A stretch of DNA of 64,000 nucleotides, taken from Dictyostelium discoideum. Taxonomy: Eukaryota. The stretch's first letter is position 1. Every line of letters begins with the position of its first letter. The stretch lies in NCBI GenBank assembly GCA_000004695.1, contig CM000151.3, positions 5,984,001 through 6,048,000 of the forward strand. Reading direction: 5' to 3'. Positions 1 to 64,000 of the stretch are shown piece by piece. The position numbers and the translations under genes were made by a program. The notes under the pieces are model-generated. The model was given only the letters and a program-made list of their open reading frames with translations. It searched no databases and had not been told where the DNA came from.

Positions 1-5
1 AGTAG

Positions 6-503
6 TATTCTTTAACTGGAAGTAGATTAGCTGCTGCCATTGGAATTGATCGATACACTTCACAACATGATATAAAATTAATATTGGCGAAAAAGAAAAC
101 CCCATTCTTTAGTGACTACTGTAAAAAGGCAATGGGACATGGAAAACACCAAGAACCAAAAGCAAGAGAATTTTATTTTAATGAATTGGAGACTTCAATT
201 ATCGAAAAGGGTATCTTTCCATTGCCAGGCGACAAAAGAATTGGATGTTCTCCTGATAGGGTAATTTACACAACAGTACCTGGTAAAGATGGAGTTTTAC
301 AGCGTGAAGGAGTTATTGAAATTAAATGTCCACTATCTGCCACGAACTTCAGTGGCCTAAAGAATGGTAGAAAACCTGATGCCTTAGCTAATGCTCAGAA
401 AATACCTCTAGATTACATTCCACAAATATTTGCAAACATGGCATGTACTGGGGCACAATGGTGTGATTATATATGTTGGGTTCCAGGTGGTATACTTTTG
501 TAG
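6..503 (+). CDS. YqaJ-like viral-recombinase/PD-(D/E)XK exonuclease domain protein, 5'-partial (open from nt 6; window edge, probable upstream exon)
   Basis: In-frame translation from nt 6 is YSLTGSRLAAAIGIDRY...GCSPDRV...GVIEIKCP...IPLDYIPQIFANMACTGAQWCDYICWVP. This matches the YqaJ/lambda-exo family motifs (iTaSxxaai.G, SPDG, ExK-CP, IPxxYxxQvQxQMxvTG..cDf). No ATG start is present: the track ORF 84..503 starts at TTG. All three frames are closed before nt 6, and nt 1-5 (agtag) could be an intron acceptor. Codon usage is GC-richer (GGC, CGT, GCC, CTA) than surrounding host genes. Confidence 0.5.
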   Translation, partial: YSLTGSRLAAAIGIDRYTSQHDIKLILAKKKTPFFSDYCKKAMGHGKHQEPKAREFYFNELETSIIEKGIFPLPGDKRIGCSPDRVIYTTVPGKDGVLQREGVIEIKCPLSATNFSGLKNGRKPDALANAQKIPLDYIPQIFANMACTGAQWCDYICWVPGGILL

Positions 504-699
504 AAGGGTATTCTTTGATACAAATGTATGGAAATTTATTTATTCGTTATCAAAATTATTTATAGATACACCTTTAAATGAAATACCTTTAAAGAATGAA
601 AAAACATTAATAATAAATACATTACTCTTACAGAAACTTAAAGTTTTAAATCCACACCTAAATATTCATGTACGAACTAAATTATCAAAAAAAATAATA

Positions 700-1125
700 A
701 AAAATAAAAAAAATAATTTCTAATGGCTTATAATAATAATTCTTTTATTTTAAAATAATAAAAAATAGAAAAAGTTTTAAAAAAAAATAATAAAAAAAAA
801 AATTCTAATGGCTTTTATAAAGATTATTTTAAAATTGAAAAAAATAAAAAAATTTAAATTTGTAAACTGATTAATGTTACACTATTAATGTCTTCGAAAT
901 ATCTATTGAATTTTCTAAAGATATTTGAAGGTTTCAGAGAAACAGTTTTTTAGGAATAATTAATGATTTTTTCTAATGGTTTTTCTAATGATTTTCAGTA
1001 TAATGATTTTTAAGATAATAAAAAATTGATTTTTTTTTGGGGTTTTGGGGAAAAGATATTTATTGGAGAATATTTCCTAGTTTCTTTATAATCATTTTAC
1101 AAAAAAAAATTTTCTAACGGTTTGA
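700..1125. repeat. Dispersed array of motif (A)TTCTAATGGYTT (about 5 copies near 717, 808, 974, 986, 1113), plus two degenerate ~45-bp direct units beginning GGGGTTTTGGGG.../GGGGTTTAGGTG...
   Basis: Read directly from the sequence. The motif copies are each embedded in A/T-rich spacer downstream of the YqaJ ORF. Confidence 0.4.
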
Positions 1126-1631
1126 TTATAATCATCATGGGGTTTAGGTGAAAAGAAATTTATTAGGGAATGTTTTGTTTTTCAATTCATTTTCAAAAAT
1201 ATATAAATAATGGTTAATGTAAATTTTTGTAAGGTACCAAGAGGAAAGAATGGAGAAAATGTTAAAGTATGTCTATTCATATAGTTAAAAAAAAATATAA
1301 ATTTATTAAATATAAATATAAATTAACATCATTTTTTTCTTATTTTTTTTATAGGTTCTTAATAATGATTATTTGACAATCATACAGTTTAAAATTAAAA
1401 AATTGTTTTAAACCATCACTTTTTTTGAACACATGAAAATAAATAAGAAATAAAAATAAAAAGATAAAAAAAGATTTTTTTTTTTTTTTTTATTTTATAA
1501 TTATTCTTGTCGTCAGTATTGTTACTATAATTAATCCCATGAGTTTTTTTTATTATTATTTTTAATTCTTTTATATTTGAGATGATTATTATTAATTAAA
1601 TGACTTTGAGTTTTTTTTTTTATTTTTCTAT

Positions 1632-1805
1632 GCCCAAAATTACCATATTAATTTCGGCAGCCATATTAATTTCAGCCTAAAATAGTTGGTCTGTGCATGC
1701 CAAAATAATATGGCTGCTGAAATTAATATGGTATTACTAGCAGACATAAGTCCCATGCCAAAACTATCATATTAATTTCAGCAGCCATATTAATTTTGGC
1801 ATGGG
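1632..1805. repeat. Structured repeat cluster: three ~45-bp units in forward / inverted / forward orientation, each containing two copies of CCATATTAATTTC and flanked by CATGCCAAAA / TTTTGGCATG arms
   Basis: Unit 1 is 1632-1678 (gcccaaaattaccatattaatttcggcagccatattaatttcagcc). Unit 2 is 1696-1738 and is its reverse complement (catgccaaaataatatggctgctgaaattaatatggta). Unit 3 is 1755-1805 (catgccaaaactatcatattaatttcagcagccatattaattttggcatg). The 13-mer CCATATTAATTTC occurs about 6 times in both orientations. Confidence 0.7.
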
Positions 1806-2057
1806 ACATTCCATCGATTTAAATTTTTCTAAAGTTTTTTTATTTTTTTATTTAATTAATTATTTATTTTTTTATCTTTGTAAAGCAATGACTGATTTTG
1901 ATATTAGTGATTCAGAAGAAAAAGATATTAGAAAAAATGATGTAAAAGTAAGAAAAAAAATTGAAAAAAAAATTAACACCAATGGTGCACCTGATGACCA
2001 ATTTGTCATTACATAAAAACAAAAATGAATAAATGGTGGCAACAATGTGTCCCTTAA

Positions 2058-2825
2058 AAGTATATTTTTGAAGAGTGGTCGCCACATATAATTCAAAAAA
2101 TCTTTGATAGAAATAAGGCCATTATTGATGCTGGTTTACAAAAATATACCGATACTAGAATTCTCTTTATTTTAGATGATATTATTGGTGAAGATAGTTT
2201 TAAAAACGATGAAGTTTTAAAAAATGTTTTTATTTTGGGTCGTCATTATCATGTTGGATTTATGATATTAACACAGTATGCTTATGCTCTTCATCCATTG
2301 GTTAGAGGTAACACTGATTATGTTTTAACCACACTTCAATCACAAAATCGTCAAAGGGAAGCCATTGCAAAGGATTATGCTGATATTGTTGATAGAAATG
2401 CATTTTATGAACTTTTGGATAAAAATACTACCGATAATCATCTATTGGTTATCGATTTATCAAAGCCAACCATTAATGTCGATGATGTTTTCTCTCGTTT
2501 CAAAGCTGATAATCCAGGGCCATTTAGGGTGGGATCAGAAAAATGCTGGGATAAACATGAAAAACAAATTCAAATGATATATAATAAAGTTAGATTGGAA
2601 ATGGGTTGGTATTCAGAAGAAGATCAAGAGATAAGAAAGAAAAAATTTAAAAAAAAACTTGAAAAACATGAAAAAAAAGAAAAAGAAGTTGAAGTAAATA
2701 TTGAAAAACTTCCAAAATCAATAGAGAAAAAAAATGAAAGTAATGAAGAAGACAATGAAAAAAATCAAATAAATTTTTTAATTTTAATTTTTTTTTTTTT
2801 TTTTTTTTTTATAATCTTTTATTGA
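2058..2825 (+). pseudogene. FtsK-HerA / poxvirus-A32-like DNA-packaging ATPase, C-terminal fragment (Walker B and sensor region present, Walker A region absent)
   Basis: Frame-3 translation after the stop at 2055-2057 gives ...RILFILDDIIGEDSFKNDEVLKNVFILGRHYHVGFMILTQYAYALHPLVRGNTDYV.... This carries the hhhhDD Walker B, the GRHxxxS...TQ sensor and the Arg/Asn-Tyr motifs typical of A32-like packaging ATPases of NCLDV, Polintons and virophages. No GxxGxGK(T/S) occurs in any frame between 1801 and 2057. Confidence 0.45.
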
Positions 2826-3189
2826 TTTCTTTAATGTTTGTTAAAAGTTTTTCTTGAGTTCCAAAAAATGTGAGATAAAATGGGACCCCAAAATTTGGAT
2901 CACCTCTAAATATAGAACTAACACCATTCCCAATGAGAAGTGTTAAACATACACCCATCGATAGCTGAAGGCTCGATGATAAAAGTAAATCATTAGTTGA
3001 TGTTTGATTGATTTTATATCGATAATCTCTCAATAAATCATTTTCCATTATAACATGTAAACTACTATCACCTTTCTTTGGTTCTAAAACATATTTATCG
3101 AATGATTCATCGAGTTTATGGCCAACATATGACCCAATTAATGCTTGTGCTAATCCATGAGAAATTGCTGTAATTACTTCATTAGCCAT
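2809..3189 (-). CDS. hypothetical protein, member 1 (3'-most) of a compact collinear minus-strand ORF cluster
   Basis: ORF of 126 aa (MANEVITAISHGLAQALIGSY...). It starts 8 nt downstream of the stop of the preceding ORF (tagaaaaaaaaATG). Composition is coding-like and GC-richer than host genes. No family recognised. Confidence 0.3.
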   Translation of the reverse strand: MANEVITAISHGLAQALIGSYVGHKLDESFDKYVLEPKKGDSSLHVIMENDLLRDYRYKINQTSTNDLLLSSSLQLSMGVCLTLLIGNGVSSIFRGDPNFGVPFYLTFFGTQEKLLTNIKEINKRL

Positions 3190-3197
3190 TTTTTTTT

Positions 3198-3524
3198 CTA
3201 AAGACCTGTTTTAATATTTGTTCCAATGGATGGTGGTTTTTCTATGTAAATTAGAATATGTTGTCCATGGGCTAACATTACTTCATATTGATTTTCCAAT
3301 GAATGATTGTTGTCGTGAATTTTTTTAACGCTTCTAACTATTAATGCATCACCCGATAAAGTGTGTAATTCATTTTCTCTAATCCACGATTTTGCTGTGG
3401 GATCTAAAGCAATTGTTTTTTTAACATGTGATTCAATTTTATCATGATGATGGTCGTCTGATATTGAAATGAATTGACTATAAATAATTCCAGCTGCTAT
3501 TCCTCCTAATAAATAATAGTTCAT
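3198..3524 (-). CDS. hypothetical protein with N-terminal hydrophobic segment, cluster member 2
   Basis: ORF of 108 aa (MNYYLLGGIAAGIIYSQF...HHHD...). Its ATG lies 4 nt after the stop of the 3529..3726 ORF (taaaaaaaATG). Confidence 0.3.
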   Translation of the reverse strand: MNYYLLGGIAAGIIYSQFISISDDHHHDKIESHVKKTIALDPTAKSWIRENELHTLSGDALIVRSVKKIHDNNHSLENQYEVMLAHGQHILIYIEKPPSIGTNIKTGL

Positions 3525-3528
3525 TTTT

Positions 3529-3726
3529 TTATTTCTTTTTATTTAAAATATCCTTTAGTTTTTCTTCATTTAATTGAATTTGAGATTTTATTTCTTCATC
3601 GGTCTCTTTTCTTTTTTGGGATCTTTCTCTGCTATTCACTTCATTGGTCATCCTAATGGTTTCAGCAATAGCAGCCACCGTTCTTAAAATAACTGGTGTA
3701 CGACCAATATCATACTTTATAACCAA
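3529..3726 (-). CDS. hypothetical small basic protein, cluster member 3
   Basis: ORF of 65 aa (MVIKYDIGRTPVILRTVAAIAETIRMTNE...). It sits immediately upstream of member 2. Confidence 0.25.
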   Translation of the reverse strand: MVIKYDIGRTPVILRTVAAIAETIRMTNEVNSRERSQKRKETDEEIKSQIQLNEEKLKDILNKKK

Positions 3727-3882
3727 CTCTTGGAATGTATCTTTAAAAAAATAAAACCTTAATTGGTTTTGTTTTATTTTGTGTAATAATCTTTATTTTT
3801 TTATTTTTTTTATTTATTTTTTTTTTATTTTTTTTATTTATTCTTATTTTTGCAATGATCTTTATTTTTTATTATTTTCTTT

Positions 3883-4230
3883 TTATTTTTCTTCTTTTTT
3901 TGTTGGGATATCTGTTCTTTTTCGTGTACCAGGAAAATTAAGATCCAAAATATTGATGGTAAAGAAATCTTGAATATTTTTATCTTGAACTAAATGATCC
4001 TCACCAATATAGTAGTTTAATACATCTCTGAATTGAAAAGGAGGTAAGGAACCATCTTCGTTAACTTTGAGTGATTGATAAAGTATTGATGCAGTTTTAT
4101 ACATTTCAAGTCTTTCTACTACTTCCTTGATACATTCTGCTGTACAATTTTTCCCAAATTCAAATTCCAATAAGTTATCATATTGAAAAAGGTTTTCAGT
4201 AAAATTTGGGTGGTGGTGGTTACGGTTCAT
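3883..4230 (-). CDS. hypothetical protein, cluster member 4
   Basis: ORF of 115 aa (MNRNHHHPNFTENLFQYDNLLEFEFGKNCTAECIKEVVERLEMYK...). Its sequence is not low-complexity. Confidence 0.3.
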   Translation of the reverse strand: MNRNHHHPNFTENLFQYDNLLEFEFGKNCTAECIKEVVERLEMYKTASILYQSLKVNEDGSLPPFQFRDVLNYYIGEDHLVQDKNIQDFFTINILDLNFPGTRKRTDIPTKKEEK

Positions 4231-4258
4231 TTTTTTTTCTCTGTGTCAAAAATGAAAA

Positions 4259-4525
4259 TTATTTGTGTGAATTAAAAATAAAAATAAAAACAAAAATATA
4301 AAAAAAAAAAAATAAAAAAAAAAAATTGAAAAAAAAGGTCAACCCATGAGGAGCCATATTCCCGAAAACAAAGTATACCCCATTCCCATTAAAATGATTA
4401 ACTCTGGGCCAGACACCATTGGCGTTTTTTCTAATGAACATAATATCGTTAAACCATTGCGTGTTTGGAGTTATAGAATTGTCGTTGATAATACCAACAT
4501 AGTGATGTGAGTTACAGGAATTCAC
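4259..4525 (-). CDS. hypothetical ORF, cluster member 5 (5'-most); C-terminal part runs into a poly-F/low-complexity tract and may be truncated or a pseudogene
   Basis: ORF MNSCNSHHYVGIINDNSITPNTQWFNDIMFIRKNANGVWPRVNHFNGNGVYFVFGNMAPHG..., on the same strand as and 28 bp from member 4. Confidence 0.2.
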   Translation of the reverse strand: MNSCNSHHYVGIINDNSITPNTQWFNDIMFIRKNANGVWPRVNHFNGNGVYFVFGNMAPHGLTFFFNFFFLFFFFYIFVFIFIFNSHK

Positions 4526-4845
4526 AAAAAAAAAAGGATCAATAAAATAATTTTTAATAAAATTTTCATTTGGAGATAGTTATTTATATGAAGTATAATA
4601 TAATAAAAATAAAAAAATAAAAAAAATTTATACAAAAATAAAATGGTGAGAAAAATATTAATGTTTTTGAGTAAATTAGGTAAAAATTAAAAAATAATTT
4701 TTTTTATTTATTATTTTTTTTTTTTAATTTACAAATTTATTTATTATTTATTTATAATTTCTCACTTAAAAAATTAAGTAGTCATTGTTATTATTATTTT
4801 TTTTATTTTTTTTTTATTTTTATTTATTATTTTTTTTATTTTTTT

Positions 4846-5271
4846 TTGTTTTTATTTATTTTTTTTTTTATTTTTTTTTTGCTGTATATCGGTAAAGCAT
4901 CCCATCAAGAAGGAAGGGGTTTGTACAACAGAGGTTACACAGATCTAACTGGTGGCTCAAGGAGATGGGGGAATCCAAATTCAGACCCACCAGAAATGGC
5001 AAATGCTGAAGTTTTAATGTATTATAGAGGTTTTGATGGTCCAGTTGCTGGTCATGCTGAGTGGTGGTTCCTTTCAGTATTTGGGTGTCCAGAAAATAGT
5101 TTCAACGAGGGTGGTTTAAGGACATCTGAACACAGTTATGGCGCAGGTCAATGGAATTTTTTCCATGCAAATGCTCCCCCAGTTAATGTTCGTCAATATA
5201 TTATAAATCAAGATCCATCCCCCGGTTTTTTTTTAGATTTCAAAACTATCCATCTGCTCCAAGTATTATAA
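4846..5271 (+). CDS. hypothetical protein (GC-richer ORF; possible upstream start or exon unclear, internal ATG at 4996)
   Basis: ORF ...GKASHQEGRGLYNRGYTDLTGGSRRWGNPNSDPPEMANAEVLMYYRGFDGPVAGHAEWWFLSVFGCPENSFNEGGLRTSEHSYGAGQWNFFHANAPPVNV.... It uses many GC-rich codons that are unusual for Dictyostelium. Confidence 0.3.
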   Translation: MFLFIFFFIFFLLYIGKASHQEGRGLYNRGYTDLTGGSRRWGNPNSDPPEMANAEVLMYYRGFDGPVAGHAEWWFLSVFGCPENSFNEGGLRTSEHSYGAGQWNFFHANAPPVNVRQYIINQDPSPGFFLDFKTIHLLQVL

Positions 5272-5348
5272 GAAGAATTGTTGAATGTGAAACTGAACGA
5301 TTACACGCTGAAGGTCTTTCAGTTAAAGTTCCTGGTCTTCAAAATCAA

Positions 5349-6095
5349 GTGGTACATTTTCAAAATCAAGTGGTAAATCTTCAAAATGCAAACGAACTAT
5401 TGACAAACTATAATGCTTATTTGGCTGCAGCTCTTCTTAATGCTATGCCTCAGATTCCAAATCTAGATGGTTTTCTACCAGTATACGGTCCTGGGTTGGA
5501 AGTTTCAAGTGAAGCTATTCGTAATTGGAATGAAGCAAGAAAAAATGGCGGTGGTGGTATTGGTGGTGGTATCGGTGGCGGTGGTATTGGTGGTATTGGT
5601 GGTATCGGTGGGGTAGATGATGGTAAAAAGGGTGATGGTAAAAGAGGTTCAGGTGGTGCGGATGGTGCACATGATGGTTGGTTAAAATCTGGCTGTATTT
5701 GTCCAGAAACTCCTCCTTGTCCAGTAGTAATTCCATGTCCAGAGCCAGTGGTTTGTAATATAGCAAAAATTCAAATTCAATTGAATTCAACCATAAAAAG
5801 TTTGGATGAATGCAAAAAACAAAAGGACCAAACCAATGATAACCTCAACGTCTGCAAGTCCCATAAAGATGAGACACAAGATTGGCTCACCGACTGTCAA
5901 AAAGAATATGTTAAACAAACAAGTCATTCATCCAAAGATGATACTCTAATTTCTCTCAGAAACTGCCAAGCCGAATACCAAAAAGAAACATTCAAAAAAG
6001 ATAAGCTCTGCCGTGGTTTGTCCAAACATATCATTGGTTATCTCGATTTCTGTGAAGATAAGGTAGAAAAGCTCAAACTCGCTAATTGTGAATAG
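5349..6095 (+). CDS. hypothetical Gly-rich (GGGIGGG repeats) and Cys-rich protein; frame is open upstream to about 5222, so it may be spliced or frameshifted to the 4846 ORF
   Basis: ORF MVHFQNQVVNLQ...GGGGIGGGIGGGGIGGIGGIGG...CICPETPPCPVVIPCPEPVVC...CQKEY...CQAEY.... It starts at GTG in the track. The same frame continues upstream (…RIVECETERLHAEGLSVKVPGLQNQ). Confidence 0.3.
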   Translation: MVHFQNQVVNLQNANELLTNYNAYLAAALLNAMPQIPNLDGFLPVYGPGLEVSSEAIRNWNEARKNGGGGIGGGIGGGGIGGIGGIGGVDDGKKGDGKRGSGGADGAHDGWLKSGCICPETPPCPVVIPCPEPVVCNIAKIQIQLNSTIKSLDECKKQKDQTNDNLNVCKSHKDETQDWLTDCQKEYVKQTSHSSKDDTLISLRNCQAEYQKETFKKDKLCRGLSKHIIGYLDFCEDKVEKLKLANCE

Positions 6096-6518
6096 TTTTC
6101 TCATTTTTAAAAAAAAAAAAAAACAAAAAAAAAAAAATCATATAATGGTTTCCTTTATGAAATCAATAAAAAAATTCTTTAAATAAAATTTTTAATCTTA
6201 TTTTAAAAAAATTCTTTTAATGAAATCCATTATTTTCATTTTTTATAATTTTATTGAACTTTATTGAAAATAATTAGATATTGTTATTTCCAATGGTTTT
6301 AGATTGATAACGGTATAGATGTGACCATTAAATAGAAAACTATTAAAAATTGAGCCAAAGAAAAATCAACGATTTTTAATGGTTGTTTAAAGATTTCCTA
6401 TAGAAAATTTAAAATGATTTTTTTAAAAATATTTCAAAACCAATGTCATAAAATAAAAATTCTCAATTACTAAATATAAACATGTATAGATCATTAGGTT
6501 TATTTTTAAAAAAAAACG

Positions 6519-6773
6519 ATGGGTGCCCGTCAAAAAAAAGAAATTGAAGCAGATCCTGAAAGGGTAAAATTAATAAAAATTAAAAAAACACAAAAAAGAT
6601 TGGCCGAACAAGAAGAAAGAAGAAGGTTGATGCAAGAAGAAAGTGAAAGAAGACGATTGCAAAGACTTAGAGAAAAACAAGAGCCAATTAGAACCTTTGC
6701 AACTGCACAAGAAGCTCAACGATATATACCCAAACCTGGTAACTTTGCACGTAAAAGAGGTGCTAGAAATTAA
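6519..6773 (+). CDS. small basic charged (K/R/E-rich) protein, hypothetical
   Basis: ATG-initiated 84-aa ORF MGARQKKEIEADPERVKLIKIKKTQKRLAEQEERRRLMQEESERRRLQRLREK.... It uses the typical Dictyostelium AAA/GAA-rich codons. Confidence 0.35.
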   Translation: MGARQKKEIEADPERVKLIKIKKTQKRLAEQEERRRLMQEESERRRLQRLREKQEPIRTFATAQEAQRYIPKPGNFARKRGARN

Positions 6774-6846
6774 AAAAGAAAAAAGAAAAATAATTGAAAG
6801 AAATAAAAAAAAAAAAATTAAAAATTAAAAAAAAAATAAACTACAT

Positions 6847-6900
6847 CTCTTATATAAGAGGTGGCAATAGATAATAAAAGTACAATTAGAATTATTTTTT
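6847..6900 (-). pseudogene. 5' fragment of the small Cys-rich secreted-protein gene (truncated copy)
   Basis: The reverse complement encodes MKKIILIVLLLSIATS..., matching the N-termini of the 10199..10444 and 13672..13920 ORFs. Similarity stops at 6850. Confidence 0.5.
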
Positions 6901-7741
6901 TCATTTTTATTATATTTGTTTTTTTTTATTATTATTAAAAATTTGAAAAATAGATATTGGTATAATATTTAAATTATAAAAGTAAATAAAATTTTAAAAA
7001 GTATTTATATTAAAAAAAAAAAAAGAAAATTTTATTAGAAAAAATAAAAAAAAAAATAAAAATAGTTATTAATTATTAAAAAAAAAAAATTTGAAAAGTA
7101 AAGGTGCACCCATCTTAAAAACAAAAAAGGATGACTACATCGATCTTTTATTCCATAATTGTTATTTGAATATGACGACAAAAATTTTAAGCACCTATTG
7201 TAAATCAAAGAAAAAAATAAAAATAATTTTAAAAAGGTAACTTGCCAATACATAGATTTTATACCAATTTTTTAAAATATTTGAGAAAAATATTTATAAT
7301 TTATGAATTCCATTGGTTATTTTAAAATTAAAAAAAGTAAAATAATCTATAGATTTTACAGATAATTTTTAAAACCATGTGCAATTTAGTGTGTGGGTGA
7401 AAAAAATAAATTTAGATTTAACAAAAAAAAAAAAATTAAAAAAAAAAATAAATAAATAAATGAAAAAAATAAAATAGGAACTGGTTTAAATTGTTAAAAG
7501 TCATAATGATAAAAAATGTCAACTTGTGAAATAACAAGTGGTAATTGTAGGAATTTTCCATTGATTTTAGCAGTTGATTGTGCAATAATTATTCCAAATA
7601 CTAATTTTATTCATTCATTTTTAATTTATTCCTTGAGAATTTAAGTTCTAATTCAAAAAAATAATTTATTTTTAATTATATTTATTAATTGAGAATTTAA
7701 ACTAACTACATTTATAGTTATATTTTAATTTTTTTAGTGTC

Positions 7742-7776
<35 letters not shown>

Positions 7777-9401
7777 TAATTATTTATTTTTTATTATTTA
7801 TTTGTATTAATTTAATGAATTAATATTTTATTTATTCATTGCCAAATTAAATAAATAAAATTACATTTAGAGTTATAATTTAATATTAATATTAAAATGT
7901 TTTTTTTTAAACCTAATTTCAAGTGGGGTTAACTTTTTTTTTTTTCATTTTTTATATTTTATTTTTTAAGTTTATATGTTTCATGTAAAATCAAAAAGGG
8001 ATTTTTTAACCCCTAATTTCACCCTTGAAAAAAACACTTAATAAATTTAATAATATTTGGCAATAAAAATAAATAAAATGTATTCTTTGTTCATTAATTA
8101 ATAATATTTATGAAGTGCAATATTTAATTATGTGCTTTTTAAAATTTTGAGGGAAAAAATTAGACAATTTTAAAAAACTAAGTAAACTTAAAAAAATTAA
8201 GTAAACTTAAACTATTATATATATATTTTTTTTTTTTTTTTTTTTTTTTATTTTTTTTGATATTTAAATAAAAAATTTTGTTATTAAAAATATATCAAAC
8301 TATAATAATAATCAATATTTTAGATATTTAAAAATGTGTTTTGGGTAAATATTATTTAAAAAAAAAAAAAGAAAAAAAAAAAAAAAATTTTAATATTTAC
8401 AATTAAATAATATTTTTAGGGATGCTGATAAAATTGCAACAAAAGAAACTGTAAAATTGGTTGAAAAAATCATTGATGTTAAAAAAGAAGAATTTTTAAA
8501 AAATCAAAAAATTTTATCTGAATTTATGAATAAAGGATATGGATTAATATTAAAAAATGATTTCAAATGTTCAAGTATGGTAATGGGTATCGGAAGTAGT
8601 GGTTGTGGAAAATCAACAACTCTCAATTTGATGCATGGAAATAACTTTGTAACTGGAAAGGATTGTGGTGATGTTACTATGCAACTTTCAATACCAACTC
8701 CTTCTGTAAAATATCCAAATACTAAAGTAATTGATTGTGTTGGCTTTACTCCAAGTCTTTCAAGTTTTTGCAAATTAATTTTAATTTATTTCCAACGTGG
8801 ATTTTTTCCAGATTATTTTCTATATCCATCATCAAATGATAGAACTGAACAAATTGTCACACTCTATAGAATGATTAGAATGGATTATGTCAAAATAATG
8901 GTTGTCCCATTCTCTGCAAAAAACTATCATTCAAATATTGAATTAATAAAAGAAATTGACCCAACAATGTCAGAATCAGAGGTAGATACAAAGTCATTAA
9001 AAAAAGCTTTTAATAGTGATATGGTATCACATATTATTGAAAAATTGGCTGAAATTAAATTAAAAAATGATGAAACCCTTAAAGGAAAGGTTATAGTTGT
9101 TGAATCTCTTGATAAAGTTCCAGAAGTAATTGGTTCAATGAAAACAATGTTTTTAAATGAATTCTTTATTGGTGGTAAATTTATAGATTCAATAACCTAT
9201 GAACAATTTTGTGAAAATTCTTCAGATGATGATCCTCAATCAACAAAAATATTTTTGTATGGCCTTTTAGTTGATGCTATGAAAACTTTATCATCATTTG
9301 CCAAGTATGATAATAATGGCGTATTGATAGGAATCGAAGAACAAAAATTCTTAAAAGACAATTAAAATGGAATCAAAATAAATCCCAACAACAAATTACC
9401 A

Positions 9402-9437
<36 letters not shown>

Positions 9438-9568
9438 TTTAATTTTAGCTCAATCATTTTAAAAATATTAAAAAATTAAAAAAACTAAATGAATATTAGA
9501 AAATAAATCAATAAATAAATAAATTTTATGAAATAATAAAGTATTATAATTTAATATTATAGAATATG

Positions 9569-9599
<31 letters not shown>

Positions 9600-9990
9600 G
9601 TTCCTCTTTTATTTATTGAAGTATCAGATAATTATTAAACATATCTAAATATAACCTTTTCCAATGGGAATCATTCAGCTCGTTTGGTGGTTTAGGTCAA
9701 CTCAGAGAAAAAAAAAAATTTTATTTTTTAAATTTTATTTAATTTTTAAAAATTGTCTGCAAATTAGACTTTGGAAGATTTATTCAAAATTTTCTTTTTT
9801 TTTCAGATCAAAAATTTTATTTTGAATTTTGAAATTTAATTGGATTTTTGTTCAAGTAAAAGTAACTTATTTTATTCACTACCAATTTATATGTTATTGT
9901 GATAATCCTAAATAACAACAATTCATGAAAGAGAAAAAAAATTATTAAAAATAAAAATAAGTGCCTATCAGATAACTAATCAAAAAATTA
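6850..9990. repeat. Segmental duplication copy 1 (5'-truncated) of a ~3.5-kb tandem unit
   Basis: 6847-6900 matches the 5' end of the Cys-rich gene at 10375-10445. Spacer blocks (aaaggtgcacccatcttaaaaacaaaa..., gaattccattggttatttt, aaccatgtgcaatttagtgtgtgggtg) are shared with 10650-10980 and 14140-14410. The lsm6 segment is mostly deleted. The P-loop gene is intact. Confidence 0.7.
8334..9365 (+). CDS. P-loop GTPase-like protein (G1 GIGSSGCGKST, candidate G3 DCVG). Exons: 8334..8344 (ATGTGTTTTGG, tentative) and 8420..9365
   Basis: Exon 2 begins right after a ...tatttttag acceptor at 8419. A GTAAAT donor follows ATG TGT TTT GG at 8345. Both features are conserved in the pseudogene copy at about 12456/12544. 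The Walker A motif is in-frame. Confidence 0.5.
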
Positions 9991-10198
9991 TTTGGGAAAA
10001 CACACAAAAATAAATTAAAAAATTATATTATATGATAAACTTATTTTATTGTTAATGGATTTAATAATTAAATAAATAAATTCAAAGGGGGAGGGTTGTT
10101 GTTGAATATAATAATTTAGATAATTAGATAAATTGAATTTTGAGTATAGTTAGAAAGACCAAATAAATTAAAATTCAATTATCAATTGATTTCTATGT

Positions 10199-10444
10199 TT
10201 AATTATGAACTGCAGGTGATTGAGTTGGGGGATCAACTATAGGGAAGATACAGTTATATAAACATGTACCCAATGCTTCTGAACAAACTTCGAGTGGTAC
10301 TGAGATATCTGGCGAGTCAAAACCGGCAACACATAATTGGTAACTTTCTTTGCAAGTTTGTTTACATACGGTATTGAAAATTGAACAAAATGCTCCAGAG
10401 GTGGCAATTGATAATAAAAGTACAATGAGAATTATTTTATTCAT
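10199..10444 (-). CDS. small secreted Cys-rich protein (signal peptide + 8 Cys), paralog A
   Basis: 81 aa: MNKIILIVLLLSIATSGAFCSIFNTVCKQTCKESYQLCVAGFDSPDISVPLEVCSEALGTCLYNCIFP.... It has a hydrophobic N-terminus and a conserved Cys spacing shared with paralog B. Confidence 0.55.
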   Translation of the reverse strand: MNKIILIVLLLSIATSGAFCSIFNTVCKQTCKESYQLCVAGFDSPDISVPLEVCSEALGTCLYNCIFPIVDPPTQSPAVHN

Positions 10445-11007
10445 TTTTGTTTTATTTGTTTTTTTTTTAAAAATTAGAAAATTGAATGATAGAAATTAGT
10501 ATAATATTTAAATTAAATTATAAAATAAAAAAAATTTTAAAAAATATTTATATTGAAAAAAAAAAAAGGTAATTAAAATTATAAAAATTAAAATTAAAAA
10601 TAGATAAAGTTATTTATTATTAAAAAAAAAAAAAAAAAAAATTTGAATTGTAAAGGTGCGCCCATCTTGAAAACAAAAGAAGATGAGCGATTCGATTTGT
10701 TATTCCATAATTGTTAAGAATATGATGCCAATAATTTTAAGCCCCTATTGTTAACTGAACAAAGAAAAAAAAAATTATGATAATGGGTATAAAATGTAAT
10801 TTTAATAAGGCAACTTGCCAAAACTTACATTTTATACCCATTTTTTAAAATAATATTTATAATTTATGAATTCCATTGGTTATTTTAAAATAAAAAAAGT
10901 AAAATAAAATATAAATATAATTATAGATTATACAGATATTTTTTAAAACCATGTGCAATTTGGTGGGTGGTGAAAAAAAATATTAGATTTAAAAAAAAAA
11001 AAAATAA

Positions 11008-11038
<31 letters not shown>

Positions 11039-11459
11039 CGATTAAAAAAAAAAATTATTTATTATTTCTTTTTTATTGGGCTATTAATATTTATTTTGGG
11101 AATTTAAAAAAAAAAATTTTAAAAAAAAAATAATAAAAAAAAAATTGGTTTCTATTCAAAGTAATACACATTCTCAATTCCTTTTATTAATAACAGTTAA
11201 AAAAACTTTAATATATGCAAAGCGATACACATTCGCAATTCCTTTTATTAATAACTGTTAAAAAAAAAACCATGCTATATTAATATATTATTATTATTTT
11301 AAAATAAAAATCAACATATAGTAATATTGAGTAATTAAAATAGCTGAAATAGTAGATTCACATAAAAAATTTATTTATAATCTCCACGCACACATACATA
11401 TATACCCATGTATAGCCACTCGCTTTTTATAAATAAATTAATAAATTAATATTGAAAAA

Positions 11460-11700
11460 ATGTCCACTACCACAGCCACCAGTAATACATCAAATAATAG
11501 TAATGCACAATTTAACTTTATTTAAAATGTTGATTGGAAGACCAGTCTTTGTTAAATTAACCAATGCTGTTTAATATAGGGGTATTTTGGAAGTAATATG
11601 AACATTATAATGGAACACATACTGAGGAATATACCTTTATGTGCAATTAAAAGCTAAATATGGTAAACTTGTGAAATAGCAAGTAGTGACGGTGGTAATT
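11460..11700 (+). pseudogene. lsm6 pseudogene (copy-2 version of the LSm6 first exon, disrupted)
   Basis: It opens ATGTCCACTACCACAGCCACCAGTAATACATCAAATAATAGTAATGCACAATTTAACTTTATTTAA, with a premature stop. Downstream matches to lsm6 exon 1 (…ggtattttggaagtaatatgaacatt…aaatatggtaaacttgtgaaatagcaagt) contain indels. Confidence 0.55.
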
Positions 11701-11915
11701 ATCTTTTGATTTTAGCAGTTGATGGTGTGTCATAATTATTCCAATATTGATCTAATTAATTTTTTAATCTTCGAGAATTTAATTCAAATTCAAATTCAAA
11801 AAAAGAATTCATTTTTTATTTTATTTATAAATTGAGAATTTAAATAAATTCTAATTACATTTTGAGTTTTAGTATAATTTTTTTCAATATTATTATTAGT
11901 GACCAATTAAAATAT

Positions 11916-11959
<44 letters not shown>

Positions 11960-12468
11960 CAAATTTTTTTTTTGTATCAAATTATATATTTGTATTAATT
12001 AAATGAATTCATTTTTTTATTAATTTGTTGAGAATTTAAATTAATTATTTTTTGAGTTATAATTAAATTTTTTTATTTATTATTAAAAACTTAATAAATT
12101 TAATAATATTTGTTAACTTAAATATCATTACTAAAACTAATAAATTGGTTTTACCTAAGGAAACAAAAATTTTACAAGATGTTTCCTTTTTTTTTTTAAT
12201 ACATTTGATGTAAAATCATGGTTTTTTTTTTTTTTTTTTTAAACCTAATATTTTAATTATTTTTAAGTTAACAAATATTATTAAATTTATTAAGTCCTTT
12301 TTAAAAAATTAAATAAACTTAAACTATTATAATAATTTTTTTTATTTTTATTTGGCTTTAAAATTAAAATTTGTTATTTAAATTAAAAATTATTATTATT
12401 AAAAATACACGAACAATAAAAAATAATATAAACAAATTTTAGATTTAAAAAAATGTGTTTTGGATAAT

Positions 12469-12516
<48 letters not shown>

Positions 12517-12544
12517 AAAATATTAATATTTAATAATATTTTTA

Positions 12545-13150
12545 GGGATGCTGATAAGATTGCGACTAATGAAACTGATAAATTGGTTACAAAAATCATT
12601 GATGTAAAAAAAGAAGAATTTTTAAAATATCAAAATATTCTACAGAATTTATGAACAGAGGATTTCTATTAATTTCAAAAAATGATTTCAAATGTTTAAG
12701 TATGGTAATGGGAGTTGGAAATAGTGGTTGTGGTAAATCAACAACTCTTTCATTTGATACATGGAAATAAATTTTACTCCAAATCTTTCAAATTTTTGTA
12801 AATTAATTTTAATTTTTCTCCACCGTGGATTTTTTCCAGATTATTTTCTATATCCATCATCAAATGTTAGAATTGAACAAATTTCCACTCTATATAGAAT
12901 GGTTAGAATGGATTATGTCAAAATCATGGTTGTCCCATTCTCTGCAAATAATTATTATTCAAATATGGAATTTATAAAAGAATTGGACTCAACAATTCCA
13001 GAATTAGTATATAAAAAATCAGTAAAAAAAGCTAGAAGTGATATGATATCACATATTTATGAAGAATGATGTAGTTCCAGAAGTAATTAACCTATGATAA
13101 AAATGGAGTATTGGCTGGAATTGATGAACTAAGATGCTTAAAAGACAATT
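12545..13150 (+). pseudogene. P-loop GTPase-like pseudogene (copy-2 version of the 8334..9365 gene)
   Basis: It is collinear with 8420-9365. A stop follows the Walker A region (…GVGNSGCGKSTTLSFDTWK*). It carries several deletions relative to the intact gene, and an expanded (AAT)n tract follows it. Confidence 0.6.
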
Positions 13151-13183
13151 AAACATTTTATTTAAACAGCAATTAATATTAAA

Positions 13184-13222
<39 letters not shown>

Positions 13223-13231
13223 TATAATAAC

Positions 13232-13278
<47 letters not shown>

Positions 13279-13300
13279 TAATAATAATAATAATAATAAT
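13184..13300. repeat. (AAT)n microsatellite, expanded in copy 2 of the tandem unit (the copy-1 counterpart at 9404-9436 is about 33 bp)
   Basis: Read directly from the sequence. Confidence 0.9.
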
Positions 13301-13350
13301 ATAATCCAATTAATTAATTTTAGCTCAATTATTTCAAAAAAATAAATTAA

Positions 13351-13385
<35 letters not shown>

Positions 13386-13671
13386 ATATTCAACATTCCC
13401 TTTAATTTTTTAAAGTATCACATAATTATGAATAAATTTTGTTTTTAAAAATTAGGTAAAAAAAACACAGAAAAATAAATTAAAAAATTAAATTATATGA
13501 TAAACTTATTTTATTGTTAATGGATTTAATAATTAAATAAATAAATTAAAAAGGGGGGGGAGAAGGGGTTGTTGTTGACTATTATAATTTAGATAATTGG
13601 ATAAATTGAATTTTGAGTATTGTTGGAAAGAACATATAAATTAAAATCTAATTATCAATTGATTTCTATGT

Positions 13672-13920
13672 TTATTTATGAACTGCAGGTGATTTGGTTG
13701 GGAAATCAACTACAAAAGGGTGGATACAGCTATATAAACATGTACTCAATACTTCTGAACAAATTTCGAGTGATATTATGATATTTGGCGAGTCAAAACC
13801 GAGAATACATGATTGATAACTTTCTTTGCAAGTTTGTTTACATTTGGTATTGAAAACTGAACAAAATGCTCCAGAGGTGGCAATTGATAATAAAAGTACA
13901 ATGAGAATTATTCTATTCAT
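13672..13920 (-). CDS. small secreted Cys-rich protein, paralog B
   Basis: 82 aa: MNRIILIVLLLSIATSGAFCSVFNTKCKQTCKESYQSCILGFDSPNIIISLEICSEVLSTCLYSCIHP.... This intact ORF is about 70% identical to paralog A. Confidence 0.55.
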   Translation of the reverse strand: MNRIILIVLLLSIATSGAFCSVFNTKCKQTCKESYQSCILGFDSPNIIISLEICSEVLSTCLYSCIHPFVVDFPTKSPAVHK

Positions 13921-14935
13921 TTTTTATTTATTTGGTTTTTTTTTTTTTTTTTTTTTTAACTAGAAAATTGAATGATAGAAAAAATTAAATTAAATTATAA
14001 TATTTAAATTAAATTATTAAATAAATAAAAAAAAAAATTTTTAAAAAGTATTTATATAAAAAAAAAAAAAAAAGTAATTAAAATTAGAAAAATTAAAATT
14101 AAAAATAGATAAAGTTATTATTAAAAAATTTTGAAAAGTAAAGGTGAACCCATAATGAAAACAAAAGAAGATGAGCGATTACTATGATGCCAATAATTTT
14201 AAGCACCTATTGAAAACTGAGCAAAGAAAAAAAATAATAAAAATAAAAATAATTATAAAATGCAACTTACCAATACTCACATTTTATACCCATTTTTTAA
14301 AATAATATTTATAACTTATGAATTCCATTGGTTATTTTTTAAATAAAAAAAAATATATATATAATGAGATTATACAGATATTTTTCTAAAACCATGTGCA
14401 ATTAAGTGTGAGGAGGAAAAAAAAATTAAGATTTTAAAAAAAAAAAAACGATTAAAAAAAAAAAATAATAAAATTTATTTATTATTTCTTTTTAATTGGA
14501 CTATTAATATAATTTATTTTGGAAATTTGAAAAATGAAAAAATGAAAAAAAAAAAAAAAATAAAAAAAAAATTAAAAAAAAAAAAATTAAAAAAAAAAAA
14601 AAATTTTCATAAAATTGTGATCTATTCAAAGCAATACACATCCGCAATCCCTTTTATTAATTAAACGGTTTAAAATAAAACAACTTGTTATTTAAATATT
14701 ACTATATTAATATATTATTATATTTAAAAATAAATATCAACATATAGTAATTTTGAATAATTAAAATATACCCAAAATAGTCTATTCACATAAAACATTT
14801 ATTCATAATCTCCACCCCACACACACATATTTATATATATATATAGCCACCCACTTTTAATAAATTAATAAATATATTAATAAATAAATAAATACACAAT
14901 AAATAAATTAATAAATTAATAAATTATATGAAAAA

Positions 14936-15189
14936 ATGACCACTACCACCACAACCAGTAATACATCAAACAATAGTAATGCACAATTTAACTTTTTTAA
15001 AATGTGTATTGGAAGACCAGTCGTTGTTAAATTAAACAATGGTGTTGAATATAGGGGTATTTTAGAAGTAGTAGATGGTAATATGAACATTGTAATGGAG
15101 CAAACTGAGGAATATCTTAATGGGCAATTAAAAACTAAATATGGTGATTGCTTTTTAAGAGGAAATAATGGTATGGTTTTATTATTGAC

Positions 15190-15226
<37 letters not shown>

Positions 15227-15307
15227 TTTAACCATTCATAAACTAACTTTATTTATTTATCTATTATAAATACAGTATTATATATTTCAGCTCAACCAAG
15301 AAAATAA
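14936..15307 (+). CDS. lsm6: U6 snRNA-associated Sm-like protein LSm6. Exons: 14936..15170 and 15276..15307 (intron 15171..15275, GTATGG...TACAG, contains (TTA)n)
   Basis: Exon 1 encodes ...FFKMCIGRPVVVKLNNGVEYRGILEVVDGNMNIVMEQTEEYLNGQLKTKYGDCFLRGNN. Splicing adds VLYISAQPRK*. This is near-collinear with human LSm6 (…IGRPVVVKLNSGVDYRGVLACLDGYMNIALEQTEEYVNGQLKNKYGDAFIRGNNVLYIS…). There is an N-terminal poly-Thr extension. Confidence 0.8.
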
Positions 15308-15508
15308 TAATTTATTAATTAAAACAAATAAAATAATTATAATCTTTTTGTAAAAAAAAAAAAATAAAAAAAAATAAAAAAAAAAAAACAAAACAAAGAA
15401 CAAAAAACAAAACTATTTTTATCTTTAATATCAAAATTTATTTTTATTTGATAAAATGTTTTAAAAATTATAATTTTGGAACTTAACGCGATGGGTGAAA
15501 AGAAACCA

Positions 15509-15539
<31 letters not shown>

Positions 15540-16210
15540 CAGAAATTATAATTTTGGAATTAAACACTATAGGGATTAAAATAAGAAATCGAATTTTTTT
15601 TTTTTTAAGAATTATAGTTTATTAAGAAATTGATCTACTAAAAACACAAAAAATCAATAGTTTTTTTTTGGTTCCCACAAACTATACATAAGATTTTTTT
15701 TTTTTTTTTTTGGGTGGGAATCAAATTTTGAAAAACTTGATTATTTTTTTTTTTTTTTTTAGATTTGAACGAATATTAAATTATTTTTGAATGATTGAGA
15801 ATGTATTTTCTTTCCAACACGCTTAAGTGAAGGAGAAGATTTGAAAATAAAAAATAAAGTTTGATGTGAATTATATGAACGAAATTTGGCGATGATATTG
15901 ATGAGGTTGTTGAAGAATTGATTTTAAAATATTATTACAAATGATTATTTTTTGGAAAGTGATTTTTAAAAGAAAAAAAGGAAAGAAGAGAAAAAAAAAA
16001 GAAACACAATAATAATAAATTAAAAAAAATAATGATAATTGATCGAGATGATATATGTAATTAAATTGAATTATTACCATATATTTATCCAAACATTTTT
16101 TCATTTTTTTTTTATATTATTATTGTTATTTCATTTTTTTTTTCCCCTTTTTTGAATTATTCCACCCCAATTTCTTTGTAAAATTTCCATTATAAATTAT
16201 TATTATTATT

Positions 16211-17649
16211 TTAAAATTCAACAACTGGAATTGCAGCGACTTCCATTAACTTTGAAGACAAGTATTTCTTTCTTGTGGCTTTAAGGTTAGAGGTGTCAGC
16301 TCTCTTTCTAACTTCTTTGAGTTCTTGAGCACATTGTAAGATTTCAGACTCCTTGTAACAAGTGTAATATTCAAGTGTTACATTCCAGTATGGACCAGAC
16401 TTCATGGTCATACGACGAGCGACATAGATTGAAGCGGCGGCAATCATTGATGGAACGAATTGAACCATTCTGTATTCAACCATTGAGAGTTCAGAGAGGT
16501 ATTTACTGAGTGAATGAGTACGAGAGTCTGATCCAGCAGCCTTTGAGAAACGACGTAAAAAGTGTAAAGGAGTGGCGACAGACATGTGGAATTGCAAAGT
16601 TGAGAGGATTTGTCTTTCCATGTCGATAACCTCGGCGTGGGTGCAGGCATCATCGGATGTATGAACGAAATCCTTGATTTGTGGACTGTAGATCTCTTCA
16701 TATTTACAAGCTAACAAAATGGCGGTAATACCAACCAATTGGAGTTTAGTGACTGGAATCATTACTTTAGCGAGATAACGATCGACGATATTGACAGAGA
16801 GGAAGAAAGTTTCAGATAACAACTTGAAACGGACATGAACAGCCATCATCCAATCGACGAGGATTGCACGCATACGTTCATTGATATGGTATTGATTCTT
16901 TATATAGTCTTTGTCAATCTTATCGATTTGCTCCTTCTCACGGTAGTATGCGAAAATTTCATTAACATATTCACCAACACATTGTGGATCGTGGCTATCA
17001 TAGATATCGATATTCTCTGGTACCTCTGTAATGTCAATGACCATTTGTTCCTCTTGAATCATATTGGTATCGTTATCAACATCGTCAATCATAACTGGTT
17101 GTTGGGGAATATTATTCATCATTTCCATTGATTGAATATCTCTCTTTTGTACTTTATTTACTGGTCCATTGGCATTTGGTAAAACTCCACTAATTAATGC
17201 TGAATTACGTAAACTTGCACCATTATCAATAATTGATTTTGATCTTGTAATAATGTTATTTCTAGTATTTGTTGGTTGTGGCTTTTAAGAGAGAATTTGT
17301 CAGAGAGCAAGAGGGAGGAGATGGAAGGAAAAAAAAAAAAAAAAAAATTTGGAAAATTAATAAAAATTATTTTTATAATTAAATGATGATAGAAAATTAA
17401 AATACATACCATAATAATATTATTATTTGACAATTGTACAGTTTTAGTTGCCATTCCAGTTGTTTGATGTGTATTATTTGTTAAATCAGAAAGGGCACCT
17501 CTGTGTGATTTTAATCCAGTTGTACCACCAATTTTCTTATCCATACCAATTGATGATTTTGGTACTTTGTTTTCATCCATAATCATACCTCCACCCATTG
17601 ATGAATGTGATCTTGTTTTAATATTTAGAGGGTTATTAATTGTTGACAT
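16211..17649 (-). CDS. cycB: Cyclin B (mitotic cyclin). Exons: 17649..17410 and 17281..16211 (intron GTATGT...AG, 17409..17282); predicted 436 aa
   Basis: Exon 1 carries the destruction box RGALSDLTN (RxALxxLxN). Exon 2 carries the cyclin box (MRAILVDWMMAVHVRFKLLSETFFLSVNIVDRYL...) and the C-terminal cyclin fold. Both junctions agree with the frames of ORF-track ORFs 17194..17649 and 16211..17128. Confidence 0.9.
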
Positions 17650-18741
17650 TTTATTTTATTACTATTATTATTATTTATTATATTAATTTTTAGAAAGAAA
17701 GAATATTGAATTTTATTTTTATTATTATTGGAGTGATTAAAAAAGAAAACTAATAAGTGAAATGATTATATATTATAACATATTAATTAATAGATTTGAA
17801 AGAAAAGAGTGTAGTAATTGAAAATGAAAAAAAAAAAAAAAAAATTTTAGTTTTTTTTTTTTTTGTGAAAAATGTGAGTTTTTTATGATGTTCCAATTTA
17901 TTGGCGGTTAATGGAATTATTTCAAAAACAGTTAAAAAGAGGGGGAATAAATAAATAAATAAACAAATAGATAATAAATTTTAAAAAGAAAATAAAAAAA
18001 TTAGTAAATGAATAATTTTTTAAAATAATTAATTTTTTTTTTTTTTTTTTTTTTTTATATCTTTTTATTTATTTATTTGATCAAAATAACCATCACATTT
18101 TTATTATTACTATTTTTTATATCTTTTTTTTTTTTTATGTATTTTTTTGTTTTTCTAAAAATTTCTTTTTTTATTTTTTTTTTTCTATTTTTTTTTTTTC
18201 TAAATTTTTTTTTTTTATTTTTTTTTGCGGTGACTGAAGATGATGATGATCTTATAATAAAGTAATTATTAGAACTTACATTAATTTAAATTTTGAATAA
18301 ATGTATAGTTATTTAAATTGAATAAATTGATGAGTAATTTTTTTATTATTATTATTATCTTTTTTTTTTTTTTTTTAATTTTTCTTTTTTATTACTTTCT
18401 AAATTATAATATAACAAAATATAAAAAAAAAAAGAAATGACAAACAAAAAAAAGTTTTCAATTTATAGACCACTGCATAAAATAAAAAAAAAAAAAAAAA
18501 AATAGTTTAAATCCAAAAAATATCAATATTAACGGGATTATATAATTTTAAAAATTCAAATTTAAAAAATTTCCTAATCGTTAAAAAAAAGTGGATATTT
18601 TTTTTTAAAAAAAAAAATTGGTTGGAAAATTTAAATGTTTCATTTTGGTGTATCGTTTTGTATTTTTTATTAATTTTAATTTGAACTTAAATGTATATAT
18701 AGGGGGTGGGGTTTATTAATTTTTTAAAATTTTCCATATTA

Positions 18742-18777
<36 letters not shown>

Positions 18778-19528
18778 GTAATGTTTTTAATTAATTTTTT
18801 TAAAAAAAATTTTAAATAAAAAAGGATAGGAAATATATTATTTTATTATATTTAATTTAAAATTTTTTTTTTTTAAAAAAATTAAATTAAAACAATACCC
18901 AAAAAAGGAGAGTGAGTATATATACAGGCTCAATTTAATTTTATTATTTTATCATTATCAAAATGAAAATATAAAAATTTTAAAAATTAGTTGTTACAAC
19001 GGTTTAAACAAACAACAGTTAAAAGTATTAAATTAAATTAAATGAATTTGTGATTAACTCAAAGATCCCATTCTTTTAAGAAATTTTTTTTCACAAACAT
19101 TGATTACAAGAATAATCTTAGAGTAGTTGGCTTTTGTGATATTTTTTTTTATTTTATTTTATTTTATTTTTTTTTTTAAATTTTTTTTTTTCTTTTTGAT
19201 TAGAAAAAAAAGGGGCGCTTTTACACCAGATAAACTGCTTAAAATATTAAACAATACCGCCAACACCAAAAAAAAAAAAATAAAAAAAAAAAAAATAAAA
19301 AAAAAAAAAAGAAAAAAAATAAAAAGCAATTATGTTAATAGAAATTGGGATTAAAATTTCCAAAATATCTTTATTTGAATAAAAAATTAATAATAAAGAA
19401 AATAATAATTTTTTTGATTTGATCAGATTTAATTTTTTTTTTTTTTTTTAAAAATATTTTATTTAAATTTACAAGGTTCTTATTATTTGTTTTTATTATC
19501 GTTTTTGTTTTTTTTTTATTCTCCATTT

Positions 19529-19569
<41 letters not shown>

Positions 19570-19762
19570 CATAAAAAATAAAAATAAAATTAAAACAGGG
19601 AAATGATGGATTTGTTGAAATTAATTGAAGGTGTAGAGATTTTATTATTATTATTATTATTATAACAGATAATCATTTTGTTTTATAATAATTAAATTGA
19701 TAAAACCAAAATAGATTTTTTTTTTTTTTTTTTTTTCTCCTTCCAAGGAACAAAAAAAAAAA

Positions 19763-21562
19763 TTATCTTCTTACCGTTGAAGGGTTTTGATTAATTCTAC
19801 CATCAAAACCAATATTTCTGTTTGGAGTATTTGGACCATTTGATGAGGTTGGACCACCATTTGTTCTAAGTTGAGATGTTGAAAATGCACCATTACTACT
19901 ACTACTGTTACCACTATTTCCATTTAAATTCCTTCTTTGAGGATTATTAATATTTGATTGTGGTTGTGGTTGTGGTTGTGGTTGTGGTTGTGGTTGTGGT
20001 TGTGGTTGTGGTTGAGGTACTTGTCTAGATGGTGAAAATGGATCTCTTACACCACCATGACTTGTTTGTTGTGTTGAAATTGGTGGAATTCTGGTTTGTT
20101 GAGTTGATGGTGGTTGTGGTTGTTGTTGTAATTGATTTCTATTATTTGGAAAATTTTTAAAGAAACCTGGACTTAATTTGTCAACTAAATCATGAAGATA
20201 TTTTAAATCAATTAATGCTTGATTTAATTGAGAATCCTTTTCATTGATTTGAAGTGATTTATCAACATCTACAATTTCATATTGTTCTTGAAGTTTTTTA
20301 TAGTTTAAAGCGAAATCGTTGAGTTGTTTTTTACGTTCTAAATTACAAGTTGCCAATGATTGATCCTTTGTAATGATGATATCGTTGAGTTGTTGAATCT
20401 TTTCATTGAGTTGTTGAATTTGTCTATCGGTGGTTTTTGTGAGATCATTGATTTGTTTATCCCTATATTCAATGTACATTTTAGATTTATTGGTCAATTG
20501 ATCGAATTGTTGTTGTTGTTGAGAGACCTTTAATTTCAAATCGTCACATTCCTTTATCAACTCTTTGGTTTTTTGATTCTTTTCCTTTAGTTCCAATGAA
20601 AGTTCATTGGATTGTTGAATTGACTGATCGTAATCCAATTTCAATTGATTCATATCCTGAGAGATCACAGAGATTTGATTAATCTCTTGTTTGTATTTTT
20701 GTTCTTGGTTTGACAATTGGGTGTAGGCCGATTGAAGTTTTTGATACTCTTGATCCCATTCATCAATGGTTGAATTGCATTCCTCCAATGAACGATTCAT
20801 TTGTTTGACTTGATTTTGTAATTGTCTAATTTGATCATCCAATCTGGATTTCTCCTCTGCAAATGAGGATGAACTAAACTCAAAGCTTTCAATTGCATTG
20901 TCACGATCATTCTGTATCATTTGTTTCTCTCTCTCAACTCTATTGAGATCACTAAAAAGTTGATTCTCTGATTCTATCAATTTCTTTTTCTCTTTCTCTA
21001 ATCTAGTGATGGTTTTATTTTGTTGTTCAATGGTTTTCAAATTATCACTAATCTCTTCCTCTTGTAAATAAATCTTATCAGTCATTTCATCTAATCTCTT
21101 TTTAATTATTGAATCATTTTCATCAATAAAATATCCTGATGATGTTGTTGCTGCTGTTGTTGATTTTAAATTATTAGTTGTTGATTGTTTTTGTTGTTGA
21201 TTTTCATTTGTTGTTGTTGTTGTTGTTGTTGTTGTTGGTGGTGAAGATGGTTGTTGATTTAAACCATAACTTCTTTGTGTAGTGGTGGTTGTATAATTAT
21301 TGGTTGTTGTTGGTGGCGGTGGTTGTCCACTAGCTTGAGTGTTTGAAAATTTATAGTTTGATTTTTCCTTTAATAATGATTTATAAAATGCTAATTGTCT
21401 TTCCATACCTAATATATATTCTTCACTTCTATTATATGGTGTTTGTTGTGATGATGAGGAAGATGATGATGGAGGTGGTATATTTTCAACATCAACACCA
21501 TTATGATGTTCATTTTGATTTTGATGTTCATTTTGATTTTGATGTTGATTTTGGTGTTGATA

Positions 21563-21594
<32 letters not shown>

Positions 21595-22258
21595 TTCTGA
21601 GAGAGAGAGAGTGAAAGATTATTGTAAGTTAAAAAAAAACAATAAAAAATGAAATAAAATAAAATATTGAAAAATTATATTATAATACATACTGGTGATC
21701 ATATGAATTTGATTGATAACTTGGTTGGTATACTGGTTGTGTTGTAAAATGTTGTGGTTGTTGATATTGATGCTGTGGCCTATTTGGAGTTTTAATATTA
21801 TTTGCAATATCATTGGATTCTTTGGCAAAAGCATCTTGATATTCAACTGTTTCATTCATAATATAACTTTGACTTGCTGTTAATGGCCTATTACCTGATG
21901 ATGATGATGATGGTGGTTTTGAAGGAGTTCTTGAATTTATATTTGTAGAATAGCCATTTGAATCTGTTGTAATTATTTTTGGATTTGTAACTCCAAATTT
22001 AACGCCATTTGGTTTAAGATGATGATTAAAATTTAAATTATTACCAGAAGTTTCATTATTATTATTATTATTATTAGTTCCATTGTTGTTATTATTATTA
22101 TTATTACCACTATTTGGTCTTAAAGGGGTAGTTGGCGATTGAGTACTTCTTATTGGAGTAATTGGTATATTAGTATGACCAAAGATTGGTCTTGATCTGT
22201 TTGGTGTATGGGTCATAGATTCATTATTAATATGTTGTTGGTCATATTGATATGACAT
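19763..22258 (-). CDS. coiled-coil protein with N-terminal Asn/Ser/Thr-rich region and (PQ)n tract. Exons: 22258..21693 and 21596..19763 (96-nt intron, GTATGT...CTCTCTCAG)
   Basis: Two large same-frame ORFs are joined by a phase-2 intron, giving CA|GTATGT ... CAG|A, and Q at the junction. Exon 2 begins ...QQQQYQHQNQHQNQNEH... and continues MERQLAFYKSLL..., with long heptad-like coiled-coil stretches and (GGTTGT)n encoding PQPQPQ at 19961-20013. Confidence 0.6.
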
Positions 22259-23181
22259 TTTTGTATTATTTTATCTTTTGTTTTTGTTTTTTTATTTTAT
22301 TTTATTTTTTTATTTAATTAAATAATTTAGTTTATAAATAATAGTGATATGTTTTAAATTAAAAAAATAAAATTAAAAAAAAAAAAAAAAAAAAAAAATT
22401 GAAAAAAAAAAAAAAAAAAAAAAAAATTAAAAAAAAATATTTTTAAAAAAAGTGGCGCAAAAAAAAAAAAAAAATTATTTCTTGTTTTTTAATAAAATAT
22501 TTCCTTTTTTTTTTTGACAAAAATAAATAAATTTTCTTTTATTTTTTTCCAAATCTATATTTTATTTTATAAATGTATTGTTTATAGTTAAAAATATCAA
22601 AACATAATTCAATTTCAAATTTAGGTAAACTATTATTAAAATGTTTACATTTTTTCCCCCCTATATATAAAAAAAAAAAAAAAAATAATAAAAAAAGTTT
22701 CAAAAAAATCTTAATATTTACTATAGTTTACCCTTTTATTTTTTTATTATTTATTTTTTAAATTTTTTTTTTTCTAATCAGAATTTTCCAGAGATTTTTT
22801 TTTTTTTTTATACAGGTCGGAAAAAAAAATCTTATTTTATCATTAACACTCGGGATTAAAATTGTGCAACCTAGCATTTTGGAAATTTCGTATCAATTTT
22901 TTTTTTTTTTATGTGCCAAACTAATCAAAAAATAAAATAAAAAAATTAAATATATCAAAAACATTTTTTTTTTTTGTTTTTTTTTTTTTTTTACTTTTGG
23001 TTTGAAAATTCAAGCCCGGAAAAATTGGGCAAGTAAATTTTTGGGTTCCAATACCAGCCACTCCTTACTTGTTTTTTGTTTAACAACTTTAGAAATATTT
23101 TGGTCCAAATATTTATGGAAATTAAAATTGTTTTTTTTTTTTTTTTTTTTTTGTCAAAAACATAAAGATAAATAATTAAAA

Positions 23182-25155
23182 ATGATTAAAAAATTATTTG
23201 TTTTTTTAATTTGTTTGATGATTTCAAATAATGCAATTGCATCATCGACATCTAGTTCATCAGAAATTACAACCGTTTCACCAGTGACAATTATTGTGAA
23301 TCCAAATCTGTCCAATAAATATCAACCAGGTGAATGTGGTAATCAAACAGTGACTTGTAATAATTTAATTGACGCAATGGAAAGTTTTATGAAAGTTGCT
23401 ACATTAATTCCAGGAATTCCAAATAAAGAATACTCAATGTATCAACAATTAAATTTATTATTAACTGATGGTATTTATCAATTTGAAAGTAATTCAATTT
23501 CATTATTTAATATGAATGTAACAATGGCTACTTTAACAGCAAATTCAAATTCTGTCATTTTCAGTGGTGGTGATTCGTCATTAACTTCACCATTATTCAG
23601 TATATCAAATGGTAACGTAGTCGATAGTGGCCTAACACCAAGTTATATTCAAATTAGTGGTATCCAATTCCAAATAAATCAAACACTATTAAATGTAAAC
23701 ACCGTTTCATCATTCACTGACTTTAAAATCAGTAATTGCCAATTCCTAAATTATAACAACCAATTGGCATCAATGTTTACCATTAACCAAGGCGCTGCCA
23801 TTGCTCAATTGCCACTTGAAAATAGTGCCATCTATTTCACAAATTCAACATTTAAATCACTTTCAACCGGTTACTCAACTCCATTAATGTCTTTTAAAAA
23901 CACAATTGTTAAATTAAATACTATTAATGTTTCAAATGGGTTGGTTGGTAATTTCATTAATGCAACTTATTGTACAGTAAATGTTGATAATGGTAATTTT
24001 AATGCTATTTCTACATCCACTGGTTTATTCAGTGGTTTCGACTCAAGTATTTCAATTTTTATGAATACATTCATTGGAAATAGTGCTGTATCAAGTAATG
24101 CAGGTGGTTCAATTATTAATATGGTATCAGATAAAATCAATAGATACTATTTCGATCTTTTATTTTCAACATTTGTTAATAATAGTGCTGCTGGTAATGG
24201 TGGTATTGTTAGTGCGGTTAATACTGTACAAACTGCAAGTGAAACTCAAATAAGCTATATCGTAAATTCAACATTTACTGGCAGTTCTTCCTATTCATCA
24301 TTTGGTGGCGTTGCTTACTTGATCAATACTCCAGTAAGTATTGATAGTAGTACATTTGGAAATAGTACATCAAATATTGATGGTTCAATATTTTATTTTA
24401 CCAATTCAAACCTAATCGTTACAAACAGTACTTTTATTTATGGTAATTTACCATCACCATCAATTTTGAAACTAAATAGAGGTGGTGTTGTTGATACTAC
24501 TATTAACTATGCTTTCTACACATCTGGATCTAATATTACATTCCAATCAACCAACATGTATAGAGTATCAATTGATTGCATAAACTCTGTAGTTATTGTT
24601 AATACCGTTGATCCAGGTATTGTTGGTCCAAATGATGTCCAATGTTCAAGCTGCCTACTTACTGTTGGTATCAATCAAGCACCATATTGTAATCTACCAC
24701 AAACTTCTTCATCTTCAACAACTTCCTCATCTTCAACTTCCTCACCTTCAACATCTTCAACATCTTCAACTACCTCACCTTCAACTGCCTCAACTACCTC
24801 AACTACCTCACCTTCGACTGCTTCAACCACTTCAACTACCTCACCTTCAACTGCTTCAACCACTTCAACTACCTCACCTTCAACTGCCTCACCTTCAACT
24901 TCCTCAACCTCCTTAACTTCCTCAACTTCTTCAACAACAAAAACAGCATCATCATCATCATCATTATCATCCACATCTGGAACAGGCACATCAAGTAGTA
25001 GTAGTAATAGTGGTGGGGGTCATATAAGCTTAGTAGTAGCCTCATCATCCTCAACCTCCACAACCTCCTCAACCTCCTCAACATCCTCTGAATTCCAAAA
25101 CTCGACATTTGGATTATTTGTCATTATATCAATTATAATTTCTTTAACAATTTAA
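23182..25155 (+). CDS. secreted, probably GPI-anchored protein with parallel beta-helix-like N.S.F/NSxxGNGG repeats and a Ser/Thr-rich mucin-like stalk
   Basis: The signal peptide is MIKKLFVFLICLMISNNAIAS. There are numerous NxS/T sequons. The FTNSTF/VNSTFTG/NSAAGNGG/NSAVSSNAGG motifs are periodic. About 20 copies of a 12-aa unit STTSPSTASTTS fall between roughly 24700 and 24950. The tail GLFVIISIIISLTI is hydrophobic. Confidence 0.6.
   Translation: MIKKLFVFLICLMISNNAIASSTSSSSEITTVSPVTIIVNPNLSNKYQPGECGNQTVTCNNLIDAMESFMKVATLIPGIPNKEYSMYQQLNLLLTDGIYQFESNSISLFNMNVTMATLTANSNSVIFSGGDSSLTSPLFSISNGNVVDSGLTPSYIQISGIQFQINQTLLNVNTVSSFTDFKISNCQFLNYNNQLASMFTINQGAAIAQLPLENSAIYFTNSTFKSLSTGYSTPLMSFKNTIVKLNTINVSNGLVGNFINATYCTVNVDNGNFNAISTSTGLFSGFDSSISIFMNTFIGNSAVSSNAGGSIINMVSDKINRYYFDLLFSTFVNNSAAGNGGIVSAVNTVQTASETQISYIVNSTFTGSSSYSSFGGVAYLINTPVSIDSSTFGNSTSNIDGSIFYFTNSNLIVTNSTFIYGNLPSPSILKLNRGGVVDTTINYAFYTSGSNITFQSTNMYRVSIDCINSVVIVNTVDPGIVGPNDVQCSSCLLTVGINQAPYCNLPQTSSSSTTSSSSTSSPSTSSTSSTTSPSTASTTSTTSPSTASTTSTTSPSTASTTSTTSPSTASPSTSSTSLTSSTSSTTKTASSSSSLSSTSGTGTSSSSSNSGGGHISLVVASSSSTSTTSSTSSTSSEFQNSTFGLFVIISIIISLTI
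24700..24950 (+). repeat. 36-bp coding tandem repeat (Ser/Thr/Pro-rich)
   Basis: Units of acctcaccttcaactgcttcaaccacttcaact... repeat inside the 23182..25155 CDS. Confidence 0.6.
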
Positions 25156-25401
25156 ATAAATAATTTATATTAATTTTATTTTTTAATCTATTTCAATTTC
25201 TAACAAAACTAATAATTTTTTTTTCCAGAAAAAAAAAATATTTATTTCCACTCACAATTTTTTTTTTTTTTTTTTTTTTTTTCAAATTTCAATTTTTAAT
25301 TTTCACTTTTTTTTTATCTTTTTTTTTTTTATTTTTAATTTTTTTTTTTTTTCAACACACCTCAAACACACACATAAATATTATAAATAAATAATTAAAG
25401 A

Positions 25402-26323
25402 ATGCAATCAAATCTTATAAATTTATTTAATGGTATAATTAAAAGAGAAATAAATGTTTTTAATGATGTTGTAGTTGTTGATGATGTTGTTGAAAAAAAA
25501 GATACAGAAATGACTGATGATAGTACTCCGTCATTAGATAATGAAGATCAATCTACACCACCACAACCATCACAACCATCACAAATACAACCAAATAAAC
25601 TATTATTCAATAAAGATAGTTTACTTAAAGAAATTCAAAAAATATATCCAAACATAAAAGACCCAATTCAAATAGAGATTAAAACTTCAATTGATTTAAA
25701 TATTAGAATTTTCTTTAATAATTTAATAGTATGTTATTATAATAAATAAAAAATAATTAATAAATACTAATAACATACTATTAAATTATTTGTTTTTTAT
25801 ATATATATTAAAAAAACAATAGAAACAAATAGATATAACTTATGAAAATATAGATCTTGCAATAAAATTGGCATATTCATTTGTTGAATTGGGTATATTA
25901 GATTCAATTTTACCATTACAACTTTCAGAGGATCTTTTTGAAACGAAAACTATTAGTAAATGTTTAGATTTATTTGGTTTATTAGAATCTAGAGCTGAAA
26001 TCTTTTCACAAGTATGTAGTTAAAAAACAAACAAAAAAAAAAAAAAAAAACAAAAAAAAAAAACTATTTCTATTTATTGTTTACTATTATATCAAACATC
26101 ACACACATGTATGGTCATTGAAGTACATATGGCTTTAGTTGTAGTATCATATTTTCAAAATATTCAATGATAGTGATAAAACTATAATAGTAATAATAAT
26201 AATAATTAATAATTATAAAATAAAACAAAACTATCAATAAGTAGATTGGTTTTTGATAGATTAATAGACACAGGATATATAAATATAGTTGAAATAATAA
26301 TAAATAAATAATAACATTATAAT

Positions 26324-26359
<36 letters not shown>

Positions 26360-28149
26360 ATTTTCAATAAAATCATATGTTTTAGGATCCAGAAATTATT
26401 AAAGGAAGAAAAAGAAATTTATTATTAAAGATATGTATTGAATTATTGAAAAGGGAAACCAACCCAGATTCATGTGGTCGTATTTTATTATTTTTAGCAT
26501 ATGTTTTCCCATTATCTGATCCATCAGGTTTAAATACAAAAGGTGAGCACAATATTCATCCTGAAGAAGCTTTAGATTTTCAAAATGATATAATGAATAA
26601 TGTAAATGGTAATAATAATAACAATGTAAATAATAGTGAAGATACAACAACAACATCAACAGCAGCAACAGCAACAGTAATAACAACAACAAATGGTAAT
26701 AATGATACAACAGTTGATAGAAATTTTTATAGACAATTTTGGGGATTACAAACTGTTTTTCAAAATCCTCAACAAGTTTTATTGAATACAACAGTAACAA
26801 CTGGTGGAACTATTACAAATATAACATTAAATAAAATTAAATGGGAATCATTCATACAGTCATTAGAGTTGGTTATAGGATCATTTTCAACTCATATCAA
26901 CTTGGATGAACTTTCTCAATCATCCTCAAATAACCCATCTAAAAAACATTATTTCACAAAATATCTAACAAGTAGTAATTTAATGAAACTTCAACTTAAA
27001 GATTCTATCTTTAGAAAGAATATTTTAACTCAAATTTTAATAACTTTTCAAGCTTTAGATTTAACAAATCAAAAATATCCAACAATTTTTAATGATTTAC
27101 AAGTATTTATTTTATTATTAATAATAGTAATAATTAATTAATTTATTAAAATTTTATTAATTCATTTTTATTTTATTTTTTTATTTTTTTATTTTTTTTA
27201 GAAAAATATAATTCAAGAATTAACAAATAAATGTTTTAAAATTTTATCAAATACAAATCCAAATGGTGAATATTTTTCAAATTGTTTATCATCAATATTA
27301 AAGAGAGAGAAGAATTGGATCATTTGGAAACGAGATAATCAATGTAAACCATTTGAAAGACCACCATGTAGTCCAATTGTTAAAAAGAAGAAATTATTTA
27401 GAAAGACAGCATTGACAAAGATATCATTAGGTAATCAAGAGTTATCTAGACTTTGGAATCTTTCAGGTGCACCCAATGATAGATCCTATTTAAAGACTCA
27501 AAATTCAGTTTCATTAGATTCATTCATTGAACCTTTGAAAAAGGAAACCATTGAACAAGAAGAAAAAACAAAACAAGAAGCATTGAAATTGGAAAGAAGA
27601 AAAAAGAATGAACAAAAGAGATCTGATGCTGAAAAAGCAAGAAGAAAAGAATATGATGAAAAGAAAGCTGAATTCTTATTGGCAAATCCAACTAAAAAAG
27701 ATAAAGATTATCAAGAGTATGAAGAATTACCTGCTGAAGTAGATTCTGATGATTTAAGTGATTTAGATGAACCAAAAGAACTCTTACGTGATAATCCAGT
27801 TTACATTTGGAAAACTTTAAGATTAATCTCTAGAAAGAGATTAGAATTATTTAAAAATCCAAAGTTTGATGATATAATTCAAAGTTTTATTAAACCTACA
27901 ATAACTCAATCACAAGCAGTATCAACAGCTACACCACCACCAACAACAACTACAACTACCAGTACAACAGCACCACCAACCATAACAACAGCAACAGCAA
28001 CCACCTCACCACCACCACCTGTAACTCCTGTTGTTTCTACCACAACCACACCAACTCAAATAGCCTCAACCTCTTCTCCTACAATCGAAAATTTATCTCA
28101 AAATGAAAAGATTGAACAAATCGCCTCAAATACTCCTATGGAGGAATAA
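25402..28149 (+). CDS. thoc1: THO complex subunit 1 (THOC1/Hpr1 homolog). Exons: 25402..25728, 25823..26011, 26386..27102, 27202..28149 (about 726 aa)
   Basis: Conserved blocks versus human THOC1 are CGRILLFLAYVFPLSDPSGLN (hs CGRIQLFLARLFPLSEKSGLN), NFYRQFWGLQTVFQNP (YNLYRKFWSLQDYFRNP), KKHYFTKYLTSSNLMKLQLKDSIFRKNILTQILITFQ (GEHVYFAKFLTSEKLMDLQLSDSNFRRHILLQYLILFQ) and LGNQELSRLWNL (MGNEELTRLWNL). Introns are GTATGT...AG / GTATTT...AG. All junctions are frame-consistent with ORF-track ORFs. Confidence 0.8.
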
Positions 28150-28544
28150 AATCAAGTTCTAAAAGTAAAAAAAAATAAAAAAAATAAAAAATTAAATAAT
28201 TTTATTTGTATAAAAAAAAAAAAAAGAAACCCATTAAATCCCACACGTGTGGGTTTTTTTTATTTAAAAGTGTGTTTTTATTTATTTTTTATTTTTTACT
28301 TTTTTTTTATTTTTTGGGGTTTGTGGGTAAAAATAAATAAAAAATCTTGAATAGATCTAGATTTAAATTGAGAAATTTAGGCAACTAATTAAAATTTCTT
28401 TAAATTATTAATGTATTCATCTAAATTCCAAATCTAAATCTAAACCCACCAATGTTTTTTTTTTTTTTTTTACTTTTAATACTTAACCATTTTACATAAT
28501 TTTTTTTGCAATAAAAAAAAAAATAAAAAATAATATACCAATAT

Positions 28545-28578
<34 letters not shown>

Positions 28579-29020
28579 GTTATTAGTACTTTTGTTAGTA
28601 AAGATGATGTTAATAATTTTTTTATATGTAAAAAATAAATGAGATAATAAAAATATAATAAATAATAATATTGAAACACTTGATGGTTATTTTTTTTTAA
28701 AAAAATTTTCTTTTTTTTTTTTTTTTTTTTATATTATTTTTTTTTTTTTTTTTTTTCTTTTCTTTTTTTTTGATACTATGTACAAATAATAGTTTTTTTC
28801 TTTCAACAATCCTATTGAAAAAATTAAAAAACTAAAAAAAAAATAACTTGAAGGTTTTGAATCGAGATTTCGATTTTTTTTTTTTTCTTTTTTTTTGTCG
28901 GTTTATATACCAATTATTCCACCACCGCAACATAAAATGTTTTGAATATTGAGAAATCGAAAAAATGTCGATATATATATATGTATATGGTGTTTATATG
29001 AATAAATATAATAAATTAAC

Positions 29021-29417
29021 TTATAAAGATGGTACAGTTTGGGAACTTGAACAAAGGGAAACCAAGGCAGAGGAAGGGGATGAAGGAATACTATTGTTGT
29101 CACTACCTTTCATTAATTCAAACATTGAGCCATAGTTATTGAGATGGCCAACATTTTCGTCATAATTTAGCAACATGGAAGAGTACTCTTCATCCAAGGT
29201 ATGGTGGTATAAACCAATTAAATAAGAGGTATAATTGGTTGGAGCATTTGGGCAAGAGAAAGCATCAGAGTTGTACTCCATCATATCAGGAACCATGGCA
29301 GCACTTGAGAGAGAATGGCCTACAACAGAAGGAGAACTGTAATTGTTAATAGTAATTGAGCTAATGTTGTTGTTATTATTATTATTATTGTTGATGTTAT
29401 TATTTAATTTCATATTA

Positions 29418-29467
<50 letters not shown>

Positions 29468-29716
29468 GTTATTATTTTTATTATTATTATTTTTGTAATA
29501 GTTGGTATTATAAATTCTATTGATATTTAAATGTTTTTTATTTTTTTTATTTTTTATGACAATTTTTCTTTTATTATTATTATTATTTAAAAAAACAATT
29601 AAATTTTTAGTATTAAAATTTTTTTTTATATTAATTTTAATGTTAGAGTTATTTTTTACCCCACCTACTTTTTTAGAAGAAGATAAATATTTATTTCTGT
29701 TGTTGTTATTATTCAT
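29021..29716 (-). CDS. Asn-rich low-complexity protein, hypothetical
   Basis: 231-aa ORF, mostly poly-N/K, with a non-repetitive C-terminal part (…SSPSVVGHSLSSAAMVPDMMEYNSDAFSCPNAPTNYTSYLIGLYHHTLDEEYSS…). Confidence 0.35.
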
Positions 29717-30114
29717 TATGTATATATTAATAAAAATAAATGTGTTTTGTATTTTTAAAAAAAAAAAAAAATTTTAAAAATTAAAAATCTTCACCACAAA
29801 AAAAAAAAAAAAAAAAGAAAAAAATATAAAAAAAAAAAAATAAAATTAAAAAAAAAAAAAAAATAAAATAAAATAAAATTATTTTTTATTTTTTTCCCAA
29901 CGATTGTAGGAAATTTGTGTGAGGAAGAAACCTGGTGCCTCTTTAAAAAACAACAAAAATAAAAAAAAAAAAAAAAAAAAAAAAAAATAAAAATTAAATA
30001 ATAATAATGCGAGAGACAATAGTTAACTTTGTTGGATTATCTTATTAAGTTTTTCACAAAAATGTGTGTGTGCATACACCATTGTGATAAATCTAGACTT
30101 AAATATTGTCTCAC

Positions 30115-30162
<48 letters not shown>

Positions 30163-30514
30163 AGATATTAAAAAAAAAAAAAAAAAAAAATAATAGAATA
30201 ATAATAATAATATTCTAAAAATAAATTAATTTTTTGAAATTTATTTAATTTATAGCTTTTTTTTGAAAAAAAAAAAAAAAAAAAAAAAAATATGTTTTAA
30301 TTTGGCAGAATAGAATAGAACAGAACGGAAGACATGAAAATGAGCTCTTTTCAGACAAAGAATTTAATTTCAATTTTTTTATTTATTTTTAATTTTTTTT
30401 TTAATTGAATTTAAAAAATATTAATTAATTTCATTTTTTTATTTTTTTTTTTATTTTTTTTTTTATGTGTCATTAAATTAAATAATAATAAATTTCTCTC
30501 TCTAAATCTATAAA

Positions 30515-30687
30515 ATGGAAAAAACCACCCCAACTCAATATGATGTAAAGGTTCAATATAATAATTCAATATTAAACTATGCCATTGATCACAGTGACCA
30601 ACTTACTGATATCCAAAAAGAATTAATTCAATGTATGTTTTAATTAATTTATTTATTTTTTTTATTATTTTATTTTTCATTTTTATT

Positions 30688-30728
<41 letters not shown>

Positions 30729-31313
30729 GTATGTTTAGTTACCAAAGAAAATATTGAAAGACATATTATGTTGACTCAAGCTGAACAATGTTCATTCTTT
30801 AAACTTTTAATCCAAGTTTTAAATGCAAAGAAAACTATTGATATTGGTGTTTTTACAGGTCTTTCATCATTAACTGCAGCATTGGCAATGGGTGACGAAG
30901 GTAGAGTTGTTGCATGTGATGTTTCAACTGATTACACCCAACATGCACTTAAATTCTGGGCTAAAGCAGGTGTTGATCATAAAATCAATTTAAAGATTCA
31001 ACCAGCTTCAAAAACATTACAAGAATTAATTGACCAAGGTGAAGAGAATACTTATGATTTTGTTTTCATTGATGCTGATAAAACTGGATATGACACTTAT
31101 TATGAATTATCACTTAAATTAATTAGAAAAGGTGGAATCATTGCCATTGATAATGTTTTACAACATGGTCGTGTTGCAGATCCAAATGCCAATGTAGAAC
31201 CAAATTTAGTTGCAATTCGTGCACTCAATGATAAAATCTTAGCTGATAAACGTGTTACTAAAACAATGTTACCAATTGCTGATGGTATCACTTTAGTTAC
31301 TAAAATTAATTAA
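30515..31313 (+). CDS. omt5: Caffeoyl-CoA O-methyltransferase-like class I SAM-dependent O-methyltransferase, tandem copy 1. Exons: 30515..30632 and 30739..31313 (230 aa)
   Basis: Exon 1 is MEKTTPTQYDVKVQYNNSILNYAIDHSDQLTDIQKELIQ. Exon 2 is FTKENIERHIMLTQAEQCSFFKLLIQVLNAKKTIDIGVFTGLSSLTAALAM...FIDADKTGYDTYYE...GGIIAIDNVLQHGRV.... It is collinear with plant CCoAOMT (MEIGVYTGYSLLATALAL…FVDADKDNY…GGLIGYDNTLWNGSV). The symbol is assigned from the tandem pair and a predicted length of 230 vs 231 aa, and is moderately confident. Confidence 0.85.
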
Positions 31314-31496
31314 ATAGAATAATAAAAATAAAAAAAATAAAAATAAAACAAATTGTTTTAATTAAAAATAATAATACCCACAACCAAAATTTTCATACGA
31401 AATTTCAAATTATGATCATCTGATCTTTACTTTTTTTTTTTTTTTACGTTACTTTATTTTTTATTTTGAGACCAAGGTTGCACCAAAATTCTAAAG

Positions 31497-31534
<38 letters not shown>

Positions 31535-31748
31535 TTTTTTTATTTTTGACTGCTAACATTTGTTCAGCCTAAAAATTGAATTATTAGAATACGTTACTTT
31601 AGATATTATTATTTTAATAAAAAAAAAAAATTTAATGGGAACGTTACTAGCTCCATTAAATTATAATTTTTTTTTATAAAATCAGATTTCTAATTTTGTG
31701 AAAGGTAATGATAACGTTGTAGAATTCTTTTATTCTTTTATTTTATTT

Positions 31749-31798
<50 letters not shown>

Positions 31799-31882
31799 CA
31801 TAAAAGCAACGTTTTGTTTTTTTTTTTTTTTTTTTCATTTCTATTCTCTACAAATATATCATTTTCTAAATAAATTAATAAA

Positions 31883-32653
31883 ATGGAACAAAAAACCGCC
31901 CCAACTCAATATGAAGTAAAAGTACAATATAATAATTCAATTTTAAATTATGCCATTGATCACAGTGACCAACTTACTGATATCCAAAAAGAATTAATTC
32001 AATGTAAGTTTTTTAATTAATTTTTTCATTTTTTTGTATATTAATTAACTTTTTTTTTTTTTTTTAATATATATTTAGTTACCAAAGAAAATATTGAAAG
32101 ACATATTATGTTGACTCAAGCTGAACAATGTTCATTCTTTAAACTTTTAATCCAAGTTTTAAATGCAAAGAAAACTATTGATATTGGTGTTTTTACAGGT
32201 CTTTCATCATTAACTGCAGCATTGGCAATGGGTGACGAAGGTAGAGTTGTTGCATGTGATGTTTCAACCGAATATACTCAACATGCACTTAAATTCTGGG
32301 CTAAAGCAGGTGTTGATCATAAAATCAATTTAAAGATTCAACCAGCTTCAAAAACATTACAAGAATTAATTGACCAAGGTGAAGAGAATACTTATGATTT
32401 TGTTTTCATTGATGCTGATAAAACTGGATATGACACTTATTATGAATTATCACTTAAATTAATTAGAAAAGGTGGAATCATTGCCATTGATAATGTTTTA
32501 CAACATGGTCGTGTTGCAGATCCTAATGCCAATGTAGAACCAAATTTAGTTGCAATTCGTGCACTCAATGATAAAATCTTAGCTGATAAACGTGTTACTA
32601 AATCATTACTCCCAATTGCTGATGGTATCACTTTAATTACTAAAATTAATTAA
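31883..32653 (+). CDS. omt6: Caffeoyl-CoA O-methyltransferase-like O-methyltransferase, tandem copy 2. Exons: 31883..32003 and 32079..32653 (231 aa)
   Basis: Exon 2 is nearly identical to copy 1, with differences such as STEYTQ vs STDYTQ and KSLLPIADGITLITKIN vs KTMLPIADGITLVTKIN. Exon 1 is MEQKTAPTQYEV..., the donor is GTAAGT, and the intron and flanks have diverged. Confidence 0.85.
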
Positions 32654-33000
32654 ATATTAAAAAAAAAGTGTTTAGAAAAAAAAAAAAATAAAAAAATAAT
32701 GAATAAATTTTGTTTTTTTTTTTTAAATAAATAAATAAAAAAAAAAAAAAAATTACCCAGTTGGGATAAATGATATTTTAATTTTATTAACTTTTTTTTT
32801 ATTCTTTTTTTTTATTTTTTCTTTATTTATTTATTTTTATTTATTTTTTATTTAAATTAATTTTTATTTAAATAATTAAATTTAAATTAAATAGTTTTGA
32901 TTATTCCAAAAAAAAAAAAAAAAAAAAAAAAATTGTAAGTTGTGAAGTTTAATTTCAATATTTAATTAACTGACAACTAATAATCTTTTTATTTATTTTT

Positions 33001-33044
<44 letters not shown>

Positions 33045-33174
33045 GCGAAATAGTTTTTTTTTTTTTTTAATTTTTTTTTTTTTTTATTAATTTCGACAAA
33101 CACACAACACAATTATTTATTGATATACAATATATAAAATAAAATAAAATAAAAGAAAAAAATAGTTAAAGAAT

Positions 33175-34008
33175 ATGGATGTATTAATTAGATTACCAAA
33201 TATAAATTCAAAAAATCAAGATATTAGCGAAAATGAAAGAATTATAAATTTTAAAATAAAGGATAAAGAATCCTTTTGTGAAGAATATTTAAAATATAAG
33301 ATTTTTGAAAAGACATTTATTCCAATAGCATTTCAATATTTAAAATTAGTGTCATCAAATTTAGATAGTATAGAACAACAACAGCAACAACAACAGCAAC
33401 AACAACAACAACAACAACAACATTTAAAAGTTTATGATTTATTATTACGTGTAAATGGTGGTAAAGGTGGTTTTGGTTCATTATTGAAATCTTCAGGTAC
33501 AAAAGTTGGTCAAAAGAAAACAACCAATTTCGATGCATGTAGAGATTTAAGTGGTAGAAGATTAAGACATGTAAATAATGAAGCTAGAATTAAACAATGG
33601 TTAGAAGATGAAGAAGCTAGAAAGATTGCAATGCAAGAATTAAAAAAGAAATTTAATGATTCAAATGATAAACATGTTGAAGAATTTAATGATACACAAT
33701 TTCAAAAAGAAACTGAAGATATACATAAAAAAGTTTCAAATTCTGTTGAACAAGGTTTAAAATTACAAAAAGAAAATAAAAATTTAGAAAACAATAAAAC
33801 TACTACCACCACCACAACTACCACTACTACTACAACTGCCACTACACCAAAAACAGTTGATAGATTTAAAAAACCATCAAATAATAATACGAAACCAATT
33901 TCAATGTTTGTTCCAGATTTCGATGATGATGATGAAGAAGAAGAAGAAGAGGAAAGTGAGGAAGAGAAAAAAGATTCAATTAAAACAAAAGTTTCAAAGA
34001 CTAAATAA
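33175..34008 (+). CDS. SDE2 homolog (N-terminal ubiquitin-like domain ending in a GG|KGG cleavage motif, then the SDE2 helical domain)
   Basis: ...[61 protein letters not shown]... matches human SDE2 ...[41 protein letters not shown].... It carries a poly-Q and poly-T tract and an acidic tail. Confidence 0.75.
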   Translation: [277 protein letters not shown]

Positions 34009-34019
34009 TCATTTAAGGA

Positions 34020-34054
<35 letters not shown>

Positions 34055-34396
34055 ATAATAAAATAAAATCTAATGTGTATATTTGTCAATTTTTTTTAAT
34101 ATAAAAAAAAAAATTAGGTCTTATTTTTCTTTTTCTTTTCTTTTTTTTTTTTTTTCTTTTTTGTCTTTTCTAATTTTATTTTACCCCTTCTAATTATAAT
34201 CACGATTAAAATTATTTGAAAAAAAAAAAAAAAAAAAAAAAAATTTAATATTAAATACTTTCACAAACCAGTGAAAAAAACAAAAAATAATTTTTTTAAT
34301 TTTTTTTTTTTTTTTTTTTTTATTTTTTTTTTTTTAATTTTGTTTTTTTTTTTTTAAAAAACTAATCAGCTGGTATATAAAATCACCCAGATTATA

Positions 34397-34432
<36 letters not shown>

Positions 34433-34481
34433 TTTATATATATATACAAATATAGTTTTTATTTGTATTTATTTATAAATC

Positions 34482-37400
34482 ATGGATAAATTTAAAGGTA
34501 AAATAAAAGGGATATCCCAACAAAGAGGGGAGCAAGGAAAATTTCAATTTGATTTTAAACTTATAAGTGTTGAAAATTTACCAGTTACTGGTAATTGTTT
34601 TGTATCATGGAAAAGAGGTACAAAATCAGCAAGTAACGGGAAAACAAAAGCTGTTACAATCAATTCAAATAAATCAGCATCATTTAATCATTCTTTTTCA
34701 ATGGTTACAACATTATATAAAGAAAAACCACCAAAGAAAACTTATGAATCAAAAACTATTGCAATTTCAATTAAAGATGTAATTATTATTTTATTATTAT
34801 TATTAGTTATTATTAATTATTATTACTATTATTATTATTATTTTTTATTCTTTTTTTATTTTTTTTTTTTTATTTTTTTTTATTTTAAACCATGTAAAAA
34901 TTAAAGATAAAAATAAAAAATTTACAACAGGATTATTTTTTTTTATATTTATTTTTATCTTTAATTTATTTTTATCTTTTTTTATTTATTTATTAATTTA
35001 TTAATTAATTTATTTATTTATTTATTAATTTTATAATAATAAAAAAATGATATATATATATTTATTTATTTATATAATTATTTTAGGAAAAAAATAAAAA
35101 ATCAATTGCAAAAACAATGATAGATTTAGCAGATTTTACAAATTTTAAAGATGAACAATTTAAATCAATTCAAATTAAACAAAAAAAGGGTGGACCAATT
35201 GTAATTGCAATGAATATAAAGAGTAAAGAGATGGAAATTAATCCAGATGATGAACCAGCAACAGAGACCGATTTAAATTCAAATGATGGTTCCGATGATG
35301 AAGATGGTGAAGATTTTGAACAAGATGAGGATAACTCATCATCGTCATTAAATACCAATAGTAAATATAGTAATACCAATAATATCACTGGTAGACTAAA
35401 TGATGATGATATTTTAGCACCAACAAATGGAGGTGGTGGTGCTTTTAAAAAGATGTCTGCACCAATTTCATCAACTAAATCTGAATCAATTTCATCCAAT
35501 TCATCCACACCAACTAAAACATCAACACCATCAACACCACCATCACATTCAGTTGAACCAACAACCACAGTGAAACCATTTAGTAATGATACAGAGGCAG
35601 AATTGAATGCATTACTCTCAAAACCATCATCTAAACCAAAAACTATAGCAGAACCTGTAAAATCAACACCAGTAGTATCATTATCATCTGCTTCCAACTA
35701 TAATCCAGGTAAAGATAAAGATTGGAAGAGAGAAGCTGATGATGCAAATCATAGAGTTCAACAATTGGAGAGACAAGTGGAAGTATTACAAAGAGATTTA
35801 AAAATGAATCAAAACATTGCAGCCAATGGTGGCGGTGGTGGTGTATCACAACAAGAGTTTGCGGATTTAAAGAAAAGATTTAGAGAGATTTCAGGTGATA
35901 ACATTGATTTAGAGGATAAAGTTAAGGAATTGGAAGAGAAATTAGCAAATGCATACAGACAACAACCAATCTCACAAGCGGCAGGCGGTGCAAGTAGACA
36001 ATTAACCGACCTCCAAGAACAAGTACGTCAAAAGGATGCATCTATTCAAGAGTTAAATATAAAGAATAGACGTTTGGAAAGAGATCTTCAAGATAAGGAT
36101 CAAGAGATTGCAGATCAAACTGAACAAGTTAAATACTATCAAGAACAAGTTAAATCTGCTCAATCCGCTGCACAAAAAGCTATTGCTGCCGCAGCTGCAG
36201 CATCCTCCTCATCAAGTGGACCATCAAATGAAGAGGCACAAGAGGAGATCGCATACTTAAAGAGAGAAATACAATTATTGAAGGATCAACAACAATCATC
36301 ATCGGTTGCAGTTGGTGGTGGTACATTAGAGTTAAAGAGAAGAATTCAAGATCTTACCAGAGAGGTTAAAGAGAAAGACGATGCATTGGCTAAATTGAAA
36401 TTGGGTGGATCACCAACATCAGCAGGTGGTTCATTATCATCAATTGCCGCACAAACCTCTAGTAATTTAACCATTACAAACCTTGAGAAACAAAACACAG
36501 AATTGAATAAAACATTATTAACACAACAACAAGAGATCGATAGATCAAAACAAGAGATTCAACAATTACAACAACAACTTTCACAAGCACAAAAGAAGAT
36601 CAATAGTGTTACCAATTCACCACCACCATCAGTCATTACCACAGAGGAACTATTGAAACGTGAAAATGGTGACCTCAAAGATAAAGTTGCCGCTCAACAT
36701 CACGAAATTAAACGTATTCAAGAGAAATATGATCAATTGAATTCAAGATTCAATGATGAAATCGAAGAGACCAACAATGTAGTCAATGAATTAAGACAAC
36801 GTGAAGAGGGCCTTGCTAGAAAGGTCGAAGAGTTAACTCAAGAGAATCAACAAATGGAACATAGATTGGCCAATGAAATGACATCCGCTTCAGCATTGAG
36901 TATGTCTGCAATGTCTGCACCAAGTAAATTTAGTTCACAAAATAGAGATAAAGATAGACAAGAAAGAGAAAATGCAGAGAGACAACTTGAACTCGCAAAA
37001 ACTGAATTATCACGTGAAAGAGAGAAAACCAAGAGATTCGATAGAGAACTTAAAGACTGCAGAGAACGTATTCGTCTCTTGGAACTTCAAGTTGAAGAAG
37101 GTGGTGGTTCAGTTATCAAACAAGAGAATCAAGATAAGGTTGAAAGTAGACTCATCGAACAATGTATTTACACTCAACCATTGACTTTTGTCGATGGTAC
37201 TGGTTCAGTTGCTTCATCATTATACGAACAACTCACTGATATTTGTGCATTCAGTCAAGAGAATGGTAAACTCTTTACCAAAGTTTATACAGCCCTTCAA
37301 CAAGCACTCGAAAGATCAATGTACAATTCAACAGATTTAGCCTATTGGTTATCAAATATTGCTGGTCTAATCCATTTAATTAAAGATGGTCCAAACAATA

Positions 37401-38287
37401 TAGACGATGATCGTGATCCAATTATCGATGGTATCCTCATCATGCAAAATAATAGTTTCTCTTCAACATCTCAAAGAAAAACTCCATCTCAAACTTTTTA
37501 TTATCAACTCGAAAACCTTTTAAGAGAATCCTACTCATTACTTTTACATAGTATTTATAACAAGTTAAGACCAAAATTAACAAAAATAATTAGTTTTGGT
37601 ACATGTATTTTAGATAAAAAAACGTAAGATTTTTTTTTAAAAAAAAAAAAAAAAAAAAACTTTATATTTATTTTAATATTTGAATTTATACTAATTTTTA
37701 TTTTATTTTATTTTTATTTTTTTGAAAGTAATAGATTTTCAGCAGCAGAAAATGATGCAGATATTAATAAGATTTGTAATATTTTACAAAAGTATATAAA
37801 TTTATTAAAGGATAAATTTATTTTTGATTCAATTATTCAACAATTCTTTTCACAAACTTTCCATTTCATTAGTTACACATTATTAAATGAAGTTTTAAAT
37901 GGTGAGAATTATTGTACACCAAGTTCAGGTTTCAAAATTAAATTAAGTTTATCTAAAATGGATGATTGGTTATCTTCATCAGAAGAAAGAGAATTACTTT
38001 TACCAGCAAGAGATCATTTTATGTCAATCATTGAAACTGCTAATCTTATGGTAATCGATAAATCAATTTTCACAGATTCTGATAGTGTTATCTCTGCTTT
38101 TGAAACTTTGAATATCCTCCAAATTAAAAAACTTTTAGAAATCTGGAAACCTGATAATCTCTCACCTGATCCAATTCCAAAGAAAATCATTGCAAGTTTA
38201 AATCAACAATTGGACTTAAATACTCATCAAAGAAATCTTGTAGTTGATCCAACAATTTTAATTGATGTTCAACCAAAACTCTCTTAA
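34482..38287 (+). CDS. NT-C2 (EEIG1/EHBP1 N-terminal C2) domain, long coiled coil, and C-terminal DIL (dilute/myosin-V cargo-binding-like) domain protein. Exons: 34482..34778, 35087..37623, 37729..38287 (about 1130 aa)
   Basis: The NT-C2 is KFQFDFKLISVENLPVTGNCFVSWKRGTKSASNGKTKAV...TIAISIKD|EKNKKSIAKTMIDLADFT. The DIL is ...IIQQFFSQTFHFISYTLLNEVLNGENYCTPSSGFKIKLSLSKMDDWL.... Introns are GTAATT...TTTTAG and GTAAGA...GAAAG. Junction frames are consistent with ORF-track ORFs 35117..37627 and 37958..38287. Confidence 0.7.
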
Positions 38288-38498
38288 AATTTAAAAAAAT
38301 AAAAATTAAAAATAAAAATAAATATAGTAATAATAATAATAATAATAATGATAGAAAACAAATAAAATAAAATAAAATTTAAAAAAAAAAAAAATTTATA
38401 GTCCAAAAAAAAAAAAAAAAAAAAAAAGATCCAAGAATAAATTTTTTTTTTTGTTTTTTTTTTTTTAAAAAAAGTATAATAATAAATAATATTTTTTT

Positions 38499-39089
38499 TT
38501 ATTTTGTTGGAATATTCATACGAATTAATTTTGCAGGATTACCAGCAATAATAGAATTATCAGGGAATGATTTGGTGACAACAGAACCAGCACCAACAAT
38601 AACGTTATTTCCTAAAGTGACACCAGGTAAAATTATAACATTACCACCACCCCAAAAATTATCACCAATTGTAATTCCTTTTGTAAAATTTTCATCTGAT
38701 CCGCCAATTCTTTCAGATGGTTCGAATGGGTGTGTAGCTGTATATAATTGAGAGTTTGGACCAATCATTGCGCCATATCCAATTCTAATTGGACCATCAT
38801 CATTTAATATGCAATTATGATTAATAAAGAACTTATCTCCAACATGAATATTAACTCCATAACTAACTTTAATACCTTCACGAACAATCACAATTTCACC
38901 TGTTGAACCAAATAACTGTTTAATAATTTCTGGTCCTTTTTTACCATCATCTTCATCACTACCAATTAAATTATTAAATTGTTTATTTAATCTTCTTGCA
39001 CGTAGTCTTAATTGATCTAATTCTGGATCTTCAAATCTATATCTTAATCCTGTCACCATTTTCTCTCTTTCTGTTAATACCGGTTCCAT
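38499..39089 (-). CDS. Maltose/galactoside O-acetyltransferase-like hexapeptide-repeat (LbH) acetyltransferase, paralog A
   Basis: Single 196-aa ORF. The N-terminal Mac domain is [16 protein letters not shown]. The hexapeptide repeats are [49 protein letters not shown]. It closely matches bacterial Maa/LacA-type enzymes. Confidence 0.85.
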
Positions 39090-39574
39090 TTTATATTTAT
39101 TATTATTATTATTAAATTATTATTATTTTTTTTTTTTTTAACCAGTTTGCACTAAAAAAATTTTTTTTTTTTTTTTAAAAAAATAAAAATAAAAATAAAA
39201 ACAAAACGAAAATTTGTAAATATCTGAAAAACAAAAAAAAAAAAAACAATAAAATTTCAAAAATATCGTTACCACGCATAAATTAATTTCAGTAAAAGGC
39301 ATTATAATTTATTGTAACTGTTTATGTAATTATTTTATTATTAAACTTTTTTATTATTATTTTAATTTTGATTTTTTTTTTTTATAGTTTTTTTTTTTGT
39401 TTTTCAGATATTTCTTTTTTTATTTTTATTTTTATTTTTATTGTTATTTTTTAAAAAAAAAAAAAAAAATTTATTTTAAAAGTTGAAATTTCGTTATTTT
39501 TTTAAAAAAAAAAACTGTAAATTGTAAGCTTAAACTAAACATTTTTGGTAATATTATTTTAATAATTAATTTGA

Positions 39575-39630
<56 letters not shown>

Positions 39631-39715
39631 AATTTTTATTGATAAAAAACAAAAACGAAAAAGTTAAAACGAAAAAAAAAAAAAACAATTTCGTTTTTAA
39701 TTCATTATTTTCAAA

Positions 39716-42322
<2,607 letters not shown>

Positions 42323-42329
42323 ATATTAA

Positions 42330-42374
<45 letters not shown>

Positions 42375-42462
42375 ATAATAATAATAAATAAATTAATAAA
42401 TAAATAAATAAATGAATAATAAAAAGAAGTAATAATTAATTATTTTTTAAATTTTATTTTTT

Positions 42463-42864
42463 TTATTTTTGGAAATTTTCTGTTGTTAAATTTTTAAATG
42501 AAATTGGAGTAAATGGTTTTTCACAAAATTTACAATACCATCTTTTATTATCATGTTTAAACGATGGTAATTCATTACATTTCTTACATCTAACATTTGA
42601 TTGTAAATGTTCAATTTGAATTTTATTATTATTATTATTTTTAAGTGGTTCAATTATTTTTTTTTGGTCTTTTGTTTTTTTAATTATAATTGGATTTGAA
42701 TTTGTTAATTTATTTTTTTTTTCTTTTACATTTGATATTTTTTCTTGAGAATTTGAATTAATATTTAATGGTTTTTGGTTTAATAAAAATTCAATTTTAA
42801 TTTTATAATTATCATTATTAAAATTATTATTGTTGTTTGAATTATTAAAATTTGGGTTTATCAT
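42463..42864 (-). CDS. small Asn/Lys-rich protein with C-terminal CxxC-x13-CxxC zinc-ribbon, paralog A
   Basis: 133 aa; ...VRCKKCNELPSFKHDNKRWYCKFCEKPFTPISFKNLTTENFQK. It is a paralog of 47763..48185 and has the same position downstream of an acetyltransferase paralog. Confidence 0.45.
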   Translation of the reverse strand: MINPNFNNSNNNNNFNNDNYKIKIEFLLNQKPLNINSNSQEKISNVKEKKNKLTNSNPIIIKKTKDQKKIIEPLKNNNNNKIQIEHLQSNVRCKKCNELPSFKHDNKRWYCKFCEKPFTPISFKNLTTENFQK

Positions 42865-42951
42865 TTTAAATTTTTAACGATGTTAAGAAATAATAACAAG
42901 GATTATTTTTTTTTGATTATTAAAGGAAATTATTTAAATTAATTGTAAAAG

Positions 42952-42994
<43 letters not shown>

Positions 42995-43640
42995 ATTGCA
43001 CACTTTAGTTTTAAATTTAAAAAAAAAAACTAAAAAAAAAGAAAATAAAATAACAAAATTGGAAAAAAAAAAAACAGGATTCAAATTTGATCGATAAAAA
43101 TGGAAATCTATTGGTAGTTTTTAATCATTAACATTGTTATTAGAATTAAAAACAAAACATCACACCAATTTTTTAATTTTTTTTTTTTTTTTAATTACCT
43201 TAAAGGTTTTATTTATTTTTTTTTTAAAAAAAAAAATAAAAAAAAAAGTGGTGATTTTAATATATAATTTTTTAATTACCCAAATATAAAAAAACCTTTT
43301 ATTATTGGTTGTTTTTATTATACCTCACTACAATGAGTTAATTTGATTTTGGCTAGTCAGTTTTTCTTTGTGTGAAAAAAAAAAATAAAAAAATAAAAAA
43401 AAAATAAATATTAATATTTACTAACTGATTTAACAAAAATGAATATAGTAAAAAAAAAAAAAAAAAAAAAAATTATTTAGTATATACCCCACATTTAAAA
43501 CTATTTTTTTTTTTTTACAAAATAAAACTTGACCAACACAAATTTTATAAAAGTTAGCATAATAAAAAAAATAATAATTCCAATGATTAAATTTTTAATT
43601 TAAATAAAAATAAAAAAAATTATAGTAATATTAAAAATTA

Positions 43641-43671
<31 letters not shown>

Positions 43672-43806
43672 CTGTTTAATGTTCTTATTACTTTAATTTT
43701 TTTTTAAAATAATAAAGATAATTTTATTTAATATATAAATAGTAATATAATAAATATAAATAATAATATATTATATGTTTTTTTTTTTTTTTTTTTTTTT
43801 TTGAAT

Positions 43807-44964
43807 TTAAATTGGGATTGTTAATTTATACATGTCATTAACTAATGGACTTCCTGAAATTTCACTGAGTGAACCTCTGCTAAAGTAAAATTCTACACTA
43901 CATTTTCTGATATGTTTGAAATAGAAGCTACCGATTGTACTTGGAATTGGAGTTTGAATATAAGTTTCTGGATCAACTAATGGTAAAATGGTTAATTGAG
44001 TCCATTCATTTGTAATTAAATCAAAACGCCATACATCCATAAAGTTGGTGTATTGATAATTACTTCCACCAATTAAGAAAAGTTGATTTTGATCGGAATA
44101 AATGAATTTGGCATTATCTCTATTTCCTGGTCCTTTGGTTACATCAAAGAGATGTTGCTTCCAAACTTTTGTTGATAAATCAAGACTCCATAAATCGCCA
44201 AGATAATTACATTCATTGGTGGTGTAGGTACTACAATTGGTATAGCCGCCATAGGTGAAAATTGAATCTAATTCTTCATTATAGTGTAAATGATGATGAG
44301 CTCTTGGGGTTGGTGATGCACCTACTACATCGACTTGTTGCCATCCATTGACAGAATCAAAAACAATGGTATCAGTTTTAAGGGCACCTGGAACACGAAT
44401 GAAGGCTGGTAAGGTTGAAGTTGAACCACTGAAAGCATAAGATTTACCTGTTTTGGAGACGGTTTCGGCTTCAACTGAACGATTGGCAAGGTTTTGTTGG
44501 AATGAAGTTTGATTGAGTTCTGTCCAAACGTTTTTTCTAACATCATAACGTTGGGTTGAGTTATAAACTATATTGATACCTCTTCTGAATGGACCACGAC
44601 CACCGGATAAATAAACATAATTTCCTCTTTTATCATGGAACATCATTGTTTCTGCTCTTGGTGTAATTGAACTTGGTGCCATAAGGTTGGTCCAACTTGA
44701 TGTTTTAACATTAAAAACATAAAATGAATTAATTGCTTCATCATTTGGATATGAACCGTTAAGACCTCCAAATACATAGAATAATTCATTTCTTTCATCA
44801 TATGCACTTGAACCATCCCATGCAAGTGGTGGCAAACTTCCTTTTTGTTTTACTTTTTCCCATGAATATTTATTACAATTATCACATTTCTTATGACAAT
44901 CAATTAAACATACCAAAGAAAATAAACAAACCACTATTAATAAAAATTGAGATTTTAAATTCAT
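43807..44964 (-). CDS. secreted Kelch-repeat (galactose-oxidase-like beta-propeller) protein
   Basis: The signal peptide is MNLKSQFLLIVVCLFSLVCLIDC. Kelch-like blades carry GG/W/Y signatures (…YVFGGLNGSY…SWTNL…YLSGGRG…VWTEL…FTYGGYT…LWSLDLSTKVW…LIGGSN…VWRFDLITNEW). Confidence 0.65.
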   Translation of the reverse strand: MNLKSQFLLIVVCLFSLVCLIDCHKKCDNCNKYSWEKVKQKGSLPPLAWDGSSAYDERNELFYVFGGLNGSYPNDEAINSFYVFNVKTSSWTNLMAPSSITPRAETMMFHDKRGNYVYLSGGRGPFRRGINIVYNSTQRYDVRKNVWTELNQTSFQQNLANRSVEAETVSKTGKSYAFSGSTSTLPAFIRVPGALKTDTIVFDSVNGWQQVDVVGASPTPRAHHHLHYNEELDSIFTYGGYTNCSTYTTNECNYLGDLWSLDLSTKVWKQHLFDVTKGPGNRDNAKFIYSDQNQLFLIGGSNYQYTNFMDVWRFDLITNEWTQLTILPLVDPETYIQTPIPSTIGSFYFKHIRKCSVEFYFSRGSLSEISGSPLVNDMYKLTIPI

Positions 44965-45487
44965 TTTTTTTTTTTTTGTGTGGAATTTTTTAAAAAAAAA
45001 TTATTAACACAACAAAAAAAAAAAAAACACGAGTGTTGATTTTGTTTTTTAAAAATTTTGGCCAGATATTGTTTAAAAAAAAAATAAAAATAAAAAAAAA
45101 ATAAAAATAAAAAAACACAACAAGTGGCTTCCAAAATTATTTTTTTTACGGTCATTATTTTGAAAATTTTTTTTGTTTGTTCGAAACTATTTTTAGCATT
45201 TTTTTTTTAGTTTTTTACATTTTATTTAATTTTTTAAATTGTACCATTTTTTATCTCAACATAAGGGGTATATACCATTTACTATATATTTTTTTAATTA
45301 ATTTTTAAAATTATTTCCTTTTAATTATTTAAAAAAATATATTTTTAATATTACAACATTCCCAAAACCCCTTTTTCCCTTCTTCCAACCTATTAAATTT
45401 TAAAATTATTAATAAAACAAATAAAATAAAATAGGATAAAATAAAATAAAATTAAAAAACATATTTTGTTGTAAAATAAATAAAAGT

Positions 45488-45660
45488 TTATTCGGATTTA
45501 ACAGGTATTTCTTTAATAACTTTGGCTGGATTTCCAGCAATAACAACATTACTTCCAAATGATCTAGTTACTACAGCTCCAGAACCAACAACAACATTAT
45601 CACCTAATGTGACACCAGGTAAAATTATTGCTCCACCACTTTTATATATATTTATTTATT

Positions 45661-45720
<60 letters not shown>

Positions 45721-46238
45721 ATAAAATAATTAATAATTAATAAATAAAAATTAACAAATATTAAAGAAGGAGAAAAAAAAAAAAAAAAAAAATGAAGAAA
45801 AAAAAGGAGAACCTACCCAATCCAAGCATTATCTCCAATTGTAATAGGCTTACCAAATTCTAAACCAGAGTTACGTTCAGTTGGATCAATTGGGTGAGTT
45901 GCAGAATATAATTGAACATTTGGAGCTAACATTGCATTCTTTCCAATTGTAATTGGGCAAATATCTAAAAATATGGCACCAAAATTTGCATAGAAATTCT
46001 CACCAACGTGAATATTGTAGCCATAATCCACTCTTAATGTTGGTTCAAGATAAATCTTTTCGCCAGTTGATCCAAATAATTGTTTGGTGATATCTTTTCT
46101 TTCCAACTTATCCATGCTATTATTAAATCTATGAATAAGTTGTCTGGCTTCGGTTCTACCTTTACATAATTCTTCATCACCTGGGTCATACATTAATCCT
46201 TTGGTCATTTTTTCTCTTTCTGTCATTTTGGTATCCAT
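45488..46238 (-). CDS. Maltose/galactoside O-acetyltransferase-like hexapeptide acetyltransferase, paralog B. Exons: 46238..45817 and 45638..45488 (intron GTAGGT...AG containing a long poly-T/A tract; about 190 aa)
   Basis: Exon 1 is MDTKMTEREKMTKGLMYDPGDEEL...ITIGDNAWIG. Exon 2 is [49 protein letters not shown]. Together they are collinear with paralog A and with the bacterial Maa/LacA C-terminus. Confidence 0.75.
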
Positions 46239-47032
46239 TTTGTAATTATTAATAAAATTAACTAATACTTTTTATTGGTTGTTGTTGTGTTGTTTTAGTT
46301 TGTCGCTTAAACTAAAAAAAAAAAAAATAAAAGCCCTAAATAAAAAATAAAAAATAAAAAAAACAAAAAATTACAAGATGCGTCACCAAACTTGACAGCG
46401 TTACAATCTTAATTAAATTTATTTTTTATTTTTTTTATTTTTTTTTATTTTTTTTTTTTATTTTTTTTAATTTTTTTTTTTTTATTTTTATTTTTATTTT
46501 TTTTTTTTTTTCTTTTCCCTGTTTTTTTTTATTTTTATTTAATGCATATCTACTGCATACACGAAAAATTTTGCCCAATATATTTTTAAAGCATAGATTA
46601 GATATTTACTTTTTTTTGTCAAAACATACACATTGCTTTTTTCAATATTGAAAAAAAAAAAAAAAAAAAATTAACGGGGCGACAAAAAAAGGTTAAAATT
46701 GTTTGAAATAACAATAAAAAAAAAATTTAATGTGGGAGGATACAACATTTCTTTGGTAATTTTTTATTAATTTTAACTTGATTTTTTATTAAATTTTCTA
46801 ATAATAGTTTAACTTTTAAAAGGTTTCATAACAAAATTTGGGAAAATGTTACCTTTTCCATTGCCTGGGGGAAAGGGATTGTAGGGTGGTGCTTTTCTAT
46901 TTCCCCCTGATTGCTAATTTAAAGTTGATGTTAATAAATAATTTTTTTTTATTTTTATTTTTATTTTTTTTTTAAAAAAAAATTTCTATCATTATTTACC
47001 GTTGGATATCCATTCATTGTTGGTTTTGGTGA

Positions 47033-47067
<35 letters not shown>

Positions 47068-47664
47068 AAAAAATAAGAAGCTTTTGGGAAATTTTAAACA
47101 AAAAAAAAAAAACAAAAAAATAAAAAAATAAAATAAAATTTTAACCTGATATTTTTAAATAAAAAAAAAACAGATATTTTAAATAAAAATAAAAAAAGAT
47201 TTTTTTAAAATAAAAAAAAAACAAATTTTTTAAAATAAAAAAAAAGACCCGAAGTGGCATTTTTATTTTTTTTTATTTTTATTTTTTTTTATTTTAGTAT
47301 CCTCCATCAATTTTATAAATGTTATCATTCTATCCTAAAAATGTTGTATGTGTAATTTTTTTTTTTTTTTTTTTTTTTTTGAAAATAAATTTATTTTAAC
47401 CTTTTGTGTTTAGATTACCGGCTCTTTAATTAGGCCAGGACCTACAATATTTCCAGCAGGTTCGAACTCTGGTGGTAAACCAACTCCAGCAATATCAATT
47501 AAACAAACATTTAAAATCTAAATAAATTAAAAAGAAGAAAATAATTCTTTAATTTCAATTTCAATTTTTTTTTTTTTTTTTTTTTCAATTATGTAATTCT
47601 TTTTTTTAAAACAATTTTTAATAGAGTCATGTAGAATGATAAAGATGAAAAAACTATTTACAAT

Positions 47665-47696
<32 letters not shown>

Positions 47697-47762
47697 TTTA
47701 ATTGAGGCAAGATTTTCAAAATTTAAAATATATAATTTTTTATTTTTTATTTTTTTATTTAT

Positions 47763-48185
47763 TTATTTTTTATTTTTTTCAAAATTATCTCTTGTTAAAA
47801 TATTAAAAGAGATTGGAGTAAAAGGCTTCTCACATTTACCACACCACCATCGTTTTTTGTCATGTCTGAAAGATGGGGGACAATTACATTTTTTACATTT
47901 GATATCAATTTTCAATTGGTCATTTATTATTTTTTTTTGTGATTTTTCTTTTTTTAAACTAATTTTTTTTTGTTTAAATTTTGTAATTTTTGGACTTTTT
48001 GGGATAATTGATTTTATATTTGTATTAATATTATTATTATTATTATTACTATTATTTTTATTATTATTTGGAATAAAATTAGTTATTGTTGAATAATTAT
48101 CATAACTTTCTGGAAAACCCAAAGGATTTAATAAAAAATTAATCTTTAATTTTTCATTTATTTTATTAAATTGGAAGCTATCCAT
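47763..48185 (-). CDS. small Asn/Lys-rich protein with C-terminal CxxC-x13-CxxC zinc-ribbon, paralog B
   Basis: 140 aa; ...IKCKKCNCPPSFRHDKKRWWCGKCEKPFTPISFNILTRDNFEKNKK. Confidence 0.45.
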   Translation of the reverse strand: MDSFQFNKINEKLKINFLLNPLGFPESYDNYSTITNFIPNNNKNNSNNNNNNINTNIKSIIPKSPKITKFKQKKISLKKEKSQKKIINDQLKIDIKCKKCNCPPSFRHDKKRWWCGKCEKPFTPISFNILTRDNFEKNKK

Positions 48186-49382
48186 TTTATTGATTTATTT
48201 TTTATTACAATATTTATTATTTGTTTAATTTTTTATTTTTTTTATTTTTTTTTTTTTTTTTTCAAAAAATTATAAAAACAATTTTTTTATTTTGCGATTA
48301 TGGTAATTTTTTATAGTTTATAAGACAAATATAATTGAAAAAAAAGTAATCAACCTTGTCCAATTATTTTCAATTTAAGCAAAAAATAAAAAAATAAAAA
48401 AAATTAAAAAATAAAAATAAAAAAAAAAATTAATAAATTAATAAATAAATGATTATTTTTTTCATTAAAATTATTTAAATAATGTTGCAAGGTATTTAGA
48501 ATTTTTTTGTTAAAAAAAACAAAACCAATTTGGAAAAAAAGGGAATCTTAATGGTAGTGTTTATTTGAGTGTGAAATGTGTTTGGTAGTTATTTTTTTTT
48601 TTTTTTTTTTTTTAATTTTTTTTTTTTTTACATATAATTGATGCACTAAAAAACCCCCTTTGAGTGTGATTGTTTAAAAAAAAAATAAAAAAAATTTATA
48701 AAAAAATAAATTAGTTTTTACTTTTGTTAATCTTTAACAACAAGATATTATCTTTAATAATATTATTTTGACTTACTTAATATCACCACACCAATAAATA
48801 AAAAAGGAAATTAAATTGAAAAAAAATTGATATTTTAAAATTATTGGAATATGTGTTTTTTGGATTATTTGTGTGGTTAAAAAGGGGGGAGAGGGGGTAG
48901 AAATTTAACACATGGCTCACGTGCTCAATCTGGACAGTATAATTATTTTATTAAATACAATGAACACACAAATATAATGGCAAGAAGTGATGTGGATTGT
49001 CAGTTAACATTTTTTATTTTTAAATTTTTTTTTTAATATTGTTAATTATTTTGATTTGTATTTTTTTTTTACTTTTTAAACAATTTTATGTTATCCTTCT
49101 TGTTTTATTCTTTATTATTATTATTTTTTTTTTTTTTTAAGTTTGATTAAAATGATGATAAATACACTGATTTACTCATAAAGGGTTAAAATTAATTGAA
49201 AGTGTTTGTTATAAAATATAAAAAAAAAATATTAAAAAAAAAATTAAAATAAAAAAAAAGAAATCAAAAATAAAAAAAGATAAATAAATAAAAAAAATTT
49301 ATATTGCATATTTAAATTTATTGTTTTATTTTTAATTTTGTTATTTTTTATTTATATAATTTATTTTTTTCAATAAACTATT

Positions 49383-49820
49383 TTAAAACTTAATTTTTCC
49401 ACTTAAAATTGAAGAATACATTTTCATATCTCCTCTGAAAGACCAAATTGGATATTTGAAAGTTGCTGGTTTATTTTTTTCAATAAAGAAATGACCTGTA
49501 AATAAAAAAAAAAAAATAAAATAAATAAATAAAAAAAAAAAAAAAATGAATATTAGTATTTATTAATAAAAAAAACTTTATTATTAAAAAATAAATAAAT
49601 AAAAAAAATAATAATTACCAGCCCAAGCAAAACTATAACCAAAAACCAAAGCTAATAATAAATATCTGTATTGTCCAGTTAATAAAGCATAAACAATAGT
49701 TAAGAAACCTAAGGTGGTACCAACAAAGTGTAATCTTCTGTTAGTTCTGTTAGTGTGTTCCTTTAAATAGTATGGATAAAATTCTTTAAAGTTGTTATAT
49801 ACAATGAGTTCTTGTGCCAT
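49383..49820 (-). CDS. Mpo1/DUF962-like small membrane protein. Exons: 49820..49619 and 49495..49383 (intron GTAATT...TTTACAG; about 104 aa)
   Basis: Exon 1 is MAQELIVYNNFKEFYPYYLKEHTNRTNRRLHFVGTTLGFLTIVYALLTGQYRYLLLALVFGYSFAWAG. Exon 2 is HFFIEKNKPATFKYPIWSFRGDMKMYSSILSGKIKF*. The HFxxEKNxPATF...W...GD motif resembles the DUF962/Mpo1 family. The ORF-track ORF starts at a GTG that sits just after a TTTTCAG, so an additional upstream exon cannot be excluded. Confidence 0.5.
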
Positions 49821-50545
49821 TTTTGAATTACCTGTTTTAAACACTGAAAATGTTAAATAAAAATGAAAAAAAAAAAAAAAAAAAAAAATTCATTCCCAAC
49901 GATTAATTGAAAAAAAAATTAAAAAAAAATTAAAATAAATTGTTTTTTTCAATTAATCATTCCAAAAAATCAAAAAAAAAATCAAAAAATCAAAAAAAAA
50001 AAAAAAAAAAAAAATATCTACTCACTCGTCATGGTCAAAAACTTTCGAAAAGTTATTAGAACCATTAAGAATAGAAGTTTTGTGCATGTCTATGATAAAA
50101 TGGTATCAAAGATATTAATTATTAACAAAATCTATTTTTTTAAAATAAAATTATTTTTTAATAATATTATTATTTTTTTTTTTTTTTTATTTTAATTATT
50201 TTTTTTAACTTTTTTTTTTTGGTGTGACCAAATAAAAAAGAATGTTATCATCAACAATGGTAAAAAAAAAAAAAAAATATTTTTGAACAAAAATTACCAT
50301 TTCCTTTTTCGCCATAACGATAATATTTAATTTCGGAATTTGACAAAAAAAAAAAATAAAAAGAGTTCCATGAAAAAATTAATAAAAAAAAAAATAAAAT
50401 AAAAATAAAAAAAATTAAAAAAATAAAAAAAAAAATAAAATTAATTAAAAAAAAAAAAACATTAATTCTCAAATTTTTTTTTATTGTATTTTTTATTTTT
50501 TTATTTTTCAAAAAACCCAATTATTTACTCTTCACACACACATAA

Positions 50546-53716
<3,171 letters not shown>

Positions 53717-53797
53717 AAAAAATAAAAAATAAAAATAATAAAATAATAAAACAATAATAATAAAAATGATAATAAATTAATAATTTAATTTTTTTAT

Positions 53798-56206
53798 TTA
53801 AAATCTTTTTTTATTACGTGGTTTTCCAATTTTAGCTTTTAGTTCAACTTTTTTATTTTTTAATTTTCTTGGTTTTAATTTTGGTTTATATTCTTCTTTA
53901 TATTGTTCTTGTTCTTGTTCATCTTGTTCTTGTTCTTCTTGATCATGTTGTTGTTCATCTTGTTGTTGAAGTTCATCTTTATAGATTTCAGATTCTTTAA
54001 TACCTAAAAGTTTTGGTGAAATCTCTAATGATTCAATACCTTTAGCTCTAATTTGTTTAACACGTTCAATGTTTGGTTTTTGTAATGATCTAGCTTGAAT
54101 ACGCCAACATTCACCTAAAATGATTGAAGATGCTTGTGAAACGTTTAATGATTCAATTAAACCTGTACCTGGAATTGAAATTGAAACAGTTGACTTTTTA
54201 CTAATTGTTCTACTAATACCCTTTGTTTCTGAACCTAATACCAATACAATTGGTTTAAGTCCTAAAACTCTATTTGACTCATCAGAATATAATGAGATAT
54301 TCTTTGTTAATGATTTTAGTGGTTTGAATTGTTCAACGATGCCATTGTCAGCATTGTCATCAATGAGTTTATTACTTGCAGTTGTAACTACTTCCCAACC
54401 ATTTTCAACAAATTCATCTAAAACTTCAGCAGCATCTCTACGTAAATAAAGTTGAGAGATATTACAATATTCAACAGCACCACGACTGCTACGATAACTT
54501 TCAGCAGAGTATGGATTGATTGAGCCTGTTTTCTTATCAAATTCATTCACAAAGATAACAGATTCAACACCAAATAAAACAGCACTACGAATGATTGCAC
54601 CAATATTTTGAGGATTTTCAATTCCATCCAACAATAAAACCACTGGTTTTGAACCTGAACCTAATGAATTGAATTTAATTTGATTTAAAATTTTTGATTT
54701 TGAAAATTCACTAGAGAAAGAATGAACTTTATTGGTGAATGGTGAATTTGAAAGGAAATTGGCTTTTTCCATCTCTTTATCAAATAATTCTTTAGTTGGC
54801 ATACAATATTTCTTTTTTGTAACTGCACAAATACCACCATGATGAATTGTACCACTAACTTTTCTTAAAGTTTCTTCACTCTCTTCTTCATTCAATATTT
54901 TATAAGTTTTACTTGAATCTACAAAATGTTTAATCAATGCTTTCAATTCTAATTTATTATCTTTATAAAATTTACTGTCAATATATAATTTAACTAAATC
55001 TTCTGGTCTTCTTTCAAATATTGATAAAACTGATCTAATTTGTGATATATGTATTTCATTCTTTTTTTCTTCATTATAATTATTATTATTATTATTTTCT
55101 TGTTTTTCAATTTCATTTTCATTTTCATTTTCATTTTCATTTTCATTTTCATTTTCATTTTCATTATTATTATAATTATTATTATTATTATTATTATTTC
55201 TATTATAACTATTATAATTATTATTATTATTAGTATCATCAATATCTATACTACTTTTAGATTTTAATATATAATTTCTATTTTGAGTATCAGTTATTGT
55301 GGGTTTTTTATTTGGTTGGTAACTTTTTAAAGGTGGTGTTGGTAAATCTTCATTTTCAATTTTTTTATCTTCATTGGTTTTTAAATTTCTAACTCTTTTT
55401 TGACTAAATACTTTTTCACTATTTAGAGTGACAATTGGTGAAGGTTCATCATTATTTTCCAAATTTATATTTTTATAAGATTTTCTTTCTTTTGTTAACA
55501 TACTACCTAAACCCATTCTTGAAGATTTAATTGGTTCTTTATCAAAAGTTTTTAATCCATAAATTCTTTTTTGAGAATCAATAGTTTTTTCATTTTCATG
55601 TTTATTAATAGTTTTTGAAGGTTTTAATCTTGAATATCTTTTTGGAGAATCATCAATTTTTTCATTTCCATTATTATTATTATTATTACTATTATCATTT
55701 ATTGGTTTTATTGTTTTAACTCCACTTGAAGTTCTTTTTTGAGAATAAATAATTTCACGATCTACATTATTATTATTATCGTTGATTTTTTCAATTCTTG
55801 GTTTTATTGAAACTTCTGATGAAGTTCTATTTTTAGTGACTTTTTTACTTTCATTATCAACATTGTTGTTACTATTTTTTGGTTTAGTTATAACTTCACC
55901 TGAACTTCTTTGAATGTCACCTGAATTTACATTTATATCATTATTTTTATTAATGTTGTTGTTGTTGTCGTTGTTATCATTTTTTGGTTTTATAATAACT
56001 TCACTTGAATCTCTTAAATTTCTTCTACCTCCTTTAGTTGAATATGATAATGATGGAATTATTGATGTTAACGAATTAGATATTATCATTGTGGATGATA
56101 TGCTTTGATTTCTACCAATAATATTTAATACTCTGGTACCACTATTTGATAAGGATAACATTTTATTTGAGCTATTATTACACCTGTTTAATATGTTCCC
56201 AAACAT
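53798..56206 (-). CDS. SpoU/TrmH-family RNA 2'-O-ribose methyltransferase, MRM1/Pet56-like (probable mitochondrial rRNA Gm methyltransferase), with a long low-complexity N-terminal region
   Basis: The C-terminal domain has LLLDGIENPQNIGAIIRSAVLFG (motif 1), LVLGSETKGIS (motif 2) and ISIPGTGLIESLNVSQASSIILGE (motif 3). The N-terminus MFGNILNRCNNSSNKMLSLSN is presequence-like. (CATTTT)n at 55110-55166 encodes (EN)n. Confidence 0.8.
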   Translation of the reverse strand: MFGNILNRCNNSSNKMLSLSNSGTRVLNIIGRNQSISSTMIISNSLTSIIPSLSYSTKGGRRNLRDSSEVIIKPKNDNNDNNNNINKNNDINVNSGDIQRSSGEVITKPKNSNNNVDNESKKVTKNRTSSEVSIKPRIEKINDNNNNVDREIIYSQKRTSSGVKTIKPINDNSNNNNNNGNEKIDDSPKRYSRLKPSKTINKHENEKTIDSQKRIYGLKTFDKEPIKSSRMGLGSMLTKERKSYKNINLENNDEPSPIVTLNSEKVFSQKRVRNLKTNEDKKIENEDLPTPPLKSYQPNKKPTITDTQNRNYILKSKSSIDIDDTNNNNNYNSYNRNNNNNNNNYNNNENENENENENENENENEIEKQENNNNNNYNEEKKNEIHISQIRSVLSIFERRPEDLVKLYIDSKFYKDNKLELKALIKHFVDSSKTYKILNEEESEETLRKVSGTIHHGGICAVTKKKYCMPTKELFDKEMEKANFLSNSPFTNKVHSFSSEFSKSKILNQIKFNSLGSGSKPVVLLLDGIENPQNIGAIIRSAVLFGVESVIFVNEFDKKTGSINPYSAESYRSSRGAVEYCNISQLYLRRDAAEVLDEFVENGWEVVTTASNKLIDDNADNGIVEQFKPLKSLTKNISLYSDESNRVLGLKPIVLVLGSETKGISRTISKKSTVSISIPGTGLIESLNVSQASSIILGECWRIQARSLQKPNIERVKQIRAKGIESLEISPKLLGIKESEIYKDELQQQDEQQHDQEEQEQDEQEQEQYKEEYKPKLKPRKLKNKKVELKAKIGKPRNKKRF

Positions 56207-56577
56207 TGTTTTTTTTTTATTCGTTTTTTTTTTAGAATGAAAAATAAATAAAAAAAAAATGGAATTTATTTTTTTTTCGTTTTTTATTTTTTTTTTTTTT
56301 TTTTTTTTTAAAAATTTTATTTAATTATAAAAAAAATTATTGTCTAAAAAAAAAAAAAAAAAATATACCATTCTTTTTTTTTTTTTTTTTTTATATTCTA
56401 AATAATTTTTTGTATTTTTGAGTCTTCTAAATCTATATTAAAATAAATAAAATTAAAAAAATAAAAATAAAAAAATATAAATTTTCAAATCTGTTAAGAT
56501 ATTTGGAAAATTTATTGATGAAAAAAAAAAAAAAATCCCAAAATATTATTTTTATTATTTTTATTTTTTAAAAATTA

Positions 56578-57543
56578 TTAACATTTATTTGTTAAAATAT
56601 TAATTAATATAGTAATAAAAGTTGTTGTCGGAGAGGTAATGAAATTATTAATTTCATTGTTTATAAGATTACGACAATTTTCATTTTGAGTAGCAGTTTT
56701 AATTAAAGTAATAAATAAATTCCAAGTTAATGAACTTTGAGCAATATCATCAATGGCAAACATGGACATTACAACATTATTTTGATTTTTTGAAAATCTT
56801 GGAATAAATGGTGGGAAATCAAAAATTGATATCATTGATGATGGTAATGATTTACTTAATGTTGAAACTTGAGTATAGTTTGTATTAAAATTAACAACAG
56901 CAATGACATCAACAAAATGAGCCCAACCATTCCCAAATTTCTTTTCTTTCAATGGTAATAACGATAGAGTATCTTGAAAGATTTGACTAGCTTGGCCAAT
57001 ACTTCCAATGTGAGCATCCCACATTACTTTTAAAATTTTATCATCATTACCAAAACTACCATTATTTTTAATATTGATAATTTCTTGAAAGAATATATCC
57101 CACTGATGCATGATGTTTTGATCACATTCTAAATAGGTTGTACAGAATCTATTATCATCAATTTTAAATATTTCAACTTGTGGTACCAATCCATTATTCA
57201 TTGCTGATAAATATGGTATCACTGATAAATAATAATTCATATTACCCCACCATGATTTTAAATTAATATTTGTTGAATTTTGAATTTCCAATCTTCCAGA
57301 ACGATTTTGCCATTCCAATTGTAATTGTAATCCATATAAACAATTATTTAAATTATCAGTACCAAAAACTGGAATATTTGTTGAATTAATTAATGTTTTA
57401 TACAAATCAATTCTCTCTTGATAAACCCATGGATTTACTACTTTGGAAAAAATTAATGAAAAATTTAAAATTAAAATAAATAATGATAATAAATTATTTT
57501 TAATATAAATCATTTTATTATTATTATTGTTAATAATGATCAA
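56578..57543 (-). CDS. secreted hypothetical protein (signal peptide, several N-glycosylation sequons)
   Basis: 321-aa ORF. It has a hydrophobic N-terminus LLSLFILILNFSLIFS and no recognised domain. Confidence 0.45.
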   Translation of the reverse strand: MIIINNNNNKMIYIKNNLLSLFILILNFSLIFSKVVNPWVYQERIDLYKTLINSTNIPVFGTDNLNNCLYGLQLQLEWQNRSGRLEIQNSTNINLKSWWGNMNYYLSVIPYLSAMNNGLVPQVEIFKIDDNRFCTTYLECDQNIMHQWDIFFQEIINIKNNGSFGNDDKILKVMWDAHIGSIGQASQIFQDTLSLLPLKEKKFGNGWAHFVDVIAVVNFNTNYTQVSTLSKSLPSSMISIFDFPPFIPRFSKNQNNVVMSMFAIDDIAQSSLTWNLFITLIKTATQNENCRNLINNEINNFITSPTTTFITILINILTNKC

Positions 57544-57811
57544 AATGATTTTTTTTTTCTAATTTCAAACTTGTGTTTTTTTTATTATTATTTTTTTTTT
57601 TTTTTTAAATTATATTATTTTTTTTTTTTTTTTTTTTTATTTGGTATTATCATATCTCCCGTTAAAAAAAAGTAAAAAAAAAAAAAAAACCCCTACTTTG
57701 CTAATGCTGATGGTCTTATTTTTTGACCATTAACAACAAAAAAGAAAATCAATACACAAAAATCACGTGGCATCATAAAAAATGTTTTAACAACTATTAA
57801 CTTGGGTTCCG

Positions 57812-57852
<41 letters not shown>

Positions 57853-58280
57853 CAATGAAAGGTCACAAACACACTGGTGTGGTCATCTTGAAAAGTCATT
57901 CTAACTTTTTTTTTTTTTTTATAATAATTATTATTTTCATTTTCATTAATTTTATTTTTATTTTTATAACATTTAATGGTGCTTAAAAATAATAAAAAAT
58001 AAAAATAAAAACTATTGGTTTAAAACAAATTCTGTAATTTTATAATTTTTCAAACATTGTAACTTTTATTTTTATTTTTTTTTATTTTTTTTTTTTTTAT
58101 TTTTGTTTTTATTTTTTATTTTTATTTTTATTTTTATTTTTATGTTTGTTGATTTATTATTTCCAACATTTTCATGTTGCTGATATTATTATTACTTATT
58201 ATTTCTATTATTCAATATGAATAATAGTAATTTTGAATATTTTTTTTTTAGTTTTAAAAAAAAAAATATATATTTTAATA

Positions 58281-60641
58281 TTAAATAAGTGGTAATGTAT
58301 CATTATTTTTGTTATTACTTCCATCATTGGAGTGATGTTGGCTGTTATTGTTAATAATAATATTGTTGTTGTTGTTATTGTTATTACCATTATCATTATT
58401 ATTATTATCACTTTGATGAATACTATCAGTATTTATATTTATATTTAAATCTAAATCTGAATCGAAATCCAAATCTTCATCATCATCATCTTCCTCATCA
58501 TCATCGAAACGTAATGGATTAGAATCCAATTCATGATCGTGTGAGGATTGAATAACCATTTTTTCAAAGATTTCAATTGCTTCATTTGCTAAAGGTGGTA
58601 CTCTCTTTCTAAACCAAGGTTTGAAGTATTTATCATCAAATGATTCATAAAGTTTAGTTCTATCTTTTTGTTTGGTTTGCTTACTCATTGGTTTTGAAAT
58701 ATTGTCCAAAGACTGATCGGTTTGTGATGTTTTAATACCCAATACTCTTAATAAAGGATATGTACCCATACCAAACACAAAGATTGTAAACACCACAACC
58801 AATAATGTATTGGTTCTAATATATGCATTCATATGTTCATCCTCTGAAATATAATCCAAAGACAAAGAGAATGCAAATGCTCCTCTTAAACCTGCAAACC
58901 AAATAGCAACTTGAATTACCCATGGTATTTTTGTCTTTAAAAATTTATTTAATAAAAAACACATTGGAAATACTGATATTGCTCTTGCTAAACATGTAAA
59001 TAACTTAATTTTAAAAAATATATATATATATATATATAAATATTAGATAAGTATTTTAATTATTAATCTATTTATATCTATCTGTAAATATCATATGACA
59101 CACTTACAATACTCCAAGAGAATAAACCAAGATCAAATTTGAATTCATGGGCAGTTAAACTTAAACCAAAATAAAGGAATAAGAAAGTTTCAGAGATGAA
59201 AGCAGCAGTTCTAAATAATTGACCACTTGTTAACTTTGTATAGGGTGATAAACTATAGGCACCATATTGATTTAAAGTGATACCGAAAAAGAATACCGCC
59301 AATACACCAGAGATATCCAATGCACCTGCCAACACATAAGACATATATGAAAACATAACCATGAAAATGGTTTCCAATGCAGGGAATTTACCAATGTTGA
59401 TCCATTTCAAAATCAATGATAATAACAATGCCATAACTACACCCAATATTACTGAACCAATTGCAACCACTGTAAACATTGCACAACTTATAATGATATC
59501 TCTTGTACTTGTATCTTCAACAACACTATATAACATCATTGAAGTTGCATCATTTAAAATACTTTCACCTAGTACTAAAATATATAACATTGGATCAACA
59601 TTTAATGCTTGAAAAATTGCTAATGTACAAACTGGATCTGTACTACTAATAATTGATCCAAATCTATTTTTTTATAATAAAAAATCAAAAAAAAAAAAAA
59701 AAAAATATATTTATTAGCATCACATATGTTGGTGAATTGAATTGAATTGAATTGAATTGAATTGAATTGAAAATATAAAATACTTACGCAAATGAATCTT
59801 TTAATGAAAGTGCTATTGATACACCAAAGTAACCAACTATATAAATGCCAAATCCAACAACTAAAAATGTAATAATTGTACCAAATACAGCAAACATTAA
59901 AATTGGTCCAATATTATTAAAGAAATCAGTCTGAAAAAAAAAAAAAAAAAGAAATAAATTATTAATATTTATTTTTATTTTTTATTTTTTATTTTTTATT
60001 TTTTTATTTTTTTATTTTTTATTTTAAAAAATACAAACTTTATGTAAAGAATAACCAGTTTCAAAGATAATTGTTGGTAAAATGAATAAAAAGAAATTCT
60101 CTGGTTCGAAACTAACGACATGATTTACAATATCACTATAAAAGAATCTGAAAACAATACCCAATATAATTCCATATGTGACGACGGCAACTGATTCTGG
60201 TACGAATGGTATATCCAATGAAATGATGAAATAAACTATTAATACTGACCCTGTTAAAATTAACATAATAATAAAGATAATTGTATTTGCTTCACGTTGA
60301 TTTGCTAATGCATTTTGTTTGGTATTGTTTTTTTCGCCACAGCTACCACTATTACTACTACTACCGAATAATATTTCAGTACTACTACTATCTATACCAA
60401 TATCATGTATTAAATGATTTTGATTTTCTGGTGTTATTAATATTTTATTATTATCGTCGTCATCATCACCATCACCATCATTATTATTATTAATATTAAT
60501 ATTTTTGTTGTCGTTATTGCTATTATCACTATTATAATGATTATTGCTTTTTATTAATGTTGTTTTAGTCGATGAAACACTTGAGTAAAATAAAGATAAT
60601 AAAAGAACAACTATTAATATATAACTTTTGTTCAATTTCAT
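58281..60641 (-). CDS. Na+/H+ exchanger (CPA1/NHE family). Exons: 60641..60039, 59930..59788, 59663..59108, 59003..58281 (674 aa)
   Basis: Exon 1 has ...FEPENFFLFILPTIIFETGYSLHK. Exon 2 is TDFFNNIGPILMFAVFGTIITF.... Exon 3 is AFGSIISSTDPVCTLAIFQALNVDPMLYILVLGESILNDATSMMLYS.... Exon 4 is LFTCLARAISVFPMCFLLNKF...AIWFAGLRGAFAFSL..., collinear with human NHE1 (…[22 protein letters not shown]…GGLRGAIAFSL). Donors are GTTTGT, GTAAGT and GTAAGT. Frames were checked against three ORF-track ORFs. The exon 1 donor is the least canonical. Confidence 0.8.
59735..59770. repeat. (GAATT)n/(ATTGA)n pentanucleotide microsatellite inside an NHE intron
   Basis: Read directly from the sequence. Confidence 0.9.
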
Positions 60642-61300
60642 TATTATTTTTTATTTTATTTTTTTTTTTTTTTAAAAGTTTTTTTTTTTTTTTTTTTTTC
60701 GTGTAATAAATATGTATAAATTGTATGTGCGTTTTGTTAAAAATAATTATCACTTCTTGTTTTTTTTTTTATTTATTTATTTATTTATATTTTTTTTTTT
60801 TTTTTTTTTTTTTATCTATAATAATTAAAAAAATAATAAAAAAAAAAAAAAAAAAAATTTATAATTATAGTAATATTATGACATGAGAGTAAAATGAATA
60901 TTATTTGAATATCTTTGTGTGTGAAGGGTGGTGTGGATGTCTTTGAAAATTTTAAAATAAAAAAGAAAAAAAAAAAAAAAAACAAAAAACAAAAAAAACA
61001 AAAAAAAAAAAAAAAAAAATTAAACAAAGCAAAAAAAATAAAAAATAAAAAAAAAAATAAATTAAAAAAAAAATAAATAAAAAAAAGCATCTTAACTGGT
61101 AAAAGTTTGAAGTCTTTATTTCATGTCAAAAAGTACCTTTTTTTTTTTTTGTTTTTTTTTTAATTTTTTTTTAATTTTTTTTTTTTTTTTATCCTGTATA
61201 GAATCTAAATTGTAGATAAATATCTACACATCAACTTAATCTATGAAAATAGTTTTGACACTTGAGAAAATAGAAAAATATTTTTTTTTTATAAATAATT

Positions 61301-61348
<48 letters not shown>

Positions 61349-61705
61349 ATAATAATAATAATAATTAAAATTCTTATAATTATTTTTTATTCCCACCCAA
61401 GAAAAAAAAACATCATCATCATCATCATTGCTGCGACCTTTTATAAAAAGATATTTTTGCGTTTTTGTTTTTTTTTTATTTTTTTATTTTTAAATTTTTT
61501 TTTTTTTTTTTTTTTTTTCAAAACTAAATCTTTTTTTTTTATTTTTTTATTTTTTTTTTTCCTCTAAATATCCCAATTTTATTATTTATTTTTATTTATT
61601 CATTTATTTTTTTACCAACCCTTATTTATTTAATTTTTTTTTAAAATAAGAAAAAAAAAAAAAAAAAAAAAAAATAAATAAATAAATAAATAAAATTTTT
61701 AAAAG

Positions 61706-63953
61706 ATGACAATATGTCAACCAATTCCATGTGGTGGATCCTATTTTTGGAATATAGTTGAACCATATAAAAATGATGAATATGTATTTGTAATGCAAAG
61801 TTATAATGGACCATTTAGGTGGAAATCAGAAGAATATAGAATCGTTTTAATGTGTGGTCCAAATTCAAATGGCTACATTATAGCCACATCAACTTTATTT
61901 AGTGAAATCTTTTCAAATTGGGAGATTATCACAACAATTTATAAAGAAAAGATTGAAAAAACAGGTCTTAGTCATTTCTCTGACACTTTTTTAATACAAC
62001 TATATAAGAAATTAGCTAAAAAATTATCACAAGTTAATTCTCCAATCTTTACAGAAGAGGAACAAAATATTCAACCACCACCACAACCACAACTACCACC
62101 TCAACAACCACCACCACCACCTCAAATACAAGAATCACAACCAATCCAAGAACAAATTGAACAAATTATATTACCAACGACATTAGAATTTCCAAAAAGT
62201 AGAGATAATGAAGAAATTAAAATTATTAAAAAAAGAAAAATCGTGGCATTATTTAAAACATTATATAGAGTTGATGCAATGACAATTATTGAAAGGGATT
62301 ATAGTTCATCAAGTCAATGGATAGAATGGGTTGATGAGTCTACAGGAATGAGACCAATTCATGTCGCTGTCGAAAGAATGAATGTTCAATTGGTTAAATA
62401 TTTAATTGAACGTAAAGCAGATGTAAATATAAAAGATAATCAAGGTTGGTCACCATTACATTTCTCATCATTTGCTGGTAGTTTAGATATTTGTCAAATT
62501 CTATTAGATCAAGGTAATGCTGCTGTTTTAACAATTTCAAAAGATGGTACATTACCATTACATTATTTAATTAGACATTGTTATTCAATAAATGTACCAT
62601 CTTCATCATCAAATAGTAATAATAATAAAGATAATAATAATAATAATTATAAAGATAATAATAAGTTTAATAGTAATTTATCAATTAATTATAATAATGG
62701 TGGAGATTGTAATAATTTAACATTAAAACAAAAACAGGAAAGTAATAATAAATTATTTTCAATTTTATCATTATTACTTAGTAAAGGTACACCAATAAAT
62801 GCAAAAACTATACGTGGTGAAACTGCATTACATCGTGCATGTTATTATGGTTCAGCACAGTCTGTTAAATTTTTACATCAAAATGGTGCAGATGTAAATG
62901 TTCAAAATTCACGTGGTGAAACACCACTTTATTTCGCAGTTGTAAGTCGTCAACGTGAGATTGTAAAACTTTTAATCGAATATGGTAGTGATGTTAATAT
63001 TGGTGGTGAACGTTCTGCTTTAAAAGCTGCTGATAAAACAAACCAAAATGAAATTTATTATTTTTTAGCTGGTTTTTCTGATGAAAAATCTGTATCTGAT
63101 TCAAAAAGAGATTATTATAATAATAATGATGAAAATGATAGCAATAATAATAATAATAATTATAATGATGAAAATGATAATATTCATAGACATAATCAAA
63201 ATAATCAAGGTAATAATCAAAATCATTCAATGGATTGTTGTTCAAAGATTGAAAATGGTCAAGAATGTAGTTGTGGTGATTTAAGTAATACAGCACATCC
63301 ATTCTATCCACATGTTTTCGTTTTCATTGATTTTCCTGCTGGTACAACTCATTGCTCCTATTGTAAATACTTATTATGGGGTATTAGAAAACAAGGTTTC
63401 CAATGTGAAGTTTGCTCATACATTGTTCATTCAAGATGTAAAAGACAAGCAACATTAACAAATACTTGTGGTATACCTGATTCAAAAGAAACTATTTCTT
63501 CTTCAGTTGTAAATGATTTCTTAACAAAATCAAGAGACCAAAATATTAATAATAATAATGAGGAAGAAGGTGTAGAAGTAGTAGAAGAAGATCATCATCA
63601 TAATAACATCAATAATAACATCAATAATAATAATAAAAGATCACCACAAAGAAAACAAACAATAAGACAACCATTACATAAACAAAATATTAATAGAAAA
63701 AGATTAGAAAGTTTATATAATCATTTCATAACATTGGATAAAGAAAAGAAAGGTTCAATTTTAAAAAAAGATTTTGAAAAATGTTTAGGTCCAATCATTA
63801 ATAGCTCAGAATCATTATCAAATGCTTTATTTTTAGGTTTTAATCCAAAAAAACATGATAAAATGAGTTATGTTGAATTTTTAACTGGTGTTTCTGTATT
63901 ACAAAATTCAACTTTTGATAAACAAATTCAATGTAATTTATATAATTTTTATG

Positions 63954-63981
<28 letters not shown>
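61706..63981 (+). CDS. Ankyrin-repeat + C1 (phorbol-ester/DAG-type zinc finger) + C-terminal EF-hand-like protein, 3'-partial (continues beyond window)
   Basis: ANK repeats are present (…GMRPIHVAVERMNVQLVKYLIERKADVNIKDNQGWSPLHFSSFAGSLDICQILLDQG… ; …GETALHRACYYGSAQSVKFLHQNGADVNVQNSRGETPLYFAV…). The C1 is HPFYPHVFVFIDFPAGTTHCSYCKYLLWGIRKQGFQCEVCSYIVHSRC. An EF-hand-like DKEKKGSILKKDFEKCL is present. The ORF runs into a poly-A tract followed by GTAATT near 63982, a probable donor. Confidence 0.65.
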
Positions 63982-63985
<4 letters not shown>

Positions 63986-64000
63986 TTAATTTATTAATTT

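Follow-up and report, generated by a model that had tools for sequence, protein, structure and literature searches.

The left-hand block (about positions 1–6100) of the 64-kb stretch of Dictyostelium discoideum AX4 chromosome 2 analysed here (the window) is embedded in the host genome and probably represents the non-functional fossil of an integrated dsDNA virus, of or near the mriyavirus type (Nucleocytoviricota, Mriyaviricetes). Mriyaviruses are dwarf, capsid-forming relatives of giant viruses. To our knowledge, no natural virus of the model amoeba D. discoideum is known, and fuller copies of the element elsewhere point to such a virus. The block contains homologues of viral genes in an order recurring on viral contigs, carries disabling lesions, has defined boundaries and exists in multiple copies at different loci. 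Assignment at the class level is suggested by gene content, synteny and nearest neighbours.

Genes and lesions of the block

Viral homologues in the window itself are confined to four genes. The original prediction of a virus-derived and decayed block is borne out by matches to viral-family HMMs, stops, a frameshift, deletion of Walker A and a truncated DUF5767 gene.

The YqaJ-like PD-(D/E)XK exonuclease pseudogene (AX4 DDB_G0275905; 1–723, plus strand) begins some 250 bp beyond the left edge of the window. Membership of the ORF at 6–503 in the YqaJ family, as predicted, is confirmed by the match of its translation to Pfam YqaJ (PF09588; E=2.6e-33, profile positions 10–150 of 150) and by the motifs D (SPDRV), ExK (EIKCP) and Q (PQIF); it also matches the viral-family HMM fam10 (E=2e-23). 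DNA alignment with the copy from D. cf. discoideum (L004) reveals an in-frame TAG at 3–5 (AAG>TAG), more indels farther upstream, and a 2-bp deletion near position 487, due to which the C-terminus is read in a different frame until the stop codon (721–723).

The A32-type (FtsK-HerA) genome-packaging ATPase pseudogene (AX4 DDB_G0275725; 1888–2825, plus strand; homologues P0001–P0004) retains its ATG and first 43 codons (1888–2016), as well as a part (2058–2825) comprising Walker B (ILFILDDIIGE) and the GRHYH...TQ sensor. Walker A was not found in the window ATPase: about 190 nt encoding GKRRSGKS in the paralogous copy L001 are replaced with 24 nt, and GAA is changed to TAA at 2055–2057 relative to this paralogue, which bears an independent stop of its own. 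Thus, the predicted motif content (Walker B and sensor, no Walker A) holds, but the gene is not 5'-truncated as had been supposed; its lesions are an internal deletion and a nonsense mutation. In case of both enzymes, the annotated AX4 gene models bypass the lesions by invented introns. A Pfam search with the fragment 2058–2825 yielded no match, while the full-length Acytostelium homologue matches Pox_A32 (E=7.9e-10, 39 bits, cut-off 22.8) and a profile from viral relatives (fam2) scores the window fragment with E=2e-47. The top Foldseek matches of a low-confidence ATPase model (pLDDT 47.5) in BFVD are all A32 ATPases of Nucleocytoviricota, and the named entries among the best 50 include no virophage or Polinton-like virus (PLV) ATPase.

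The compact ORF cluster foreseen by the original prediction is located at 2809–4230 on the minus strand. It comprises (i) an intact 126-aa ORF (2809–3189) for a conserved small virus protein, (ii) a 108-aa ORF (3198–3524), (iii) a stump (3529–3746) with the C-terminal ~65–71 aa of a DUF5767-family protein of 274 aa, whose other residues are lost at a breakpoint at 3746, and (iv) a 115-aa ORF (3883–4230). The 126-aa ORF is 98 % identical to the L001 and L004 copies and 39 % to that of Acytostelium, and matches the viral-family HMM fam7 (E=9e-7) with clear alignment of the motif DPxFGxPF..Q..L. The 108-aa ORF, differing from L001 by a 10-aa indel, is seen only in Dictyostelium copies of the element and matched none of the IMG/VR families (HMM, hhalign). 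The stump shows 100 % identity with the C-terminal end of the 274-aa ORF in L001, which together with its Acytostelium orthologue matches viral family fam21 (E=3e-10 and 5e-12, respectively); one fam21 member (L069) matches Pfam DUF5767. Both the 126-aa and the DUF5767-family proteins are probably virion or membrane components.

Beyond the breakpoint lies a rearranged gene group, and no viral homologue was detectable at 3746–6100 (HMM and hhalign against the viral families). The sole homologue of the 115-aa ORF is a 57 %-identical ORF beside the L001 element copy. Of the gene that follows, the N-terminal portion of the coding sequence (4259–4534) is located on the wrong (minus) strand, and the remainder (4885–6095) on the plus strand. 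By tblastx, window 4534–4343 (minus) corresponds to L001 7453–7647 (plus) and 4891–5270 (plus) to L001 7669–8052 (plus), the conserved domain of the remainder being 49 % identical to L001 7411–8088; the opposite strands of the two parts indicate a local inversion or rearrangement. The remainder changes frame near 5228–5240, continues into a Gly-rich, Cys-rich coiled C-terminal region and has neither a PDB nor a Pfam match. A GC peak at 5000–6000 (0.39–0.44) is attributable to this Gly-rich (GGT)n, Cys-rich coding stretch. The presumed foreign base composition of the block was reduced to a marginal signal, with a mean GC3 of 0.20 (0.16–0.23) for block ORFs vs ~0.16 (0.07–0.35) for ORFs elsewhere in the window and overlapping distributions (one-sided Mann-Whitney p=0.02).

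Boundaries, further copies and viral relatives

The 10 kb left of the window start were read from an allelic assembly of the locus (L003; 99.97 % identity across 10.5 kb) that has host genes on both sides. Contrary to the expectation that the remainder of the element lies upstream of the window, only about 0.6 kb more of it is present, followed by a 1.32-kb repeat and then host genes (MTR4 helicase and a Membrane_bind-domain gene). The left copy of this AT-rich direct repeat precedes the window start by 591–1913 bp (L003 8173–9495) and the right copy is located at 6857–8181 (98 % identity over 1328 bp), so that the entire block is flanked by one copy on each side. The repeat was not found in L001, L004 and L005.

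Related copies with differing flanks reside at non-homologous loci: L001, L004, L005 (14.6 kb examined of a 58-kb contig), a second AX4 YqaJ gene, and copies in D. dimigraforme and Acytostelium (25.8-kb contig). Fuller copies encode an AEP primase, a deoxynucleoside kinase (dNK) and an A22-like RuvC resolvase (fam24, E about 1e-10; hhalign 96.8 %), of which a viral family member matches Pox_A22. A further protein carries the HUH-type motifs SNFxLTINTN / GRVHxH / YIxK and has homologues in three viral contigs; its HUH assignment is motif-based, with no significant match in PDB and Pfam. L005 encodes VLTF3, recognised by the viral-family HMM with E=1.6e-13 and by Pfam with E=1e-4. A candidate for an MCP-like protein is an Acytostelium ORF that hhalign aligns to an NCLDV-type MCP family (84 %, E=7.6e-6); it was missed by HMM searches, and its AlphaFold model, at pLDDT 41, is too poor to use. 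These genes of the fuller copies (primase, RuvC, HUH-motif protein, VLTF3 and MCP-like gene) do not occur in the window copy, and none of the contigs examined has all five.

Outside the dictyostelids, Cyanophora paradoxa and Pavlovales sp. CCMP2436 provide the best ATPase matches. This agrees, at the level of lineages, with Mriyaviricetes-related endogenous regions reported in a 2026 preprint from genomes of Glaucocystophyceae and Pavlovophyceae, which are likewise mriyavirus-like and integrated in protist genomes (bioRxiv 10.1101/2025.04.19.649669; dictyostelids and Amoebozoa are not mentioned in its main text). The nearest relatives of the ATPase lie on viral contigs of IMG/VR. A related ATPase is present on 80 such contigs, the longest of 44 kb, which share the order YqaJ-ATPase-small gene with the window. 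A YqaJ homologue occurs on 66 of them, in 63 cases upstream of the ATPase in the same orientation, the median distance between the two being 1.4 kb (window: 1.16 kb). The 126-aa family is found directly 3' of the ATPase on 71 of the 80 contigs (immediate neighbour in 71/71 loci) and VLTF3 on 75; genes for NCLDV-type MCP (Capsid_N, Capsid_NCLDV), A22-like RuvC and DUF5767 proteins are also located near the ATPase. Gene set and order of these contigs match the list of conserved mriyavirus genes and the order PDDEXK-x-x-ATPase-VLTF3 (PMC11253617).

Relation to mriyaviruses and alternative origins

With Mriyaviricetes (Yaravirus brasiliensis of Acanthamoeba; Pleurochrysis endemic viruses [PEV], 'Gamadviridae'; PMC11253617) the window shares the PD-(D/E)XK/YqaJ-type nuclease and the A32 ATPase. 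Its sister copies additionally share the A22-like RuvC, VLTF3, an AEP-primase domain, the short HUH-motif protein, the NCLDV-like MCP candidate and the virion-protein families fam15 and fam21/DUF5767; DNA and RNA polymerases are likewise not seen in the (incomplete) dictyostelid contigs. The order nuclease, two genes, ATPase, VLTF3 corresponds to PEV2 gene numbers 28, 27, 26, 25 and 24, and one known host, Acanthamoeba, is also amoebozoan. In contrast to Mriyaviricetes, the dictyostelid copies are chromosomally integrated and mostly decayed, their primase is stand-alone or joined to YqaJ in a gene model (no helicase fusion in the sequence examined), the 126-aa gene runs in the opposite direction to the ATPase, and the element occurs together with dNK and an H2C2 zinc-finger protein. 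The marine relatives share no more than 32–41 % sequence identity with it.

The block is unlikely to be a remnant of a far larger giant-virus insertion (GEVE; Megaviricetes or Pokkesviricetes) rather than of a small mriyavirus-type genome. A32, YqaJ, VLTF3, A22-like RuvC, AEP primase and dNK are all known in giant viruses, the L005 portion studied covers 14.6 kb of a 58-kb contig, and GEVEs likewise consist of integrated, eroded and rearranged NCLDV-type genes (for Euglena GEVEs, erosion through duplications and TE invasion is described). However, the order YqaJ-ATPase-small gene-VLTF3 is that of contigs not exceeding 44 kb, and the element measures kilobases, not hundreds of kilobases. Moreover, PolB, RNA polymerase, D5 helicase and other large NCLDV genes were absent from the ~75 kb of dictyostelid loci, which are incomplete contigs, and the related IMG/VR contigs carry homologues of the HUH-motif protein, an HUH endonuclease being conserved across all mriyaviruses (PMC11253617).

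The original reading as Polinton-like, i.e., as a fragment of a Polinton/Maverick or PLV (Preplasmiviricota) that provided ATPase and capsid with YqaJ as accessory, appears quite improbable. These are also small capsid-encoding dsDNA elements integrating in protist genomes, A32-type ATPases are common to both phyla, Polysphondylium, D. fasciculatum and Acytostelium are known to harbour Polintons bearing protein-primed PolB (pPolB), and sizes could be alike, given the Acytostelium contig. Yet pPolB, the rve integrase core, an adenain-type protease and TIRs were not found in the ~75 kb of related loci (L001–L005), which instead encode VLTF3, A22-like RuvC, the HUH-motif protein and AEP primase. 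VLTF3 is reported to lack homologues outside Nucleocytoviricota (PMC11253617), the closest ATPase relatives adjoin NCLDV-type capsid and A22-like RuvC genes, and the BFVD matches described above point in the same direction.

An ordinary host locus with genes acquired long ago and now, e.g., domesticated for recombination or defence can practically be dismissed despite the protein-coding AX4 annotation, the intact 126-aa and 108-aa ORFs, the near-host composition and a dN/dS of 0.33–0.36 between copies (ATPase and YqaJ), since stops, frameshifts and the loss of Walker A have disabled both enzyme genes, the copies occupy non-homologous loci, viral contigs match them in gene content and order, and the dN/dS derives from 13–19 differences and is compatible with the copies having diverged in a still active virus.

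Presumed roles and history

In a living virus of the mriyavirus type, family knowledge suggests that the A32-type ATPase would pump the genome into a double-jelly-roll capsid and the YqaJ-type exonuclease would resect DNA ends in recombination-dependent replication or repair. To these, further copies would add dNK, VLTF3 as late transcription factor, an A22-like RuvC as resolvase, an AEP primase and a protein with HUH-type nickase motifs. One virus copy may have inserted into D. discoideum chromosome 2, been pared to YqaJ, ATPase, two small genes and the stump, and been fused at 3746 with a second, diverged segment; thereafter it would have collected nonsense and frameshift mutations, deletions and inversions.

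Directly past the YqaJ stop, an AT-rich non-coding spacer (718–1123) contains five copies of the 12-nt TTCTAATGGYTT on the same (plus) strand (8 matches in the 64 kb, 5 of them in the spacer; 2.8 expected), and a resembling motif also occurs 3' of YqaJ in L004. About 90 bp 5' of the ATPase ATG, a 39–41-nt repeat is present in three copies (direct, inverted, direct; 1634–1796) which, among the loci compared, is confined to the window locus and its allele.

Remnants of viral genes in the block

The left ~6 kb of the window (nt 1-6100, the block) carries two neighbouring genes of AX4 chromosome 2, DDB_G0275905 (Q552V3) and DDB_G0275725 (Q552V2). The former, annotated as 'YqaJ viral recombinase domain-containing protein', corresponds to a YqaJ pseudogene at window 1-723. 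Its frame at nt 6-503 matches Pfam YqaJ (PF09588; E=2.6e-33, profile positions 10-150 of 150) with D, ExK and Q motifs present, bearing out the original prediction of a YqaJ/lambda-exonuclease PD-(D/E)XK family ORF, and window 6-500 also matches the profile of the viral gene family fam10 (E=2e-23). Alignment with the 94%-identical copy of D. cf. discoideum (L004) reveals (i) an AAG>TAG change at nt 3-5 within the conserved domain, (ii) a 2-bp deletion near nt 487 that places the C-terminus in another frame, with a stop at 721-723, and (iii) further indels in the ~250 bp left of the window. Just past this stop, TTCTAATGGYTT occurs in five same-strand copies within window 718-1123 (8 in the whole window, 2.8 expected), and a similar motif also trails YqaJ in L004; the cluster could represent a viral regulatory or termination motif.

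DDB_G0275725 is a degraded A32-type DNA-packaging ATPase gene (window 1888-2825). The fragment at 2058-2825 has no Pfam match of its own, but shares 96-99% identity with D. discoideum proteins and 48-55% with proteins of Acytostelium and others bearing Pox_A32; the full-length Acytostelium ATPase ORF matches Pox_A32 with E=7.9e-10 (39 bits, cut-off 22.8). Moreover, the profile of the viral ATPase family fam2 matches window 2058-2822 (E=2e-47), in agreement with the A32-type identity originally assigned to the fragment. A Foldseek search of the predicted ATPase structure against viral structures (BFVD) likewise returned only A32-type ATPases of Nucleocytoviricota as top matches (E to 1.6e-12), constituting weak evidence since the mean pLDDT of the model is only 47.5 (core 55-83). 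The supposed 5'-truncation, however, does not hold: the ATG and 43 codons are retained at 1888-2016, followed by 24 nt in place of the ~190 nt which encode GKRRSGKS in the Dictyostelium paralogue L001, and by a GAA to TAA change at 2055-2057. With the start kept and the interior lost, the gene is internally deleted. The L001 gene carries a separate, different in-frame stop a few codons further on. As for L004, only the C-terminal third of its ATPase gene (11860-13730) matches, with unrelated sequence in place of the 5' part, so that this copy is damaged too. The lesions of both window genes are skipped by annotated introns, and the published gene models therefore need correction: DDB_G0275905 and DDB_G0275725 are pseudogenes, and the introns of their models are invented and bypass the lesions.

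A 39-41-nt repeat (consensus CCAAAAnTAnCATATTAATTTCrGCAGCCATATTAATTT) is present in three copies ~90 bp upstream of the ATPase start codon, in the order direct, inverted, direct (window 1634-1672, plus; 1702-1742, minus; 1756-1796, plus). It was not found in L001, L004, the Acytostelium contig (L002) or the second D. cf. discoideum copy (L005).

Downstream of the ATPase, an intact 126-aa ORF on the minus strand (window 2809-3189) with the motif DPxFGxPF matches the viral family fam7 (E=9e-7); its identity is 98% to two other Dictyostelium copies and 39% to the Acytostelium one. A 108-aa ORF is common to the Dictyostelium copies only, and a 65-aa ORF (3529-3726) is the C-terminal remnant of a 274-aa protein complete in L001; this stump (3529-3746) represents the tail of a fam21-family (DUF5767-containing) protein. 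The 95-100% match to L001 (L001 9927-12085) extends only as far as nt 3746, and the sequence to the right resembles L001 6482-8052 at only ~50-57% amino-acid identity. In this right-hand segment, one gene is divided between the strands: its N-terminal coding part is on the minus strand (4534-4343) and the rest on the plus strand (4891-5270, frame change near 5230), with a Gly/Cys-rich extension reaching 6095.

Pfam searches with the other ORFs of the window (108, 115, 65, 88, 141 and 248 aa) gave nothing significant, ORFs at 3201-6092 had no match among 32-60 viral families (HMM and hhalign), and the genes right of nt 3746 had no family or viral homologue (Pfam, PDB, HMM, hhalign). The sole tie of the latter to the element is a paralogue that also adjoins the L001 copy. 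A GIY-YIG identity for the gene at 4259-5270 (L001 7411-8088), considered from GVYFVF...YIGKG...R...E motifs, was dropped for want of Pfam or PDB support and because the L001 copy begins with a signal-peptide-like segment.

Gene order and viral affiliation

Searching 1.84 billion representative proteins with an ATPase profile yielded 5156 matches; among the ten best that were looked up, the named entries past dictyostelids belonged to Cyanophora paradoxa and Pavlovales sp. CCMP2436. A 2026 preprint (bioRxiv 10.1101/2025.04.19.649669) describes endogenous regions related to Mriyaviricetes in the genomes of a glaucocystophyte and a pavlovophyte. Scanning IMG/VR with the dictyostelid ATPase alignment gave no match, and a 28-sequence alignment was too diverse, but a 6-sequence alignment of the next-nearest ATPases retrieved 80 viral loci on contigs of up to 44 kb. 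Profile HMMs of their gene families were run on the dictyostelid ORFs.

A YqaJ homologue is present in 66 of these 80 loci, upstream of the ATPase and on the same strand in 63 of the 66, at a median gap of 1.4 kb as compared to 1.16 kb in the window. The small viral protein fam7 directly follows the ATPase in 71 of 71 loci, and its motif aligns with the 126-aa ORF of the window. One example contig (L069, 43.9 kb) has, in a stretch of 11 kb, Pfam matches to YqaJ, Pox_A32, Pox_VLTF3 (E=1.5e-19), DUF5767, Capsid_N/Capsid_NCLDV and Pox_A22. Identifiers of the related contigs do not occur in the one supplement of PMC11253617 compared.

The genes conserved in mriyaviruses comprise MCP, A32 ATPase, VLTF3, VLTF2, RuvC and a YqaJ-homologous PDDEXK nuclease, furthermore HUH endonuclease, helicases with AEP domains, a minor capsid protein and several 'Mriya' proteins, whereas DNA and RNA polymerases are lacking from their 35-45 kb genomes (PMC11253617). 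The IMG/VR contigs share the gene order of PEV2, i.e., PDDEXK(28), 27, 26, ATPase(25), VLTF3(24), mCP(23) and Mriya_51(22) (PMC11253617), of which the window keeps the first part: YqaJ, spacer, ATPase and small gene. Also as in Mriyaviricetes, the ATPase is linked to a YqaJ-type nuclease in the window, and VLTF3 and an A22-type RuvC are encoded in other copies. Neither DNA nor RNA polymerase was seen in the five related loci L001-L005, each of which is partial (Acytostelium contig 25.8 kb; L005 contig 58 kb).

A Polinton-like origin, as originally proposed, is at odds with this gene content, which is of the mriyavirus type, and with the lack of Polinton/Maverick hallmarks. No ORF or Pfam match for protein-primed PolB was obtained in the block or L001-L005, and none for an adenain-like cysteine protease in the block or the dictyostelid copies. 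An rve integrase core was not found in these copies, where only a weak Integrase_H2C2 match (E=0.0036) occurs in a 701-aa protein of L001; terminal inverted repeats were likewise not found, and the block is flanked by direct repeats. By contrast, the notion of a virus-derived, partly decayed element agrees with the viral-family matches, the gene order and the disabled state of both enzyme genes. Given viral gene content and order matching mriyaviruses with no Polinton hallmarks found in the dictyostelid copies, the block is probably the fossil of a mriyavirus-like virus, the tentative class assignment drawing on gene content, synteny and nearest neighbours.

By analogy with family members that have been characterised, the ATPase of the parent virus would package the genome into a double-jelly-roll capsid, and the YqaJ nuclease would resect ends in recombination-linked replication. 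Starting replication and resolving its intermediates would fall to an HUH-motif nuclease, the primase and a RuvC-like resolvase, and VLTF3 would drive late transcription. Candidates for chromosomal entry are host end-joining, the HUH-motif nuclease or the H2C2 zinc-finger protein accompanying two copies. In its present state the block is most likely without activity, the fragment in the window being ordinary, inert genomic debris with no probable function today.

Related copies in dictyostelids

Homologues of YqaJ (44-99% identity), many of them truncated, are encoded in several D. discoideum assemblies, D. cf. discoideum, D. dimigraforme and a second AX4 gene (XP_636305.2). Element copies occupy different loci in different assemblies, and the sequences flanking L001 and L004 bear no relation to the flanks of the window locus. 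An AEP-type primase (AEP_C962R or Prim-pol 4, E ~1.5e-4) adjoins YqaJ in L002, L004 and L005; in Acytostelium (DF837621.1, L002 9338-11724), the annotated 650-aa product fuses the AEP-primase-like and YqaJ ORFs. The fuller copies also encode a deoxynucleoside kinase (dNK).

The RuvC (poxvirus A22-type) and VLTF3 genes are not in the window and are known from other copies. The former encodes a 190-aa RuvC-like protein with an 'IDPG' motif (L001 13812-14384, L002 3422-3994; fam24 E ~1e-10, hhalign 96.8%), and a fam24 member matches Pox_A22 (E=5.7e-7). VLTF3, a hallmark of Nucleocytoviricota, is represented by a Cys-rich 404-aa protein (L005 5159-6373; fam4 HMM E=1.6e-13; Pfam Pox_VLTF3 E=1e-4, 22.5 bits, cut-off 25). 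Proteins of 187 aa (L001) and 177 aa (L002) contain the motifs SNFxLTINTN, GRVHxH and YIxK, a pattern suggestive of HUH endonucleases; their HMM finds homologues in three IMG/VR loci, the only family match being weak (Gemini_AL1, E=0.048), with no PDB match. Two further viral families recur: fam21 in the 274-aa protein of L001 (E=3e-10) and its L002 orthologue (E=5e-12), and fam15 (300-350 aa) in L002 (E=1.7e-6) and L005 (E=1.5e-8).

No MCP was found in the Dictyostelium loci examined. An Acytostelium ORF with capsid-like motifs (L002 16883-18133) matches an NCLDV-type MCP family of IMG/VR in hhalign (84%, E=7.6e-6; run with '-M 50' and positive controls), while HMM, PDB and Pfam comparisons were negative. 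A search of a 5.8-billion-protein database returned only the ORF itself, and its AlphaFold model (pLDDT 41) is unusable.

The weak H2C2 integrase-type zinc finger of L001 (E=0.0036) lies in the low-complexity-rich 701-aa protein (16923-19028), which has a 30% identical counterpart in L005 (3200-4303). Both adjoin element copies and possess no rve core; the protein might be involved in tethering or integration.

Lineage A of the element comprises the window, L001 and L004, which are 90-98% identical and hence young, while the more divergent L005 represents a second lineage B. L005 (JBTAPH010000006.1, 58-kb contig, terminal 14.6 kb examined) contains apparently uninterrupted frames at 3200-14100, which encode YqaJ (250 aa), an AEP primase-like protein, VLTF3 and dNK, and is a candidate for a complete or active element. 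Between copies, dN/dS of ATPase and YqaJ is 0.33-0.36 with few changes, which fits selection before or around integration and subsequent neutral decay.

We are aware of no natural virus described from Dictyostelium discoideum. The literature names it only a 'potential' giant-virus host, and a literature search of incomplete coverage retrieved no earlier account of the element in this species. Two AX4 'hypothetical proteins' would be relics of a mriyavirus-like virus, and the interest of the fragment rests on the family it reveals, namely mriyavirus-like endogenous elements, some of them young, in a model social amoeba and its relatives. Social amoebae would then be added to the hosts, and to the endogenisation record, of Mriyaviricetes, a class defined only recently and suggested to resemble the giant-virus ancestor more than any other known lineage does. 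Only tentatively do we suggest that the D. discoideum species complex hosts, or lately hosted, an integrating mriyavirus-like virus of at least two lineages, entering perhaps via the HUH-motif nuclease or the H2C2 protein. If so, the model social amoeba would gain its first natural virus system, and Amoebozoa a first case of a Nucleocytoviricota-related virus that endogenises routinely; the fuller, younger copies in wild isolates and sister species offer sequences to probe for active or inducible virus.

Insertion locus and host flanks

The allelic locus, L003, comes from an independent assembly of D. discoideum (GCA_054883475.1); it is 99.97% identical to window 1-10506 and adds 10 kb upstream. 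Similarity to other copies stops ~0.6 kb left of the window (L003 ~9481-9526), at a limit coinciding with the 3' end of the primase gene in L004. Further left, L003 contains a 1.32-kb AT-rich sequence and then host genes (an MTR4-type helicase and a Membrane_bind-domain gene). Contrary to the expectation that the rest of the element lies upstream of the window, only ~0.6 kb more is thus present there; its remainder is missing from this locus. Nothing element-like occurs in the window right of nt 6100, and no tRNA gene is near the insertion.

The very AT-rich 1.32-kb sequence forms a direct repeat, with 98% identical copies at window 6857-8181 and L003 8173-9495 (591-1913 bp left of the window start), so that the block together with an 84-aa ORF is bracketed by long direct repeats. 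Since the other element copies compared all lack this repeat, it was rejected as a viral direct terminal repeat and resembles local DNA that has been duplicated; the duplication may date from insertion or reflect a later local rearrangement.

The very basic (R/K/E-rich) 84-aa ORF (window 6519-6773), regarded earlier as the first host gene, is situated inside the bracketed segment; it has no Pfam match, and no gene is called at that spot in the allelic assembly. The first clearly host-like gene right of the block is at 8334-9365, with one 75-nt intron, encoding a 318-aa P-loop protein (GSSGCGKST; weak ABC_tran match, E=0.005). A dispersed 0.5-kb repeat (75-89% identity) is found on both sides of the insertion (window 10041-10591 and 13462-14077; L003 6876-7403) and probably belongs to a local gene family or repeat.

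Overall G+C content of the 64-kb window is ~22%. Of the foreign base composition ascribed to the block, a slight excess in mean GC3 persists (0.20 in its ORFs versus ~0.16 elsewhere in the window), which is marginal as the ranges overlap. Far to the right, a long ORF at 39701-42319 includes near-pure A/T codon stretches (sub-ORFs of 2% G+C); it is a typical homopolymer-rich coding sequence of Dictyostelium with no relation to the viral block.

Follow-up and report, generated by a model that had tools for sequence, protein, structure and literature searches.

The window, i.e. the whole 64-kb stretch of Dictyostelium discoideum DNA analysed here, has a G+C content of 22% and carries, near its left end, two gene remnants that match the AX4 proteins DDB_G0275905 and DDB_G0275725, the accessions of which are consecutive and which belong to chromosome 2. 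As the initial annotation had placed it, a triplet repeat block lies between these two fragments. The 62 kb to the right of the block consist mostly of host genes, which include a cyclin, a DEAD helicase, a Kelch protein, a glycosyl hydrolase 2, a SpoU methylase, Leg1 and an ankyrin/C1 protein; tRNA genes were not found in the window. The gene remnants, the insert that carries the block and the three units of the block are as follows.

6-503, plus strand: YqaJ-type exonuclease ORF fragment, DDB_G0275905 (Pfam PF09588, E 2.6e-33)
1210-1374, plus strand: retained 5' end of the 566-aa gene of the surrounding element, directly upstream of the insert (exon 1, 1210-1266; intron, 1267-1354; then the first 20 nt of exon 2)
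1375-1808, no strand assigned: 434-bp insert without counterpart in the intact element, replacing ~9 kb (895-9925 of the intact copy L001)
1630-1677, plus strand: unit U1, ATGCCCAAAATTA-CCATATTAATTTC-GGCAG-CCATATTAATTTC-AGCC
1696-1742, minus strand: unit U2, the inverted copy and the middle arm common to both hairpins
1754-1803, plus strand: unit U3, closed by CATGCCAAAA...TTTTGGCATG
1888-2825, plus strand: Pox_A32-type packaging ATPase remnant, DDB_G0275725

The initial annotation had described three near-identical units within 175 bp, the middle one being the reverse complement of the other two, and this layout was confirmed. In an alignment of U1, U2 and U3 (~50 bp each), a 31-nt core, TAyCATATTAATTTCrGCAGCCATATTA(A)TTT, is almost invariant. 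A repeat search returned the direct pair 1634-1672 / 1758-1796 (92%) as well as the inverted pairs 1641-1672 / 1702-1733 (32 nt, 94%) and 1702-1742 / 1756-1796 (41 nt, 85%). Two copies of the 13-mer CCATATTAATTTC had been claimed for each unit and are seen, spaced by 18 nt, in U1, U2 and U3 if 0-2 mismatches are allowed: the 13-mer is exact at 1643 (+), 1661 (+) and 1719 (-), has one mismatch at 1767 and 1785, and has two mismatches at 1701 (-). Moreover, CATGCCAAAA occurs exactly at 1696 (+), 1754 (+) and 1794-1803 (-). The arms that had been described for all units hold for U2 and U3, the ends of which are CATGCCAAAA and TTTTGGCATG; by contrast, U1 has ATGCCCAAAA in place of CATGCCAAAA and lacks the closing TTTTGGCATG.

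Outside the block, CCATATTAATTTC and CATGCCAAAA gave just chance-level matches with 1-2 mismatches in the 64-kb window. When exact inverted 12-mers with at least 4 G/C and at most 200 nt apart were counted, 13 of the 20 in the window were located inside the block, and the remaining long inverted repeats of the window are poly-A/poly-T. The triplet block is the sole complex inverted repeat of the 64-kb window.

The initial annotation had predicted that adjacent units form long hairpins, and folding of the region as RNA and as DNA bore this out for both U1/U2 and U2/U3. As RNA, 1620-1815 folded with -70.7 kcal/mol on the plus strand and -76.6 kcal/mol on the minus strand (z about -8.5), and every dinucleotide shuffle was weaker; as DNA, the same region folded with -44.7 kcal/mol (z -8.9), and again every shuffle was weaker. 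U2 is able to pair with either U1 or U3, giving two alternative hairpins:

1641-1733, plus strand: hairpin A (U1 x U2), -47.4 kcal/mol within 1628-1747, z -7.8
1696-1803, plus strand: hairpin B (U2 x U3), -60.2 kcal/mol within 1690-1810, z -12.4

The stems of these hairpins are 31-43 bp long and nearly perfect. With z from -7.8 to -12.4, the observed energy was reached by no shuffle for either hairpin; for hairpin B (1690-1810), none of 200 shuffles was as stable, in agreement with the stable stem-loop of the Rfam family RF03716. The minus strand of both hairpins folds similarly, and U3 alone gives a small hairpin (-22.9 / -26.6 kcal/mol).

In a scan of the whole window at the gathering threshold, RF03716 (mir-7131) was the only Rfam family matched. 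The match covers 1705-1793 and spans positions 1-84 of the 84 model positions, with a stem sequence near-identical to the family consensus; on both strands its score (86.3 bits on the minus and 85.6 bits on the plus strand) exceeds the gathering score of 74, the whole model being matched in each case. We take this Rfam family to be miRBase ddi-mir-7131a-d of Avesson et al. 2012; the string 'mir-7131' itself did not occur in the searchable papers or supplements. The orthologous locus L006, from another D. discoideum strain, has identical block DNA and the same RF03716 match.

The block also contains the sequences of two small RNAs, AUUAAUUUCGGCAGCCAUAUU and UAUGGCUGCUGAAAUUAAUGUGG, that were cloned from D. 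discoideum by Meier et al. 2016 (PMC4894637), who credit the first report to Avesson et al. 2012. Their sites in the block, and a third related site, are the following.

1647-1667, plus strand: exact copy of AUUAAUUUCGGCAGCCAUAUU (miRNA_can_D3-3p / D3*; Meier et al. 2016)
1709-1731, plus strand: copy of UAUGGCUGCUGAAAUUAAUGUGG (miRNA_can_D3-5p), identical except for an A in place of the G at 1728
1771-1791, plus strand: U3 counterpart of the 21-mer, ATTAATTTCAGCAGCCATATT, which pairs with 1707-1727 in hairpin B

The 21-mer and 23-mer sites are spaced by 62 nt and have the same strand and order as published: each of the six positions in S4 Table of Meier et al. has the 21-mer 63 nt upstream of the 23-mer, with both on one strand (PMC4894637). 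Table 2 of the same paper calls UAUGGCUG... 5p and AUUAAUUUCGG... 3p, and these labels conflict with the S4 Table coordinates, in which AUUAAUUUCGG... is located 63 nt upstream on the same strand (PMC4894637). Meier et al. describe the small-RNA locus as multicopy and located in the transposon thug-S, for which they give the six genomic positions, and place it in an 'intron', i.e. in the interior of the element (PMC4894637). The suggestion of the initial annotation that the unit is a multicopy, transposon-annotated repeat was therefore substantiated by these six thug-S positions, and its counter-scenario, in which the unit is absent elsewhere, does not hold. The present copy is not among the six because it has A instead of G at 1728 and its loop is shorter by 1 nt. 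The chromosome 2 positions 2783137 (-) and 3248649 (+) of S4 Table are mirror images in the AX4 chromosome-2 inverted duplication. The six positions would amount to five independent loci, and the present window would add another. The coordinates of the duplication are presumably those of dictyBase, which give 3768654-(2783137-2263132)=3248649. As for thug-S, it is said to have been described as a DNA transposon by Glockner et al. in 2001.

Both small-RNA sequences of Meier et al. 2016 are contained in hairpin A (PMC4894637 Table 2, S4 Table). Hairpin A is the arrangement implied by the coordinates of Meier et al., and hairpin B is the Rfam precursor. The three-unit layout, in which the middle arm U2 is common to both hairpins, thus explains why two different precursor hairpins have been published for the same small RNAs. 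In the predicted stem of hairpin A, 1709 pairs with 1665, and the 21-mer, which ends at 1667, therefore protrudes by 2 nt at its 3' end; the 23-nt isoform leaves 4 nt at one end of the predicted stem. In the predicted stem of hairpin B, the duplex of 1709-1729 with 1771-1791 has an overhang of 2 nt at either end. On the predicted hairpins, the published sequences thus form the 5p/3p duplex with 2-nt 3' overhangs that is expected of a miRNA. Sequence identity with Rfam and with the cloned RNAs, the two hairpins and the Dicer-like duplex geometry are all observed at the present copy itself.

AX4 keeps only decayed fragments of the element that surrounds the block, annotated as the hypothetical genes DDB_G0275905 and DDB_G0275725. 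Four intact copies of this element (L001-L004) are present on one contig of D. cf. discoideum (GCA_054859205.1, JBTAPH010000036.1, with intact sequence around 1.49-1.52, 1.57-1.60 and 2.18-2.21 Mb) and are 99% identical over 13-20 kb, and a truncated copy (L005) is present in a D. discoideum strain. The intact element is >21 kb long, with its ends beyond the sequence covered, and its genes are arranged in the order YqaJ, 566 aa, 443 aa, 232 aa, GRF zinc ribbon, DUF5906/VapE-type S3H primase-helicase, 362 aa, 133 aa, A32 ATPase, 126 aa, 260 aa and further genes. The full-length ATPase has 362 aa and matches Pfam Pox_A32 (PF04665) with 29.6 bits (cut-off 22.8); D. dimigraforme has a close homolog. 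In the window copy, a ~190-bp deletion between 1988 and 2015 has removed the Walker A region of the ATPase and left Walker B (ILFILDD). Among the ten ORFs of L003, no capsid was found by Pfam or PHROGs; one protein of the element has a weak match to Integrase_H2C2 (E 4e-4). We found no description of the intact element in the literature.

L003 encodes two further proteins without a Pfam or PHROGs match. One is a 187-aa ORF at 12771-13334 (-) with the sequence FHLTINT...HSHTLIE, which by eye resembles an HUH-endonuclease motif; the other is a 467-aa ORF at 14892-16295 (+) with five ~28-aa repeats of the form DT(H/K/N)G(I/V)xF..G(I/V)xL and a beta-rich tail, reminiscent of a fibre protein. Moreover, D. 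cf. discoideum has a YqaJ protein that is only 48% identical (P0016), encoded on another contig, of 58 kb, and A32-type ATPases that are 48-52% identical are present in Acytostelium subglobosum and other samples (P0004-P0007). This divergent YqaJ protein and the A32 ATPases suggest a wider family of such elements in dictyostelids.

The window aligns with L001 in three segments, i.e. 839-1374 with 1-894 (88-92% identity), 1809-1988 with 9926-10101 (95.6%) and 2015-3746 with 10294-12085 (94.7%), and with L006 at 99.97% identity over 10.5 kb. Between the first and the second segment lies the 434-bp insert, in which AT-rich filler (1375-1629) precedes the hairpin block at the right end; the left part of the insert (1375-1640) gave low-complexity matches only. 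The left junction (...GATTATTT/GACAATC...) falls within exon 2 of the 566-aa gene, after its first 20 nt, and the right junction (1808/1809) reads ...GGCATGGGACA/TTCCATCG..., also written as ...TTTTGGCATGGGACA/TTCCATCG; the right edge of the block is 5 bp from this homology breakpoint. The two ends of the insert, GACAATCATAC... and ...GGCATGGGACA, bear no relation to each other; terminal inverted repeats are missing, and a comparison of 1374/1375 with 1808/1809 gave no target-site duplication. From the junction sequences, Helitron-type and TIR-type ends of the insert were rejected. We conclude that the hairpin block is non-ancestral to the surrounding element and lies where a decayed copy has lost 9 kb from its interior.

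To the right of the ATPase/126-aa block, 3745-6941 is a rearranged mosaic with one piece inverted. Its pieces lie upstream of YqaJ in L010, L020, L012, L007, L008 and L009, and in L020 a 390-aa gene model joins one mosaic-type piece to YqaJ. A non-coding direct repeat of 1.3 kb (97.9%) is present at 6857-8181 of the window and at 8173-9495 of L006, i.e. 1.9-0.6 kb to the left of the start of the window; its copies are ~8.8 kb apart and bracket the whole mosaic of element fragments. This repeat was not seen in the other loci, and diverged copies (77-81%) lie nearby.

Among 14 Dictyostelium loci collected via the flanking YqaJ and ATPase proteins, the block was found only in the ortholog L006. 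It was detected neither in the 13-21 kb covered of each of the intact copies L001-L004, the outer ends of which are outside the coverage, nor in the truncated L005, nor in the YqaJ-linked relic loci L007-L012, L020 and L021, nor in the 10 kb upstream of YqaJ at L010; likewise, a second block was found neither in the window nor in the 10 kb upstream at L006. The 21-mer had no match in viral contigs. In metagenome contigs, seven single 21-mer matches were rejected as chance matches; four are in one conserved bacterial gene, and none of the seven has an inverted partner.

These observations bear on the functions that the initial annotation had assigned to the block. As a transposon terminus or subterminal array, the block would end a mobile segment, and its 13-mers would bind a transposase or recombinase. 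Consistent with such a role, the block is confined to the far right of the 434-bp insert, with the breakpoint 5 bp after TTTTGGCATG, the 13-mers are found at intervals of 18 nt in either orientation, and the multicopy unit is filed in the literature under the DNA transposon thug-S. However, the right end of the insert has no inverted copy at the left end (GACAATCATACAG...), neither edge has a TIR or a target-site duplication, and the matching inverted terminus that had been expected upstream was found neither in the window nor in the 10 kb upstream at L006, where a second block is also missing. Moreover, L007-L012, L020, L021, the intact L001-L004 and the truncated L005 lack the block in the parts covered, and Meier et al. 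place it in the interior of thug-S (PMC4894637). We therefore regard a terminus as improbable.

Still less can be said for an iteron-type replication origin or a hairpin telomere of a virus-like element that supplied the YqaJ and ATPase genes. The repeated 13-mers adjoin AT-rich DNA, a D5/VapE-type S3H primase-helicase is among the products of the element family, and the DNA could in principle extrude a cruciform. By contrast, the block is missing from the covered 13-21 kb of four copies that are 99% identical, from the truncated L005 and from the 10 kb at L010; thus, it is neither the origin of the intact copies nor, in the parts covered, their end. Moreover, the helicase gene is deleted in the window copy, and the block is chromosome-internal, with 11.7 kb to its left given by L006 and 62 kb to its right in the window, where ordinary host genes follow. 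Finally, a different repeat, TTCTAAYGGYTT, is present in 4-7 copies downstream of YqaJ and is shared with the intact copies. A telomere is excluded by the chromosome-internal location; the origin or telomere reading as a whole is largely refuted, and we consider the chance that it applies to be very slight. The TTCTAAYGGYTT direct-repeat cluster is itself intergenic, with five copies at 718-1123 (+) of the window and 4-7 copies at about 30-450 in each of L001-L004; being conserved between the relic and the intact copies, it may serve the element as a regulatory or origin-type repeat.

In total, we conclude that the triplet is very probably one genomic copy of the D. discoideum thug-S / mir-7131 small-RNA hairpin module. 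The feature is, accordingly, already known as a published, Rfam-curated family, to which it adds a further copy; that the block belongs to thug-S rests on the statement by Meier et al. (PMC4894637).

The plus strand is favoured as the strand of the small-RNA precursor because it has one mismatch in total to the two cloned RNAs and the minus strand has three; the flanking gene remnants, too, are encoded on the plus strand. The RF03716 scores are near equal on both strands, and the choice of strand rests on the mismatch counts. In the mechanism that we propose for the thug-S / mir-7131 module, the region would be transcribed, most likely from the plus strand. The promoter may be the retained 5' end of the 566-aa gene of the element, with a candidate site near 1170-1210, or a T-run inside the insert. 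The start codon of the 566-aa gene is kept upstream of the insert, and its retained 5' end is a possible source of read-through transcription. In the transcript, U2 would pair with U1 to form hairpin A or with U3 to form hairpin B, and DrnB, the Dicer-like enzyme of the nucleus, would then cut the long near-perfect stem in concert with RbdB, a dsRNA-binding protein. The predicted products are 21-23-nt duplexes from the CCATATTAATTTC-NGCAG-CCATATT core.

T-runs followed by G are present at 1475-1491 and 1611-1631, i.e. ~140 nt and ~16 nt upstream of the first small-RNA site. A T-run/G start-site motif has been described for other Dictyostelium pri-miRNAs (Liao et al. 2018). The resemblance is weak, and T-runs are common in the D. 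discoideum genome.

Expression, partial dependence on RbdB and accumulation in agnA- cells are known from the literature at the level of the family. Meier et al. reported reads in AX2 / rbdB- / agnA- of 68 / 3.3 / 186 and of 47 / 26 / 370 for the two small RNAs (PMC4894637); such reads map to more than one copy. These counts would fit processing by the DrnB/RbdB microprocessor, one arm of the family being only about half RbdB-dependent. Northern signals were weak, and clear only in the agnA- and rrpC- strains. The miRNA status of the D3 small RNAs is soft.

The same mechanism, with a different view of its products, underlies the reading of the small RNAs as an endo-siRNA by-product. Here, the hairpin would be an accidental structure within a decayed mobile element, any transcript reading through it would fold and be diced, and the small RNAs would have no selected function and no regulatory target; this reading and the one that we prefer differ only on the function of the products. 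The long, nearly perfect stems of 31-43 bp are more hairpin-RNA/siRNA-like than miRNA-like, the hairpin module is multicopy and transposon-associated, and the small RNAs are of low abundance, with higher levels in the Argonaute mutant agnA-. Moreover, no complementary site with at most four mismatches was found outside the block in the window and ~0.23 Mb of Dictyostelium loci (~0.29 Mb in total). The literature itself is inconsistent in the label, since the text of Meier et al. calls the RNAs non-canonical ('miRNA-like_D3') and their Table 2 calls them canonical (PMC4894637), and Liao et al. left these loci out of their miRNA analyses. On the other hand, repeated cloning recovered defined species of 21 and 23 nt that have duplex geometry, one arm depends strongly on RbdB (68 to 3.3), and, in the account that Meier et al. 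give of Avesson et al. 2012, the RNAs came mostly from the 16-h and 24-h developmental libraries (PMC4894637). On balance, a by-product is a serious contender to which we would grant somewhat less than an even chance. For the D3 RNAs, the main question is therefore their significance, i.e. whether they are bona fide miRNAs or hairpin-derived siRNAs, rather than the mechanism.

In a broader reading, the hairpin module was later captured at the deletion junction of the relic of the >21-kb element, and its RNAs act in trans, either in the silencing of the element family by the host or in the regulation of host genes; taken as a whole, this combination is unlikely. If it is true, DDB_G0275905, DDB_G0275725 and possibly the thug repeats are relics of endogenous virus-like DNA. 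The window copy lies at an internal deletion junction, and its recently amplified intact relatives in D. cf. discoideum lack the hairpin in the parts covered; these hairpin-free relatives bear on the nature of the 'thug' repeats and of the two hypothetical AX4 genes. As a rediscovery of a published small-RNA locus, the block is of less interest than its element context.

Among the known systems close to the module, which is very probably a thug-S / mir-7131 copy, is RF03716 itself: hairpin B (1705-1793) fits 84 of the 84 model positions with a nearly consensus stem and differs in the apical region, which here is AUUACUAGCAGACAUAAGUCccaUGCCAAAACUAU with a 3-nt insertion. In addition, the RF03716 model is a single hairpin, whereas the present locus adds the third unit U1 as an alternative partner. 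The likeness to miRNA_can_D3 / 'miRNA-like_D3' extends to an identical 21-mer, a 23-mer with one mismatch, the order and spacing of the two and hairpin A; the present copy is set apart by the A at 1728, the loop shortened by 1 nt and a location outside the six listed positions. With transposon-derived hairpin loci, the block shares a repeat-borne inverted duplication that gives a long near-perfect hairpin in multiple copies. In such loci, e.g. the MITE-derived miRNA genes of plants and human mir-548 from Made1, repeat-borne hairpins are cut by Dicer. A MITE, however, has two terminal inverted repeats, whereas here a triplet shares its middle arm and is embedded in the relic of a large virus-like element. 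That element, in turn, resembles Polinton-like viruses and Mavericks in that it encodes a Pox_A32-type ATPase, an S3H primase-helicase (DUF5906/VapE), a YqaJ nuclease and a GRF zinc-ribbon protein and is multicopy in a protist genome; it differs from them in that, in the element as covered without its ends, no capsid, protein-primed polymerase or rve integrase was identified.

Follow-up and report, generated by a model that had tools for sequence, protein, structure and literature searches.

A gene-dense block on Dictyostelium discoideum chromosome 2 is very probably the remnant of a provirus related to Nucleocytoviricota

What are five reading frames, packed almost end to end on one strand, doing on chromosome 2 of Dictyostelium discoideum AX4? 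They lie in the 64,000-nucleotide stretch of DNA analysed here (the window), at 4525–4259, 4230–3883, 3726–3529, 3524–3198 and 3189–2809 (ORF1 to ORF5, all minus strand). A preliminary description had read them as an operon-like set of five genes encoded by a viral or Polinton-like element. All five are present at these coordinates, and, counted from stop to start, they are separated by exactly 28, 156, 4 and 8 bp. Random-ORF statistics do not account for the block, which holds three ATG-initiated ORFs of at least 100 codons in 1.9 kb (expectation 0.008; 0 of 2000 shuffles reached three). The ORFs had also been described as richer in GC than host genes, which they are not: their GC content is 0.29–0.30 against 0.24–0.39 in ten host genes of the same window, and their GC3 of 0.17–0.23 (0.33 for ORF1) shows no excess over the 0.10–0.40 of those genes.

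The genomes of wild relatives suggest an answer. Positions 1 to ~6890 of the window align collinearly with a multicopy element of at least 36 kb in wild Dictyostelium assemblies, for which a 35,955-bp composite copy served as the mapping reference. Near-identical copies with conserved gene order are found in D. dimigraforme, D. citrinum, D. cf. discoideum and one wild D. discoideum isolate, and copies within one genome share 97.5–99.4% identity. The intact copies are at least 36 kb long and densely packed, with short spacers or overlaps throughout, so that tight same-strand packing is a property of the viral element, as had been proposed. The same collinearity bears out the proposal that the ORFs are element-encoded and viral, and go together with the YqaJ and ATPase genes next to them. 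From sequence comparison, we consider it very probable that this part of the window is a degraded provirus, derived from a small double-stranded DNA virus related to Nucleocytoviricota that integrated in the genomes of group-4 Dictyostelium. The viral link of the AX4 region rests on collinear homology to the copies in other genomes, since the capsid, VLTF3 and helicase genes lie outside the window.

Besides many orphan genes, the intact copies carry a set of hallmark genes recognised by Pfam. These encode an A32-type DNA-packaging ATPase (Pox_A32, 3.3e-7), a D5-like SF3 helicase within an 822–848-aa protein (DUF5906, 4.2e-15; VapE-like, 3.4e-6), a deoxynucleoside kinase (dNK, 2.5e-11), a capsid protein (Capsid_N, 3.5e-5) and the transcription factor VLTF3 (Pox_VLTF3, 1.7e-5; 25.0 bits at a gathering cut-off of 25). 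A VLTF3 homologue is also found in a second lineage (locus L019). This second, divergent lineage, residing in the same host, likewise has a giant-virus-type capsid gene alongside VLTF3, and a small genome. One of the copies (L012/L005) contains a retrotransposon reverse transcriptase (RT) gene. Upstream of 38 element ORFs, the only shared motifs seen by eye were A/T homopolymers. A scan of IMG/VR with the ATPase returned one 5.4-kb contig (27% identity), and a scan with the capsid protein returned no match.

Three further proteins were looked at for motifs. A 190-aa protein is a RuvC-like candidate: both lineages retain its GIDPG and IEKQ motifs, and in the PDB it matches the Schizosaccharomyces pombe resolvase Ydc2 weakly (E 0.16–0.18, best in one search only). 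It has no Pfam hit. A 187-aa protein and its 39%-identical homologue in the second lineage contain F-x-LTINT, GGRVHSHT and YI(K/R)K in the order of HUH motifs I–III, with motif II being HSH rather than H-hydrophobic-H. This HUH candidate found no support in Pfam, PHROG or the PDB, where a match to histone H2B was a spurious one of its basic N-terminal region. The 398-aa protein beside YqaJ shows LDIDF, SLHLH and a C-terminal Cys cluster by eye, as might an archaeo-eukaryotic primase; Pfam and PHROG gave no support and we do not claim it as one.

How large a genome do these copies represent? The right end of the element lies ~1.2 kb before the end of the composite, where homology between copies is lost. 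On the left, the L017 copy is truncated inside a 154-aa gene, which makes the size a lower bound. In the AX4-type lineage, the copies, which stop short of the left end, revealed neither terminal repeats nor target-site duplications, and no integrase. The block could thus be imagined as a fragment of a truly giant endogenous genome (above 100 kb) of Megaviricetes or Pokkesviricetes, a reading that gains from virus-like genes extending over ~85 kb in D. dimigraforme and over the last ~76 kb of the D. cf. discoideum contig JBTAPH010000039.1, and from a related lineage on a 58-kb contig. Against this, the long regions hold repeated copies, with two capsid genes 55 kb apart and several copies of YqaJ and of the 115-aa gene to which ORF2 belongs, and the right end is set by the loss of homology just described. 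Furthermore, no DNA or RNA polymerase is among the Pfam hits on the ~36 kb composite and flanks (the left end being beyond coverage), nor is an mRNA-capping enzyme or ribonucleotide reductase among those of the fetched copies, and relatives of the capsid protein sit on metagenomic contigs of only 33.7, 35.3, 37.0 and 38.8 kb. We therefore regard a giant genome as improbable.

The capsid protein speaks to which kind of small virus is involved. Searching a library of 1.84 billion proteins gave 212 relatives of about 400–430 aa, and 43 of 80 family members match Capsid_N. Compared with the PDB, the family profile matched the capsid proteins of EhV-201, PBCV-1, SGIV, faustovirus and ASFV (1.5e-33 to 2.4e-4). 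Structure prediction from a three-sequence alignment was unusable (pLDDT 36) and was replaced by one from an alignment with 80 distant homologues, resulting in an AlphaFold2 model with a pLDDT of 90.2 and a pTM of 0.89. In Foldseek, the best 40 BFVD and best 50 PDB matches of this model were all Nucleocytoviricota major capsid proteins (MCPs) or D13, with TM-scores of 0.55–0.78, mostly 0.6–0.78, and virophage and phage capsid proteins appeared from about rank 41 onward at TM ~0.5. By its sequence and its predicted structure, the protein is a giant-virus-type double jelly-roll capsid protein of Nucleocytoviricota.

This finding weighs on the Polinton-like affinity first suggested for the block, under which it would belong to a Polinton/Maverick or polinton-like virus (PLV) of the Preplasmiviricota. 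Such an affinity would fit the dense same-strand packing, the multicopy integration and the presence of an SF3 helicase, an A32-type ATPase and a double jelly-roll capsid, all of which PLVs typically show too. However, no protein-primed polymerase (pPolB), rve integrase or adenain protease is among the Pfam hits over ~36 kb of intact copy, the top capsid matches by profile and by model are those of Nucleocytoviricota, and the element has VLTF3. VLTF3 is regarded as diagnostic of Nucleocytoviricota, and VLTF2 and VLTF3 are reported as undetected outside that phylum (Yutin et al. 2024, PMC11253617). A position outside Preplasmiviricota is strongly suggested, and a Polinton-like origin is very unlikely.

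A provirus related to Nucleocytoviricota, then, is what we take the AX4 copy to derive from, and its lesions can be read against the composite. These comprise three deletions (18.2 kb, 9.0 kb and 192 bp) and an inversion of ~0.5 kb, besides one frameshift and one nonsense codon. The window opens in a YqaJ-like (PD-(D/E)XK) exonuclease gene (6–687, plus strand) that is cut by the window start and is a pseudogene or truncated copy. In tblastn, residues 44–206 of the intact 270-aa copy match 6–494 and residues 206–271 match 490–687 in another frame, placing the frameshift near 490; the region has 92% DNA identity to composite 30529–31734. The ~9.0-kb deletion follows, with window 1374–1173 mapping to composite 29981–30186 and window 1988–1809 to 20782–20957. 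It removed the 133-aa, 362-aa, D5-helicase, GRF zinc-finger, 230-aa, 443-aa and 566-aa genes of intact copies, and its junction is occupied by filler (1375–1808). Within the filler, a ~40-nt unit is repeated in alternating orientation at 1634–1807; this motif occurs in none of the 19 fetched loci and, in the window, is confined to the filler.

The adjacent A32-like ATPase (1888–2825, plus strand), convergent with ORF5, is also a pseudogene. Its N-terminal 33 residues are encoded at 1888–1986, and residues 124–329 of the intact 362–365-aa protein match 2016–2630 at 96% identity (tblastn). The 192-bp deletion (composite 20590–20781) takes the Walker A region, and a GAA to TAA change creates an in-frame stop (QQCVP*KYIFEEW). 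The YqaJ and ATPase genes noted in the preliminary description are real (YqaJ Pfam, 5.9e-25), although neither is intact in AX4.

The ~18.2-kb deletion has its breakpoint at 3745/3746, at the upstream edge of ORF3: window 3746–2015 maps to composite 18798–20589 and window 3900–3745 to composite 425–575. Among the genes it took are those for the capsid, VLTF3 and RuvC-like proteins. Farther along, a ~0.5-kb segment (4335–4880) is inverted relative to all other copies; within it lie a divergent promoter region and the opening ~100 codons of a ~515-aa gene. By blastn, window 4335–4853 matches L002 9438–9956 in the forward direction and the flanks, 3873–4326 and 4879–5408, match in reverse. The body of the ~515-aa gene (residues ~106–515; 4891–6092, plus strand, by tblastn) is parted from its own 5' end by this inversion. 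Its Gly-rich and Cys-rich product matches no Pfam family and no PHROG. Lastly, DDB_G0275483 (6519–6773, plus strand) encodes an 84-aa basic protein of the element left arm, and homology to other copies stops at ~6888.

These rearrangements explain the five ORFs. Only three are whole genes, namely ORF2 (DDB_G0275721), ORF4 (DDB_G0275723) and ORF5 (DDB_G0275479). ORF1, which starts at GTG, is the inverted 5' piece of the ~515-aa gene, covering residues ~36–101 of the protein (tblastn 4534–4337) and reading into a poly-T tract. ORF3, which starts at TTG, is the 3' fragment of a 260/261-aa gene (3529–3744, minus strand), comprising the last 71 codons with no usable start codon; in tblastn it corresponds to residues 194–264 of the L001 ORF (stop-to-stop numbering) and is 100% identical to a D. 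cf. discoideum copy. The adjacency of ORF2 and ORF3 is the junction of the 18.2-kb deletion. The five-gene operon is thus partly an artefact, as deletion and inversion placed two gene fragments beside three real genes, and what stands of it is the native adjacency of ORF3, ORF4 and ORF5. Related copies keep this order with spacers of 6–18 bp, and across intact copies the 261-aa, 118-aa and 126-aa genes are consistently set apart by 4–18 bp. The AX4 copy has kept both arms and lost ~27 kb of interior, the ORFs being leftovers around the ATPase: a left-arm paralog (ORF2), an inverted fragment (ORF1), a stump (ORF3) and two intact genes (ORF4 and ORF5).

ORF5 (2809–3189, minus strand) is intact at 126 aa with a strong hydrophobic segment at residues 67–94, and its gene occurs once per element, always adjoining the ATPase gene. 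ORF4 (3198–3524, minus strand) encodes 108 aa with an N-terminal hydrophobic anchor at residues 4–22, an in-frame deletion having made it 10 codons shorter than the 118-aa form. ORF2 (3883–4230, minus strand), intact at 115 aa, is part of a small family of paralogs, one or two of which occur in every element, in its left arm; DDB_G0268772 and DDB_G0291087 are further AX4 remnants of the family. Small 'CxxEC' proteins in L013 were considered for this family and dropped, as jackhmmer gave no link. Outside Dictyostelium, no homologue of ORF2, ORF4, ORF5 or the 261-aa protein was detected (a word-indexed search with ORF5 returned Dictyostelium proteins only), and neither the five ORFs nor the 261-aa protein gave a match in Pfam or PHROG scans, so their functions are deduced from position and hydrophobicity only. 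With one hydrophobic anchor each and a position by the packaging ATPase, ORF4 and ORF5 are probably virion inner-membrane or morphogenesis proteins, and the earlier suggestion of structural or minor proteins is a reasonable guess.

The genes beside the ATPase are under strong purifying selection in the element. Against the D. dimigraforme copy, dN/dS of the 126-aa gene is 0.04–0.06 at dS ~0.45–0.48; it is 0.12–0.14 for the 118-aa gene, and 0.10 for the 261-aa gene and 0.09 for the ATPase at dS 0.3–0.5. Constraint on ORF2 is weak (dN/dS 0.5–1.0). One might suppose that DDB_G0275721, DDB_G0275723 and DDB_G0275479 are virus genes that the host has domesticated and kept intact for its own use, given that all three are annotated as genes and still have open frames beside broken copies of the ATPase, YqaJ, 261-aa and 515-aa genes. 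Yet no more than 2–4 substitutions separate them from the proviral copies of D. cf. discoideum (dS ~0.01–0.03), and in a remnant this young open frames need not imply selection. ORF4 has already lost 10 codons, the 115-aa family has a dN/dS of 0.8–1.0 among close copies, and the fragment is surrounded by deletions typical of decay, leaving domestication with little to recommend it. There is next to no chance that the block is a nuclear copy of mitochondrial DNA, or host orphan genes closely spaced by chance: although its ORFs lack homologues outside Dictyostelium, and dictyostelid mitochondrial DNA is also AT-rich and compactly coding, every segment of window 1–6890 is explained by homology to multicopy elements that lie on nuclear contigs of megabase scale and include capsid, VLTF3 and A32 genes.

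In the virus whose remnant AX4 probably carries, the 261-aa gene, ORF4 and ORF5 would form a co-oriented block with 4–18 bp spacers, converging on the packaging ATPase. The conserved spacers are compatible with run-through transcription or embedded promoters, and such genes would probably rely for their expression on promoters within the preceding ORF, or on run-through transcription by host Pol II together with VLTF3. We infer that the AX4 remnant is incapable of functioning as a virus. In wild isolates of D. cf. discoideum and D. discoideum, the near-identical copies have mostly open frames and could conceivably be latent, replication-competent mriyavirus-like genomes that integrate in many copies, an idea we hold only tentatively. 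A tyrosine recombinase may serve integration in the related 58-kb lineage, and deletion derivatives that retain both arms, like the AX4 fragment, could be mobilised or packaged in trans.

Dictyostelium is a major model for host–pathogen biology and, to our knowledge, no natural virus of it has been described. Full-text literature searches found no published description of the element, and the paper likely behind the wild-isolate assemblies (its identity as the source is unconfirmed) never mentions viruses. The AX4 ORFs are a relic that leads to a near-intact multicopy provirus family in wild isolates and to a second divergent lineage; were the latent copies replication-competent, social amoebae would have their first known virus. 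If the elements are mriyavirus-like, they would extend a recently defined class to dictyostelid hosts. Integrated in a host amenable to genetics, they would also lend themselves to studying how such viruses integrate and stay latent, and how giant viruses arose. The AX4 'hypothetical protein' genes DDB_G0275479, DDB_G0275723, DDB_G0275721 and DDB_G0275483, all of chromosome 2, could be re-annotated as virus-derived, as could the remnants DDB_G0268772, DDB_G0291087, DDB_G0277463 and DDB_G0277467.

Among known systems, Polintons, Mavericks and PLVs share with the element their size class, multicopy integration, compact genes, double jelly-roll capsid and A32-family ATPase; they differ in the polymerase, integrase and protease that we did not find in it, and in its VLTF3 and a capsid that groups with Nucleocytoviricota in sequence and structure. 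Endogenous giant-virus (GEVE/NCLDV) insertions are known from protists such as Acanthamoeba (PMC5203793, PMC12210455) and Euglena (PMC12455990). Like these, the element places Nucleocytoviricota-type hallmark genes in a protist chromosome and is eroded by deletions, rearrangements and transposon insertion (the RT gene in L012/L005). It is, however, far smaller and without giant-virus replication and transcription machinery, and has many near-identical copies per genome, as do PLVs, virophages and transposons, rather than being a one-off insertion.

The gene content of the element resembles that of the Mriyaviricetes, which include Yaravirus brasiliensis and the Yaraviridae as well as the Pleurochrysis endemic viruses and 'Gamadviridae' (PMC11253617). 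Several differences are apparent. All mriyaviruses encode an HUH rolling-circle endonuclease, and their PDDEXK nuclease is not orthologous to NCLDV YqaJ (PMC11253617), whereas the element has a motif-level HUH candidate (HSH) and a bona fide Pfam YqaJ. Further differences are a deoxynucleoside kinase, a putative stand-alone primase (398 aa; by-eye motifs) and integration in many host-genome copies, mriyaviruses having been described from virions and metagenomes. Nevertheless, capsid relatives on 34–39-kb contigs, where mriyavirus genomes measure about 35–45 kb, and the lack of any DNA or RNA polymerase among the genes found liken it to a mriyavirus rather than a Polinton. Both have a genome that is small for a relative of Nucleocytoviricota (at least 36 kb for the element), an NCLDV-type double jelly-roll capsid protein of only ~410 aa, an A32 ATPase, VLTF3, a PD-(D/E)XK nuclease and an SF3 helicase that is part of a large multidomain protein. 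The structural region of both encodes small transmembrane proteins, and the RuvC-like candidate of the element may be a further common trait. With yaravirus, the element further shares an amoebozoan host.

Five minus-strand ORFs lie in the window at 4525–4259 (ORF1), 4230–3883 (ORF2), 3726–3529 (ORF3), 3524–3198 (ORF4) and 3189–2809 (ORF5), exactly where the preliminary description had placed them, and its stop-to-start gaps of 28, 156, 4 and 8 bp were reproduced exactly. From ORF1 to ORF5, the start codons are GTG, ATG, TTG, ATG and ATG. Three ATG-initiated ORFs of at least 100 codons occur in 1.9 kb of 28%-GC DNA, far beyond chance (0.008 expected by shuffling; 0/2000 shuffles reached three). 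The suggestion that the ORFs are GC-richer than host genes was contradicted, as the ranges overlap in the same window (five ORFs: GC 0.29–0.30, GC3 0.17–0.23 with ORF1 at 0.33; ten host genes: GC 0.24–0.39, GC3 0.10–0.40). ORF5, ORF4 and ORF2 are annotated on AX4 chromosome 2 as DDB_G0275479, DDB_G0275723 and DDB_G0275721, respectively; exact-sequence look-up found no annotated AX4 protein corresponding to ORF1 or ORF3 as such.

The same look-up placed the ORF5, ORF4 and ORF2 proteins in clusters with several members per genome in D. discoideum, D. cf. discoideum, D. citrinum and D. dimigraforme, and in D. dimigraforme a single gene model (P0016) combines a 261-aa protein with ORF4 and ORF5. 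The related loci that we fetched contain a densely packed element of conserved gene order, with spacers below 20 bp and overlaps frequent throughout. Read along the window's minus strand, and with sizes in residues, this order begins with 84/101 (−), ~515 (−), the 115-aa family (+), 154 (−), 111, 804 (−) and 129, followed by capsid 414, VLTF3 470 (−), 364, 164 (−), ~617, ~463 (−) and 249, then RuvC-like 190, 124, 187, 261, 118 and 126. Beyond these are A32 ATPase 362 (−), 133, 362 (−), D5-like 848 (−), GRF zinc finger 156, 230, 443 and 566 (−), and finally YqaJ 270 (−), 398 (−), dNK 263 and a 61-aa transmembrane ORF. At least five copies, 97.5–99.4% identical in the two pairs aligned directly, are present in D. 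cf. discoideum. One of them has taken up a retrotransposon insertion, a gene with RVT_1, RNase H and integrase zinc-finger domains (fetched loci L012 16861–19235 / L005 1–599), which shows that some copies are eroded by host transposons. A truly giant endogenous virus would account for long virus-like regions, and the left end of the element does lie beyond the sequence covered, but these regions contain repeated copies and the right end is defined, making this reading improbable.

The 414-aa protein adjoining VLTF3 matches Pfam Capsid_N (3.5e-5), and a profile run against 1.84 billion representative proteins recovered 212 full-length relatives (~400–430 aa), with capsid relatives located on metagenomic contigs of 33.7–38.8 kb. 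A family profile built from 80 of the 212 matched the solved NCLDV capsids of EhV-201 (1.5e-33), PBCV-1 variants (6e-33 to 1.7e-13), SGIV (2e-9), faustovirus (5e-7) and ASFV p72 (2e-4), with a weak match to vaccinia D13 (0.017); among its members, Pfam detected Capsid_N in 43/80, Capsid_NCLDV in 8/80 and Pox_Rif in 4/80. The AlphaFold2 model computed with the 80-member alignment (pLDDT 90.2, pTM 0.89) retrieved by Foldseek only Nucleocytoviricota major capsid proteins or D13 among the best 40 BFVD and best 50 PDB matches (TM 0.55–0.78, mostly 0.6–0.78), with phage and virophage capsid proteins ranking from 41 onward at TM ~0.5. The 470-aa protein encoded next to the capsid gene scores at the Pfam gathering threshold for VLTF3 (1.7e-5), and Yutin et al. 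2024 (PMC11253617) regard VLTF2/VLTF3 as diagnostic of Nucleocytoviricota. A Polinton or PLV origin, as the earlier term 'Polinton-like' implied, is contradicted by the gene content, the NCLDV-type capsid and VLTF3 alike, and we consider it very unlikely. Two metagenomic contigs are candidate free-living relatives: L014 (ENA ERZ25072490 ctg193411, 35,344 bp, 38% GC) encodes a DUF5906 helicase and the large subunit of a eukaryote-type primase alongside a distant capsid homologue (23% identity), and L011 (IMG/VR UViG_3300036668_000212, 5.4 kb, 27% GC) carries the closest A32 ATPase outside Dictyostelium (27% identity).

Between the D. dimigraforme and D. cf. discoideum lineages (dS 0.3–0.5), dN/dS was 0.04 (126-aa gene), 0.13 (118-aa gene) and 0.10 (261-aa gene), on par with the ATPase (0.09); all three are therefore genuine protein-coding genes, strongly constrained in the virus. 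Constraint on the 115-aa family is weak (0.5–1.0). Relative to the D. cf. discoideum proviruses, the ORF copies in the window show only 0–4 substitutions (dS ≤0.03), so the remnant is young and its open ORFs are uninformative on host function. Domestication of the three open ORFs by the host accordingly gains no support from this near-zero divergence, and there is little reason to expect it. ORF4 has an N-terminal hydrophobic anchor (residues 4–22) and ORF5 a central hydrophobic segment (residues 67–94), and their genes occur once per element, always abutting the packaging ATPase. Neither has a homologue outside Dictyostelium (ORF5 homology search) or a Pfam or PHROG family match. The favoured reading, if somewhat short of probable, gives both a role in the virion inner membrane or in morphogenesis; the small transmembrane proteins Mriya_48 and Mriya_50, conserved in the structural region of mriyaviruses (PMC11253617), are proposed analogues. 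The 261-aa protein, with its basic, low-complexity N-terminal half, is probably a core or scaffold component. With spacers of 4–18 bp, expression would probably have to start from promoters embedded in the preceding ORF or rely on run-through transcription.

The reverse-complemented window was aligned to a 35,955-bp composite element joined from three overlapping loci, and the two are collinear: window 4143–3745 corresponds to composite 80–575, 3746–2015 to 18798–20589, 1988–1809 to 20782–20957 and 1374–1 to 29981–31734. The AX4 copy has lost 18.2 kb that begin just past the 115-aa gene and end in the middle part of the 261-aa gene, and with them the capsid, VLTF3 and RuvC-like genes; ORF3 is the final 71 codons of the 261-aa gene. 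ORF4 lacks 10 codons, the ATPase gene has lost 192 bp (Walker A region) and has an in-frame stop besides, and YqaJ is frameshifted near window position 490. Between ATPase and YqaJ, 9.0 kb is missing with 434 bp in its place, including a palindromic repeat cluster at the deletion junction (window 1634–1807) built from three copies of a ~40-nt unit, CCAAAAYTAYCATATTAATTTCRGCAGCCATATTAATTT, in alternating orientation; the unit was not found in any fetched element copy or elsewhere in the window, and a small foldback or MITE-like insertion is one possible origin of the cluster. Window 4335–4880 (~0.5 kb) is inverted relative to every other copy, and within it ORF1 represents residues ~36–101 of the ~515-aa protein, the remainder of which lies at 4891–6092 on the plus strand. 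Only the ORF3–ORF4–ORF5 adjacency is native, so the 'array of five' is partly a decay product. Complete collinear homology to nuclear viral elements leaves a NUMT or chance ORFs with a negligible probability.

Homology to the element stops near window 6888, and element proteins found no match in the rest of the window. A 302-aa ORF with a P-loop (GIGSSGCGKST; 8457–9365, plus strand, listed start TTG) lies 1.5 kb past this end and has no homologue in any element copy. Outside the finding, two near-identical 181-aa plus-strand ORFs 1.3 kb apart (30768–31313 and 32108–32653), resembling a methyltransferase by eye, differ by a handful of residues, a recent tandem duplication of a host gene. Elsewhere on AX4 chromosome 2, DDB_G0277463 and DDB_G0277467 form another remnant, comprising a 69-aa fragment of the 129-aa gene and a 314-aa gene model in which the C-terminal third of the capsid protein is joined to a portion of the 364-aa protein, so AX4 holds several scattered relics of this virus. 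Window 1–6890 and two fetched loci, L004 and L002 (the AX4 chromosome 1 DDB_G0268772 locus in another strain), are independent remnants that each keep the left-arm 515-aa and 115-aa family genes and the right-arm YqaJ without the interior; L004 also retains the 398-aa and dNK genes, and L002 has a fusion of YqaJ with the 5′ portion of the 515-aa gene. That both arms are kept could mean that these are deletion derivatives mobilisable in trans, or simply that decay was random.

Full-text literature searches turned up neither this element nor any DNA virus of dictyostelids. A survey from 2016 of virus-like D. discoideum genes mentions only FNIP-repeat and a few others, the likely (unconfirmed) source paper of the wild-isolate assemblies never mentions viruses, and a 2025–26 preprint describes mriyavirus-related endogenous regions in algae, the word 'Amoebozoa' being absent. 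The kind of element, endogenous and from a small Nucleocytoviricota relative, is already known; the lineage and host appear new. The AX4 copy is itself a relic, and what makes it useful is that it leads to multicopy, near-intact proviruses of wild isolates, as well as to a second, divergent lineage that has a tyrosine recombinase and is found on a 58-kb contig. This short contig (GCA_054859205.1, JBTAPH010000006.1, 57,978 bp) belongs to the D. cf. discoideum assembly that also holds the first lineage; it may represent either an episome or an insertion left unplaced. Its fetched portion (L019, 8836–30068) encodes a capsid protein 31% identical to that of the element, the local order of 766-aa, 127-aa and capsid genes likewise being kept, homologues of the VLTF3, RuvC-like, 124-aa, 187-aa, 364-aa and 617-aa proteins, and four tandem paralogues of a fibre-like protein (L019 11453–13560); the lineage also has a gene model with a Phage_integrase domain.

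Pfam matches were obtained for the element's A32 ATPase (3.3e-7), DUF5906/VapE helicase (4.2e-15), dNK (2.5e-11) and YqaJ (5.9e-25), and no DNA polymerase, RNA polymerase, rve integrase or adenain protease was found in the fetched copies. All mriyaviruses encode an HUH endonuclease, which defines them, whereas the element has a motif-level candidate only, the 187-aa protein, whose motifs F-x-LTINT, GGRVHSHT and YI(K/R)K are conserved between the two lineages at 39% identity; Pfam, PHROG and PDB searches gave this candidate no support. The RuvC-like 190-aa protein has one weak Ydc2 match and conserved GIDPG and IEKQ motifs. Because the HUH assignment is at motif level and RuvC is weakly matched, the element is said here to resemble mriyaviruses, with Mriyaviricetes as a possible placement. 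Mriyaviruses are described as 35–45 kb, with no DNA or RNA polymerase and predicted nuclear replication (PMC11253617), and the profile of the element fits this description much better than that of a Polinton, a PLV or a giant virus.
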